From the NCBI GenBank assembly GCA_965113315.1, contig OZ220365.1: a DNA stretch of 64,000 bases, one strand, 5' to 3'. Source of the DNA: Podarcis vaucheri (Eukaryota). Each line of letters opens with the position of its first letter. Within the stretch, counting starts at the first letter, position 1. Below are positions 1-64,000 of the stretch, piece by piece. Both the position numbers and the translations under genes were made by a program. The notes below the pieces were generated by a model. The model made no database searches and was not told where the DNA came from. It saw only the letters and a program-made list of their open reading frames with translations.

Positions 1-623
1 GAGTAGGCTGCTGTAGAAAGGATACATCCTTGGAAAGAGGTTGAAATTGTTGATGCTCATGCCATATGGTGGTAACAAAAATTTGTGGTAGGGAAAGGCT
101 TGTGGGAGATGGCTTGAAGGTGCATACCCAGAATATGCCCCTAATCCTTCTGAGTTATAGAGTCCATTCAAGTAAGGATAAGGTTCTCTGTGCTCTTGAG
201 TCATAGAAGCTAGGGGTGAGACTGTAACTGGGCTGCTGTGAGGGCTTGAGCTTTTCAAACTTTGGTCTGGACTACTTCTTGCTGAGGGGCTTGGTGTGGT
301 AGAAGACTGGATAGGTGAGTGGGCAATGTAACTTGGCCTCTCAATCCTATAAGCCTTCAGGTAATCTTCAGGGATGGGCGGTCGGATTGGGTAGACAATA
401 CGAGGATAGAAAGGCTTTTCAGGACTACAATTTTTTCTCAAGCCCTCCAAGTCTTTTTCTTGAGTATGTGGATAAATGTGGCTATAAAATAATTCCTTTC
501 CTTTGGGATTACTGGAATCAGTTTTCAGGATTTCCTTCACACTGTGCTCTCTTCTGGGAACAGTTTTTAGGTAAAGTTCATCTTTGTCATTAGCTGGCTG
601 CTTTGGATTAACATGGCTTTGTG
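1..623 (-). CDS. PRDM1: PRDM1/Blimp-1 exon 5, 5' part (Pro/Ser-rich region); continues beyond the window
   Basis: Acceptor ...tatttcag| ends at 624. Phase-1 join A|CA gives TQSHVNPKQPANDKDELYLKTVPRREHSVKEILKTD...PFYPRIVYPIRPPIPEDYLKAY...STTPSPSARSSPDQSLKSSSPHSSP...KFLLPPYGMSINNFNLFPRMYPFYSSLL, open to position 1 and recognisably Blimp-1. Confidence 0.96.
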
Positions 624-1621
624 CTGAAATATAAAAACAAGGCAATGAATTTTTAAGGCCAATAAAGACAATTTACAGACATTGGTCATTAGCCTCTGCC
701 TTAAAACACACATATAAATAGTCATTCCTAGGTATTTGCATTGGTGGAAGGACTAGCACAGCATTATACTCAACAGAAATAAACTCAGTAGCTACTTATT
801 AAATCCTGGGTGATTATCATGATCCAGTCAGTTCATTTCTGCTACATTTGTTCTAGTCTCACCTTTCTTGTATATTATTGGATTAAACTGATTACAGAAA
901 ACATAGTAGCACCTGATGCATACTTTGTAGATAACAAGGCAGCTTACTATATACCTTTCCAAGGCAAAAGGATTTGGCTGTTCCAGCTCCTTCGACTGCT
1001 TCTAACGAAAACAAACAAGTTTCAACACTCGTCACTTTAAAAGGTGACTGAGTGCCTTGTAATCATGCATGAATAACAGAACTATGGATGAGACACACAA
1101 GAGGTGCTACTAAAAGCAAAAAAAGACTATTGTAGCTCCTTAAAGACTTTGTTGATTTAGCTAATAATTTTGTAAATTTATTGTGGCATGAACTTCTGTG
1201 GACTCATACCCACTTCCTCTGATGCAGGAAATGAAATCTTACTAGGCAGGTATACATAAAAGAGAAAATTGTAAGGTGGGAACTGAATGGTAATAAGATG
1301 CAAAAATTACAATTAGTGATAATCAGAGCTTAAACAAATATTAAGTAGGCACACCTTTTACAGTAGCAGATTGGTGATAATTGCTTCAACATTGCTAACT
1401 GCATTAAAACTTGTAGTGAGCCAAAATACCATTCTCAAGAAACAGTCATGATTAAGTTACCAATGACAAATATACTGTCACTGGTAAACTAATTAACACA
1501 TGTAGTGTGATATATAACCCCAAAAGTGATAGCATTGAACTTCATGATTCATTTGTTACTGTGAGTCTTACTCTTGTCCAAAATCTAACATTTTGAATTA
1601 GGCTTCATACCTAGTAATCCA

Positions 1622-1746
1622 CACAACAACCCTGTGGGTCAGTAAGTGACTGGCCCAAGTTCACCCAATGAACTTCAAGACTGTGTGGGGATTTGGTCTC
1701 CCCTGATCTCTCATGCCCTAGTCTAATACTCTAACCACTACACAAC
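1622..1746 (-). mobile_element. Degraded MIR-like tRNA-derived SINE
   Basis: acaacaaccctgtg...gtgactggcccaag...ctctaaccactacac, the typical antisense reading of an old reptile SINE. Confidence 0.55.
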
Positions 1747-2042
1747 CCTTGGTATAGAGTTTGCTAGTTCCACATTTTCCTAGAGGCATTTGGGGGGGGG
1801 GAGTTATCTTCCTATTTTTTATTATTTTTTTGCTTTTAATCAGCTAGCTCTTCATTAAGCCAGCAACTTAGAAAAAAAATTCAGAGGAACAGATGAAAAG
1901 TGATGTGTGTATGCGCACATGCATAGCAGAATAATGGAGTGATAGATGTGGAGCTATTAGACAGACAGTCTGCCATGCTCCTATCAGCCTTCTAGCAAAG
2001 TCTTGTCAGAAAGGCAAGAAGTTAAAATTGTCATTTGTGGTG

Positions 2043-2044
<2 letters not shown>

Positions 2045-2080
<36 letters not shown>
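2045..2080. repeat. (AC)18 microsatellite
   Basis: Seen directly in PRDM1 intron 4. Confidence 0.97.
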
Positions 2081-2081
<1 letters not shown>

Positions 2082-3139
2082 AAGGTAAATATCAGAGAGA
2101 AACACAACACTCCTAGATAAGTTACAGGAACCAGAGCACGTTTCTGCTGGTTCACATACTGGTCCAGTATGTTCACGCTACATGCAGTGAAGTACTGAAG
2201 TGAGTCTTTTGTGGTCCCTTCACAATATGCTTTATGTTCAGTGTCATTTGTGCAAAAATCCCTATTAAGCCTATATCCTCGCCTACAAAAAGCACCTGCT
2301 TCCCCCACTTCACATTCATAAACTAAATTTAAGCCATGGTTTCTACGAGTTTTCACTCTATGCCCAAAAAATGCTGTTCCTTGTCTTAATACATACAGAT
2401 CAACTGTAAGGTTAGCATATCTTCATCACAAGTTACACCCAATCTGAGGAGCATTTTTACCAGTATAGCCACTTAGTGCTCAGTGAAACAACATAAATGG
2501 CAAATGTACAGTGAATCATTTTCTGCCCAGATCTAGTTTAAAGAACCTTTCTTTTGTGGCCCTCCTAATAGTTGCCTGAGAGATTTAATTCTAATTCTTT
2601 CCCCTGAGACCTTGAAAAATAGCTGTGGGCGTGCAGAGTAATTTCTTGAGTAAATGCTGCTGAACATTTTGAGTAGAGGATTTTAATAATGCTGATTCAC
2701 ATTTTTGTTCTAAATAAGGCATCTGTTTTGTGAGATGAATGAGAACCTAGAAGTTCTGAGGTACAAGAATTTCCAGACAAGCTAAGAATGGAGATGATGT
2801 TTATCGTTACATCATTCATGACCCATTTAGAAACAAATTACATTCACAACAAATTCTGCTGAAGTGTTTGGCCATGATCTAGAACCACCATGAGTGTGCT
2901 GGGTGACCTACTCTAGTTACCAGGAGGGTGTCATCCCTGTGGTCATGATCCAGGTAGAGGCCCCCAATTTGCAGCCTTCAATTTGCAGCGGGGTGAAAGC
3001 TACTATCTTCTCGTGTCAAGGCCCTAAATTATAGCAAACTTCATGGTAAATTTTGTGTGTAAGTATAATGCATATTTTAGACACACACCCCATTGGCAAA
3101 AGACATTATTTGCATGCAAGTCTGCTGTAATCTACTTAC

Positions 3140-3389
3140 TTATATTCATCACCAGGTCTCCAGTGGAAGGATAGTGTAACCTTTCCGCAAAGTCCCGGCA
3201 ATACCACACAAGCAATTCCTGGCCAGGTGGTATGGGTTTGATAGTATAAAAGTAGACATCCATTCCATTCTGACAAGCAGCCAGGTTCTGCTCCTGAACA
3301 GAATGTGCTGGGTTTACATAACGCATCCAATTACTCTTTTCCTCATTAAATCCATCAATGAAGTGGAGAAGTTCACCACCAGAATATAT
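3140..3389 (-). CDS. PRDM1: PRDM1 exon 4 (C-terminal half of the PR/SET domain)
   Basis: ctgcag|ATA acceptor and A|gtaagt donor; 250 nt; encodes [74 protein letters not shown]..., including the PR-domain motifs NWMRYVNPA and ELLVWY. Confidence 0.98.
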
Positions 3390-6197
3390 CTGCAGAGAAT
3401 GGAAGATAGAAATGTAAGGTATAAATGGAAAAGAACCCTTTTTTTAAAAAAAAGGCAACGAAATATACTAGTGGATGGTAAGTACCCTTTAGAGACTGTA
3501 GGAGATGATCCAAATGGAATATGCTTTGTAACTTTTTTCTGATGCCATGTGTATTTTGATGCTTAGCATTCAAATGAAAGCATACTACTTAAAAGTTCAG
3601 TATTCAGTGCCTCTGCTTTAAGACTCTTGGACTGCTGGTCAACAAGTGGGTGGTATTATTGAATTAAGGTCTGACTGTGTGCTTGCAATAATGTGGTGAG
3701 TCACTTTTGTAAAGACTGATTAGCATGGTTATGTCACAACCAATTCCTTGCCCTTGTCTTCCCGCCCCCCCCATGGCCTCTTTACTTGCTGTTTCCTACC
3801 ACCACCACCCAAAGCTTTAAGCTACGCAAATATCAACCACCCCAAAGTCCTAAAATGACACTTGAGCATACTTGGAATGTAGCCCTTTTGTTAAAGGACT
3901 GGTGGGGTAAAGTGAACTGTATTTTGTATAACTAACTGGAGATCTGGAAGGGGGCCAGATTGTGACAGTAAGAGAAATACTTTTCTCTCTCAGCTAGTAT
4001 GTTTGAGAAAATATAACTCTACAGCATGTGACGGAAGAACAAATAATGTACTGATTCAATATATCCTTGTTTTCCAGTGTGCATCTGAGAATATGAAAGT
4101 GAATATAGAAAACTCCTGACAAAGCTGTACCTGTAGACTGTAGTGTAGCCTTGCTTTCAGTTTACCACTGAAACTATGGCACAGTTAACTATAGTTAACT
4201 GGTAACTATAAGGTTGTGAGGTTTCTTAAAAAAAAGTTTCACAAGTCATCATGTTCAAATAGGAAATATTTGTTTTTTCCCTCTTTCCTGCCTTGTTCCA
4301 AAGGGCTCTGGGCCAGTGACAATATGCATCCCTGTTTCGTTTTACTTAAAAATAAAATCCCCATGAAGTTAGTGCCATAGATTAGTGTAATGGCTGGGAT
4401 AGAATTTCAGTTTGGCTTTCCCATGTCCGAATGCAATGTTGCACCATTTCCCTGTGCTTTTTGACATGCACGTTCAATTTCTTCTGAATGCTGTTTGATG
4501 TAAGAATCGACTGAGAAGTCATTAAAAAAAAAAGCAGCAACAAAAGCTGGCCTTTTAACACAGGCAGTAAACACCAGAATCACTTTCTTACTTCCTGTCA
4601 TTTGAGGCTGAGGAAATACATGTGGCTTCATCAAAGAAGCTTGAGAGATTTTGCGGTGTTTTTGTTATGAGAAAGATGGAACAAAGCCTGAAGAATTATG
4701 CACTCAAGAGGAGTTTGTTAGCTCCGATTTGCAAGCTTCCAGGAACTGAGTTCCATTGATGTACACTTCTATTACAGATAGAAACTACTTTCCGAAGTTA
4801 GACCAAGTGACTTCCAGTCATCTTTCCAGAGCTAGTAGAATTTACTGTATTGCTTTCTTCAAAACACACACATCTCACTGCTGTAAGATCAAATCGCCTC
4901 ATAAAACTTTATTTTGCCACCTCACCAGATTTCCGTGTATCGTGTGGAAGATTAAAAATGTGCTGAGTCATACTGTAGCAATTACAAGAAATGACATCAC
5001 CCTGGAGTTTGCACAGCATATTCATGCCTTCTCTTTTTAGTGGGTATATTTTGAATGGAACATTTATGCTTACATACAACAGATGTTCCTGTTCCTGCCA
5101 GCCAAATCAGGATGTCTTTTATATGACATGTGGGAAATTATCTTCCACAATTTCCTTTGCATGTGCAAGGCTGTTTTCAGGCCCTTAGGAAAGAACCTTT
5201 TCTACTTGGAGAGTGTGTGAAGCAAAAGAATAAACAAAAGTAAATACCAAGACTTTTCAGAAGGCACATAACACAAGCATGATGTTAGCTTCCTCAATGA
5301 AAGTCTGGAATAACATCCTGTTGCATAGTCAGAATCCTCTTGTAAGATTTGTTTAATTACTTAAATGTGCTAATGACTAGTCTGAAAGCATGCATGCTTC
5401 TAGGGTGAGGCCAAGATATTTTCCTGCCTGAGATGAAGGAAAAAATGGCACCCTACTCCATTCCATGTACTGATGCATGGCATACAAAAGTCTACCCTTC
5501 AACACCTCACCACTGCTCTCTGCCCCTTAGCAATTGCTGCCTTACTCTGTCTAATGGTAGGGCCAGCCCTGAACCTTTCTTTAGTTCTCCCGATGTGAGT
5601 ACTGAAAAGACTTGATGACAGATGCCAACTGGCATCTCGCAGAGCAGGAGATTCCTTAAAGTGTGTTTTATTGAAAAAATACTAATGGTTAAGGAGAACA
5701 GAGAATCAAGTCACACTTGTTTCTATTGAATCATTAAGATGTAACAAAGGAAAACATGGAAACAATGTTTAAACGGCCACCTTTCAGAATGACATGTGAT
5801 GTTGGAATGATCTGATACGTGGCAAACACTCAGATGCAGCAGGACAGTTTCCTGCTACCGCCACACAAAGGTTTAAGCTATGCAACTATCCCCCACCCTG
5901 AATCCTAAATTAAAACTTATTTGTACTTGGAATGCAGCCCTTTTGTTGAAGGATTGGGTTGGGTAAAGTGGATTGCAGTTGGTATACTTTAGTAAGCCTC
6001 TAGCATGGAAGAAACCTGACAGCTTTGACATTAGACACTCGTGTCTTCGGAAATTTTCTTCCTGCAGCCTTTAAAAAAAAGAATGATGTGTGTTGTTGTT
6101 GTTGTTTTTAAGCTAAATTCTTTTTATAATATTTATTGCGCTAAGAAGTGACATCTTGCCTAAGGCATTACAGAGGCACATATCTGTTATTTTAGCC

Positions 6198-6305
6198 CAG
6201 GGATGGGGAATGTCTGGCTTTCTGGATGTGTTTCCATTCTAACTCCCATCAGTCCTGGCATGGCCAGTGGTCATGGATGGTGGGAGTTGTAGTCCAACAA
6301 CTTCT
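6198..6305. mobile_element. Short palindromic non-autonomous element (actcccatc...gatggtgggagttgtagtcc family)
   Basis: Internal inverted repeat; related copies near 6372-6445, 11890-11990, 28741-29060 and 33732-33862. Confidence 0.55.
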
Positions 6306-7044
6306 GAATTTTTAACCTTACAACAATCCTGTGAGGTAAGTTAGATGAAGACAGGTGTAGCCTACATTATGTCTCCAGATATTGTTGGACTACAGCTCCC
6401 ATCATTGGTCATGCTGGCTGCAGCTCTTGGAAGATGGGAGTCCACCCTGGATTAAGAGACAGGGCCTTGCTCAAAACTCTCTGGTCAGTGAGTGTCCAAG
6501 CCCAGTACTCCAGCCAGGAGGTGCTATTTCCCTTTATCCACAACTATTAAATAAGGGCATCTTGAGACAACAGGCTTGGCAGCATTTTAGGAAGTGGCCC
6601 GACTAACTTGTGCAATGGAAAACAAATAGCTTATTACAATAGTTCAGTACTTCAAAAAGTAATTCATCACAGAGTACAAGATTGAGAAATATTACTAATT
6701 AGTCTGAGAAGCATCCTAGGGTAAGGTTCATAGTGAAATTAAGGGTTAGATGATTTAAAAAAAAACTGCCACTGTATAGGATTGTGAATCAGCAGGCTTT
6801 AAAAAAATCTGATCTAACAATGATGTATTGTAGGACAAATAAAAAAGATGCTTTCTATCATTCTCAGTTCACTCAGTTGTATTTCACTCAGTGTATGTTC
6901 ACTCAGTTCACCTGTATTTCTGTTAACATACTGCCACCTCAACCATCACAACCTAAGCAGGTGTCAACACTGAAGTGTGGTTTCTTTTCAGTGGTGCTTA
7001 TTTAACGAACTATTTACGCATAACCATTAGTTTTTCCTACTTAC

Positions 7045-7164
7045 CCGCCAAAAGTATTTTCTGTTTGCATCCTTAGGAACTGTGCCATTGGTATAGATTT
7101 CACCAACCAGGGGTCCAAAGCGTGTTCCTTTAGGGATAATGTCTTTGCTTATAACTCCAATAAC
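7045..7164 (-). CDS. PRDM1: PRDM1 exon 3 (PR domain)
   Basis: tttcag|GTT acceptor and CGG|gtaagt donor; 120 nt, phase 0-0; [40 protein letters not shown]. Absent from the ORF track. Confidence 0.98.
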
Positions 7165-7889
7165 CTGAAAGGAAAAGAGCACATGTCAAACCATTTAAAT
7201 AAGTTTATGCGTTCACACAGGAAAAACAGTTTGATACAAAAGTTATTACATTGTTATTACAGGGAAGCAGTCAATGTAAAGGCAAGGGATCCCCCACCCT
7301 CCTTTGTCTCTAGAGTGGCATTTATCTCAGCACTTGGTGATGTTGCAAAACTATAATCTTTTGGAAATAACACATACCAAAAAGCATTGCAAAGCTGAGT
7401 AGAATTTGTTTATCTGTTTCTGTGATCACCTGACAGTATGACTGGCTCACTCTCAAAGATCTTATAGGTGAACGAACTATAAAAGTGGCCTTAGGAGATT
7501 AGAGAGAGAGAAAGCTGAGAAACACTAGTGACCAATGGTCTAACTGCCTGATTTTTGCATGGAAGAAATGAACTCAGAACTTGAATGTGACATTGAGATG
7601 CAATTATCACATGCTATAATACCCATTAAAAAGTGAAATTTCTGTGGAGAAATAGAGACCAGTAAAGCCTGCAGACATGACATTTGAAATCTACCTTGCT
7701 AGTTACATATTTATGTTTATAATCCTGGAATTCTGATGACACCCAGCCCTGTTTCTCTGTTAATTTAAGTCAGGTGTCACAGTGCAGGTCCTGAACCAGT
7801 TCTTGGATGCGTTGGTGGGCGGGATGAGGGCCAATAAAAGCTGGAGTGGAATCCTAACAAGATGGAGGCTCTGCAGGTGAGTGGTTCAT

Positions 7890-8824
7890 GGATTCAGGAT
7901 CTGGGCCTGGCTAGAGTTGCACATCCCTGAAGCAGATGTTTTATAGCTTGGGGTGCTGCTTGATCTTTGTCACTGGAGGCTCAGGTGACTGGTCCAGAGT
8001 GCTGGTTACCACTTTTGGCTCGTGTACCAGCTATGCTTTTTCCTGGACAGAGTCACCCATGCACTAATAGTAGCCTCTGGATTGAATTATTGCAATGTGC
8101 TCTATATGAAACTGCCCTTACAGTTGGTATGGGATCAGCAGCTAGTGCAAAATGTGGCAGCTAGGATACTTAGTGCAATGTGTGCCCCCAAGGCACACAT
8201 TGCATCTGTGCTAAAAGGCACTGGCTGCCAATTCACTACTGAATCAAATGTAAGGTTTTGTCACTGACTTGTACGGCCCTGAAATGTTCAGGACCAGGAT
8301 CTCTGACAGAGTGCCTCCTTCCTTTCAGTCTGTTCACAGAGATCGTAGGAGGATGCCCTTCCAATTTCACTGTGCCCATTGGAAATGCATCTGGTGGTGA
8401 CCTGAGAACAGTGGCGTATCGTGGGTTGTCAGCACCCGGGGCAAGGCAAGTAATTTGCGCCCCATAACCCGTGGATTTGCGCCCCCTAACCCTAACCCCC
8501 AGATGTTGCGCCCGGTGCGGCCGGACCCCCTGCACCCCCCACACTACACCACTGCCTGAGAAAGCGTTTCTCTGTAGTGCCCCCCATGCTGTGGAATAAC
8601 CTCTCCTTAGAGATATGGTGGGCATCTGCAATGGTGGTATTCTACCAGTTCCTGAAGATGTATCTATTTGTGAGGTCGTTTCAGAGAAGCGATTTCTTAT
8701 AACAGCTCTATTAGAATATCAGTAGTATTTCTGTTTTAATGTCTGTCTGTTTTGTTGCTTTTATCTTGTAAACTCCTTGTTGTTTTACAGTGAAAGGCAG
8801 TATATAAATGTTGAAATAAATAAA
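7890..8824 (+). mobile_element. Degraded L2-clade LINE 3' fragment, interrupted by a MITE
   Basis: Translates to HALIVASGLNYCNVLYMKLPL...QLVQNVAARIL, matching the LDYCN..L.GLP..LQ.VQNAAAR motif of L2-type ORF2 C-termini; ends in an (AAAT)n-like tail. The 5' boundary is approximate. Confidence 0.7.
8409..8554. mobile_element. hAT-type MITE nested in the L2 fragment
   Basis: TIRs CAGTGGCGTA / TACACCACTG; perfect 8-bp TSD CCTGAGAA (8401-8408, 8555-8562). Confidence 0.85.
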
Positions 8825-11800
8825 TGTGCTCTACCCAGTGAGCATAAATAAATCTTACACCAAATGTGTCTTAAATCTAAATAGTATAGTCACTGATCAC
8901 CTTTGTATGTAGATCTTTAACTTTCTTGATGTGGATATGATCAAGGAAAAACAGAGTCACTATGGGAAGTGTAAAATATACTAGCACTTCAGCTTCCTCC
9001 TTACCAGTAATTAAACCATGCACCCCAAAACAGGAATAAGGTCATTCTTTATCAGAAAGGCATGCCTGTCAGTATCTCCTTTACAATACAGTGCTTAAGT
9101 AAAGGAGCTTTCCTCTCATTCTTTTCACCTCCACTAAGCCTGCTAAATTTTAATTTGCTCTCTATATTGTATATACCTACAGAGTCAGTAAACTAGGAAA
9201 CATGAATAAGGACTTCAAAATACTGGTGTCTGCAGCTTGAATGGAAAGTGGGGGATGAATATAAGACATTTGTTCCACAGACTTAGTAAACATTCATGTT
9301 AAAGCTAATGAGTCATGTTCTTCTCACATTACTAACCAGTTTCATTATGTCTGCCAAAATAATGAAAGGACAAAATTGCATTATGGATCCACTGTACTTA
9401 ACTTGAAAATAGGCATATTAACTACAACGTAACATCCCAGTATGGCCTCTCCCTTTACTCAAGTCTACTGTAATAGAAGTACTGTACTTAAATTACAGTG
9501 GGCAATTATTAGTGAATGTAATATATTCAATATTTTGCAAAATTAACTAGCTTTTGAGCCACAGTAACTATCTACTGTTTTTATACTGGAAGACCAGAGG
9601 CAACTCTCTTGCTTTATTTTATTTTTATTTATGGAAAGGATTATTGCTTCATGGGCAGGCAGCAAAGGTTTAACTTTCTGCATCCTTCCCATGCCTATCC
9701 TCCACTTGGTCTTTGAAGAACTTATTCAGAAACGAACACATCTCTTAAGTATTCAGATATGTTATACTAAACGTTTTCAGATAAAGGACATCTAGCTGCT
9801 TGAGTCTATAATTAGCATTATTCAACTGATCATACTGTTGCCTGCCTGCCTGCTTTGCCAATTCTTTGTGCTGACACACACACCCCACTAAATACTTCAC
9901 AGTCTACCAGTTAAACTCTTGAGGTCCTGTCTCTACTACAGAAACATAATTTTACTGGTATGGCTTCTCAAAGAATTATGGGAATTGTAGTTGCACAATG
10001 CCTGAGACTTCTCTGATAGAAGTCCCTGCCCTTCCTGCAAAACTATAATTGCTAGCATTCTCTGTTAAAGCAGTTTATGTCGGCAGAGTAGAAATACCCT
10101 TAACAGAACAGAACAAGAACAAACATTGAAATGTAGGATTCTGCCTGCCATGACTCTGACTGGAGAGTTTGTAGCTATTGTTTCATGTATGTTTTCAAAG
10201 TCTGGTTGTTTTTTTTTAAGTCAAACCAGTTGTGCATCTGCACTGAAAACAGAATGAACAGGGACTTTCAAAAACAAGTAGAAACATGCCTAATGACTGT
10301 GTTTATTTTTGTCATTCCCGTGCATTTTTCATAGAGAGGTGAAAAAGGCAGGTGTTCTTCTTGCTTTCCCCATCTTTCTTGATTTACATTCTGTTAAACT
10401 TTCAAGAAAAGTTCACAGCCAGCATATGACGTCTACTTGCAGTTTGAACGTAAGATAGGTCTTTGCTCTTAATGCAGTTAATACACACACACACACATAC
10501 ACTCTGATATCTTTTAAGTTTAATTCAAAGCATACTGAGGTTTTCAGAACGTCTAGGAATCAGTATTACTTGGAACTTGTCAAATAGAAACAGTTTGGGG
10601 ATTTTTGTACAGTCATACAAAGCATGCATGCCCTAACAGTATTTTATACTTTGCACTATGCCCTTTGGAAACATGACTGTGTGATATCCTATTCCCATAG
10701 TGTGTGCATATGGAGGAGGGAATTGGCAGCAAATAGGTGAGTTAAGCCAATTGGTGGCAAGGGAAATGAGGACAGAGTAGAATGTTTGCATCTTGCTCAG
10801 AACCCTTGCCAATTTGGACCATACTGCCTGGAGGGTGCAAACTCTAAACAGAAACAAAATATACAACCTTCCCAGATTTTTTTCCTTTTAAAAAATCCCA
10901 TCCTATAAAAACTTCTCAGGTGGTAGATTATTGCTTGAAGAAGAAAAGGGAGAATGAGAGAGAGAGAGAAAGCTGTGTCACTTTTTGCAATTCACTTCAA
11001 GGGCAGTAACCAACAGGTGCCCTTTACAGTTGCATGGCATTCCAGAAGGCAAGGCAATACCATCAGATGTGCTTTCTGAGAGGGAAGAGCAATACAAAGG
11101 TATCCAGGGCTGGGAAAGTGTGCATCAGAAAGATGCATGAAAAACGTCTTGTCTGCAAAGGCCTATTTTACTAGCTTCTGTGATACCTTGTTACTTCAAT
11201 ATTTACTGTCAACAGCACGTACCTCTTTCACAATATGCAGAATATTGTCATAGGTCATTAACCAGTAATTAAGCAGATGTTTTAACAAATACATTTTAGA
11301 ACAGCTTTATCTAAATTGTGGTTTCTAGGGATTTAACAACAGGGAAAAGCTTATAGTACTAAAACAGGAGATTCTGAATGTTACAGTACTTCTGTATACA
11401 CCCAAGATTCTGCCCAAACTGGGGGAAAGACTTTGGCTGGGGTTCACAAGAAAGTTCATATCACGATGAATTGGCCTATTTCATGACCATATTATTGTTA
11501 TTAGTCATCACAGAGGCCTTAGCTTGTACACAAACACCAGAAAAATACTCCCATTACAAACCAAAAGACAGAAATGGAAGTTAATTAGGCCTTATTGGCT
11601 ACTCCAGGCATAAACTGACATTTCACACTTGTCCACAAGGTGTCATTAGGCACACCTGTTTTATAAATGACACTGTACAAACTTAGAACATCAAATATAT
11701 GACAGACCCTGTAAAAACTATATAGGTGCTCTTATGAATGTTAAAAACCCCTCTTTAGCATTTGTTTTCTTCCAGATTCTCATGTCAATCATAATGGCAT

Positions 11801-13436
11801 ATTTTTTAAAGTTCACTACATTGTTACAGTTTAACATTACCTACAATGATAACAGTTAAGGACATTTTCTTTCCCCCCCTCTAAAGCAAGGGTGAAGAAT
11901 TAGTCGTCCTCCAGATCCTACTGGACAACAAGTCCCATCATCCTTAACTATTGGCTAGGGCTGAACATTTAGAGGTTTCCTTATCCTTGCTCTAAAAATA
12001 CAACCACAACATCAACACCTGGAAACATGCGTACCTCTCCCAATGAAATATTTTTACACTTAAATACTACCCAATTATTCCCTCAGTGCTTAGGAATTAC
12101 ATACCTGAAGTATATAAAGCCAGAGTTCCATAGCACTAAAAGGTGGAGTTAACGTGTCCCCCTGCCTAGTGAGTTTAACATGGTATGTGGCATAATGACA
12201 CTAACGTCATCCTGTGACAGTCAGCTGAAAGCCAACTACGAAGAGGCAGGCAGCTGTTTCTTTACTATCAGAAAGCAACAGGATCTCAAATATTCCAGTT
12301 CATCCTGGTTTGTAAGAAGATCCCCACTCTGCTTTTACTAGTGCTTCAGGTGTACAAGCTACAGAATTACTTCTTTACTCAAGTGGTGTTTAAAAGGCCC
12401 TTTAAAAAGATGACACATTTTCTGAACTCAGGAAGAAAACAACTGTTGGAACTGACCAGGGTCCTAATGAATTATTGCTGGAGCTACTGTATGCCTTCTA
12501 TAAACACTTCAGTGTGCAGTTGAAAAGATTCAGTTCTCTCGTTCTTCATCTGTCCTGACAGAAGCCACTTCCAAAGATACTTTATGGGCATCCCTGACCT
12601 TTCAGCTATTTCACTACATTTGTCTCTGTCACTAGCCTGTGCCATAGAGCACAACCTGACATGATGGGAGCCTCTGGACAAGAAATGGTACCCCATAGTT
12701 TTCTCTCCAATTCTTTTTTTTTTAATTTTTAAGGAGAAAGAAATGGGAATATGTCTCCTGAAGAGTTCTTTCTTTCTTAAAAATAGCTTTTGAAATAACT
12801 GCCATCAAGAGCAGTATGCATGTAGTTAAACACACATGCTATTACTATTTCAGTGGGCCCTAACATAATACCGAATCAAACAATACTTAACCAAACAAGT
12901 AGGAACTGGATTGACAGCCAGGTGTCGAGAAAGAATGATTTAATTTTAACTCCCTGTTAATTTAACTTCCACTTCCCCAGTATTACCATGATGACTTGTT
13001 CACTTAGCATGTTGTTTTGAACAATGAAAACTTTCGTTCTTTTGTTTTTCAGCTACGGTGACTGAAAGAATGATGCAGCTGAAAAGAGGGCCTACATCCT
13101 ATAATTTATTCTTTTTAGAAGGGTGGAGCGAGAGGAAATGTTTTCTTATTGTTTCCTTTTCACAAATACACATAGCAACAGCATTAGCAGCTATCCTTTT
13201 ATACATAAAGAAGGCACGTAAGTGATGGATGTCTAGCTCATGGATCAGCATACTATGTTATATAAAGGTTTAAATACTGAGTTTCTTCAAGCCACCTTGA
13301 TAAATTTTATGTTTATAAAAATCTAACACTGCTTCTCAGCCTAGCCTAATTCATGGGGTTGTTGTGGGGATTAAATGATGAGTGGGAGAACAATGAGCAC
13401 CAAGGTAAGATGTAAATGCCATGTAATAAATAAAAT

Positions 13437-13920
13437 GTGTTTTATGTGGGCTAACCTTTGAAGACCGCTCATAAAGTGCAGTTAGTACAAAATACGGCAG
13501 CTAGGATATACTGGGGCAATGTGTGTGGAACACATCTCACTACTCTTAAAATAGCTGCAGTGGTTTCTGGGCCCAATTCAAGGTGCTGGCTTTGACTCTT
13601 AAAGCCTTAAATAGTGGGACCTAATATAACTCAAAGGAATGCTTTCTCCCACATGATACTATCCAGGTATTAACGTCCTCACTGGAAGCTACTCTGTAGG
13701 TTCTTCATGATGACCCCTCAATAGAGCTTTCTCTGTCATAGCAGCCTTGGCTTAGAATGTTCTCCCAAATAAGACCTGCTTAGTCCCATCTCTGTTTTAT
13801 TTTGCAGGCAAGGCAAACACCTATTTACCCAGGCTTTTTAATGTGTATTAGCTCCCCCCCCGCCCCCTAGCCTGCTTTCAGTATTTTATCGTTGATCATA
13901 AAAATAGTATAAATAAATAA
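13437..13920 (+). mobile_element. Degraded L2-clade LINE 3' fragment
   Basis: gcagttagtacaaaatacggcagctagg...ggcccaattcaaggtgctgg...aaagccttaaa is similar to the 8100-8290 segment; ends in ataaataaataa. Confidence 0.6.
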
Positions 13921-16622
13921 GATTTAGGAGTAGTTGCAACACAGATCATATGTCCAACAATTTATCCAATTTCACTTGAATTATTTAGCTGTGATCAAAC
14001 AGCCGAATATACCTTACAATGAATGTTCCTATATAGATAAACAAAGCCTCAAAAAATAAGAACTGAAGTCAATCACTTTAAAATGATACCACTACATAAT
14101 CTCCAAGTATTTGACAAGCCTTCATGGAAAGGTTAGTAAAAAAATACAATCCAAGCACATGCATGTGCACATACACAACACAGGTGTATCTCGGAACATT
14201 ACTCTAACTACAGATGTTAATGACAGCATTAATATTTCATAAGCATGTTTTTCTCCATTAAATCAGCTCACTACTTACATAATTACATGAGGTGATATTT
14301 GAGTAATCTCTCAAAAATATTATGACAGAGAATGATTATTTGTGCAAATTGAGCCTACCAAAATCTACCAAAAGCTTTGTTTAGCCCGTATAAAAGATGC
14401 TGTTCTCCAACCATTTCTTTGTAAATGAGGAGTAAGTATTAGATTTATTGAGTTATATTGGCATTATTCTTGAAAGCAGAGCAGGTATCTCTTATTTTGT
14501 TTTCCATTAATGAATCAGCTGAAATCCAGACCAGAAAACAGATTATTGGATTTTGATCTGGGGCTAGCCACAAGATTGGGCAACTCACCATCTCTTGATC
14601 TTAGCCCCCCCACCCCACCCTGCCGATCAAATGACAATTATGAGAATGTGAAAAGGAACACGGTAAAGGCCCCAAACATAGTTAAATCTGTGGCAGGACA
14701 TAATGAAGAAAGTTACAGATATCTCAATTCTAAAGGGAGTGTGAGGGGCATGGAATCAAGGAAGAATAAGTATTTCCTTCTGCTAACTTTTCACTTGACA
14801 AAGGAGACTATAATGAAATCAAATGAGGATACTGGCTATCCAGATTCCTTAGAAGAATCCAGATAAGTAGTTAATTATGAGAAACAACCACAAACATTTC
14901 AAGAACTTAAAGTACTGTTCAAAACAGCCTTGGCAGTAGTTCCAGACCTGTGTGTAGTAAGACAGATGTAACCCAGTATTCTCAGAGTTCAGTGTATATA
15001 AAAGAGTAAACGGGAGCTGGACTTCCTATTCCCTACAGCAAACCACCAGAGCCCAAAAAGCTCTACTGAGGATTAGGAGCCTCTGCTGAATGGATTACAG
15101 GGGAAGGGGGACCCCCCCCAATCATGCCATGGTACCTTCCATAAGTGGAACTCCCACAGGTGGAAGGTGCTTCTGCCTCATTTTGGGGGACCCCCCTTCT
15201 CCCACAGTCCATCCCACTCAGCAGAGGCTCAGACCTCTTGGTGAAGCATGTTTGGGGGCAGGGGGTGGGTTGCAACGGCAAGCAGGAATGTCAGCTAGCT
15301 CTGTGCTTAACTCTGGATCCAATCCATTATTTACACATATTCATGTTTGCCAATACAAAGCCAGCAATTTTAAAAAAGTTTTTTCAGCCAGCTTGTGATG
15401 TGGCAAAGAAGATCAAACCAAGCAAGCGAGGCCACCCTAGCACAGAAAAATGATGTTAGCTGCTTCCTACATATTAGCTGATGTTCAGGCTGATCAATTA
15501 AGTGCCATTTGTCAACAGTTTCACAGTATCCCCACCTAAGTCATGTGCATGGTATATACTAGGTACATTTTAAAGCTTCTAATTCTGTTTCTCATAGCTA
15601 ATCATTTAATTGGGCTATATGGGAGTGTGAAATAATGCAAGTCCATAGAGATAACTAGCCTATTACAAGTTTCCTGGTCATTCCCCAAAACTGTGACATC
15701 CGGATCCAGTTTATATCAGTTGAAGTTCTGGTCCCCTTTCTACATGCAAGCCTTTCCATGTTGTTTGTTGTAGGAGGATACATTTAATAACTAGAAAGGA
15801 ATGAATTTACACCCTCCCTTAGCTCCGTGGTCAGTTTATTTAGCCACAGTAGCAGCACAGGTTATAGCTGTTCCACCACAAGTTGCAGGACAGGGACAAA
15901 AATGATGGGCCGTCCCTACCATTATTAACTAGCTGAACTTCACGCCTAGCTATAATAGCTACTCTATATGAAGGAATAAACAGGCAACCAATTGCTCATC
16001 CGGGATAATTTTTTCCAGCCCTTCTGAAACAACAACAAAGAATGTACCCACTCCAGAGACATGGACTGAAATATACCTGTGCGTCCAGCTACAAATAAAG
16101 GTGCACTGCCCTAGATAAACAAGTCACATAAATACAGGCTACTTATTTAATGACCTGGCCTTAACATCATCCTTTCTTCTTGGAACCCTATAAAGAACTG
16201 ATACAATAAGCCTATTAAAAAAACACACCTTTGTCTAATAATTCAAGGAAAAGCAACCCATTTCAATGCAACCATAGTATTTCACTACCTGATCCAGGAG
16301 TAGAGAATATTGTTCTCTCCTACAGATAGGTATGCTTAGAACCCGAATCTACAATACAATCTTTAGAAATTTCCATTCCTAAATTAAGTAACATTCTTGT
16401 CTATTTAGCAACACAGACATAAGTCGATTTATGCCAGTTTGGAGATGTTTGTGCTTTCCTGTGCAGAAGGTATTTTCTCCAGGTGCATTTCTAGGGGTGA
16501 ACCTTGGAAAGCCGTGGCACCCAAACATTAGAGAGTGTAGAAATCAAGAAGACAAACCCACTTCCAAGAACAATGTGATCTGGCTACCAGGTTTGAATCA
16601 TCCTTTGCAAACATGTTCTTAC

Positions 16623-16805
16623 CTCTTTGCCATGTCCTGCATATTTGAAAATCAAGTTCCTTGGCAAGGAAGACTCAGCCTGGGTTACATTGCAGCCTTC
16701 TGTGCTGGGCTCCGTGGGGTGATCATTTACAATGTAGGTACACTTGTCTTCAAATTCAGCCTCTGTCCATAGAGTCATGTCAGCATCCTTCATGTCCATT
16801 TTCAT
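16623..16805 (-). CDS. PRDM1: PRDM1 exon 2, coding part from the MKMDM start
   Basis: ATG at 16805 (A at -3); 61 codons [30 protein letters not shown]...[19 protein letters not shown]; GAG|gtaaga donor. Two in-frame TGAs lie just upstream, so this is the first usable ATG of the main frame. The whole exon is 16623-16872 (ttttccag|GCTGCC acceptor). Confidence 0.96.
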
Positions 16806-16841
16806 TATCAACTCTGGTCCTTTTCTTCACTGCTCTGGGAT

Positions 16842-18485
16842 TCACAATATACGAGCTACACAGTGTGGCAGCCTGGAAAAGAAAAGAAAATTTACTTCCC
16901 ATTCCTTTCTCAGCACCTCTAGCATTGTGACCTAAATGCTGTCTATTGGCAATTAGATGGCATTAGTGGGATAGCTGAGGACTGACACCATATACCCTAT
17001 ACCCTATAAATTGAGCTGCCTTCTTTGAAGGAATGCTTTCAAGAGCTGGGGCTGGTAAAAATAACAAAGTCACAAAAAGTAATAGGAAAAGCATGTCTGA
17101 GAACAGCACCTGTGCACACCTCTTTAGAACCTTCCCTCAGTATCTGAACAGTAGGGGTGGGGGGATGAATCTGCAGATTCAAGGCTTTGTGTGCAAAAGA
17201 GCCTGTGGAAAAGCTGCCTTGGAAAAGTGTCATAAACAAGGAAAGGAAAAGGAAGGAACTGCTGTCTGCGTCTGAATGGGCTAAAAATGGAAAGTGCACG
17301 TTGGACGAGCGGAACACAGGCTTGCCTTTTCCAAATGGGGAAGGCTGAACTTTCCCACCGGCTTCTAACACACAAACAACTTTCAAAAACAACGCTCCCC
17401 TCCCCTCTATTGACATCCTCTTATCCTCTGACACACAGACAGCTGAGGGAGACTGTATCCTACCAACATCAGTCTGAAAACAGCCAGTCTGAAATAACTA
17501 GAAATATCCACTTGGATCAGAAAGAGACAAAAATACAGTAGTATTGTTTTCTGTGCCTTCCAACAGAATTAAATACAAAGTGCAAAATCTACCATCAATA
17601 CAGGGATTGAACTGCATTAGATATGCTGTATGGCATTGGCTCACTATTTCAAACCTCAGCCATGTACTCTCTTTCCACAGGCAAGCCTCCCCTCTGCTTC
17701 AGTTTCCCATCTACAATATCAGGAAAATATTTTTTTAGGGCTCCTATAATTGTTAGCACATACTATTTGTGTTCTACTCTCATTCAGAAAAGAACATATT
17801 TTAAAAGAAGCGGAGTAATAGTATTCTGTGGAAAAACTAAATATCTGAAGAACACACTTACAGAATTAAGTTTTACTTACCCATTAAAAAGATAATGTTA
17901 ACATATCATTTTGTTTCCCCAGGTATAAAGTTACTGGATTAAACTACAGCATTTTCCAAAACAAAGGCTTTAGGCTCCAGCATTGTACTGCTAATCCTAC
18001 CAGAGATTTTCATTTGTATCTGAGTAAAGCAGGGTCATATTTCCAACTCAAAGAAGTGTTTTTCAGAAGATGAAGTGTTTGGAAGAACACAGTTGTCAAC
18101 TTAATTCCACACTTCCTCACAGCATTGAGCAGATTTAATAGTTCTTCATACGGTGCTTTTAATGGGCTTGATGAGATCAAACCCTAGTACAATCTGAACA
18201 ATACCTTTACCACTTTGTAGGCTATGACAAGAGAACTAATACTGAAACTCCGTGAACCGGCAGTTGCCACTAGCAGTGAAAGAATTAATCATCATAAAAA
18301 CAAAGGTCTCTCGAACTTAAAGAGAAAGTCTCCAAGGAGAACCTTAACAGGTTTGCCGTCTCCATTCAAAAGAGTGCTAAAATCATCTGTCTCCCGGACA
18401 GGAGTAGGAAGAAAATTTCTTACCAAGGTACAGTCCACAAATAATTCCAGCTGGCAGCGCGACGTTTCAGGTAAGTCTCACACAT
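16842..18485 (-). other. Spliced uORF2, join(18485-18424,16872-16842), 30 aa MCETYLKRRAASWNYLWTVPWLPHCVARIL*
   Basis: ATG at 18485; 62 nt in exon 1 plus 31 nt in exon 2; TGA ends at 16842, 36 nt before the main ATG. Translation itself is not demonstrated. Confidence 0.75.
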
Positions 18486-18670
18486 ATCTACAGAGTAAAC
18501 ATTACTTCTTCCACTGGCCGGGTTCAAGTAATACCAATAGAGCTAGCTTCTTTTGCTTCTGCCTCTGTCTTTACTGTCAGACAGGTGCTGCTGCACTTAC
18601 TGCTTCAACTTCTTTGAAACACTGGAGGGCTGAATGTTACGATACTTTCAGTCTGTGTTAACTAAACAGA
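18424..18670 (-). other. PRDM1: PRDM1 exon 1 (5' leader); 5' end approximate
   Basis: Donor ACCTTG|gtaaga at 18424/18423. Minus-strand GTTAACACAGAC...GCCCTCCAGTGTT near 18618-18662 resembles the start of the human PRDM1 mRNA as I recall it. The TSS is inferred. Confidence 0.85.
18488..18502 (-). other. uORF1 in the PRDM1 leader (MFTL*)
   Basis: ATG TTT ACT CTG TAG; the first ATG downstream of the inferred TSS. Confidence 0.75.
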
Positions 18671-18830
18671 CTCTTCCTTTCTCCTCCCTGTTTCAGGTTT
18701 CCTATTAGCCACTCATCTGATTTACTCACAGTCACGGCTGCCAAGAGCAGGGGGTGGGGCTATACCTGTAACTCACACAGGTATATCCAATGAAACTCTG
18801 ATCCAGTCAGAAGGAATTTTTCCTTTCAGC
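18660..18830 (-). promoter_or_regulatory. PRDM1 proximal promoter (candidate; no clear TATA box)
   Basis: Directly upstream of exon 1; SP/KLF box GGGGGTGGGGC at 18750-18760, CCAAT at 18787-18791, kappaB-like GGAATTTTTCC at 18813-18823. Confidence 0.65.
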
Positions 18831-21330
18831 AGATCACACCAATACAGTTTTTCCTGTTAACACGTATGCCTGCTAACATTCTACTGGCATCCAGCTTAAC
18901 TCACATGCAAAAGGACAAACATTTGGTGGTGTAACACTAGAAACTATGACCTAGTGCTTAAATCTGTTCATTTTAACTGGGCATTTTTTGAACAAACATG
19001 CTTACAATTTCCAAAAAAAAAGTATTTACAACAATATTGTTCTCCAGGTTGCATATTTTCTTACAGTTCTGAGTAGTTTTATATTTTACAAGGTAATCTT
19101 ACACATGTCTACTGAAAAGTAAGCCCCACTGGGTCCAGCAGGACTTGCTCCAAGGTAAGTGAATGTAAGATTTCAGCCTTAACTTTGCACTATTTTAAAA
19201 GTGCATCATTTCAAAGTGGAAACTAAGCCTGTCCCTGCTTTAAGAGAGAATGGGTCATATGCTAACAGAAAGAAAAGTTCCATCAGTGATGCTTTCATTA
19301 GACACAATCACTTAAAGAGCATGTTGCTGATCAAATAAGTATTGGTGTGAATATAATTAAGAGGAACATGTGCTGTTTCTTTTTCCTCCTCTCCCTGTTA
19401 GTGAATTGCCTTGAAGGAAGGACATCCTGTGATGATGGCATACAGTGTCCTGTTTGTTTATTATTGAGCGCACAGACCTTGCATTCCTATTTCTCATTAC
19501 CAAACAAACCAGATGCCTAACTTCCTTCAGTGGTCCTTGTCCTTCATTGAGGAATCCTTCAGCTTACAACAGTTATGATGATGCATCCTTCCAATTATAG
19601 TCACTCACAATATTACAAACATCACCCAGTCAGTTCACCAAAGGACAAGTCTCCTACTTTTCCTTTTTACATCACATCAGCAGACATGTTTTTTTTATTA
19701 TTATTATCATGCCTTTCCTCTTGCGTGGGCAGAAACTTGTTTTGACTTGCTATAAAAATGCAAAACACAACTACCTGTCTATATGGAAATCTGCATTGTT
19801 CGAAGAAATGTCCATTCTGTCTGATGCATACACCATACCATCACCCTCCTGAAGTTCTTACAGAAGAAGGTGAAAGGGATTATATGTCATTCTAGGTGAC
19901 GCAGTACTGAGAATAGTACATATCTGTGTAAAGACCTTTGGCATCTTCTAATAGAGAAGTACTCATACCGTTGGACATAAGTAGGACAACAGCGCCAAAC
20001 AAGTGTCCTGGCTTAACTGTTACTGGTACGTAATTCCACAAGAAAGGTGGTAAGGGCATCATGCTGATGGGTATAAAGGTAATTGGATATGCAGTAGGAA
20101 GAAACATTTGTTTAAAGCAAAGAAATCTGGCCACCTTGACTTGGGTAATTAACTGATGCTGAGATAGAATCAGAGGACTATTAACAACAATAGAGGCTAC
20201 TTAAAAACATACTCAGCATTGACATAGTAAGTCTGTGGCCTATAGATATATGGTAACCCACACACCAACACATTCCTGTAGCTACTCAGAAATACATTGA
20301 TTTGGGGAGGGATCTTCATAACCTCAGCTTTATCACATGGCTGGAAGTTACAGATGGCTAGCTCTCCAAATCAGGAGTATAAATTAAAATGACCACCCCA
20401 CAGCTAATGGTTGTCTCTTTTCATTCAGGGTGGCCAGAGATCAGTTTCTGTCTATTGCTCCCATAACATCTGTGGGAACAAATCATGTAAATCATGTGAC
20501 TGACATGGTTTCTTCCCACCATGTCACTGTCCTACAGTGATGGGCAACCTCAGATATCCATGGCAACTGACATGACAGCTTCCTATAAATGTTACTGCTA
20601 ATAAGCAACAGAACTTGTCCTACAGAAGCAGTGAACATGCAACTCATGTAACATGAAGTGGCCTGAGTCACTTCACATGGAGTGGAAAAACAATGTAGTC
20701 ATACTGAAGCTGTCTACCCCACCCACTATACCAAGATATAAGTCTCACTTTGACATGGATATGTCTCAGAGCTTTCTAGGTCCCTGGTAATTTAAAAATA
20801 AAAAGAAATTACAAAAACAAAATTATTAACAAACAACTTTTTAACGCAGGCTTTTTCTTGCCCCATCACTAAAAAAGAATGGTGATTCTTCTTGCCTATC
20901 ATGAAATAGCTATTTTGCTTTTCATTTGATTGAAACAATGACAGTGGGCGTTGGAAGGCTAAACTCTGTTTGCCCACCATTGATTGTGTGGGCACTGATG
21001 ATATTCAGCAGAGTACAAAAGCGAGCTGCCGGCACAGCATTAATTACCATTGTAGAGCACAGTTGCAGTTACTGCTCCTATGCACATACCTGCGTTACAC
21101 TAGGACTAAGGACACTTAGGATCCAATCTCTGTTCAGCCATTCAATATATGCTAGACTAACCTACTACAGCAGTTAAAATGCGGGTGGGAGAAAACCATG
21201 TATGCTAGTTAAAAAAATTTGAGGAAATTTTATATAAAAGGTGGAGCTCATATGTGATGCCGCAATGAAAAATGAGATATACCACTTCCCCCTGCCCCTT
21301 TTGCCTTGTGATTGCATTGTCATCAGTGTA

Positions 21331-21556
21331 CAGTGGTACCTCAGGTTAAGAACGTAATTCGTTCCAGAGGTCCGTTCTTAACCTGAAATGGTTCTTAACC
21401 TGAGGTGTGCTTTCGCTAATGGGGCCTCTTGCTGCCGCTGCACCACTGTCACGCGATTTCCGCTCTTATCCTGGGGCAAAGTTCTTAACCTGGAGCAACC
21501 ACTTCCTGGTTAGCAGAGTCTGTAACCTGAAGTGTCTGTAACCCGAGGTACCACTG
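21331..21556. mobile_element. Tc1/mariner (Tigger-like) MITE
   Basis: TA|CAGTGGTACCTC...GAGGTACCACTG|TA, with TA duplication; same family as 62751-62965. Confidence 0.9.
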
Positions 21557-24500
21557 TATCATGGAGAGTTGCAAGAACTGCATAACACTAACTGTGACTG
21601 TTCAGAAGGGATTGAAGGTTTTTAGTGACATTCCCCCCCCCCCCAAGGCTTCATATATACGTAGGTCTTTCTTAGTAAAAGTACTGGATCAGAATATCAG
21701 TATCTCCAGCAAAACAAAGTGAAGATGAACACATAACATAGCAAACATATCAGATTAAAGGTGGCAAATAGGACATAGCTTCTGTCCCTTATATATGCAC
21801 ACAGCCAATGATTTCATGACTTGTGTGCGCGCACAAATGTGTGCTTGTACCTATATTTATCAAGGTGTGAGTGACTTGACTGGCAGTTTTTTTGTTTTTG
21901 CATAGGATTCTCTCATAGCAGTAGGTGCTGTCATCTAGAAATTGCAGTCTCAGTGTTGTTTGTTTCAGAAAAAGGACTTTTTAATCATTTTCATTTTCCC
22001 CTCTTTGCTCACAGAAAACCTCAACTACCTTATTAGTCAGCATTTCTGAGACAGGTCTCTCTCTCTCTCTCTTTCTCTCTGTATGTGTGCAATAGCTTGC
22101 AGTCCAGCAGCAAATCATGAATGGCTCCAACAGGCGCTGATGTCAGAAACTCTCTCTTCACCCCCACCCCACTTCCTTTGATGGTATCAGCCACTCTAGC
22201 TCCACAGTAAACTGATGCTACTCAAGCTTCAGCTGCAGCTGCTGTTTTCTTCAACATTTTTTTTATTCCTATGCCTATACATCATTTAAAAAGGGGGAGG
22301 TAGCAGGACCAAGAGTGCAATGTACCTGGAAAATGGCTGGAGAAACTTTCTTTAGGGGCCTTAAAGTGCCCCAAAGATTAACACACAGCTATTTTCACAT
22401 CCTCCCCCTTCTTACACAAAGGTCAGTGACAGAATGACCACATCAACAGAAGCAACAAATCCCTTCATTTTCCTCCTCCTCCATATTGGCATTGTTATGG
22501 CTGTAAACATTTAGGAGGCAACCAGATCATGATCCTAAAAATGAGGATAAAGGCACCGATGCGTGCCTTTTACAATGTGACATGCTTAAAAAACAAATCC
22601 TAATGTACTCTCCTCCAATTTATTATTGCATTTATATCCCGTTTTTTTCTTCCAAGGACTAGAAGGTGGTGTACATGGTTCGTTCCCTCGCATGAGGAAA
22701 ATTAACCTGGTCACTTCAGGCCCCTCCAAATCTGGAAACAACAAAATGCTCTGCACACTTCAAATGCCAGCTTGAGAGCAATAGTACTCCAGGATGCTTT
22801 CTTGAGAAAGCAGCTTTTCAGATGAAGAATCAGAGTGCATTCCAAATTTACCTAAGGTTTATTATTAGTATTATACGGTGTCAACACACACCTCATTTTT
22901 GAAAGAAAAAAATGTGCACGGTGCTACGTTATTTATCTTATTCCTTGCCATATGTTGAAGTCAGAGGCTGCCATCTGGATGTGGAAGATGTCACTGAATT
23001 GCTTTTTTACACCTTGTGCTAAAGGATTGCATGAGAAAAATCAAATGATTTGGGGTGGGGGGGGAGAGAAAGAGGGCAAGTCCACTTATGCAACAATAGA
23101 TGTTGCCTGCATCGTGCAAGCATTTGTGGGACAACGCTACTGGCTATTTTCTTTCCACCCATGGAAAGATACTAAATGTCCCAGAGGTAGCAATCCATGG
23201 GGAGAGCTAGCTTTATTATAATATATACGACCCTTCTCCTGCCTCATTGTGAGTCTAAATGAATGCGCAAAGCATTGTAACTTGTTCTGGAATACCCAGT
23301 ACTAGCTAAATTCCACTTAGTTTGACATTCATTCCCTTCTTAAAGGGATTCTAAAAACAAGATAACTCTAACAGAAAATGCTTAGGTATACCAGCTAGCT
23401 CTGAATAAATACAGGTAAAGTTTTGTATCTCCCTTCTCAATCTTGCCCACTGGATGAACAAGCAGATGTTGCATTAGGGATCCTAATGTAATGACTATAT
23501 AATCAGTCATTAATCATACCAATGTACATACATTTCTTAATATTTCTTTATAGCTTCTTCTATCAAATATTCTCCCCTCTTTACAGATAAGAGAATCAAA
23601 GTTAATATATGGCAGCTTTTCCAAAGCCACCTGCAAAGTACATGCATTAGCAGTAATTTGAACTCAGGACACGTTTCTATCCATTGAATTGACTTAATTA
23701 ATTGAAGATGTTCTGATGATTTATACTGTACATTTTGTTTTAAAACAGGGTTGGCAACAAAGGAAGAGAACAGGCACAAAGACTTCTTAGAACTAAAAGT
23801 GTGATCAATGGTTGAAGAGGTGTGGCTGCATTACATTTAGTGGTGAGTAATAAGTGGTGACCTTAAGGAGTTTTGCAATTGCTATTTGTTTTTAAGTAAG
23901 TGTCTCTTGAAATAACATTATACAATCTCCTAGCTGAAATGCACTTATGAACATCACTTACCGGTACTCCTAAAAACCAACCCTTAAGCAGAATGAAACA
24001 ACAAAACATACTCTTTAGAAACCGATTGCCTTAATTCCTAAAGGCACTCCATTACCATTGATCACATTTTCTTACTCTAAGAAAGTTATCCCTTTTCCTC
24101 ATTCTCTGGAGAGGTGGTTTTCACTTCCTACCTATCTGACAATGGTGGTTGCACCCTTTCAATCCAGTCAAACTGGCATGTATCAAAACAAAAATTTCAT
24201 CTGTTCTCATTAAATAGCTGACACCTTATCCTTCTTTCCAAATGTTGTAAATGTTTGCTTTGCAAAATCCAGGAAAGCTTTTAAAACAAAGAGAACCGAG
24301 AGCCCTCCTTATCAACAGGCTATTGTTATCAACAGGCTATTGTTTTCCCACTGGGGCTCATTGAGTAAGGTTGACCTAAGGAAGGTTAATGTTCAAATAG
24401 GTGTTTCTCAGTTCCAGCAAAAGAATACAGGTTGCTGACAGAAAGGCATCACAAGGGTCTTCATCCTGACTTCCTTAAGAAGACAACATGTCAAGGAAGT

Positions 24501-27500
24501 GGTGTGTGTGTGTATGTGTTGGAGACTACCAAAAGGCCAGGCCTGTTTTTGTTTTTTATTTTTACTTCTTTTGCATCTCCCAAAACAACAACTTTTAAAG
24601 AAAGACACTGTCCCCTAGAAGAGATAATCCCACAATGGAGAGTCCATTAGAGGTATTAAGGCACTGGCAGCAGCCTGATCTACAAGAGCAGCTCTGTCCT
24701 GACAATAGACAATTAAAGCTGATAAATCTGAACTACTTGTTGCTGTTCTAATTCCTTGTAATTGTGTGCTGCTTGTCCCTGCCTCCTGCACACAGGGATG
24801 AAGCATGCTTCTTTAATCTCCAGAGTACCTGACCTAGTTCCTATGTGGTCTTTTCAGGACCTGTTTTCTTCCCATCTGGACCTCTCTCCACCCCTTTCCG
24901 CCTCCTCCAAAAGCACAGAGGAGTGTTAGCAGAGAGGAAAAGAGAAAACATCAGAACTCAGCACCAGGATAATATTTCTGTAACGCCAAACAATATTCTA
25001 ATCTGCAAACAGCAGCCAATTTTGCCACTTTGGCAAAATTGTGATTAAACTGTACTTTTTGTTATTAAAAGCTCAACAAGTGGAGCACATGCACAATGAC
25101 AAGCCATATTGTCTGACCAATATTGTCTGCCAAACTTGCACGTCTCTGTGTGTGTTTTCATACACCACCCACACACTTCTATCCATTTTTAGATTTTACT
25201 TCTATCCATTCACTGGCATGTGTGTGTTCAGCTAGATTATATAGGTTTTTTTGAGTGCATTATTCTTCCGATAAGCTATATACATAAGAATACTGTTATG
25301 CTAACAAACACTGCAGTTCTAACCATACCTACTCAGAAGAAAGACGTGCTGAATTTAAATGGGGTTTACTCCCAGTAAGTGGAGCTAGGAGTGCTGCCCT
25401 TCAGCAAATTGAATCCTAGGCCTTTCATATAGTTCTCACAAGACAGGTAATTATTTATGTTTGTTTGTGTGCATAATAGCAGAGGAAACTTTGTATATCT
25501 GCATCTACTAGATTCAAAACAGCATAATTAATCCTCTTGCGGAGCTCAATTAATAATTTCAGGGTGCTTGGGTTTGGCAGCACAGGAATAAGAAAATATG
25601 GTTGTAGGAATGCCTACTGGTCTTAAAAATTCTATAAATTTATTTACATCTGAACATACTTTGGAGAATAATCTTGGAACTAATGCCTATTTCCGAGTTA
25701 GCAGCATTCTACCCTCTTATTTCTTAAGTGCCTCTTCCTCCACCTTCTTATGCTAGCAGAGCTGACAGAAGAGACTTTTATTTTATTTCCCCATGCAGCA
25801 TGGCTTAATGTTTTGCGACAGCTTGTTGTTGGATTTTTTGGACTGGAGTCCTAATTGTCACAGGCTTCTCAAAACATTTCATTTACAGTTTTACCAGGAA
25901 TACTTTCATGTGCAGAGAGTGGAGAGTTCCACTGTGCTGCCCCCAGTCAAGCTGTCAGTAATGCCGTTTGCTGGCTTCTTTCAGTTGTCCAAGTCAGACG
26001 GGCAGGAAAGCATCACCCCTAATGTTTTTACAATACTAATCTCCATTTGTTTTAAATAACGTTTTAAAAATAAGTCAGTAGTCTCTCTCTATTTCAATAG
26101 AACGTTACTAATAAAATAAAAATAAGAAACCTACTTATGTTTACCGTTTCACTTGTAGCCTAGTCTAGCTCCCCACCACCACACTTCTGTACTAGAAACA
26201 ACAAAGAAATTATGGAGACTATAGATAAGGTTACTAGAAATGACAGCTCAGCCTATATTTCAACATATGAAGCTTTAGTTAACGAAACAAATGAAGAAGT
26301 GCTTTCGAATAATAATAAAAAAGGGGGAGGGGGGAGGAACAGCTTGTAATAGAGAATGTCCTGGATCTTTTGTTTCCATTTAGGATAACAACTGGGCTTT
26401 GCAAAGAAAAGACAACAGGCAGTTCATACTAAATTGGACCTGCCAACTGCTAGTTAGAATATTGCAAATAATTTACTTTCCATGATAAAAGCAAAAGCAA
26501 GCAGCACCCAGCAGGGGCCCAGCTGATAAAACTGTGTCAAACTCAAACCATTTGTCAACCGGGAAGGAAAAGAACAGAGCTGAAAGATGGACTCAGGAAA
26601 CAGATTTATCTGGCGCAACACATTAACTAGTATAAATACCATGGGAGGAGGGAGAAAGTAAACACATTTATTCAGTATCTCCAGCTAGCCAGAAGAAGAA
26701 TCACTCACGTAACTCACTGCCCGTGCCACCCAAACACTCATTTGTCACAGAACAGTAGCATTTTTCTTTTTGTGTACAACGGGAGTGTTGTTTAATGCAT
26801 AGCACTGAAAGATTTTAGTAGCACACACACACAAAAAGTGTGGTTAAACAAGGCAAGATGCAAATTCCTACCATTTTAATCTCAAAGCAATAAAACTTCA
26901 GGTCATAAACACATGAGGTAACACCTACTAAAACTTCCATCTATGTTTTGCACTTCTGTTTACTGAAGTAAACTGATGTTATAGGAGGGATACCAAAAAA
27001 GAGGAATGCAATGCAGTGCTATGAATGCTATGAACTAGGACTGTACCCAAACAAAACAGAAAACTTTTAAAAAAAATGCTAGCCCTTTTCTTTGCAAAGA
27101 CATTCGTTTTGAACAGTTGCATGTAATTTCCGTTATGAAATAGTGTTATGAAAACAGACAAACGCAGGTTGCCAAAGCTAACTGGAATGCATACACAAGA
27201 GGTTTTCTTTTAAACTAAAGTAAAAAAACCAACAACATAGCAAAAGGTATACTGTAAGACAATTAAAACCACAGTCAGTTAATACATAAATATTAATCTA
27301 ATGCAGTATATTCTTTAGCAGTACCTTTGAACAGCCATGTAGGACAGGTTTCCAATCTTCGTTCATGCATCCCAGGGTTTTAGTCCATATATTTGTCTTC
27401 TGTCACTCACTCATTCACTCACTCATTCACACACCACGCACACACATGCACACATTAACACGCAGGACACATGCTCTCTACCTCTCACACTGAGACACTC

Positions 27501-28848
27501 CTCTAACCCTGTCTGGAGCCAAGCCTTGGATTTTAGAATTTCCTCCTGTGAGAAGATTTCCCCCCACCCCTTTCCTTCTACTCCACCCCATTCAGTAATT
27601 AGGCTTAACAAGAGCAATTAACAAAATAAACTCTGCTTAGGCTGGTGGTCTGATAATTCTGATTACCAAGACCTTTGGGAAATAATCAAAAATATTTAAA
27701 CAGATACTTTCACAGGGGCTTTAAAAACCCACCTTTTCTGTTACAGCTTATTGCAATTATTTGCAGTTTGGTTGGAGATTGGATAGCATGATCTCATTCT
27801 AGTGGCTTCAATATGTTATATTTTACTGAATTTTACTGAAAAGTTGCAATAGTTTAATAACATCAGATAATTTAATAATGCAAAATAAATAATGTGTTGA
27901 GATGATCAAAATGTTTTGAATTGTATTTATTGCATTTTATTGTTTGCGTTTTGATATAACCCTGTAAACCACCTTAGGGAGTGTTTTATTTTTGAAAGGC
28001 AGAATATGCATTTGACAAATAACTTAAGGAAGGTACCAGCACAAACTTTGTCTGATTGAATTTTCCATTATATAATAATATGACATTAAAACACAGACTT
28101 GAGTAGTTTTTTTAAAATCTTTCATTTATTTATCAATGTAAAAAGACAGTCAAGTACAAAAATCATGAACAGTGTCCTTAATAAATATATTGTGTTCCTA
28201 CACAGACTCGGTGCCTTTCCTACCTAATAAAGACATTTTTCAAGTTACCTGAGATGTACATTGATTGAATAAAATATGGGCTTTGCTTTCATCCCTGACT
28301 TTTGGATTGGATTCAGGACTAATGGGAATTGTTTCAAAACCAAAAACCAAGTACCTTTAGCTTACTGATAGAAATGTCAGTAAACTAACAGCTGTTTGTG
28401 GCAACTTTCTGTTTCTGCAGTACAGTTCACCTAAAACGTAAAGACCCCAATCCAACAGCTGAAAGTTGAGTGTGTACTGCCACACTTGCGCATATATAAC
28501 ATTCATCTGATCACAGCAACCCCATTTCTTCTAAAATGTTCAGAGATTCACGTTAACAGGTGCTGGTGTTGTATATCTACAATCTGCAACAGTTCCCTCT
28601 TGTCGTTAGGTGATATTTATATTAGCAGAAATAAATAATACGTTGCTCATATACAAACCATATGCACTGTTTTCTGATCACTTGTTGGGAGAAAAAGGGG
28701 AATGTGCAAGGAAGACTAAATTTCTTTAAGTGGGAAACAGCAGGGGGAACATGTTGGCTCTCCAGATGTTGCTGGACTCCAGTCGGTCCCAGTGAGGATG
28801 GCCAATGGTCAGGGATGATGGGAGTTGTAGTCTAGCAACATCTGCAGG

Positions 28849-29033
28849 CATAGGAGCCAACTCCGAGGGGCAGAGGTCCCTTCACCCCCCCCCCAATACA
28901 ATATTTTAGCTTCCTCCCCAAACTTGATGGGCATTGCCAATAAAATGGTGTGTGTGTGTGTGCTGCATCTTATGATTGTGCGGGGCAGGGCTTACCTGGC
29001 CCCCCCAACATTTTATTTAAGTTGGCACCCGTG
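28849..29033. mobile_element. hAT-type MITE nested in an older palindromic element (28741-29060)
   Basis: Imperfect TIRs CATAGGAGCCAACT / AGTTGGCACCCGTG; perfect 8-bp TSD TCTGCAGG (28841-28848, 29034-29041). Confidence 0.85.
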
Positions 29034-29351
29034 TCTGCAGGGCCACAGGTTCCCCATCCTGCTTTAAAAAGATACTGGCCTCGTCAGACCGGCCATCTCA
29101 GGTAAGGTGAGGTGTTTGAATTGCAGTAATGAGCCTGCAGCTTTCCACTTTACTCAAACAACTTTGGAGTGAGGACAAAGAAGGTAAGGCACTTTCCCCT
29201 GAAGAGCTGGAGTGCTGCTATAAGAATGTGAAGGGCAAAGCCATGTCATGTCCAAGGAATTTAACTATTATTTTTCTATTTCTACCCTGCCTCTTCATCC
29301 AGTAGCATGAAGGCTTTAAAGTAAACAATGAGCTGACATATGCCCATATAT

Positions 29352-29678
29352 CAGAGGCGTAGCTAGGGGGGCGGGAGGGGCAGGGAGTACTGGATGCCAC
29401 ACCATGGGGGGGGGCGGCACTTACTGCGGGGCCTGCAGCACACCAGAGCCACGTCTCACCTGGAAGTGACACAGTGGCTTGGGTGCCTAAAGGCTCTGCA
29501 CTGCCCGAAACGGCAGCGTGGGGCTTGCTTCTGCCCACCACCTCCCCTTCAGCCACCCTACAGGCTCCACACAGTGAGCCCTGCCCAGTGGGCAACTTGC
29601 CTCGGCCCCATGGATGGCTCTCTCCAGCACAATGCCAACGAGCCACCCTGGGTGCCTGAATGGCTAGCTACGCCACTG
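29352..29678. mobile_element. GC-rich MITE with 15-bp TIRs (probably hAT-type)
   Basis: CAGAGGCGTAGCTAG / CTAGCTACGCCACTG; TIR related to the 8409 element; TSD imperfect. Confidence 0.7.
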
Positions 29679-29808
29679 CTTATATCTATACTGTTGACTG
29701 CTTCATAAGACAGAATGATTATATACAGAAATAAAATAAATTAATAAAATCTGTAGGCTAAGTCCAACTAACTTAACTCAGAGCAGTTCCTCAGTAATGC
29801 GTCTATAC

Positions 29809-30055
29809 CATGGGTAGGCAAACTAAGGCCCGGGGGCCGGAGCCGGCCCAATAGCCTTCTAAATCCGGCTCGTGGATGGTCTGGGAATCAGCCTGTTTTT
29901 ACATGAGTAGAATGTGTCCCTTTTATTTAAAATGCATCTCTGGGTTATTTGTGGGCATAGGAATTTGTTCATTCCCCCCCAAAAATAGTCCGGCCCCCCA
30001 CAAGGTCTGAGGGACAGTGAACTGGCCCCCTGCTGACAAAATTTGCTGACCCCTG
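29809..30055 (+). mobile_element. hAT (Charlie/Buster-like) MITE
   Basis: CATGGGTAGGCAAAC / TTTGCTGACCCCTG ends; perfect 8-bp TSD GTCTATAC with central TA; close homologue at 57200-57451. Confidence 0.9.
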
Positions 30056-32269
30056 GTCTATACCAACACCACACAGACACAATATCCTCCAACCCCTCCA
30101 ACCTAATTAAAATAAAATAAATTATTAAAAATAAATATTATAATTTTATGGCAAACATTTTATAGTGTGCAATTGTATATTCGTGCATGCTGAATATTCC
30201 AAAATAATGTTGTTATGAATACAAATATTTTTTTCAAAATTCCCTACATGAAAAGTACAGTGCACCATAATATTCTTACTTGCACCTTCCCACAACCCAG
30301 GCAATTGGTAGCAAGTAAGTCTGGAGCTAGAATTAGTTGCATAGAACAGCCACTAACCTGAAGACTTCCCTTCCACAGTCCACTTCAGTCATTCAAGTAG
30401 GCTACATTATTCAATGGGGTTATAGCCTTTGATGATACAAAAGCTTCTTTAAACCAAAAATTTAAAAAAGACTGGAAATGTGTGGGAAGTCTTTAAAACC
30501 GACACTATCATGTAAACCACACAGTTGCCTGGGTTTCGTAACAAAGGATTACATTGGCTGATTTTGTGGTGCCTGAAAGGGCATGCCTGCTCCTCAGCTG
30601 AGCCAAGCTTACAAAAGTTTCCCAAGTTCTGAAGGTAAAGCCTTGAGGAAGAAAACTCTTTCCTCATATATTTTATTTGCTGTATTAACCATGCACTGGA
30701 TTGTTTCTGGGCTTCTGCACTTACATCATAGCATACAGAAGTGCACACCAGGTGTTTTGGACGACAGCACCTCAGAGATCTCTATCATGCACAACATTTT
30801 CCCTACATGGATCTAGATTATGGCAGAGGAGGAAAGCAGATACATCACATGTTTGCTCCTCCTCTGCACATATGTATATAAGGACGCCATCACTTATAAA
30901 AGGGTTAGGATATTTCAAGGAGAAGTTGCAATGCCTGGCCACTGGCATATAAGCTGAGAAAGATGCCTCACTACTCTGTCTCTTGCCTTGATCACCCCAC
31001 CAGGAAAAATGACAAGCTGAATAGTATTATTTATCAGCACAAAAAAATTCAGAGTTTTTTTGTTGCCAGATTAGGAAAAAATCTGACATTAGCACCCCAT
31101 TCCTAATCTTTCAACAGTGGTAGAATAAACTAGGAACAGGAACAGAATCCCCCCCCCTTCCCGGCCAATCAAAAACTGTTTTTGAAATTTGCTTATAAAG
31201 CAAAAGTTGTGGGAGGGTGGAAAAAGCAGCTGCTTCTGAGAAGGAGCAATTAAAAACTCTGCAGTAGCCATACAGAAATGCTTGCAGATTTTGGCTGATA
31301 TCTTGTGCTGTTACACTAGGAGTAAATGAAGCATGTAAGTGTTCAATCTGCAAACAATGGAATGTTGAATCAAGGCAAGACATACACTGTGGAGCTGGCA
31401 GTAAGTTCAAAAAGACTGGACTGACCATGCTGATGTAATGCATGACAGAGAGGTTAAGGGCCAGCAGAAATACTCTGGCCTACATGTTAAGCTGCCAGGA
31501 AATGTAGGGCTGCCATACGTCCGGATTTTCCAGGACATGAGATTTCAAAGGCGGAATTGTTGTCTGGGGGCAGTTTCTGAAATGCAGCGCTAGGAAATGA
31601 TACAACAGCAGTGGCTTCATAAGCACTAAGGCTTGTACTACTGAAACAGGAATGTTAAGACTTATTTTGCCACAGAAAACTCACTCTTCGTTGGCACGAT
31701 GCAAGCAAACCACATAACTGATATATTAATTTCATTAATTGAAAGTCACTAAATGCATGATGCACATCAATTTAGAAATTATTCGTTGAAAGAGAAATAC
31801 AAAAAACCCACTCTTTTAGGTTTATTGTTAAACAGAACAACAATTATTGTGTGATTTTTTAAAAAACTTCTATTATTTGCTAGTTTCAGGAAATGGTCGA
31901 TGGACGTGGGTTATCCAGAAGGATTCGACAGCATTTAGGAGAAGCTGACCACGCTTTCAATTACATTATTTTCGTCAATTAGTCTTAAGGAAAATAACAC
32001 TTCTATTAATCATTTCAATTAACGGCAAGCACCGCATGACACCAGCACCACAGCCCATATGCTGCGCTCCAATCACCCAAATATTAAAGCCTTTTTAATT
32101 GATTTATCTAAAGAACATTCAATAGACTCAAGGTGGCAGCCAGCCAGGAAATCCCGAAAGAAGATGACAAAAAGGTGGGGGTGCTAAACCCGTTTCCCAA
32201 TTTGTTTTTCCTCTTTCTCCAGGGTTCACTGTTAATCCAATCACAGCCCATAAAGCTCGCCTTTTAATA

Positions 32270-32301
32270 AAATAAATAAATAAATAAATAAATAAATAAA
32301 T
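32270..32301. repeat. (AAAT)n microsatellite
   Basis: Seen directly. Confidence 0.9.
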
Positions 32302-35300
32302 AGATAAAGGGGCACACATGTTGGTTTGTCATCTGCTTGGAGAAGCCCCCCTTCTCCCACACTTAGCTGTCCAGTTAAGAGAGGGCTGCTGCGTACAGCA
32401 GCACATTTTTATCCAGCAGAAATATTTAGCTTGGCTACCCGCCAAGGAATGCTGGAAGAATAGAATGAATTAGGGGATTTACCTTCCACGTGCTTCGCAC
32501 GCGTCACTGAAGAGCTTGCTTCTTTTCTTTCTCTCCACCCCCCCCACCCCTCCCCGCCCCTCTCTTTCCTTTATCAAATATCTCCTACAGTTAAAAAAGT
32601 ACAGCCTGAAATAGGAGCCGACACGTTACCAAGTTTGGTCACAGTGGCGCTATTCTGTGCAAGGTAGACATTTCCCTTTACTGTTGAAATAAAACCTTTG
32701 CACCTAGAAAAGCTTAGCTTGTCTTGTACACTACTTCATGTGAGAGGTTTCTTTTTCTTAAGGGACCGTTCGCTTTATGCAAAGATTCTTTTCACAGAAG
32801 AGCTAGTGATTTGAAAACGTATTCCCACTAGACATTAATATACTAAACTTAGCTTTGTTGATATAAACAAGGCGGGTTGTTCTGTCCTGTGACTGCAGGG
32901 TGTTTATATGGGCTTTCCTTTGTTTTTCTTATGACATTTCCTAGCTTCTTGACTGGCCTGGTTTTATTTGTATTGGCAAGTAAGACGGAAAGAGTTAATA
33001 TATAAAAAAAGGCAGTTCGGGAAGCACCCTATATCGCCACTGACTGAGCTCTTAATGTGAGAAGCTAGGATGATGTTTTAATAGTTCAACAGATGGTGCT
33101 ACTATACATATTGTACAGAGATAAAGGAAGGCTTCACCAGCATTAAATAGGAGAGCTTCTAACCAGCTACAATTCAATACTGTGCATGCATGCATGTCTT
33201 TCCTGAGTTTATACCTCCAGGATGCTTTTTAAGTTAAATGAAGAGGTATGCTTCTTTCAGTTAAGTGTATTAAGTGTACATAGCACAGTCAATGAGCAAG
33301 CTATTTTAGTGGAATTGGTGGCGTTCTGTAATAATATATATATATATATAATTTCAAGATACCACTCAGCACATTAAGCTCATCTGCACTGCAGTCATTA
33401 AAGTGCTGGGGGTAAATGGGGAAGGATGGCAAAATGCAGGACTCAGATAGGCATGCATGATTCACTGTTCTCCCCTTCCTTCTCGAAATACTATCCTTTT
33501 GATCAGCAGTGAATGGTGGGGAGAGGAAATTCTTGAAAATGTCGGCGGTTTCACAGTCTTCTGATTGCATCTCTGTATCAGGACCAGCATTATCTGCCAT
33601 CTTACTCAACTATGCAATAGGTCAAATAAAAAAAGCTAAACACATTTTCTCAATGATTACCATTTCCTAGGAAATACTGCAATTTTGGTGCACAAAGGAG
33701 CCATATTGTGGGTGTTTCTCATATAACCTAGGTCAGCCTTCCCCAGCCAGATGCTTTGGACTCCCAACTCCAATGAACTCCAGCAAGTAGGGCTTTTGCT
33801 GGCTAGGGCTGATGGAAATTGTCATCTAAAGGATCTAGGAGGGCACCAAGTTGGGGAAGGCTAGCCTGGACCCTTCCAGTGTTAACCGAATGTCACAGGA
33901 AGGGCACAAACTGTTGCATTTCTCACACTATTTTGATTATGCTAAAATGAAATTTGCTTTGGATTGATTAAAACTGCACTTTATATTTCCAATAAATCTT
34001 GCTTATATTCTGCGTGCACAAAAATACTAATGGAGGGGTGCGGAACCCCAGTTACCAGGGCAAAATGCAGCATTCAGGCTACACCCGCTCCCCATCTGTA
34101 GCTTCTCCCCAACAATCCTGCTTTTCTTCTGTCTTGAGAATTTATGCTTGACTCACATGTGTCCTTGAACTCTGATACTGTTTCTTCCTTGCCTATTCAG
34201 ACATGCGAGTGTGTGTAAAAACAATCCTACTGTGCAAACGTAGAACTAACATTCATGGCCCTACACACCACTAACATGAGGCTCCTAGAAGGTTGCCTAG
34301 AAGGAAATGTGGCCCTCAGACTATAATATGTTCCCTGTCCTTGTGCTAATGGCAGATACTAGACATGCAAGACACTATACCATTTATCACCTGTTGCCTT
34401 ATCTGGCATTATGCACTATAGGCAGGGACAGTAATCCTGCAGGTTTTAATTTCAGACATGGAATATTTCAGTTCTGCTGGTATAGACAATTACTCTGAAC
34501 CCATTTTCTGTCCAATTCTGACTTTCTGTTGGGGTGAAATCATCAATGATTGGATGTGTGAAATCTAGCTACGGGATTGAAAATTGTTGCCCATTTATTG
34601 TTGATTCAGCTCGTACTTGTGACTTGCCACAATACAATCAAATTTGTGGTGATATAATTATTTTTATATTTACAGTCTGATAGACAAAACTGATAATTTT
34701 CTCCAACCCCAAAGGCAGTTCTTTCAGGTAAAAATAAAATAAAATACAATTCTGCCAACACACACATTTGGAATGATACTTCAGTGAGATTAAATAATTA
34801 CTGAATCTCTGTATTGTGTTTTATGTTTAATATCTTTGCAATTAATTGATCCCCACCCCCCAATGACTCTGAAAATTCAGGGCTGCACTCAACCTTCTGC
34901 AGCACCAGCATCTGTTGCAGATAATCCATCAATGGTTTTGAAATTGCCAAATGAAAATGCAAAAAGCCCAAACTGTTAACATTCTACTATTCAGACTGGT
35001 GTTTTTCTTTTCTTTTTAAATGCAGTTGGAAAACTGAATTAGTGCAATATGTCATTAAATTTTAAGACAAGGCGCCACCACTGAGGATGTCTTCTCTTGT
35101 AAACAAATAAGCAAATAGGCTTTAACCAGGCCCTGACCCAATAAATATCTATGTGATATATAGCCTTACAAATACAGCATAGTGGACCTTTGCCCACATA
35201 GTATTATGTTCTTGATACTAACCTTGTGCCCAAATCAATCAATGTTTTTAACTGGCAAATTTCCATCTGTTTTGCATCTGAAATGATTACAAATCAGAGT

Positions 35301-36318
35301 GTTTAGGGTTGTACTGGCATTCAAATAATTCCCCAGTAGGGTTTATTTAATCTAGAGTTGAGATAAATATGTGGCGCAAGGCAAGCTCTACCAAATTTGT
35401 TATATTTAAATACAGTGTTTGAAATATGTATACAGGCTTATTTCTTTTAGCAGCAAACAAAATTTGCAAGTCTTAAAGAAAACACAAACATGTCTTTTTC
35501 TGAAGCACCAGATTTATCAGTGATTGGATGTTTGAACCCTTGCAGGTGAGTTTTAATAATATGAGTTTTAAAAACATGCAAGTTGTTGAATCACAATGCA
35601 GTAAATTGTCCTTCCACAAACCTTCCTTCTTCATTAAAATCTTATTTGCTTGGTAATCTCCTTTGATCGCTAAAGTTATAAGAATCCCCCTCTTTTGCTT
35701 TTGATACTATCAGTGTAGCTTTTGACCAGAGAGCGTGATGAATTAAATGTATGACAGATATGACAGGTGAGGAGTGCTTGGAGGGGGCTTAAACAGCAGG
35801 GATAAGACAAAGCCCCCATTTAAGAACAAAACCTCCACCCGATGACTAGCCCATTAATGACCAATCACAGAATCACTCTATTTGCCCTGTTGGACAAGGA
35901 GCAAGCCGATACTACAGACAAAGCTTTGTTAGCCACAGGGCAGTTGTTCAATCAGGCCACACAGCCAACTAATTGAAAAGTCCGTTCCCTGTTCCTGCTC
36001 CCTTGGTATTTGATACGCTGGACTTTTATAGGTAAAACTGCTCTCTTCCTATAATGTTATATCAAGTAATTCACCACAAATTTACAGCTGGACTAAGTGG
36101 TATTACAGTTTATAAACCTGAAAATCTATCTGCAGGGAATCCAGATAAGCCTCAGAGAGAAACAAGTCCCGCATTACAAATCCAAGGAATTTTGGAAGTC
36201 AATCCATTAGGATTATTGGGGGGCAGGCCTTTGATTTTGGAAGTCAAAACTACAAAAATAATAAAATCTTACAATCTCTCTTTATTATAACCTCTTTTTG
36301 AAGGCTGATTGTTTCATC

Positions 36319-36321
<3 letters not shown>

Positions 36322-36354
<33 letters not shown>
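36322..36354. repeat. (AC)n microsatellite
   Basis: Seen directly. Confidence 0.95.
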
Positions 36355-36359
<5 letters not shown>

Positions 36360-37464
36360 CATTTCAATAATATTTGGAAGAGATTATTGGGCAGGAGGCC
36401 CAACAAAAATATTTGTTTTCCTGAGGTTTGTAATCACATGCTCTTTAAAGAACCAATTTTAATAACTATTAGTACTCAATATAAAAATCAGATCACAAAT
36501 ATTTAGCAAACGAGCGTATTATTCATCACTCTGGGATCATCTGAAAAATCTCACTGCTCCCCTTTAAGTATTCAATATGTATCAGAGATATACAGCATCA
36601 TAAATAAACTGAACATTCAATACCCCAAGAGGATTAAACCAGAAAATGTGCTACAGAAATTTGAAAAGGCCGAGAGCACATGGGGAAAGAAGCCTCTGTT
36701 GGTATTGCATTTATACTATTTGTCTGTTAATAGGACGAAGTTTTCAATTGTAATTCTTTTCAGAAGTGTTAAATACTACAATTATATTTTCAATAAAGCC
36801 AAATGCGAGAAGAAAAAATAGATATTAAAGTGGGCACTGTTGAAAATATAAAGTTTTATCTTAATTTCAGGTTTATAAATGAGGATAAGAACAATACCTG
36901 TTCATCATTAGGTTCAGCTATAAAATGATGGCGGTGATAATAATCCATATTTACTTATATATAATCCTGGCTTTGGTAAAGCCACACACTTTTCATTTTC
37001 ACTATGAGAAAAAAGAGTGGATAGAAAAAATACTTTTTCACTCAGAAAAAGTGGCGACAAGGAAATGCAAATCTGAGCACAGCAGTTATCTTTTTAGGTA
37101 ACAATTCCTTCTCATAAAAATGCGACAATTATGCTGTCAAGTCAGTTATAAAGGCTGATTAAAGCATTTCCAATTTGAAATGTGTAATGTGATATAAAAT
37201 AATGGTAGCAGACTGAAAGGTAGAAGGCATGATTTTAAAAAGTTCTATATTTTTCAATGCAGATTTATTCGCAGCTTATGAGCAATACATGTAAATTGTC
37301 GTTGATACTGAAAGCCAAAGATATATATACAAGGTCCCCCCTATCTTTTAAAGAGGCTTGCTGGGTTGCAGTTGTTTCCCCATACATGTTGCTTCAGCCG
37401 CAAACATAAAAGTTAACATTTAAAGAAACCATTCTAGGATAATACCCTTTCACATGCAGCTAGG

Positions 37465-37612
37465 CAGTGCTTTTTTCTGGGGGGATGCAGGGGTACACAT
37501 ACCCCTAAACATTTTGTGAATCTAAGTTTGGCCTCATTGAGGGGCAGTATTTCAATAGGAGTAGGAAAATGAGAGTAACCCTAAACATTTTTTTTAATAG
37601 AAAAAAGCACTG
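37465..37612. mobile_element. hAT-type MITE
   Basis: TIRs CAGTGCTTTTTTCT / AGAAAAAAGCACTG; perfect 8-bp TSD CAGCTAGG; inverted homologue at 56091-56236. Confidence 0.9.
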
Positions 37613-38154
37613 CAGCTAGGAATTATGCTCTCAGTATTACAGATGTAAAGGCAATTTCCTAATTCAATCCACTTGTCTCTTGTGATCTCTGCATCTCTAG
37701 TTTAGATTTCTAGTCAGAAATGTGAAGTAGTGTCGTATCCAAAATGCAGGCTCAAAGTCCTCGCTGCTCCACCTCCAAAAGCTGTCAATAGGTCTGGACT
37801 ATGTCTGTCCACAGCTTTGCATTCATAGAGACCATTTGACAGAAGGGCAAGGAAGACATCCAGGAAAACTGCTTTCAGACCTTATCTGAGCAACAATACT
37901 TAACTTTCACCACCTGGGCATGGCTTCCGGAGAGAAAACAATCACACGTATTGTCTCCTTCTGGACATTAACCCCTAAACCAGCCTCCAGTTGATGCCAA
38001 ATGTTTCTTGGTTTTTTAAAAAACCCTTATTTTTAGTCAGGACAGTATCTCTAGTCTTTCATCTCCCCACCCCTGCCCTCAGTAACACAAACCAGTCTGT
38101 AATTGGTATTATGCAATATTAGAAAGGTGGGCCTCATAGTTATTAATTGAAATC

Positions 38155-38393
38155 CCATGAAAATGGACAGGATGAGATGTAGCGCCTGCTCTGAAGTACC
38201 CCTCAAGCTCGCTACCTCTGCCAGACTCGTGGCTATCTGGAAACCGGCCCTGGCACCACTGCCCTCATCCTCCATTTCCTCTGCCCGAACGCCCACCTGC
38301 CCAGACTTTCTCTGGTGGCCCCTTTCGATGCCTGGCATCAGCAGTGGCAGCAACGCCGGCAGCGCAGTAGCCCCCGTACCCAAGCCATGCCCC
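38155..38393 (-). pseudogene. Tailless retrocopy fragment of an LPCAT3 (MBOAT5)-like 5' leader plus first coding exon
   Basis: GC-rich 239-bp insert between perfect 14-bp direct repeats TATTAATTGAAATC (38141-38154, 38394-38407). From ATG 38275 it reads MEDEGSGARAGFQIATSLAEVASLRGTSEQALHLILSIFMG, similar to the recalled human LPCAT3 N-terminus ...SGFQELSLNKLATSLGASEQALRLIISIFLG. Confidence 0.8.
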
Positions 38394-39793
38394 TATTAAT
38401 TGAAATCAAGTTATTGTGCCTAAATTCAAGGTACTGTGGAAAATTAAGGGACTTTTTTAAAAAAATCCACTTGACAGACCACACAGAAAATATCATATCT
38501 TATAATCTCTTTCTAGCAAGAACAATTCTATATTTGTTTCTAGCAAAAGGAGGGAGGGCAAGCAATTTTTGCAAATGCCCTCCTTTCTCCTGTAGCTGTC
38601 ATGGATGGGCTGGATGTGGGGGAGGGGCACCAGCTGGGCAACCCCCAAGGAAACCCCAAGTTGAAGGTGTCTCAAAGCCAGGAGATTTGTGTTGAGGTGA
38701 TAATGAGTGGTCAGAGGGAGAAGAGGGGACAGACTGGGAGGAGGAGGTGTCAGAAGCAGGAAGAGGCTGGGGCAGAGAGCAGTCTATATTCAAACCATTT
38801 GTATTCTGTATATATCTACACTAGTATTTTAATTCAATCTGAGATTAACTGAATGGATGTATATATTATGGAAACGTGTGATCTGCTTCGTAGTAAGTAT
38901 GTTTAGAGTGCTGGCGTGAAATATAGATATGTTTCTGTGTTTTGAAATTTTTGGTATATGAGGCAGAGCTTGCTCACTAAACCCCAGTTTGTTCTTTCTC
39001 TCTCAAAGACAATTATTTTCCTCCAATGATGACATTTTTCCTTTTTTGTAAACCATGAACAGAATAATTTTATCCATTTTATTCTATTACAACCTGCAGA
39101 AAACTAAATTTTAACTGAGCTTCCTTCATTGCTAAAGTGTACCAATTATCTCTCCCACCTGGAAGTTGAAGACATGTCCTCCTTTACCTGATAAGGGCAT
39201 TTTGGCTTTAACCAACCCAACTAATTTTACAAAAATAACATGATATGTAAAATAGGTTTGTTCCCTAGAGCTTTCTGCTTCCCTCCTATCCAAGATATTG
39301 AGTTCAATTTACAATGACCTCTGATTGACCTATAGACAAAGTTTTAAAGGTCTTTGCCTCAGCTACCATCAGGAAGTGGCCCTCTGGAAATGCCTTTTGA
39401 AAAACACACACCACAAAGAGTAGTAACAGCTGAAGTGACCCAGGAGTCAATTCTTGATCCCTGTACAGGAGAATCCCCTTCACCCTTTTGGCGTTTCATC
39501 CATCTTCATTTGCTTTTACTTTTTGTCATTTCCTCTTGACTTGCAAAATGAAAGACAGAGGAATCTATGATTCTTCTTCTACCTCTTAACTTTTACAGCA
39601 AATAGCTACTTCCCCCAGTGGTACACAGAGTGCATTTTGCTGTATTCTATTATTCTGTCAGTGTCCCTGTTTTGAAGATTCATGGGGCTGGAATAGGTCT
39701 CATAGGTAATTTAGTCCAACCACCTATTCAGTGCAGGAAATTCATAGGTACATCATCCTCAACAGACAGCTGTCCATCCATGGGGTGATTTAC

Positions 39794-39900
39794 AGGGTTG
39801 TGGGTTCAAGCCCCATGTTCGACAAAAGATTCCTACCATTGCAGAGGGTTGGACTAGATAACGCTTGTGGCCCCTTCCAACTCTACAATTCTGTGATTCT
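39794..39900 (+). mobile_element. SINE/LINE remnant with a CR1-type 3' tail
   Basis: gggttcaagcccc (B-box-like) ... gggttggactagat...cccttccaactctacaattctgtgattct, a CR1-type 3' terminus. Confidence 0.65.
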
Positions 39901-39916
39901 ACTTCCAACACAAATA

Positions 39917-40261
39917 CAGTGGTGCCCCGCAAGATGAATGCCTCGCAAGACGAAAAACTCGCTAGACGAAAGGGTTTTGCGGTTTTTGAGCTGCTTCGCA
40001 AGATGAATTTCCCTATGGGCTTGCTTCGCAAGACGAAAACATCTTGCAAGTTTGTTTCCTTTTTCTTAACACCGTTAATACAGTTGCGACTTGACTTCGA
40101 GGAGCAACTCATAGAATGCGGTGTGGTAGCCTTTTTTGAGGTTTTTGGTGATTTTTGAAGCTTTTCCAAAACTTTTCCAACACCGTGCTTCGCAAGACGA
40201 AAAATTCGCTAGACGAAAAAACTTGCGGAATGAATTCATTTCATCTTGCGAGGCACCACTG
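39917..40261. mobile_element. Tc1/mariner (Tigger-like) MITE
   Basis: TA|CAGTGGTGCCCCGCAAGATGAA...TTCATCTTGCGAGGCACCACTG|TA, with repeated internal CGCAAGACGAAAA motifs. Confidence 0.9.
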
Positions 40262-42972
40262 TAGCAATTGTCAGGCAGGTTCAACTGTAATTAATGTATT
40301 GCCAAGTTCACATAAAGCAAGCAGGATCTGTATTTTTAAAAATAAACTAGATTTGCATGAAGGTAGCCGTTGCAATGCTAGTGAAATGTGAATGTTGGCA
40401 GCCAGGCTTAGGTTGTATTGTGCTGAGGACAAATTTGGGGGCTGGCCTTGATTCCTCAGGAGTGGTCTGGAGTTACTGATGGGGCTCAATTGTCAAAATA
40501 ATCATGCAACATTGTAGCTTTTGCAAGTCAAAGCAGTGAAGTGTAGGTGAACAGGTTTATAGTATGTGATATTATTAATAAGTATACATCAGCCATGTAT
40601 AACATTTGGAGCACACCATATAACAACACTGAGTTCTCTTTTAAAAAATTGTTTTAAATACTCATATATGCATACACACACATATACACAGAGACTCTGC
40701 AAAGTTAGGGAAGGTTGGGTCATTGATGAGTATCTTGAATTTTGTGTGTGTGTGTGTGAAATAGAGATCCTAAAAGCAATCTCATTGGATCTGGAATACC
40801 TGGAGACCCCTGGACATAATGAAGTCTTTCAGCAACAGCAGTTTAGTGGTGTAACCACTTCAAGGAAATTTAAATGGGGGTGTTAGCTCTGTTTCATTTT
40901 CTGAGCCAGGTAGACTAACTCACAATACGAGTGGGAGGACTCCATGGTTTTCCTCCTTCTCTGAGGATCAACAACAGATTGGCCTGCATAGGAAGTCAGG
41001 ATATTTAGGGGGCCTTTGTTAATACCACTGTTGCAGATGTTTAATTATGTTTTGGCCTAGCTCAGTCCATAACTTCTCTCATGTCTTCCTTCTGGGGTGG
41101 GTGCCTATAGCAATTGATGTCTTATTATACATCTTTGACTAAGTAGTGAAAATTATAGAGGGCTTCTCAAAAGCAAACCCTGCATAATTATAAAGTAAAT
41201 AAACTGCATATTCTTAGTATCAAGATAATCTCTAAGCAATTTCTCACACTCCTAAATGCATTCCTCTTATGTAAAACAGATGTATGTCTTTGGGGTAGGC
41301 TTTGTGTTTCATTCATGTACTGTGAAAGTTCCTTGTAATTAAAGGAGGAAATACAAATTTCCTTGTCTAGTTCTAAGGATAATTTCTTGAGATGTGGATG
41401 CTTGCGGGAGCAGGGTGAGAGAACACATGGGAAACTGAGGAACGTCTGTCTCTCTCTCCCCCTACCCTCTGCCCGAAAAGGAAAAACTGGAAAATGTTTG
41501 AAATTTTTTTACAAAGAAAACCCAAACTCTTAATATTTTTATTCTCTTTCCAAATGATGAGTGAAAACATTTTATTTCAACTATTATGATAACTCCAAGT
41601 GTATTTATTTTCTTGGCCTGATTCTCTATGGCTGAACAGACCAGACAAACATGGTCTACAGTATTCAGTTTTGACACATCCAATGCGAATGTAAAAGGCG
41701 AAACATTTCAGACTTCTGCATGGTTACTCAAATTCAGTGTCTCCTGAATAGGCAAGAAGAAACCAATTTCCACACCTGTCAAAAATAGATTAATATCCTT
41801 GCTAATTGCACTTTAGGAATGGTCAATTAGTTCTAGTTAAACAGCTTTTGAAGAAGGGAGGGAGAAAGCAGGCTGGTATTGCCACCAGCACACATTGTTA
41901 TATTGAATAGACCTGTGCGAGAAGCGACGTGTGCCTCTGACATTTCATTGGAGCTCCTGCTGTACAACACAGCAATAATGCCATTCTTCTAGTTACGAGT
42001 CCATTTTAACGATGATTAGGACAGGAATGGTTACAAATCTTATATAAAGGAAAAACACAGTGGCACAGTGTGAGTTTTAAACTACCCTTCAGATGTCACA
42101 TCTGTGTCAAGAAAGACAGAAAGAAAAACGACAAGCTTTTCTAAAAAGTAAAAGGAAAGGTTTTTTTGCAGCAACATATATCTTATAATATTTATGTATT
42201 TCCCACTGAGGGGGAAAGCTAGCAATTCTTCTGAATTTGAAAAACAGGATTATATGAAATCCTGACCTTGACTACTGACAACTTAAGTATCCATACTACC
42301 TGCGGAAAATCTAAAAAATAGAAGTCAGGGCCAAGGGTTATTCTCATGATAAGTTAGTAAACATAGCAGGAAGGTTAGTTAATAAACACCAACTAAACCC
42401 TTCAATTACAGCAATAAATTGTTCAAATTGGTTAAATGTCCACAGTTTTTGCCCCAAACCCTATGGTGAGCTGTTTAATCAGCAAACCATTGCATCACTC
42501 AACAAACAGATATTGGCAGTCTCTGGGAGACACAAAGCAGCCCCTTAAGAATTAGTCCTTGATTGGCCAGCACACTTAGTTTCCTCAAAACTTGAAACTG
42601 AAAAAAGCTTTTAACTAAAAATAAATGTGAATAACAAATTCCTTCTAACAATATAACATTTTTCTGCAGAAGCCACATGTGTTTTATATTCTGACATAAT
42701 CTTTTTCACGTGGGCTGCCTCATGTATATTCTGTTATGGAAAATCCTGCCTCTGGGATCAGTTCAGTAAGAGAGCTATACTGACCTTGGACACCTATATG
42801 TAAAAAAACAGGCTATATATTTTGTAATAATAAAGAAGATAAAGAAAGAAGGGCAAATCTTTATTATTCCTTCTATTACTTTCATTTTCAATTTACATGG
42901 CTTCAGAGAGGCTTATGCTAACACCAGCATGTTCAGGGTCTTTGAATGCTGCACATTATAATGGTAGCTGAT

Positions 42973-43444
42973 GGCCTAGTCTGCACTTAACACTAAACCA
43001 TGGTTAATGTTAACCACAGCTAAAGCTGACCATGAACCATAGCGAAAGCTAAGGTGTCTAGCGGATGATCACTTAAACCTTAGTTAATTATGTCACAGAA
43101 TACAGTAGTTAAGAGCATCAGTGAAAGCAGCCAAGTCCAGAGGGAAGTTGGATTTGATTTTTTAAAATTTTCATTTTTTGCCACTTTTCATTTGCAGCTC
43201 TGTAGCTTTTGGGTGATGGTGTCTCTTTAAACATTGCTATGGAGGTCCTGGTTCACTAGTAATACTAAGCTATGGTTAGTGTTAACTAAGATTTATAAAC
43301 CAACTGCAAATGTTGGTTAATGAATGACCTTTAATCATAGTAACCATAAGTAATCTGCTAGGCTGGGTTCACACATAAATCCAAGTCATAATGTTAAGCT
43401 ATGGTTTAATGAACCATGGTTTAGCATTATGTGCTAACCAGGCC
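42973..43444. mobile_element. Old palindromic MITE, PIF/Harbinger-like
   Basis: Imperfect ~33-bp TIRs GGCCTAGTCTGCACTTAACACTAAACCATGGTT / AACCATGGTTTAGCATTATGTGCTAACCAGGCC, with internal AACCATGGTT-like repeats. The superfamily assignment is tentative. Confidence 0.6.
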
Positions 43445-45070
43445 AATGTGTCTGTTGAAACTCTCTTTCTATTCCGTTTTAGGTACTGCAACGAAGCCCC
43501 TGTCCTGTCATGAATCTAACAACTTGGCAGCATGGCCCCTGGCCTTCTATTCTGCAGACTCTTTAAACATGCACTTCATAACCTTTGTACTCCAGACAGT
43601 CTTTGGCATTAATACTCTAGCTATGAGAGTTTGAGATTTCATGTGTACTTTCCCCCCAGGCAAAGCATTGTAAATATTTGGAAGTATACTGAAACTGATA
43701 AAATTGTCATAAAAGTGTTAGAAAAGTAACTTTTCACCCCAAATGATTTTCATGGATAGTCTAAACTTTGTTCTTTGCAATCAAAAGCAAATGATGGAGA
43801 CAAAAAGTTAAAAAAAATCCTACTGGGTATGCTTAAAAGAGATATTTGGATCCTGCCTTAAGTGATTTTGACATTTATTATTATTATTATTATCTACTCT
43901 TAAATTTGTTGATTACTGCAACACACTAATCATTTTAGATAGTAGGATCATTAATTATATTTTTATCTTTTATTTCAATTGCTTGATGCTGCTTACCATG
44001 CTTTGTAAGCCCATTTTGAATATGAAAGTATTATAGAAAGGTAGAGTGTAACTTAAATGAAGAAATAAGAATTAACAATCCTATCATTTAAAACAATAGA
44101 GTAGTAGCATCAGGTTGAACCCCCTTTACAAGCTGTTGACCACTAAATATTAAAAGCCTGTTTTCAAAGTATATCTACCCAATGAGTACATGAAAACACA
44201 TCTGAATATGGGAAGATGTCACTCCCCAAGGAGTACATACCTAAATTTTGGGTGCTACCACTTCAAAGGTCTTATCTCTCACCCATTTGTTGAATCTTTG
44301 GTGAGGACAGTACAGGGTTAGGGATAAAAGTTGGGCTGGTATTTGGTGAGAAAGCAGTTCCCAAAGTATCTTGCTCCTAGATGTTAAGGCCTTTGGAGGT
44401 TAAACACCACGCTTCAAATTGGGCTCTGATACAAACAGACAACCAATTCAGTTACTACAAGTTGGGCACTTTATGTTCCAGTTGATAGGCTTCTAGTCAA
44501 CACTCTGGCAGCTGTTCCACAGCTCCCTGTCATCTACAGTGGTCTGATTCACATATCACATGAAAAGCAGAGTTTTAAACAAACTGGCTTGATGTGAAAA
44601 TGCAGCATGCTGGTGCATGCTCTTGGAAAGTTCCCATGGTATTCCTTGCCTGCTTCCTCTGCTGCTGTTGTGTTGTGTAGTTTGAACCTGGGCTCATGGT
44701 TTGTTTCCACCAAAAGAACCCATGATAGCAACCAAGGTTTATTTTCAGGAAACAAAGTACAAGCCTGCTTTCAGACAACACAACAACACAAGCACTGGCT
44801 TTTCTTCATCCCCAGCATGGCAGCAGCAGGAGGAAACCCCTGGGAACATTTGAGCTGCATGCTGCAACACACTGCTCATTCACATCTTATAAAGTCTCAG
44901 ATTTATACCAGCAGTGAAAAAGTTATAAATGGTTCCAGACTAAACTACTGCTTCATGAAAACAGTGAAGGGAGGCCACGTTCTCTCAAACTGTTCTTTTG
45001 CTCTGTCATCTTTCTTCCTAATCATACCACCTCTGTAAGCTCAGTAAGCAAGTAAGGCACCGTGGAAATA

Positions 45071-45259
45071 CAGTCATACCTCGGGTTGCTAATTTTTGGG
45101 TTACGGACGCGCAGAACCCAGAAGTACTGGAATGCATTACTTCTGGGTTTCGGCGCTCACACATTCGCAGAACCACCAAATTGCATCACGCACATGCGTA
45201 GACGCGGGTTGCGAACGTGCCTCCCGCACGGATCACATTCGCAACCTGAGGGTCCACTG
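45071..45259. mobile_element. Tc1/mariner-type MITE
   Basis: TA|CAGTCATACCTCGGGTTGC...GCAACCTGAGGGTCCACTG|TA. Confidence 0.8.
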
Positions 45260-46189
45260 TATACCATATTTTATTAAACCCCTCCTGCCTGCTTGGTTCG
45301 AATTATTTGAATATGCAATTTGGTTAGTACTGGCTTCATTCAGTCAGCAGATTTTCCACTAAATTACAATGTTTCAAATCATTATATTAACATTCCCCCC
45401 TCAAAACGTCTGATTTTCCCACATGTCCACTATACATGTATCTAATCCACTTTGCTTCCCCCACATTTCCAGCAAATATTAGATTATCTTTTGCTAGACA
45501 AAGAGGAGTCAAGTACCAGCAGTGCAGCATCTTTAAAAACAACAACCATATACTCACACAGCTCATTTTAAACTACGGTTTAATGTGAAGTGCAAACTGG
45601 GCCAGTGACTGTCTGTGCGAAGTATGTACTTGACTAGCATTCTCTTCGTTTTCCTCCTTGAAGTGTGAAAGCAAAAGTATGTCAGCTATCCTAAGCAGCT
45701 TCTCACTGCACCAGCACCTGCTCGGGCAACAGTCAGTTAAACAAGCAAAACAACAGCTGGGTAAGTCAGGTCAGTTACCCTATGAACCTCAAGACATATA
45801 CAATGGGCACCTCACCAGGCCACCCTTCCTTCTTCATTTGAAAATAGCAAGTCTTAGTAATATGATGCCTCCTGTATGCGTTTGAAGAGGCAGCAAAAGA
45901 CTTTCCGATACGCTGCTGCTGTTTTCTCTCTTTCTCAAAAGATGACAGATATACACACAGCCTCTCAGCCTGCATTGAGCACAGGGGAAAACACTGCTCA
46001 TCTAATTCCACACTGGCAATGTTTGCTTTAGAAGCACAGGCTCAAGCAGCTAGCATTAATCGTTAACTAAGCTTCATGGTGGTTAAATTTCTCTTGCCAT
46101 ACATACTCGTTAACATGTTTTCCAACTCCTGCGCAGTTTTACTGCAGCCTGTCATCAGGGTTACCCATTCTCTATTCAGGAGCACAATG

Positions 46190-46230
<41 letters not shown>
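46190..46230. repeat. (TAA)n microsatellite
   Basis: Seen directly. Confidence 0.95.
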
Positions 46231-46508
46231 TTATTTCTACCTGCCCAGGATATAATGCATCAACTAAGGCACTCTGGCAGGGTTTACAAGTGAAAACTGC
46301 ACTAAGCATGAATATCAGCCCCCATGACCAGTGTTCCACCTAAACTATGCCAGACTAATTTGTGTTGTCATAGAAAAACACCAACAACTTAGCCTAATTT
46401 TTGGCCTCAGGTGTTCTAACTTATATTCTAGCTGTTCTAATTTATTTCATGAGTGGGTTAGGGCTCAATGACTGGGTTTGGAATTGGGGGTTACTATGTA
46501 TGAACATA

Positions 46509-46871
46509 GGGACATGGGTGGCACTGTTGTCTAAACCACTGAGCCTCTTGGGCTTGAATTCCCGTGATGGTTTGAGCTCCCGTTGCTCGGTCCCAGCTCC
46601 TGCCAACCTAGCAGTTCGAAAACACGCCAAAAAGTGCAAGTAGATAAATAGGTACTGCTGCGGCGGGAAGGTAAACGGCGTTTCCGTGCACTGCTCTAGT
46701 TTCGGTGTTCCATTGCACCAGAAGCGGCTTAGTCATGCTTGCCACATGACCTGGAAAAACTGTCTGCAGACAAACGCCGGCTCCCTCGGCCTGTAAAGCA
46801 AGATGAGCGCTGCAACCCCAGAGTTGTCTGCATCTGGACTTAACTGTCAGGGGTCCTTTACCTTTATCTTT
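46509..46871 (+). mobile_element. Sauria SINE, older subfamily with B-box deletion
   Basis: GGGACATGGGTGGCACTG head, CCAACCTAGCAGTTCGAAA core, CCTTTA tail; 14-bp TSD TATGT(A/C)TGAACATA with one mismatch. Confidence 0.9.
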
Positions 46872-47441
46872 TATGTCTGAACATATGCTGTAATATTGTA
46901 CGTTGTTAATTTTTTGTTTATTTTGAAAATAAGGTGAAATATAATTTTTTAAAAGAGTGATGATGATGATGATAGCCAATTTACTAACAGTATAGTAAAG
47001 TCAAACAGCAGACAATGGCTGCCATCATTATGTGAGCCTTGCAGAATCCATTAGCTCACCAATGGTCGAAAAACAGAACACTAGATGAGATGGCCCTTGG
47101 CCTGCTTCAGCAAGGCAATTTTTAACTACTGTTTATTCATCCAAAGCCTGGGTGATTCTCTCCTCAGCTAAAAGTTCTGGAAGAGTTCAGAAATCCAGAG
47201 GTACCTAGGTGAGATGTGAGATTCCACTCCTGTGCTCTCAGCTCAGGAAAATGAAGGTCCTGGGGCAGAAGGACATTATACTGAAGTGGGGAGGAACTCT
47301 ATAATGGGCACTACAAATCAAGTGATTAAGTGACGTTATACTGAACTGAGAATATAACTTTGCTTACAATACTTATGATGTGTTAGCTGAACCTTTGGCA
47401 TTCGGGGGGTGGGGAACCAACAGATTATTTCAGCAGCAGTA

Positions 47442-47805
47442 GACGCGGGTGGCGCTGTGGGTAAAAGCCTCAGCGCCTAGGGCTTGCCGATCGAAAGGTC
47501 GGCGGTTCGAATCCCCGCGGCGGGGTGCACTCCCGCTGCTCGGTCCCAGCGCCTGCCAACCTAGCAGTTCGAAAGCACCCCCGGGTGCAAGTAGATAAAT
47601 AGGTACCGCTTACCAGCGGGAAGGTAAACGGCGTTCCGTGTGCTGCGCTGGCTCGCCAGATGCAGCTTTGTCACGCTGGCCACGTGACCCGGAAGTGTCT
47701 CCGGACAGCGCTGGCCCCCGGCCTCTTGAGTGAGATGGGCGCACAAACCCCAGAGTCTGTCAAGACTGGCCCGTTCGGGCAGGGGTACCTTTACCTTTAC
47801 CTTTA
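47442..47805 (+). mobile_element. Sauria SINE, young subfamily
   Basis: A box TGGCGCTGTGG, B box GGTTCGAATCC, (ACCTTT)n tail; CpG-rich; nearly identical to 54034-54392. Confidence 0.93.
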
Positions 47806-48759
47806 GAACACTAGTCTATAGGGGAAGAACAAGACATCATATCACACATTTCTATAACTGCACATTATGGACAGATGAGGAGTAATCTGATGCAGGAGTT
47901 ATGTTTTTGGAAGCTGCCCCTATGTTTGTCATTGTTATTGGGGCCTGCTGTAAAAGCACAATGATCACAACTGGTGTAACTACACAGAAATTTTATACCA
48001 AAGCCAAGACTTGATTCCCTGAATATTACTCCAGTTCCTAAATGCAATGGGTATGTATTGCTACACTGATTAAATATCCTGTTTCAATATATGTCAAAAT
48101 ATCGGAATCACAAAATTACATCTTGCTAAGTTCAGAAATATCTCTGTGGTCTATTGTTTGGAAAGTTAAGGTGCGCCAAATTTCAAGGAAATTAACAGGA
48201 CTTAAATACATGGGAAGTGTTAAAATCCTATTGATTTTAAATGCAACTGTGCATATGGCATTCCTATGGAGTGTTGCCAATAGGCTTTGTATCTTTACAA
48301 GGAACAAAATATGTTGTTCAGAAATAATATATGTAACCAACCTTACATTACATTTATTAATGGGAAATAATTCTAAATTGCCAAAGCATAACTTTACATA
48401 TGCTTGACTAAGATCATAATTGAGTGTTTTTGGACAAAAGCCTAAGTCATAACTTAGAGGCAAGAGGAGTTTAGAATTCCCCTCCCTCATCAACATACTT
48501 TCCAGATGTTAAAATTTTTCTGGCCCAATGATTTCATGCTAGAGGAAGGAGCGCAAGTTTAAAATATCCAAGTTCTGCTGTATGCCATTTGCCCTGTATT
48601 GTAAGTTGATATTTGTTTGTTTGTTTTCTTACACTGATATTCAATATTTCCTCCCTCCATGGAGCCTGAGGTGACATACATGTTATTCCCAGGTGGTCAC
48701 CCATCCAGACACTGCTTCAAAATTAATTCCCCAAGTTCAATAACGGACCATAACAAATT

Positions 48760-48947
48760 GGGGCGGGGGATTAGTTGAGTAGTAAGTACATGTTTTGCAT
48801 TCAAATGTTCAATCCCCAGGATCTTTAGATACTGTTGGAAGGGACCCTTGTCTCAGAACATGAATAGCCATGGCTGGTCAGTGTAGAGGAAACTGAGGAA
48901 GATTGACCAACTTTCTGATTCAGAATGAGACAGCTTCCTATGCTCCC
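48760..48947 (+). mobile_element. Degraded tRNA-derived SINE
   Basis: gttcaatcccc B-box remnant and a 3' end ...ctgattcagaatgagacagcttcctatgctcc typical of an abundant squamate SINE. Confidence 0.5.
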
Positions 48948-51900
48948 GTGATGTGAAACGAAATGTGCAATAGTGGGAAAATGGAAACACTGTTCTTGTT
49001 CATACACCTCTCTATGAACATAGAAAAGTGTTCCAATTCAGAACGGGGGTGGGGGTGGGGATCCCAGAAACTCCAAAAATAGACTAAAAAATCTGGACTA
49101 GCCTACTGCCCCAGCATCCCTCCCCAAAGAGTAAATTTGTTAATAGCCTTATTTTCTTATACTTTTGCCTCTCTTACCCTTCTGACCCTTGTGCATTCAA
49201 TAAAACATGTTTCTCTAGAGATAAAACTTTACACTGACCAAACATGCCTCCTTACAGCTGGGTTCACTGTTCAAACCGAAGACACCTTGTCTGCTTCAAG
49301 GATATCCATATCAGCTCAGCTGAAACTACCATAAAATTGGGGAAGTTAAAAAGAAGATAGGAGCACTGAATGTGAAGTGTGGAAATATTCTTGTTTTGCC
49401 AACAGCCCTTACTGGATGAGATCCAGAGAAACATGAGAGGCGCATATACAGGATAGGAGAGAATCATCAGTGCAGCTGGAGATTCGGTTGTTGTTTTCAC
49501 GTACGGTCTCCCCAGCAAATGCATCTACTGTAATTTATTTTGATTCAGGCAAAAAAAGGAGGGAAATTGAATTGAAGAACTTAATACCATCCACATTTTC
49601 AAAACGCATGAGTAATGTACAGTTGTATTTTGTTTTGGGCATTAATTAATTCTACCTTTCAGAGAAACTACTTGGGGTTGGTGAAATAGGAGTCACACAG
49701 AAGAACAATTTCCCCTGTGAAGAGTAGAAATATACCTTCATGTTTGAAGCAGGGATTACTAGGGCTGCCGCCTAATTGAAGAAATCGTATTTTATTATTT
49801 ATTTATTTTATGAAATAGATATACTGTTGGGGTGTTAAAAAGCCCTAAAATCTTCCAGTAGTGCTAGTAGTGAGATTCTGTGGAGGAGCTACTGCTGGCT
49901 CATTGAAGTCATTGGGAGGGAACTAAAAATAACAGCATCAGGGCTGGTGTAACGCAACACTTCGGGGAAACTGATGGGGCTTAGAGCCCTGCAGATACTC
50001 TCCCAGAATACTGACAAGAGATCTACACCTGTGGAGCTTCTAACAGGCATGTGGATGGGCCACTGGCAGTTGAAGCGCTGTCCTGTTAGTGGGAGCAGCA
50101 GTTACACCTCATTCAACAAAGGTTTGAGGGTGGTCCTTTTTTGATAAACGAACAATACAGTACCTAGAAACACTAATTCAGACACTAAGGAAGACATTAC
50201 AACAGCTTCAAGCTCAGAAAATAGACCAGGCAAACATGTGCAGCAATAAAAATTATTCTGATGTGTGTATACTTTTTTTTAAAAAAAGCTGTATTAGAAA
50301 AGCAATCCTATGAAACATAGAAATATCCGCACCTTTCCTAAAAAAAACCTTCAACTTAAAAAACCCCTGTTTGCTTACATACATTAAAGAATGTTGGCTA
50401 GCACACCTTCAATCCAGAATAAAAATCAAAAGGAATTTAAAACAGTACTAAACCACAATACTGGTTCCCTGTCTTTTGGTCCCACAAGTTATGCCCTGCT
50501 CTTACCAAAAGAGTTTTGCGTTATTACATTTAGCAAACAAAGAATTCCACTTATGCCGGAAAATGCCTGCTTTGAAAAGTCACTTTCCATTTGTTTCACT
50601 CCTGTATATTTCTCTTTACACTAGAACTCCATCCGTCTACTATGTATAAAAGGGAGTGGGTGAGACAAATATATGACACATGCGTACCAATTTAGTACCC
50701 GTCAATGTCTTTTTAAAAGTGCACTAGCAGTTTCCAATGTAACCCACTGTCATGAGAATCTATTACAGTGTATGTGATATAGGAGAAGAAAATGTAACAA
50801 TGTTGGATTAAAGAATCCAACCTGGACACCAGGAAGTTGATATTCTCCCCCTCCCCTTTTATCAAATCAGGAAGAGCAGTGACTTTCATTCCTCCCTCCT
50901 TTTCCCCTGATTGATAAGCATTAAATACTCACTTTCCCGCCTTAAAAAGCTTCCAATGAACTCCAGTTCATTGAGAACTGTGCACTTGAGCAAACGCTTC
51001 TCTCTTCGCAGTGCAGTGGCTATTCACTCTAAAATGTGGATCCTAAAGTCTCCTGTGTCAATAGCAATATAAGGGTCACATGACACATGGCCCTTTGTCT
51101 TTCTCTCGCTTGACAGCGTGTCAGTGGTCATGGCCAATAATTAAGACAGTGAAGTCGCAAACTGATGAAAAATGTAGATATCGTCCTGATCCTTTACAGC
51201 AGAATTGTAGATCTGTGCTACTATCACCTGAACTGATGATTCAGTTGGGGCTGAGGAATATTCCCAAGCAAAAAGAGCTTTATTTTACTTCAGCGACCAA
51301 AGCGGTATTTATTCCCCAGTGGTCTTCTCAAAATCAGTGCAGCTATTCTACATCTGTGGTTTCAGACATGCTAAACGAAACTTAGGAAAGCTTGGGACCA
51401 TAATGCCATCGGCCTCAAACTACTGTAAGCAGTTTACATCAGAAACAGCAACACAAGCATCACCTTTACTTTCTCTACCAAGGCCTATGATCATCCTAGT
51501 AAGGTCAAATTAAATTAAAACTGCTTCTGAAAAACTTGATTAGGACCCTGCTGAGGAATAATGTGTGAAAGTAGTGTCTATTGGCAGCAACCAGCTACTT
51601 CACAATAATATATTTATACTGAGTTCAGAAACTGGCATAATCACTTCAATCATAAGACTGACAGCACTGACAATAAATGCATTAGATCTTTACTTAACCT
51701 TACTTTCTCCTTTCAAGAGCAGCAAAAAACCTTTTTTTCTTTTCCAAATTGCCTTGTTGTTAATGGTCCATGATTAAAAAAAAAAATTACAGAAAGAGAT
51801 TACCTGCCCATACCTACTAACACAGCAGTAAGCAATTTTTAGTTGTTTCATACTTGCTTCTCAGCCATAAGTAGCAGGACACTAGACAGTGAATATGATA

Positions 51901-54011
51901 AACATCCTGCTACCAAAATGCTAATCCTAGCATTCGTTCATGTTTAGCAAATCTGTCCCTGGGCAACAAACTATCAAACACTGGGTCTTGCCTAGTACCT
52001 TTGAATGAATAAGTATGGAAGAAATGTGGCAGATTGATGTGAACATCACTCACGTTAGATTAGCCTTGCTACTTTTTCCAAAGTAAAAGCAACGCTTCAA
52101 AATTTTCAACTTTACTTCACTATCTCATCAAAGCATTCTAGTGGAAACCAATTGGGCATGAAGCAACTGTAAATTAAAATCTAAAATCCCCCCCCATAGG
52201 TGGAAGCACATCTGCTCACACATGTTTTTGGGGCTGCAGCCAGGGTCAGGAATCCTTAAGAACAGTATGCAATGCAGAAAGGATAGCTGCAGCTGAGAGG
52301 GGAAATAAACTGGTGGACAGCCCCCCCCCCCCCATTGCAGATAGATCTTTTGATTCAAGCCCATATAAATCAAAATGTGGTACAGTAAGAAAGAAAGAGT
52401 GGGGTGGTTGGTACGTTGAAAAAGATTTTGGTGCATTTGACCTTCATGTTCTCTCTCTTCTTTCATTAACTGTCTGCTGAAGTGATCTGGCCAAATACAG
52501 GCAATTCAGGTCCTGTCATGGAATTACAAGATAAATTAGGGACTGCTACTACAAATTTATAGCTACCAAGGTCTTTGCTGATTAAATTTTCCAGACTTGA
52601 AAGTAATTTCAGTGTCAACACTCTTTTATTTAACTCACAATCAACATCAGGACAAATGAGGAAGGGGTGATGGTGGGGGCAGCTTAGCACTTTTCCCTTC
52701 AAATTATCACATGATTTGATCAGTGCTATCTTCCTTTCATTTTAATGGCAAGGAAATAAATGTTAACTTAAGAGAAGCTAAGTTTGCCTGAGAGTTACTC
52801 CATACAAACAAAAGGAAATTGTCAGAGCCAGCAGAAGTAGTTTGCACCCTTGAAAAGCTATAAACGTCCCACAGTTTTCAGCCTTTTTATTTTTTTAATA
52901 TATGAAGCTGCTGCATTGTTCTCCAGCATGCAAATAATTACTTGTGGCTAATTTTACTCTCTGCACTATTGTCATTAGCAGAAAATACCATGTGAACGAA
53001 ACAAATGTAGATGACTAAAGTTTGCTGTGATTTCCTTAATCATAGCAGTGCACTTGTAGTATGAAGTGGAGCTAAGCAGGAATTTGAATCTGAATTTATT
53101 GTATCCAAACTGAACACTTTGAGCATTAGCACTATGAAATAACAAAGGGCTGTGGTTTGTTTTGCTCGGAACTATGATCTGGAGCCGAGGTTTGTTCTTG
53201 ACATTGGACTAAAAACAATCACAATCCTCAATTTGTCCATAATGCTAAGCTATGGTTTGTTTCTCTCATATGCTAGCAGGGATGAACTCTGATATTTTTA
53301 AATTAAAATGTACATTGTAGTAAATACAGCTTTTTCATTTGATTTCAAATGCAGAACCATAGAAGTAATCTAAAAGTTTGCATGGGGGAAATGAATGGAA
53401 TCAATCAGTGGGGCTAATATAAAACCGTGTTTTAGAATGTAGACAATTGCAGCAATTGACATAACACCCAAATACTTTATTTGCCATATGTTCTATTATA
53501 AATCACATAAGCAAGCTATAAACAAAGTTTTGAATACTTTTTGGGATTTTAAAATGTTTATAGAGATTGTAAAATGAATCCTTGTGGATTCCTTTTGGTA
53601 GAAGAGCCTGAGATCGATGTTTCAAAGACAGAGTAAATGTGTGCTACAGAAACTCTCTCATTCAAAGGCAAAAAGGATGTTTTTAATTCTACTCCAATAT
53701 CCACTTGCGTTCGCACGCACGCACGTGCACGCGCACACAAACACACACACACATTCTGCTACCTGGTCTTTCTGGAGGTAGAACCAGTTTTTAACTTTTG
53801 TTTCAGTTTCAAACCATAGAAACAGTTTTTGTTTCATATAATGCACTCAAAAGATTTCCAAGCATGCAAGTGAAGCTGTGTTTTATCCAATCAATATGTT
53901 CATGCCTATTTAGAAAGACATTACAAAACACTATACATATCAAGCTTTAGGCATTTTGTTTCACATGAGCTAAGACAGTATTCTATTAGGCCACAAGTAA
54001 GGGTTAAAGGT

Positions 54012-54392
54012 GGGACGCGGGTGGGACCCCCGTGGGACGCGGGTGGCGCTGTGGGCTAAAGCCTCAACGCCTAGGGCTTGCCGATCGAAAGGTCGGCGGT
54101 TCGAATCCCCGCGGCGGGGTGCGCTCCCGCTGCTCGGTCCCAGCGCCTGCCCACCTAGCAGTTCGAAAGCACCCCCGGGTGCAAGTAGATAAATAGGTAC
54201 CGCTTACCAGCGGGAAGGTAAACGGCGTTCCGTGTGCGGCTCTGGCTCGCCAGAGCAGCAATGTCACGCTGGCCACGTGACCCGGAAGTGTCCCCGGACA
54301 GCGCTGGCCCCCGGCCAATAAATGTGAGATGGGCGCACAAACCCCACAGTCTGTCAAGACTGGCCCGTTCGGGCAGGGGTACCTTTACCTTT
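54012..54392 (+). mobile_element. Sauria SINE, young subfamily with a reiterated 5' end
   Basis: Intact A and B boxes, ACCTTT tail, perfect 14-bp TSD TAAGGGTTAAAGGT (53998-54011, 54393-54406). Confidence 0.95.
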
Positions 54393-56090
54393 TAAGGGTT
54401 AAAGGTAAATTAGGGTGAATAATGCCTATCTTTATAAACATGGAGATGGTGATCTCTCTCAAAGAGCAACAGATTTTAAAAGAGTGAAACATAATAAATT
54501 ATTCGACTAAAGATTTGGCATATTATGTAGATTTGCATAATATGATGCCAGAGACAAACAGATGATGGGCTATTTAAATAAATATTATTTTACATCAAGT
54601 CAGATTTTTAATATTGAACATTTTACAGTTAACCATTATGCAAATACTATTTTTAAATCTCAGCTATTGGTATAGAAAGAAAACACTCATTAAAACAGAA
54701 CAAGGTCTTTCACAAAGTTCTGACATCTATTACTGTATAGTGTACCGTGCAATCCAAAAGCACCATTGAGTTAAATGGATCTAAGAGTTCATTGGGCATA
54801 GGGTTGCAGTCTAAATATCTACAACAAAATGACAATACATAAACCAAACCTCACCTTCTACACAGGTCAAGGCACAGGCTGCAAGATATAATTGGCCAGC
54901 AGCTACCACAGGTGTGAATAAGGGCAGACTGCTTTCACACTGAGCTACTTGGAAGCGGATAAGAGTCTTTATCTAGCGAGAAAGTAGAACAGAAGCAGAG
55001 TACATCTTTTAAGCAGGATATCTACGAGCCTCTTCAATCCTTTTACCAGACACACAAATGCAACCCAGCTAACTTTTTTTTTAACTGCTTAAAATACTAA
55101 CCCGCCTACTGAACTAGTTGGAAAAATCTGAGAAAGGGGTGGAGTAAGTGAAATCAGTCCAACAGGTCACCTTTCAACCACCTATGACATCAGCCTGCTG
55201 CCCTGATTACTTCATTAATGCATTTGAGCTGAAGACAATGGGCCTGCCATTAAGCACCACACAGTGCAAGATAAGAAAGCCCTAAGCAGATAATAATCGG
55301 TGCATTTAGTTGGATTTTAAACATTCAGCTGCTTAATCATTTCTTCCTCACTCCATGCTGCTGCTTAAACATACAGGGAATGCTTTGGATGCCTTAAGGC
55401 TAAGTGAGGGGAAAGGGGAAGGAGGCAGAAAGAGAAAAATTACTTGGGCACCTTTAAGTACCCAGAGAGAAGGAGTGCAAACAGCCAAGGGATTTCATTG
55501 ACAATCCTCTGCCAGCGAAATGAAAACATTTCTTAATTGCCATTAGGGAAATAGATTAAACAAGGGCTTGGTTAGCATCTGAAGACTGGCAAACAGATTA
55601 TGAGGAAAGGCAGTGCAACCAAGTGCGGAACTGATATTCTCTTCCAGCTTTTTTCCAAATGAGCTTAGCTCATTTATCGTGTGTCACTAGGTACAAAGGG
55701 AATGATCTTGGTTGACAAGTTTTAAAGTAATAATTGTACAGATGACAAAACATAGCAACCCTCAGTGATTCAGCTGGGTTCCCTTGACTTCATATGGAAG
55801 AACTTGGGAGACTGCAAGATGTACTGGTTAAGGAGTATGAAGAACGGACATAACAAAGCTGATAAAAATGGCAAAAAAACCCATTAAATGTGACCAAGGC
55901 CAGTTCACAGGATCAGAAGGATGATTCTCTCTACGTACTCAGCAACCTTAAATCCGGCATTCCCCCCCTTCAAAACTCCTGTTTATTAATGGACATTATA
56001 TTTGCAGCTTTGGTAACACTTTTAGCATCACCCCAAACTCTTTTGAAAATATCTCTCACTACATTTATCTGATTTGCCTGTACATATATA

Positions 56091-56236
56091 CAGTGCTTTT
56101 CCCCTAAAACAAATGTTTAGGGGTACTCTCATTTCCCTACGCATATTGAAATACTGTCCCTCAATGAAGCCAAACATAGATTTACAAAACGTTTAGGGGT
56201 ATGCGTATTCCTGCATCCCCCCAGAAAAAAGCACTG
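56091..56236. mobile_element. hAT-type MITE (family of 37465-37612, opposite orientation)
   Basis: CAGTGCTTTT / AAAAGCACTG TIRs; perfect 8-bp TSD CATATATA. Confidence 0.9.
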
Positions 56237-57096
56237 CATATATACAAATGATTAGAAACATATATATCTACTTTCTATACTAGCCCTACTCTCACAATCA
56301 TTATTTTGCAGAACTGCTAGCATAAAAACAAACTTGCCTGAACAATTAAAATGCTCAAACTGGGTTGCTGGTAAAGTTGGAAATGAAATGCGACACACAG
56401 TTGTGTCCCTTTTGCAAAGTATTGAGAAACAGAGGAAACTGACTTGCACTTTCCCTTTTTAAATCACAAAGTTTATCATAGTATTCCAAGAAAGCCTCTG
56501 TAGGCTTACACATACAAGTATTTCTCTCTCCTTTTTTATCAAATAAAGCTTCCTTTTTCTGATATATAGATAAAGCATTTCTCCTTGGGATAAGAATCTA
56601 GCATATTAGAAAGAAAAAAAAACTTTGATGAAAGGAAGCTTCCTGAAGCAAGTAATGACCTACTTTCCCTCAAAATACAGGTGATGTTTAAACAGAAAAA
56701 TAGATACGTAATTCCCCTCTCCTCCACTGAGATTGTTAAAAAAAAATAAAATGTACTGCATCTTCAATTAAAAATTTAGAAGGGCATAGCTGAGGGAAGT
56801 GGGGTGCCCATAGGCAGCAAGTAGGAGACCCCGCTATATTATGGTAGCAGCAATGAGACAACACATTAACATAATGCAGGTATTATGTTCCAGTCCTTCA
56901 AACCAATTCTCTTTTTCATTTCCTGGTTTCATCTGTAGTAGCCATGATTCATTACAACATCTAAATTGGATATACATTCTGGTTAATGCCAAACTCCAAA
57001 CTGTGTGTTGAAATCAGGTTCACAAACTATGATCTTCCTAATTTGAAAACAAAGGTGAAGTGTAATTAGAGAAAACATGGAAATGGAGGAATTGGC

Positions 57097-57136
<40 letters not shown>

Positions 57137-57137
57137 C
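57097..57137. repeat. (AAC)n microsatellite
   Basis: Seen directly. Confidence 0.95.
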
Positions 57138-57199
57138 TTAGAAAGAATAAGGAACCTGTGGCACATTCCTGATCCTCAAAACCATGGCATACTTTAGCT

Positions 57200-57451
57200 C
57201 AGGGGTAGGCAACCTTAGGCCCGGGGGCCAGATGCGGCCCAATCGCCTTCTCAATCCCGCCCATGGACGGTCTGGGAATCAGTGTGGTTTTTACATGAGT
57301 AGAATGTGTCCTTTTATTTAAAATGCATCTCTGGGTTATTTGTGGGGCATAGGAATTCGCTCATTATTTTTTTTCAAAATATAGTCCGGCCCCCCACATG
57401 GTCTGAGGGACGGTGGACCGGCCCATGGCTGGAAAAGGTTGCTGACCCCTG
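57200..57451 (+). mobile_element. hAT (Charlie/Buster-like) MITE
   Basis: CAGGGGTAGGCAACCT / AGGTTGCTGACCCCTG TIRs; degenerate TSD CTTTAGCT/GTCTAGCT; same family as 29809-30055. Confidence 0.88.
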
Positions 57452-60400
57452 GTCTAGCTCCTGAATTAAAAACCTGTATTAAGAAAGCAACCATACCCAA
57501 TACGTTGCTATTTAGCTAATGTAGGACACGTCAAACCCTATGCACTTCTTAACAGATTCTTGCACTCTTCAATGGATACCGTTAAAAGGTGTTGTTGTGT
57601 GGCTCTTTAAAGGAGACAGAACTACAAAGTAGGCCTAGTGGAAGGGTGGTTGTGTGTGCATGTAGTGAATAACCCACAAATTCGATGCAGTAACCATAAA
57701 TCATTCCAGATTTTTAATGAATTATTTGCCTTTATAATTCTCCTCCCCCTCCCCTTCCTTCACTTAACATACGGTACAACGAAACAAAAGAGAGAACATC
57801 TTTGTTATGACAGAATGTTCCACTTGAAGCAAAACTAAACCCAATACCCAGTACTATGGGCTGTGTCTGAAGTTACGTTCAGTGCAGATCGTAAGCATCC
57901 GAAGGAACGAAAAGAAATGGGCAACCTAAAGAGGAGATTGCATCTAATGCTGTAAATATTACATTCTGGAAAATAAGCTACATCTGAATTAACTGCTCAT
58001 AGCATTGTGCTTGCTGTTGTTTGTCAACAGCATGGTTCATATACATATAGTATTGTGACTTCTTTTTAACTTAGCCAGCAATTCATGATAGGACAGGCCT
58101 TGTCCTGTTTTTAAATGGGCCATATTTCCCCTCTAGTCAAGTAACTGATAAACCAACATAAACAAGATAAACATTTTAATGTTTTATAAGTCATTGAATT
58201 ATCAGGCTACCTGAGTGAACAACTTAATTTTAAAGGTGACTAACCCAACTTTTATTCTCAGCTGACTATTCCTTACTGTAATAAAGATGGTCCTACAATA
58301 AAGAATTAATAAATATAGAACTTACTACGTGCTTTAAAGAGGAAAAATCTCTGGATCCTCACAAACCTTTCAACCTCCCATTCCCCCTCCCTGCCCAATT
58401 TGCATGGAGGAGTTTATTTTACAGCTTTATCCATGTAATGGTCTCACAGGCCTCCCCTTCATGCCAAAATACCTCTTTGAAGTTTGCCCTCCCATTAGTG
58501 CTTCAGTGTAGGTATTCAGACTGATCACACAAGCACAGCAAAACTCCAGAACTGTCCGTGTTCTGTCGGATACAGTTGTTTCATGTTGCCTGTGATTTAC
58601 AATCTTAATTATTGCTCAAAAGAAGAAGAGCACATATTTGTTGGAGCTGCCCCCCCCTTTACCGTCGTCTCTCTCTCTCTCTCTTTTAACAAAACAGTGC
58701 TCTCAGGGTTTGTTGGACATTGTGCAGGATGTCTTTTACCATGCCGAATGGAACACACTTAATACTTCTCCTTTATAACCTTTGTAATAAATCAACTGTC
58801 ACTCCATTTGCACAAGTGCAGCCATTAGTGTCCTGTGCCCTCCTCCCCAGCACTTCCCGAATTTTAAACAAAGTAGGAATAAACTGAAGCTGAACAGAGC
58901 CAGCGAGTCCAGTAAATCAGTTTAATGAGAACAGAAACAGTTGTAAGAAGTCCACTGCTGAACGTGGGCACGGGAGACTCGTCTTTAGAATAAGATTTGG
59001 ACTTTGGAAAACTGTGGGAGTCATATTGAGGAATAATTTATTGTTCAGTCGTGACGTCTGCTGCGAACATTGTGTTCTTTGAAATTACTTTTACTGCAGT
59101 TCTGAGATGTATCTTGTTTAGATTCTTCGGTTTGGTCCCATTATAGCTTCGTGCTTTCATCTTTTCCCACAGATGTGGTGAATTGTTTGCTTATCCACTC
59201 ATTTCTGAGCTCTTACTTAATTTCCTTGTTTTGCATTTGTTACAGGTGAATCACAAGGGCACTTATATCTGTTTTAGATACAAATGCTTAAGAACAACAA
59301 ATTGTCATCTTTTTCAATGGGACAACAAACTAAAGTACTGTGTGCTACTGGTCTGAGCGCATCTTTGAAGTGTCTCCTGAGATGCTGTTTTTATTATTTG
59401 TCCCTAGCAATCCATGTGAAGGTAACCACATGTGTAACAATAGGAAATCTATAAACTAACCGCCATTCCCAAAGCAACCCATGATAGTCTTTGCTTTCCC
59501 TTTGCATATTGCAGTTTTCTAGGCCAATTGCATGATTCACAGGCCAAAGGCCCCATAGGCTCTTCACAGAATTCTGTGTAATACTATTAAAAAAAAGCAA
59601 TTAAGAATAATGTATTCCAACTCTAATCATATTTACTCTGAAATAAGTTACACTGCTTCCAAATCGAGATGGGTCTATCATTACACTGGAATGAAGGCCA
59701 CCATAGTAGATTGATTGATTGGTTTGTTTGTAAAAGGACCAATTTTCAGTTCTGAGTTTAAAAGACCTTAGGTGGCAAGATATCTGCCTCATATTTTAGA
59801 CAGCTGCTGCCAGATGAACTGACTGGTTTTGTTTTAATGTTGGAGATATAACCCTTTTGTAGGAAAATAAGAATCCATCTTGCTTTTCACTGTATAAAGG
59901 CATATTTATTGTTTTATCTCATCGTAAACCACTTTGAGGGTCGTTGTTTTTACAATCAAGCGGTGATATGAATGAAATTAAAAATAAAAATGAATGAAAT
60001 AAAAAAATAAATATTGCCTAGGACTGCAGAATGGCACCCACTAGGGAGCTTAGAAGTGCTGGGGGACTGTATTCCCTGTCTCTCAGGATGGACATCAGGT
60101 CAAGGAGGAATGTCTACCTGGTCCTATCCGTCAAGTCTTTCCCCCTCATTCTTTTTACAGTATGTCCATTAGATTGTGAGCCTATATGCAGAGACTGTCT
60201 TGTCTTTTAATTTATGCACAGCATGCAAAAAGGCAGAGCTTTATAAGCATTAAAAAAAAAGAAAGACTGCAGTTCTATATGTAGTGGTGTACAACAATAA
60301 AACACCATTAAGAACAATGCTGCAGCAGCAGTGCCTGTGTGCATGGCACTTTGAAAGGTCCCTATCCAAACCACATTTCTATCTAAAAACCAGATACAAG

Positions 60401-62092
60401 GGAAACAAAAGAGGAAGGAGAAGGAAATGGAATTGTAGTAAATGGGAAGGGCAGGTTGGGCAGATATTTCAGCTGTACATAATGGTTGTATCCGGCATTG
60501 CATGAACATAATGCAAGCTAATGCAGTGGATATTTCAGTTTTCCTTCTCCCCTGCAGTCCCCTGTACCCCATGTTTTTATTTTTTATTTTTTAAATGGCA
60601 TTTTAAAAATAAAGAAAATTAAAAAGTAGAGAAGAGACGATGCCGCGGTGACCAGCATCAATCCTGGTGTGCTCCAGTATCCTCATGCTGATCCAGGAGC
60701 AAATGCCAGACCTGCTACCCCTAACATATGCTGCTCTTTGGATGTCATGGGCCGCTGTGCTGTGAGTTCCTGAAATCTGGTCCTAGCTATAATGAAAATA
60801 TTTGTAAACCAGGGGATTCCCCCCTCCCCCAATTTTTTTTGGTACCAGCATTCAACAGGTTCATTACTAACCCACTACAGAACCTTTAACTTCTGTGAGA
60901 CAGTAGAGATATAGAGTTGATGTAGACATGATATATGCAATCCAGAGTCGCATTTTAACACCTGCCAGGCGCTATCAGCATCCTTAGCCTAAGGAGAGTT
61001 TATGAAGTTCAACCATTGTTTTCTCTCATTTAAATCCAGTGACCCTCTCCTAATGTCACCCTTGCTACAGTATTATCAGTGTTGATCGGAAGGGTCATTC
61101 CTTGCAAGATGTCACTAAATCAACATCCCTTCAGGGTCTCATTCTGAAGAGAGGATGTGTGTCTGCAAGTGACCTTTGGAGTTCAAAAAGCGGCTTGAGC
61201 AGAGATGCTGTACCATTCATCACCGTGGCCAGAGAGGGCATTTGCACAGGGTCCTAGTGGCGAAGAAGGCCTGCTATGAACTTCCTTGTACTCTTTCAGC
61301 TAAATATAGGCTGCTTCTTAAAATGATTCATTTTGCTGGGAGGAGGGGGAAGGGGATGGCAGAAGGTGAGGTCACTGAAGTCACAGTAGTTACAGTCAAT
61401 TCCAGAATGAACTCATGAACACACGCACACAAACACACACAAACTGAGGGCATGCGTGGTTGTTATTAGCATGGGTTACAATAAATCTTATCTTTCACTT
61501 CAAATGTTTTGCTTTGGAAGTAGCTAAGTAACAAGCACTTCTTCCACTCATCGAGAGGTGGGGGGTGGGCAGAGAAGCAGAAAGAGGCAAAATGAACTCT
61601 TCATTTGAAAACAAACAAGGTTGGGTCTGCTTCAAAAGCTGAGGGAGCTGAAGTACTCCTCACATGTCCTTTAAAGGAGATAAGAGACAAAACACAGTAC
61701 CAACCATCACTGCTTGTCTTCATGTCAATTCTGATTGAGGGAGCTGAAAGCAGTGAAAGAAACAGGTTGAAACTTAAGGGAAATTTAACACTGTCGGATG
61801 TAGCAACAACCAACTTGCTGTTACTGGGTAAAGTATATATGCCCTGTGGAAAACTATTTTACATGTTTAAATAATGGCTCTAAATAAAAAACAACGACGA
61901 GAGGCAGTTATTAGAAACTGTTGGGAGTTGGTTCACAATTATCAGATATTATATCCAAATCAGATAGATATCTAGTGATTACTACTTTATAAAAGAGAAT
62001 AAGCTAGACAGTGCACTGATCCTAGGCTCTCGTCAACATTTTGAAAAAAAACTGCTTAGGCGCTCAAGGCAATAATTTTTTTTAACAAAAAG

Positions 62093-62113
62093 AGCAGCAG
62101 CAGCAGCAGCAGC
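62093..62113. repeat. (AGC)7 microsatellite
   Basis: Seen directly; no coding context. Confidence 0.85.
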
Positions 62114-62750
62114 ACCACAGACTCTGCTAGGCCTCTGTCTGCAGTGTTTGCCAATTCTCGAAAGCACTCTTATTTTGTTTGCTATTATTTAAGCTTTTTC
62201 TATAGAAAGCAAAAAAATCACAAGTGTATCGGCTGCCTGAATATCAAAGAAATGAAGTCATGGCCTTTCCCCACAATTGCTGCTAAAACGAATGGAGGAA
62301 GATTGATTAAGGCTGGAATAGTATACACCCTTACTTGACAGTAAATTGCATTGAACTCAATGGAACTTAGTAATGAGCAGGCACTGTAAACATGGGTGTC
62401 TGCAATATTTTTTCTAGGGAGTGGGAAGTAAATAAATAAGCAAAGATAACTAGAGTAAGCTGTCTGTTTTTCTTTTGCAAGATGGGCTTAGAGAACAGTT
62501 CTGATGGTTGCTAGATGTGGTGACTGAGTGGCAGGAAGGCCTGGCCCCTAAAAAAAAACTTGTATTCTAAGTCTATCACTCTGTTGCTTCTCAGTGGGTA
62601 GATCTGGCATCCAGACAATGTTGTTCTACTCACCACTGAAACTCGCAATGAAACCCTAAAACAAACAAACACTAGGCTAACAATAGAGGACTTCATTTAG
62701 AGGTTATTATAAACTACACCAACTCCCAACTACCACTAGCAAAATGAGTA

Positions 62751-62965
62751 CAGTGGTACCTCTGTTAAGAACTTAATTCGTTCTGGAGGTCCGTTCTTAA
62801 CCTGAAACTGTTCTTAACCTGAGGTAAAACTTTAGCTAATGGGGCCTCCCAGTGCCGCTGTGCGATGTCTGTTCTCATCCTGAAGCAAAGTTCTTAACCC
62901 GAGGTACTATTTCTGGGTTAGTGGAGGCTGTAACCTGAAGTGTATGTAAACCCAAGGTACCACTG
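62751..62965. mobile_element. Tc1/mariner (Tigger-like) MITE
   Basis: TA|CAGTGGTACCTC...AGGTACCACTG|TA; same family as 21331-21556. Confidence 0.9.
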
Positions 62966-64000
62966 TATAACAATACAGGTTTACTTTACAGGGCTTGTAT
63001 AACCCACATTGGCTCAGCCACAGCACCACTCCTTGTCATATGCATAGAATAATTATGAACCTTATCTGCAGTAGCATTGACAGAGTCATTTTTAAAATGT
63101 TAACAAACTTGGGGAAGTGCCAGGGGGAGGGGATGTAACTTTTTTGTATTAAACAAGGCCAGAGTTAAAAAGACTATGATATTTGCTGCTATTATTGATT
63201 TTTGTGTTGACACAATACTCTCTTATTTACAGCTACACTAAGATCCTGAATAGCTGAATAGGGCAGCAATCACCAGTTCACCAGGTAAGACCAGCACAAA
63301 AGGCTTTTTTATGGATTGTTTTTTTATTTTATTCAGGATTTTAGCACAAAAGGCTTATGAACAATCCAATAAGATCCTGCTCTACAGCGAAGGTGGGAAA
63401 CCTTTCGCCAGTGGTCCTGATTAGGGCTGGCAGATGTCCTAATTTAGCCCATGAGGTCATTTCCCCCAAACCACACCCAACTACCACGCACCTGCCATCA
63501 TACCTGATGTCAGGGTGGGGCAGATATGGATACAGCTTCAACTGAACAATCAGGAGCCTAGACTGAGTTCTTCACTGTTCTTTTGCAAGTGGAGATTCCT
63601 GTCAGCTGACAGGGGGATCATCTGCACTAGGGAGTCCCCCCCCTTCTGTTTTGAAGCAGTCTGCATTGACGCTGCTTGCAGAAACAGAGCTTTATTCCCT
63701 GCAAATAAAAAAAAGTTCCATTTTAGCAAGTATTATCAATGCAAACAGCTTTGGACTAATAAGAGCATGCCTCTTTCAAGACAAATGCCCACTGTCAACT
63801 GGCAGATTGCACTTTCACAGGGCTTGCTCCATTTGCGCAAAGCAGTTTGCACTGAAACACTTGCTAAAGCAGAGCTCCCCACCATTTTAGCAAGGTGTTT
63901 CAGTGCGAACTGTTTTGTGCTAATGGGATAAACCCCATTGAAATATTTGTTTGTTTGCTGGCTTGTTATTAAATTTCTATACTGCCCTTCATCCGAGGAT

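Follow-up and report, generated by a model that had tools for sequence, protein, structure and literature searches.

Tandem upstream open reading frames in the PRDM1 leader of a lizard, Podarcis vaucheri, probably lying over a decayed out-of-frame coding extension

Results

The stretch of DNA analysed here, 64,000 nt from Podarcis vaucheri and referred to below as the window, carries the PRDM1 gene on its minus strand, and the features of the gene and its leader are all given on that strand. The gene was identified by the translation of its main ORF, which matches PRDM1 chains in the PDB (E = 1.5e-24). The coding sequence starts in exon 2 at 16623..16805, with the main ATG at 16805-16803 and the end of the exon at GAG/GTAAGA. 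Upstream of it lie two short ORFs, each of which begins at an AUG 5' of the main start and is closed by an in-frame stop, i.e., uORF1 and uORF2. uORF1 (18502-18488; ATG at 18502-18500, TAG at 18490-18488) reads ATG TTT ACT CTG TAG and encodes MFTL, and a spacer of only 2 nt (AT, 18487-18486) separates it from uORF2. The exon 1 part of uORF2 (18424..18485) is composed of the ATG at 18485-18483 and 19 further codons, which together read MCETYLKRRAASWNYLWTVP, followed by TG at 18425-18424. Intron 1 is 1551 nt long (16873..18423), its donor is TTG/GTAAGA and its acceptor has a long pyrimidine tract and CAG/G (CAG at 16875-16873). The exon 2 part of uORF2 (16842..16872) opens with the G at 16872 that completes a split Trp codon and continues with LPHCVARIL and the TGA at 16844-16842. 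uORF2 is accordingly a 30-codon ORF which spans the exon 1/2 junction across a canonical GT-AG intron, and its stop is 36 nt (16806..16841) away from the main ATG, a spacer that contains a second in-frame TGA at 16829-16827. A preliminary description of this DNA had proposed the same layout of four-codon uORF, 2-nt spacer, spliced 30-residue uORF, 36 nt and main ATG, and all of its letters and coordinates agree with ours on the minus strand; the G at -3 of both upstream ATGs, which it had also pointed out, is present in the sequence. Both upstream ATGs have T at +4. The context of the main ATG is A at both -3 and +4. For a further ATG, the third codon of the main ORF, it is A at -3 but G at +4.

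The exon 1-2 junction is presumably used in this lizard, as suggested by the canonical splice signals and by the gene models of relatives that join identical letters (P0259, P0244 and P0265), and both AUGs are presumably located inside the mature mRNA and translated. Three reading frames have to be distinguished in the leader, which we name frame a (uORF1), frame b (the N-terminus of the long PRDM1 isoform) and frame c (uORF2). In the window uORF2 and the main ORF share one frame with two stops between them, and the frame of uORF1 is the third one, differing both from the frame of uORF2 and the main ORF and from frame b. Stop-codon readthrough from uORF2 into PRDM1 was ruled out by the two intervening in-frame stops. 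An alternative donor, ACT/GTACCT, which would place the uORF2 ATG in frame b, was also rejected, being a weak site, and frame b is broken in the window anyway.

Real 5' leaders are depleted of ATGs. The presumed remainder of exon 1 (18503..18700), which may be leader or promoter, contains none, and in the whole stretch of about 340 nt (18700-18424 plus 16872-16806) the starts of uORF1 and uORF2 are the sole two ATGs, as compared to 6.7 +/- 2.4 in shuffled sequences (P(<=2) = 0.03). This scarcity lends some support to the placement of both AUGs inside the mature transcript. The open frame of 30 codons is unremarkable by itself, since 29 random codons are free of stops with a probability of 0.25. 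An antisense ORF runs through the same region on the plus strand (18224-18661); the bases of the upstream ATGs fall at its degenerate codon positions, and it is therefore uninformative on their conservation.

The distance from the uORF2 ATG to the donor is 20 codons, or 62 nt in the window. In the gene models for camel, bat, Peromyscus and Arvicola the start is likewise an ATG at 20 codons from the donor, and so is the start of the mouse protein (UniProt, via PMC4009873). This equal spacing indicates that exon 1 and the uORF2 ATG are homologous between the lizard and mammals. The mammalian counterpart of the exon 1 part of uORF2 reads MS(D/E)..LRCWIF.WKNVWVRP. In mouse, the first 20 residues of the 856-aa 'canonical' Blimp-1 are the product of the exon 1 frame of this ATG (PMC4009873), and this N-terminus, MREAYLRCWIFSWKNVWVRP (UniProt Q60636-1, quoted in PMC4009873), has the ATG and 20 codons to the donor as in uORF2; the long mouse N-terminus given in the preliminary description agrees with Table 1 of that review. 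An additional exon brings the frame back in mouse, Peromyscus and Arvicola, so that the ATG is fused to the protein there, whereas in the window the ORF ends after 30 codons. A protein search with the first 47 residues of P0162, of which the first 20 are the frame-c peptide, had P0162 itself as its sole match. The mouse first exons are presumably spliced straight to the exon that bears the start codon.

When the exon 1 DNA is read from 20 nt downstream of the uORF2 ATG, in another frame, it yields the 14 residues with which the long PRDM1 isoform begins (mammalian MLDICLEKRVGTTL; pattern MLD.CLEK.V.TTL). After the junction, frame b takes in roughly 22 codons of the exon that follows and enters MKMDM, the start of the main ORF, in frame. 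A frame-b ATG 14 codons before the donor was found in Ascaphus, newts, monotremes, marsupials, placentals and python. The peptides encoded by frame b in exon 1 are MLDFCCEKRVETAW in Ascaphus, MPDLCLDRLLDSTL in newt, MLDFYLEKLVDTTL in platypus, MLDFCLEKLVDTTL in wallaby, MLDICLEKRVGTTL again in camel and, with the ATG kept, MPGCQLEVFVDCTL in python, and both the window (18424..18465) and the model P0259 of a close relative encode TSRCQLELFVDCTL. Camel and Ascaphus share 9/14 of these residues, and the window and python 10/14, many of the frame-b N-termini being automatic gene models that are biased to the longest ORF. The frame-b reading of 16842..16872 in the window is AATLCSSYIVN, the conserved beginning of the N-terminal extension. 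In fish, frogs, newts, mammals, birds, a turtle, geckos, snakes and lizards, frame b runs unbroken into MKMDM, raw genomic ORFs included, and the sole exception among the sampled lineages is the window.

The long PRDM1 isoform (825 aa, UniProt O75626-1; in mouse '1A', MLDLLLEKRVGTTL) shares its exon 1 DNA and its junction with uORF2, and its orthologue in the window would be TSRCQLELFVDCTL followed by AATLCSSYIVN. Its N-terminus differs from uORF2 in the frame and in the start, 20 nt farther downstream. In mammals the overlap of the two frames is seen at the level of gene models, as two ATG-initiated frames on one DNA. A single DNA can encode both mammalian N-termini only at the 20-nt offset, and none of the 200 shuffles (0/200) permitted an overlap. 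The human leader as given in the preliminary description is, by codon reasoning only, compatible with the primate frame-b peptide AAPKCNSSTVRF.

An exon 1 ATG in frame with MKMDM, the start of the long isoform, is present in python, newts, Ascaphus and mammals and is missing in the window, which has ACG (18465-18463) where python and mammals carry the frame-b ATG. Upstream, frame b is closed by a stop at 18480-18478, and it contains no ATG after this stop. Within 16812-16815 the window has one base more than the model P0259 of the close relative, which shifts frame b relative to the main ORF, and frame b terminates at a TGA (16782-16780) that is not in the frame of the main ORF. PRDM1 in this lizard consequently starts at MKMDM, as the frame-b ATG has become ACG and the extra base breaks frame b.

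The preliminary description had taken the residues shared by the lizard and human uORF2 (among them W13, W17, P20, W21, L22, P23, V26 and L30) and the common stop as signs of a conserved, Trp-rich peptide. From W13 onwards, and with the stop included, all of these positions coincide with frame-b codons, which for the most part form conserved pairs: L-E, V-D/G, T-L, A-A and V-N/K, read one base later. These conserved pairs account for most of the 'conserved' Trp, Pro and Leu residues of uORF2 and for its stop. Between lizard and camel, uORF2 is identical at 6/20 positions in exon 1; in the overlapped part the identity is 3/13 in the uORF2 frame versus 5/14 in frame b, a comparison in which high DNA conservation would give both frames a conserved look. 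Codon 11 of frame b is G, D or E, from which codon 18 of uORF2 is derived as V, T or I, or K or R; such substitutions alter frame b only mildly but frame c radically. Neither the lizard-camel comparison nor the codon mapping revealed amino acid conservation beyond the constraint of the overlapping frame, such as would mark a conserved-peptide uORF or an arrest peptide. The 'conserved Trp-rich peptide' is probably no more than what the ancient N-terminal extension of the PRDM1 coding sequence spells when the reading is shifted by one base. Codons 1-7 of uORF2, which lie 5' of the frame-b ATG, keep a protein-like pattern, M-x-[DE]-[TAP]-[YFC]-L-[KRQ], between the lizard and mammals.

That the 30-aa product has a function of its own, be it that of a micropeptide or that of a peptide which arrests its nascent chain by way of W..W..PWLP, we regard as very improbable. 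The Trp and Pro positions do coincide in the lizard and mammalian versions, and the mouse annotation treats the first 20 residues as protein, but the identity is low in exon 1 and lowest in the Trp-bearing part, the underlying frame-b codons explain each conserved residue, the inferred substitutions at codon 18 are radical where frame b stays G, D or E, and the peptide is absent from the searched papers except for an isoform table. The databases read the exon 1 region of PRDM1 in two frames, the mouse 'canonical' entry in one and the human 'canonical' entry in the other, and conservation at the peptide level in either frame is therefore not trustworthy at face value.

Discussion

The reading that we prefer, and to which we give a little better than even chances on the basis of the sequence comparison, is that these are ordinary uORFs lying over an ancient out-of-frame coding extension, decayed in this lizard, and that they act as a translational brake on PRDM1. 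Ribosomes that start at AUG1 would stop after four codons and then scan on; they could not reload initiator tRNA within the 2 nt to AUG2, but the 131 nt to the main AUG would leave them room for it. Ribosomes that leak past AUG1 would start at AUG2, synthesize the 30-aa peptide and terminate 36 nt 5' of the main AUG, where reinitiation would be poor. On balance PRDM1 synthesis would be held back, to a degree that depends on whether AUG1 or AUG2 is chosen, and with the frame-b extension decayed in the lizard the two upstream AUGs would function as plain uORFs. Two observations stand against this explanation. The first seven codons of uORF2 show their protein-like pattern outside the frame-b ORF, and both upstream ATGs, the sole ATGs of the leader, outlast the loss of the frame-b start, which fits selection on the upstream ATGs themselves.

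The lizard ORFs could also be tolerated accidents with negligible effect, AUG2 being the functionless remnant of a start that is used for protein in some lineages or isoforms, for example the 856-aa mouse form with its extra exon. uORFs are common, a 30-codon frame stays open by chance often enough, the context of both upstream ATGs is middling, and a single base separates the frame relations of the window from those of its close relative. But the depletion of ATGs in the leader suggests selection on upstream ATGs, yet two remain, and the position of the second one is common to mammals; we consider this explanation distinctly unlikely.

Another explanation, which we hold as a tentative possibility, is that uORF1 and uORF2 form a selected control module whose position and length, and not its peptide, were kept across amniotes, and which tunes the output of PRDM1 and, in mammals, the choice between the long-isoform ATG, overlapped by uORF2, and the ATG of MKMDM. 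The uORF2 ATG and its 20 codons to the donor are common to the lizard and mammals, the upstream ATGs are the only two of an ATG-poor leader and persist although the overlapping frame-b start was lost, the substitutions in codons 1-7 of uORF2 are conservative, and a four-codon uORF, a 2-nt gap and a longer uORF make a geometry apt for reinitiation logic. On the other hand, the comparison covers just two independent lineages, of which one is represented by a single lizard, an equal length is what a coding frame without indels gives, and the shared stop requires merely GTG and a codon that begins with A. The conservation of uORF1 is a statement of the preliminary description only, and the searches returned no literature support for such a module. 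Of the conserved amniote module put forward in that description, the layout and the homology of the uORF2 ATG with a mammalian ATG have stood, whereas the conserved peptide and a dedicated amniote-wide device have not, the overlap with frame b accounting for the residues.

In its strongest form, which appears rather doubtful to us, the tandem upstream AUGs would be a switch under selection, with an age of more than 300 million years. The uORF2 of most tetrapods would overlap the long-isoform AUG out of frame and end just 5' of the MKMDM AUG, setting both the total output of PRDM1 and the ratio of long to short protein, and the switch would have been kept in the lizard lineage without the long-isoform start. 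If this were true, its retention after the loss of that start would mean that selection acts on the upstream AUGs as well as on the overlapping coding frame. A lizard without the long-isoform ATG but with both upstream ATGs is a natural test case for separating the constraints on frame b from those on the upstream ATGs.

The dosage of PRDM1/Blimp-1 decides the fates of plasma cells, T cells, NK cells and germ cells. A brake in the leader, or a selector of the long or short N-terminus, would if true add a layer to the control of PRDM1 that is not discussed in the literature searched. Literature searches on uORFs of PRDM1 or Blimp-1, on Ribo-seq support and on the peptides returned nothing specific, and the one apparent match concerned PRDM15.

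The arrangement resembles the delayed reinitiation of the ATF4/GCN4 type in that a very short first uORF precedes a longer uORF in the leader of a transcription factor linked to stress. But systems of that type have tens of nucleotides between their uORFs and the window has 2 nt, and with such a gap the level of ternary complex cannot decide the use of uORF2. The inhibitory uORF of the ATF4/GCN4 type overlaps the main ORF out of frame, whereas uORF2 of the window ends 36 nt upstream in the same frame; the mammalian uORF2 does overlap the long-isoform ATG out of frame. The uORF of C/EBP-beta directs ribosomes between alternative in-frame starts, giving LAP and LIP (PMC4552494). The mammalian uORF2 is similar in covering the long-isoform ATG and ending just before the short-isoform ATG, and could by analogy shift the isoform ratio; the lizard differs in having a single protein start. 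With MAGDIS (AMD1), the fungal arginine attenuator peptide and XBP1u, uORF2 has in common that the ORF is short and has Trp and Pro residues close to where ribosomes might pause, and it differs from them in that its conservation is explained by the overlapping coding frame.

Results

The PRDM1 leader, on the minus strand of the window, carries two tandem uORFs, as the preliminary description had observed, and all letters quoted there for uORF1, the spacer, uORF2, the junction and the 36-nt gap were found. uORF1 (MFTL*) runs from the ATG at 18502 to the TAG at 18488 and is separated by 2 nt from uORF2, whose exon 1 part, 20 codons (MCETYLKRRAASWNYLWTVP) plus TG, begins with the ATG at 18485 and ends at 18424. 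Intron 1 opens with the donor GTAAGA and closes with a pyrimidine tract and CAG at the acceptor; the exon 2 part of uORF2 consists of G at 16872, then LPHCVARIL and TGA at 16844-16842. The main ATG follows 36 nt later at 16805. The -3 position is G at the two uATGs, as had been stated, and A at both the main ATG and the ATG of the third codon; +4 is T at the uATGs and G at the third-codon ATG. Coding sequence of exon 2 (16805-16623, minus strand) matched the PRDM1 chains 9q1g and 3dal (E = 1.5e-24), and later PRDM1 exons lie on the same strand at about 7055-7170, about 3140-3400 and 1-640. Exons 1 and 2 were translated and searched separately. On the 5' side of uORF1, at about 18670-18760 (minus strand), a GAAA-rich run, GGAAACCTGAAACAGGGAGGAGAAAGGAAGAG, accompanies a CCCCACCCCC box, and the two have the look of promoter elements of the GC-box and IRF/ETS types.

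A 30-codon open frame arises by chance with P = 0.25, and its length alone is unremarkable. The combined segments 18700-18424 and 16872-16806 contain 2 ATGs, both of them uORF start codons, vs 6.7 +/- 2.4 in shuffles (P (<=2) = 0.03). Real 5' leaders are typically depleted of ATGs, and for this reason the two surviving ones deserve attention. By unaligned word match, 22-29% of the words sampled from 16500-19200 occurred in a close relative's RNA-like contig runs, about what two exons would contribute.

The central finding is that exon 1 DNA has two reading frames, which are named here from exon 2. Frame b, that of the long PRDM1 isoform, takes the first base of exon 2 as codon position 1 (GCT GCC ACA, giving AATLCSSYIVN), and frame c is that of uORF2. 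The exon 2 peptide and full-length PRDM1 models served as queries to gather annotated N-termini across vertebrates. Mammalian starts derived from exon 1 are of two kinds: MS(D/E)..LRCWIF.WKNVWVRP, found in camel, bat, Peromyscus and Arvicola, and MLD(I/L)(C/L)LEKRVGTTL, followed immediately by AAPKC... Dynamic programming showed that one DNA encodes both peptides of a species only if the second begins 20 nt after the first, and 0 of 200 shuffled controls were compatible with shared DNA. The mammalian 'uORF2' ATG therefore lies 20 nt upstream of the long-isoform ATG and out of frame with it. The mouse N-terminus given in the preliminary description, MREAYLRCWIFSWKNVWVRP, is of the first kind and matches Table 1 of PMC4009873, and the long isoform has 825 aa (UniProt O75626-1) and equals mouse isoform '1A' (PMC4009873). 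The uORF2 ATG with its first 20 residues is the mouse canonical N-terminus in UniProt, and frame b provides the human one.

Judged from the compared sequences, frame b is an ancient reading frame that runs on into the PRDM1 protein. Over the 14 codons preceding the donor, the frame-b peptides are MLDFCCEKRVETAW in Ascaphus, MLDFCLEKLVDTTL in wallaby, MLDFYLEKLVDTTL in platypus, MLDICLEKRVGTTL in camel, MPDLCLDRLLDSTL in newts, MPGCQLEVFVDCTL in python and TSRCQLELFVDCTL in both the window and P0259, the PRDM1 gene model of a near-identical relative. Camel and Ascaphus share 9/14 residues, camel and wallaby 11/14, the window and python 10/14, and the window and wallaby 6/14. Past the junction the frame reads AA(T/P/A/S)..., in most tetrapods AA.xC(S/N)S..V, and stays stop-free over about 22 codons into MKMDM, the start of the main ORF, in fish, frogs, newts, mammals, birds, a turtle, geckos, snakes and lizards; continuity is seen likewise in raw genomic ORFs that extend through the acceptor. 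Frame-b starts include MCG(S/W).Q... in ray-finned fishes, with AASQHSS past the junction, and MIYDCWRSVDSAW in a neobatrachian frog transcript, with AATQ past it.

The window lizard has lost the frame-b start, 18465-18463 being ACG at the exact site of the python and mammalian ATG. Compared with the P0259 model (...VKKRTKLIMKMDM), the window is also longer by a single base at 16812-16815 (minus strand), within ACCAGAGTTG at 16818-16809. As a result, frame b closes at TGA 16782-16780, out of frame with PRDM1, and uORF2 comes into frame with the main ORF, with two stops between. This base could be a lineage-specific insertion or an assembly error.

An intronic ATG at 16902-16900 (minus strand), 10 codons ahead of the exon 2 acceptor and in frame b, gives MGSKFSFLFQ (16873-16902) before AAT... 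An ATG is similarly placed in models or raw ORFs of Varanus, an iguanian, birds, a turtle, lungfish and some mammals, where the reading up to the junction is MRIKG..F.FQ, MGSKC.FLFQ or MRTEAFLFFFQ; it may mark an intron-proximal start, or it may be a product of gene models that favour the longest ORF.

Discussion

The preliminary description had read uORF2 as encoding an apparently conserved Trp-rich peptide. On the window DNA, the shared residues overlie frame-b codons: W13 lies over L-E (CTG GAA), W17 over V-D (GTG GAC; V-G in placentals), P20 over T-L, the split codon of W21 over L and A on either side of the junction, L22 over A-A, P23 over A-T/P, V26 over C-S/N, L30 over I/T-V and the stop over V-N/K/R (GTG A..). 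The equal length of uORF2 follows from a coding frame without indels. The human exon 2 part given there, presumably LPPSVTPAL*, agrees at the codon level with the frame-b peptide of primates, AAPKCNSSTVRF. Identity between lizard and camel over the overlap is 3/13 for frame c and 5/14 for frame b. Across tetrapods, codon 11 of frame b varies among G, D and E, so that codon 18 of frame c, which overlaps it, must be V, T or I, or K or R; on these sequences the site separates the frames, the change being a mild one for frame b and a radical one for frame c. A function for the uORF2 peptide is unlikely. The interpretation in the preliminary description is supported in part, by the retained uATGs and the pattern of codons 1-7.

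Selection on the uATGs themselves would fit these features. Codons 1-7 of uORF2, which lie 5' of the frame-b ATG, follow M-x-[DE]-[TAP]-[YFC]-L-[KRQ] in lizard and mammals alike, and both uATGs, the sole ATGs of the leader, are retained in the window lizard despite the loss of the frame-b start, although this support comes from one lizard and one mammalian clade. uORF1 may be conserved too, as the preliminary description presumes from the human leader. The arrangement may be a selected isoform and dosage switch.

The most probable role of the uORFs is that of a modest translational brake. Ribosomes would resume scanning after the 4 codons of uORF1, and the 2-nt gap would be too short to reload initiator tRNA, so that uATG2 would be skipped with 131 nt (64 of exon 1 and 67 of exon 2) ahead of the main AUG. 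Those leaking past uATG1 and starting at uATG2 would translate 30 codons, terminate 36 nt short of the main AUG and reinitiate poorly. uORF2 would thus supply the brake and uORF1 a partial way round it; in mammals uORF2 would additionally mask the long-isoform AUG, resembling the C/EBP-beta uORF that steers ribosomes between alternative starts. The logic differs from that of ATF4, because the gap between the uORFs is too short for the ternary-complex level to decide. The PRDM1 leader is a case of a uORF that in mammals overlaps an alternative start. Among the papers searched, none was found to describe uORFs of PRDM1 or the overlap of the two frames; one apparent match concerned PRDM15.

Within intron 1, the translation of about 17320-17420 (minus strand), ...EAGGKVQPSPFGKGK, matches the N-terminal read-through AGGKVQSSPFGKGR of a capuchin PRDM1 model (18/34 identical, E = 1e-6), which runs on into 'MTPG...', the alternative first exon of mammals (isoform 1C in mouse). 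The stretch probably belongs to an alternative promoter or enhancer that has been conserved; GGGAAAGTTC and CACTTTCC motifs are found close by. An open stretch at about 5876-6070 (minus strand), ...EENFRRHECLMSKLSGFFHARGLLKYTN.NPLYPTQSFNKRAAFQ, matches the N-terminus of P0260, a 728-aa PRDM1 isoform model, and looks like a PRDM1-beta-type alternative first exon within the intron before the following exon. A GT/CA dinucleotide microsatellite at about 2010-2060 gives a Val-Cys codon run that ends a spurious minus-strand ORF.

Follow-up and report, generated by a model that had tools for sequence, protein, structure and literature searches.

A 239-bp insert in the 64-kb window (the window being the whole stretch of DNA that was analysed) reads as a tailless, LINE-type retrocopy of LPCAT3 exon 1, an account to which we give a probability of about three in four. 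It would be dead, old and fixed, reproducing the first 239 nt of an LPCAT3 transcript. The fuller statement, in which such a retrocopy arose by internal priming on a spliced mRNA, stands for us at even odds. We infer an RNA origin, a LINE enzyme, internal priming and an exon boundary at the end of the copy, while the derivation of the insert from the 5′ part of LPCAT3 (MBOAT5) is supported by the sequence comparisons set out below.

Structure of the insert

The insert occupies positions 38155-38393 and lies between two copies of the 14-mer TATTAATTGAAATC (plus strand; 38141-38154 and 38394-38407), which are identical at 14 of 14 positions and cannot be extended on either side. Its GC content is 61.5%, compared with 39% over 2 kb of flanking sequence, and it holds 11 CpG dinucleotides at an observed/expected ratio of 0.52. 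Its parts are as follows.

38141-38154, no strand assigned: target-site duplication on the 3′ side of the insert in the LPCAT3 sense (14/14 identity)
38155-38275, minus strand: LPCAT3 coding part, 40 codons plus one G (MEDEG...SIFM-G), from translation, chicken LPCAT3 7f3x, the ORF P0002 and the gene copy
38276-38393, minus strand: GC-rich leader of 118 nt, presumed LPCAT3 5′ UTR, from reading of the sequence
38394-38407, no strand assigned: target-site duplication on the 5′ side of the insert in the LPCAT3 sense (14/14 identity)

Read on the minus strand, the leader runs from 38393 to 38276 and is followed by an ATG at 38275 and by the 40 codons and single G that reach the repeat. The LPCAT3 frame stays open for 33 codons beyond the insert, through the duplicated target, before it meets a stop, giving 74 codons in total, and the same frame is open across the entire leader too. 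At its minus-strand 3′ end the insert reads ...TTCATGG and directly adjoins the duplication, with oligo(A) absent. Direct reading of the sequence revealed no A-run or tail at either junction, and TRF reported no tandem repeat over 37000-39500 (0 rows). A reading made earlier from the sequence alone (hereafter the sequence-only reading) had described a tailless, GC-rich insert of this length within a perfect 14-bp duplication, laid out on the minus strand as leader, ATG, 40 codons plus a G and 33 further open codons; the repeat identity, the base composition, the TRF result and the translation all agree with that description.

Exact direct repeats of at least 14 nt at a spacing of 100-1000 nt number nine in the 64-kb window, whereas 30 first-order Markov simulations produced 0.47 on average and never more than 2; several of the nine lie inside or flank SINEs. 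None of the window's repeat families (seven direct and one inverted) touches the insert, and the sole other piece that aligns to it in organism A, one of the coded organisms whose sequencing runs are treated below, is the gene, at 38154-38285. An origin of the insert from a repeat family or by local duplication was rejected on these grounds. Likewise set aside was a derivation of the leader from a known non-coding RNA, Rfam (E ≤1, 30000-46000) having given two weak matches, neither of them inside the insert. A high-copy repeat lies at about 38620-38790.

Identity as the 5′ end of LPCAT3

Compared with the PDB, the 74-residue frame found chicken LPCAT3 (7f3x) as the best of four matches (E 4.2e-4). 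The 41-residue peptide alone matched 7f3x weakly (E 0.066), level with a designed repeat protein, again among four matches. A scan of 1.84 billion protein representatives returned two matches at E ≤0.001, P0001 and P0002. The first (628 aa) was rejected, as it is built of an internally repeated unit and gives a low-complexity match to query residues 6-33 only. The second is a 45-aa ORF on a 1,075-nt Logan contig, and it matches chicken LPCAT3 7f3x in its own right (E 1.8e-6, residues 13-44 against 34-65). Another 45-aa ORF of the exon-1 type, P0003, was obtained by a word search of proteins, and the word-indexed protein searches gave no LPCAT3-like ORF besides these two.

The window peptide is 59-67% identical to P0002 and 54% identical to P0003, and the alignment of the three holds 20 invariant columns, the start Met (M1) and the final Met-Gly included. 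These agreements, together with the PDB match and a conserved gene copy, bear out the likeness to the LPCAT3 N-terminus that had been proposed in the sequence-only reading. No Pfam family and no usable Atlas match was found for the peptide, an empty result that is expected, as the piece is short, N-terminal and not part of the MBOAT domain. The insert retains 40 codons and 1 nt, against 501 residues in the solved chicken LPCAT3 chain.

A second, conserved copy and the decay of the insert

Part of the stretch is contained in 20 of 24 listed runs, from at least seven coded organisms, and contigs from four runs were aligned to 37655-38893 at a likeness of at least 80%. One contig of organism A covers 37655-38735 with 0 differences, and organism A is thus the probable source of the window. 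The sequence-only reading had looked to a genome comparison for a second LPCAT3-like copy in the same organism, and one is present: an 883-nt contig of organism A aligns only to 38154-38285, with 22 differences over 132 positions (83% identity). Beyond the aligned part this contig continues at its two sides into 213 and 538 nt of unlike sequence, and the X4 and X8 contigs likewise run into unlike sequence at both sides. Corresponding gene contigs occur in organisms C (38154-38247), F (38154-38254) and G (38162-38254), and all three carry the same letters as organism A's at the listed differing positions. Because this second copy is conserved across species, we take it to be the real gene.

Ten of the 22 differences were listed, and nine of the ten are G or C in the gene and A or T in the insert. 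Six of the ten fall in a CpG of the gene, and six are synonymous third positions, at all of which the gene has G or C. The listed differences affect nine codons, three of them with a change of amino acid; at codons 24-25 the gene reads Ser-Leu (compare the SLG of P0002 and chicken), whereas the insert reads Leu-Arg. This passage from CpG and GC in the gene to TpG and AT in the insert marks the insert as the decaying partner, an old pseudogene.

Across 38286-38393 in the leader there is no other match at ≥80% in organism A's contigs, the gene contig included, and in the four runs no contig save the locus's own covers 38327-38410 at ≥80%. That the leader lacks a match to the gene contig speaks against our preferred reading.

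An organism C contig (37947-38540) crosses both junctions of the insert and shows 17 differences along with 3 gap letters. In organism G one contig (38162-38737) crosses the right junction and lacks 9, 1 and 17 nt of the leader in three deletions; another from the same organism enters the left side by only 22 nt, where 31 are needed to count. Organism B has 0.97 of the sampled words present, and organism F yielded the gene contig alone, with no flanks. The insert is common to at least two related species besides organism A. No contig in any of the four runs skips it, and so the empty site that the sequence-only reading had expected in relatives was looked for there and not seen.

Table 2 of PMC13295347 gives a divergence of 9.7% for 61 Myr. 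At the rate implied by that table, the 17% divergence between insert and gene would correspond to an age of up to about 100 Myr, although tens of millions of years would be the fairer figure since much of the change is CpG decay. The 14/14 identity of the duplication is slightly at odds with 17% gene divergence, but the duplication is AT-rich and free of CpG.

The insert lies upstream of PRDM1 and in its sense orientation, as had been claimed from the sequence. The PRDM1 PR-domain exon is at 3135-3443 on the minus strand (PDB PRDM1 match, E 2e-46), an ORF at 16587-16826 contains what we take to be the PRDM1 N-terminal exon, partly from the N-terminus of the protein, and the distance from the insert to the PRDM1 start codon is about 21 kb. 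A function could have been retained, whether through an ORF of 74 codons or through a CpG-rich piece with a regulatory role upstream of PRDM1. The open frame, which takes in the leader as well, would fit such a role, as would the shared orientation and the presence of the insert in at least three species. We nevertheless consider it highly improbable, given that three of nine affected codons change the amino acid, that the conserved SLG motif is broken, that CpG has decayed (observed/expected 0.52) and that the leader of organism G has 27 nt deleted. The 33 stop-free codons of flank amount to an event of roughly 9%, as estimated from base composition, and no RNA run is among the listed runs containing the stretch (24 listed). 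Nothing in the sequence suggests a function, and the insert appears to be a dead relic.

The end of the insert and the probable exon-1 boundary

Chicken LPCAT3 reads ...SILMGYPFALF, whereas P0002 and P0003 both end ...LMGG-stop. For ORFs that run into an intron, an LMGG-stop ending leaves room for a GT donor only where the first G of the Gly codon is the last base of the exon (G/GT GGN TRR, the slash marking the exon end), reasoning that presumes P0002 and P0003 to be genomic ORFs ended by a stop codon and not by a contig end. The insert, whose last letters are ...ATGG, stops there too. The gene copy matches one base (G) past the insert in three of the three species with a contig over that end, an overrun that a G/GT donor would explain, as would equally a G/GN codon. 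The 3′ end of the insert thus probably coincides with the LPCAT3 exon-1 donor, in phase 1, as judged from the ORFs of other species. A phase-1 first intron at this Gly had been proposed in the sequence-only reading, and the contrast between LMGG-stop and the chicken LMGYPF, with the overrun of one G, points the same way.

The duplicated target aside, similarity to LPCAT3 stops at Gly41; only exon 1 is present, with no exon-exon junction. A single exon offers no splice junction to attest an RNA origin, and this too counts against the preferred reading. The HMMER alignment to LPCAT3 runs beyond Gly41 into FQLITMRPTFLI, for about 5 bits extra. That FQLITMRPTFLI might itself be exon 2 was considered and rejected, as the first codons there are the duplicated target itself.

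Origin of the 3′ end

The argument for staggered nicking and target-primed reverse transcription is the clean 14-bp duplication that encloses a piece derived from a transcript. In the sequence of events that we favour, a LINE endonuclease would have nicked AT-rich intergenic DNA twice, at sites 14 bp apart, and the freed plus-strand 3′ end (...GAAATC-3′) would have primed cDNA on LPCAT3 RNA. Synthesis would then have proceeded to the 5′ end of the RNA, and fill-in would have yielded the 14-bp duplication. The 3′ end of the copy would have been set by internal priming on spliced mRNA, with the primer loosely paired with the first exon-2 bases, in which case the match of the insert end to the exon 1/2 junction would be chance.

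On the sense strand the target context is AACTT/GATTTCAATTAATA, with the break at TT/GATTTC. When GATTTCAATTAATA is set against back-translated chicken G-Y-P-F, which served here in place of lizard exon 2, 8 of 10 positions are compatible, and 5 of 7 among the fixed ones. The share of window 14-mers that do as well is 0.7% and 1.3%, and 2-8% for other lengths, for a match statistic that was picked after the fact. Against the intron start GTRAGT, GATTTCAATTAATA agrees at 1 of 6 positions. The likeness of the target to exon 2 would also explain why HMMER extends the LPCAT3 alignment into the flank. Such pairing with the start of exon 2 favours internal priming in a suggestive, not strong, manner; it calls for A, T and A at three third-codon positions, and as the gene tends to have G or C at positions of this kind, the real agreement may drop to 5 of 10. 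Against internal priming stands the end of the copy exactly at the exon 1/2 junction, which would be a coincidence of roughly 1 in 2000.

That coincidence disappears if the template was a free exon, that is, capped exon 1 released by the first splicing step or discarded from a stalled spliceosome, and copied by a LINE enzyme from its 3′-OH with no pairing. The exact end at the inferred donor then needs no chance, and the 118-nt leader is kept, so that the copy may be 5′-complete. Non-LTR reverse transcriptases, the R2 and L1 enzymes among them, readily start at RNA 3′ ends, which we count in favour of this template. Weighing the other way, the splicing intermediate is scarce and sequestered within the spliceosome, the likeness of the target to the start of exon 2 would become a coincidence of 1-8%, and the case is a single one whose exon boundary comes from other species. 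We therefore rate a free exon as unlikely, at less than half the standing of internal priming. No precedent for a free first-exon retrocopy was found in the portions of the literature consulted that join splicing intermediates with target-site duplications. The sequence-only reading had left the template as either a free 5′ exon or an internally primed mRNA; its tailless copy with a target-site duplication stands, and of its two templates the free exon is disfavoured by the resemblance of the target to exon 2.

Comparison with known classes of insertion

With the classical L1 processed pseudogene the insert shares a probable mRNA source, a duplication in the 7-20 bp range and being dead on arrival. 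Such pseudogenes retain their 3′ end with its poly(A) and are cut short at the 5′ end, whereas the insert is the reverse and has no exon-exon junction; with neither poly(A) nor joined exons, it falls outside the classical definition.

Tailless retropseudogenes are reportedly the subject of Schmitz et al. 2004. They are closer to the insert on several counts. The available text of Noll et al. 2015 (PMC5322556) presents them as 3′-truncated, tail-less copies of tRNAs, snRNAs, 7SK and mRNAs that are flanked by target-site duplications, and attributes them to internal priming, with the nicked target complementary to 2-18 nt of the RNA at the truncation. The insert resembles them in its cut 3′ end, missing oligo(A) and target-site duplication, and would do so in a kept 5′ end and a probable mRNA source. 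Their target is given there as TT/WAAAAWW, a tendency of L1-made copies and not a strict rule; the insert, at TT/GATTTC, has the TT before the break and no WAAAA after it. It further differs from them, as that text portrays them, in having no A-rich priming site and in ending at the inferred exon-1 donor. Outside mammals, the same text reports such copies in the green anole only (PMC5322556). The sequence-only reading had seen in the insert a little-described class of first-exon retrocopies. Given the content of this source, the 3′-truncated, tailless, duplication-flanked kind is known, from mRNAs and from the anole as well, and what survives of the claim is the probable end at a first exon.

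Templated sequence insertions, as outlined in the available text of PMC5110952, are also like the insert in being short, in having a transcribed and distant template and in lying at a single, apparently random site. Class 1 of these insertions is marked by a tract of poly(A) and by TTTT/A as its target, both of which the insert lacks; class 2 has no duplication, whereas the insert has a perfect one and clean junctions (PMC5110952). Their existence lends some plausibility to a different origin, in which an LPCAT3 5′ cDNA or DNA fragment served as filler for a staggered break and fill-in of a 14-nt overhang made the repeats, with no LINE-primed reverse transcription on site. The absent tail and a sense strand devoid of an L1- or Bov-B-type target motif would suit a patch of this sort, and RNA-templated patch insertions are documented in human (PMC5110952). 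Yet class 2 patches are said in that text to lack duplications and to show a microdeletion, microhomology or added letters, while here the junctions are clean and the perfect 14-bp duplication has the length seen in two SINEs of the window. In its DNA version, moreover, the patch has no reason to stop at an exon boundary. We find this origin improbable, slightly more so than a free-exon template.

Which LINE enzyme made the copy

Two Sauria-type SINEs in the window carry 14-nt duplications, at 53998-54011/54393-54406 (14/14) and 46495-46508/46872-46885 (13/14); for a third, at about 47442-47805, no duplication was found. Both duplications begin TA on the SINE strand, in agreement with the Sauria/Bov-B signature Tn-TA, for which the available text of PMC13295347 describes a T-run ~10 nt upstream and a duplication starting with T or A after T. 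The insert shares with Bov-B LINEs and Sauria SINEs the 14-nt duplication and a TA start on the plus strand. On that strand alone does it begin TA, however; on the LPCAT3-sense strand its duplication starts with G after TT. No T-run lies ~10 nt upstream of the duplication on either strand, and the insert has no (ACCTTT)n or (CAA)n tail of the kind that the same text regards as thought to be used by the enzyme (PMC13295347). The insert thus does not carry the Tn-TA signature. RTE/BovB copying had been proposed in the sequence-only reading on the strength of the two SINE duplications; the common length of 14 nt stands, while the signature is missing from the sense strand. Bov-B may have made the copy, and L1-type and other LINEs are equally possible.

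Significance

The insert represents a clean and datable case, from a lacertid lizard, of an mRNA 5′ end retroposed without a tail; its junctions are perfect and its target site is of a type other than L1. As a single old relic its interest is modest. Most likely it arose by the route already known for tailless retropseudogenes. If the free-exon template were true, the insert would preserve a spliceosome intermediate as a genomic fossil and would be the first of the ‘first-exon retrocopies’. Should tailless copies prove to pile up at first-exon donors, LINE enzymes would reach RNA in, or just out of, spliceosomes. One case is insufficient for such a claim, but were the excess true, genomes would record splicing intermediates.

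Target site and leader of the LPCAT3 exon-1 copy

The 14-bp target site that is duplicated on either side of the LPCAT3 exon-1 copy (insert, 38155-38393, minus strand) itself resembles the expected start of the following LPCAT3 exon. The duplicated target at 38141-38154 encodes G-F-Q-L-I, for which the chicken LPCAT3 counterpart is G-Y-P-F-A, and the HMMER alignment to LPCAT3 runs on into the flank for about 15 residues, gaining about 5 bits. This peptide likeness is the same as that seen at the nucleotide level, where the target is compatible with the expected LPCAT3 exon-2 start, back-translated from the chicken residues, at 8/10 positions.

On the minus strand, the LPCAT3 frame is free of stops across the entire leader (38276-38393), the presumed 5′ UTR, within which an in-frame ATG lies at about 38338, 21 codons upstream; an upstream ORF of 16 codons, starting at 38388 on the same strand, is in a frame other than that of LPCAT3. 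These leader ORFs are probably nothing beyond GC-rich sequence lacking stops. The leader is also repeat-like, with GCTGCC/GCTG motifs. In aligned contigs from the sister species (organism G, run X10), the copy of the insert carries deletions of 9, 1 and 17 nt within 38309-38382, all of which fall in the leader, and the coding part has none.

Repeats and other matches in the window

Contig depth marks a very high-copy repeat 230 bp from the insert:

38620-38790, very high-copy repeat

In organism A its summed contig depth reaches ~175,000, and three other species show depths of 16,000-55,000; consistent loose contig ends fall within the repeat at 38702-38704 and 38757. A weak match to SCARNA7 at 36298-36461 on the minus strand (E 0.013; 25 bits, below the gathering score of 65) is most likely due to chance.

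Two further repeats are each present as a pair:

29809-30060 and 57200-57456, interspersed element, two copies
37450-37604 and 56097-56251, inverted repeat pair, 155 nt

The copies of the first are 84-85% alike in blocks of 92 and 80 nt, and an exact 15-nt repeat at 29729/30110, around the 29809-30060 copy, may be the duplication of that copy. Being 86% complementary and 18.5 kb apart, the inverted pair presumably represents opposite-orientation copies of one interspersed repeat. Short exact internal repeats at 39943-40203, TCGCAAGACGAAAAA and TGCTTCGCAAGACGAAAA, with spacings of 247 and 164 nt, suggest a small tandem or segmental structure within some element.

Three Sauria-type SINEs, each with a tRNA-like head and an (ACCTTT)n tail, complete the set:

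46509-46871, SINE 1; 14-nt duplication, 13/14
~47442-47805, SINE 2; 5′-shortened
~54012-54392, SINE 3; 14-nt duplication, 14/14

A search for a duplication around SINE 2 found none. The duplications of SINEs 1 and 3 both begin with TA, and SINEs 2 and 3 are 95-99% alike across four blocks.
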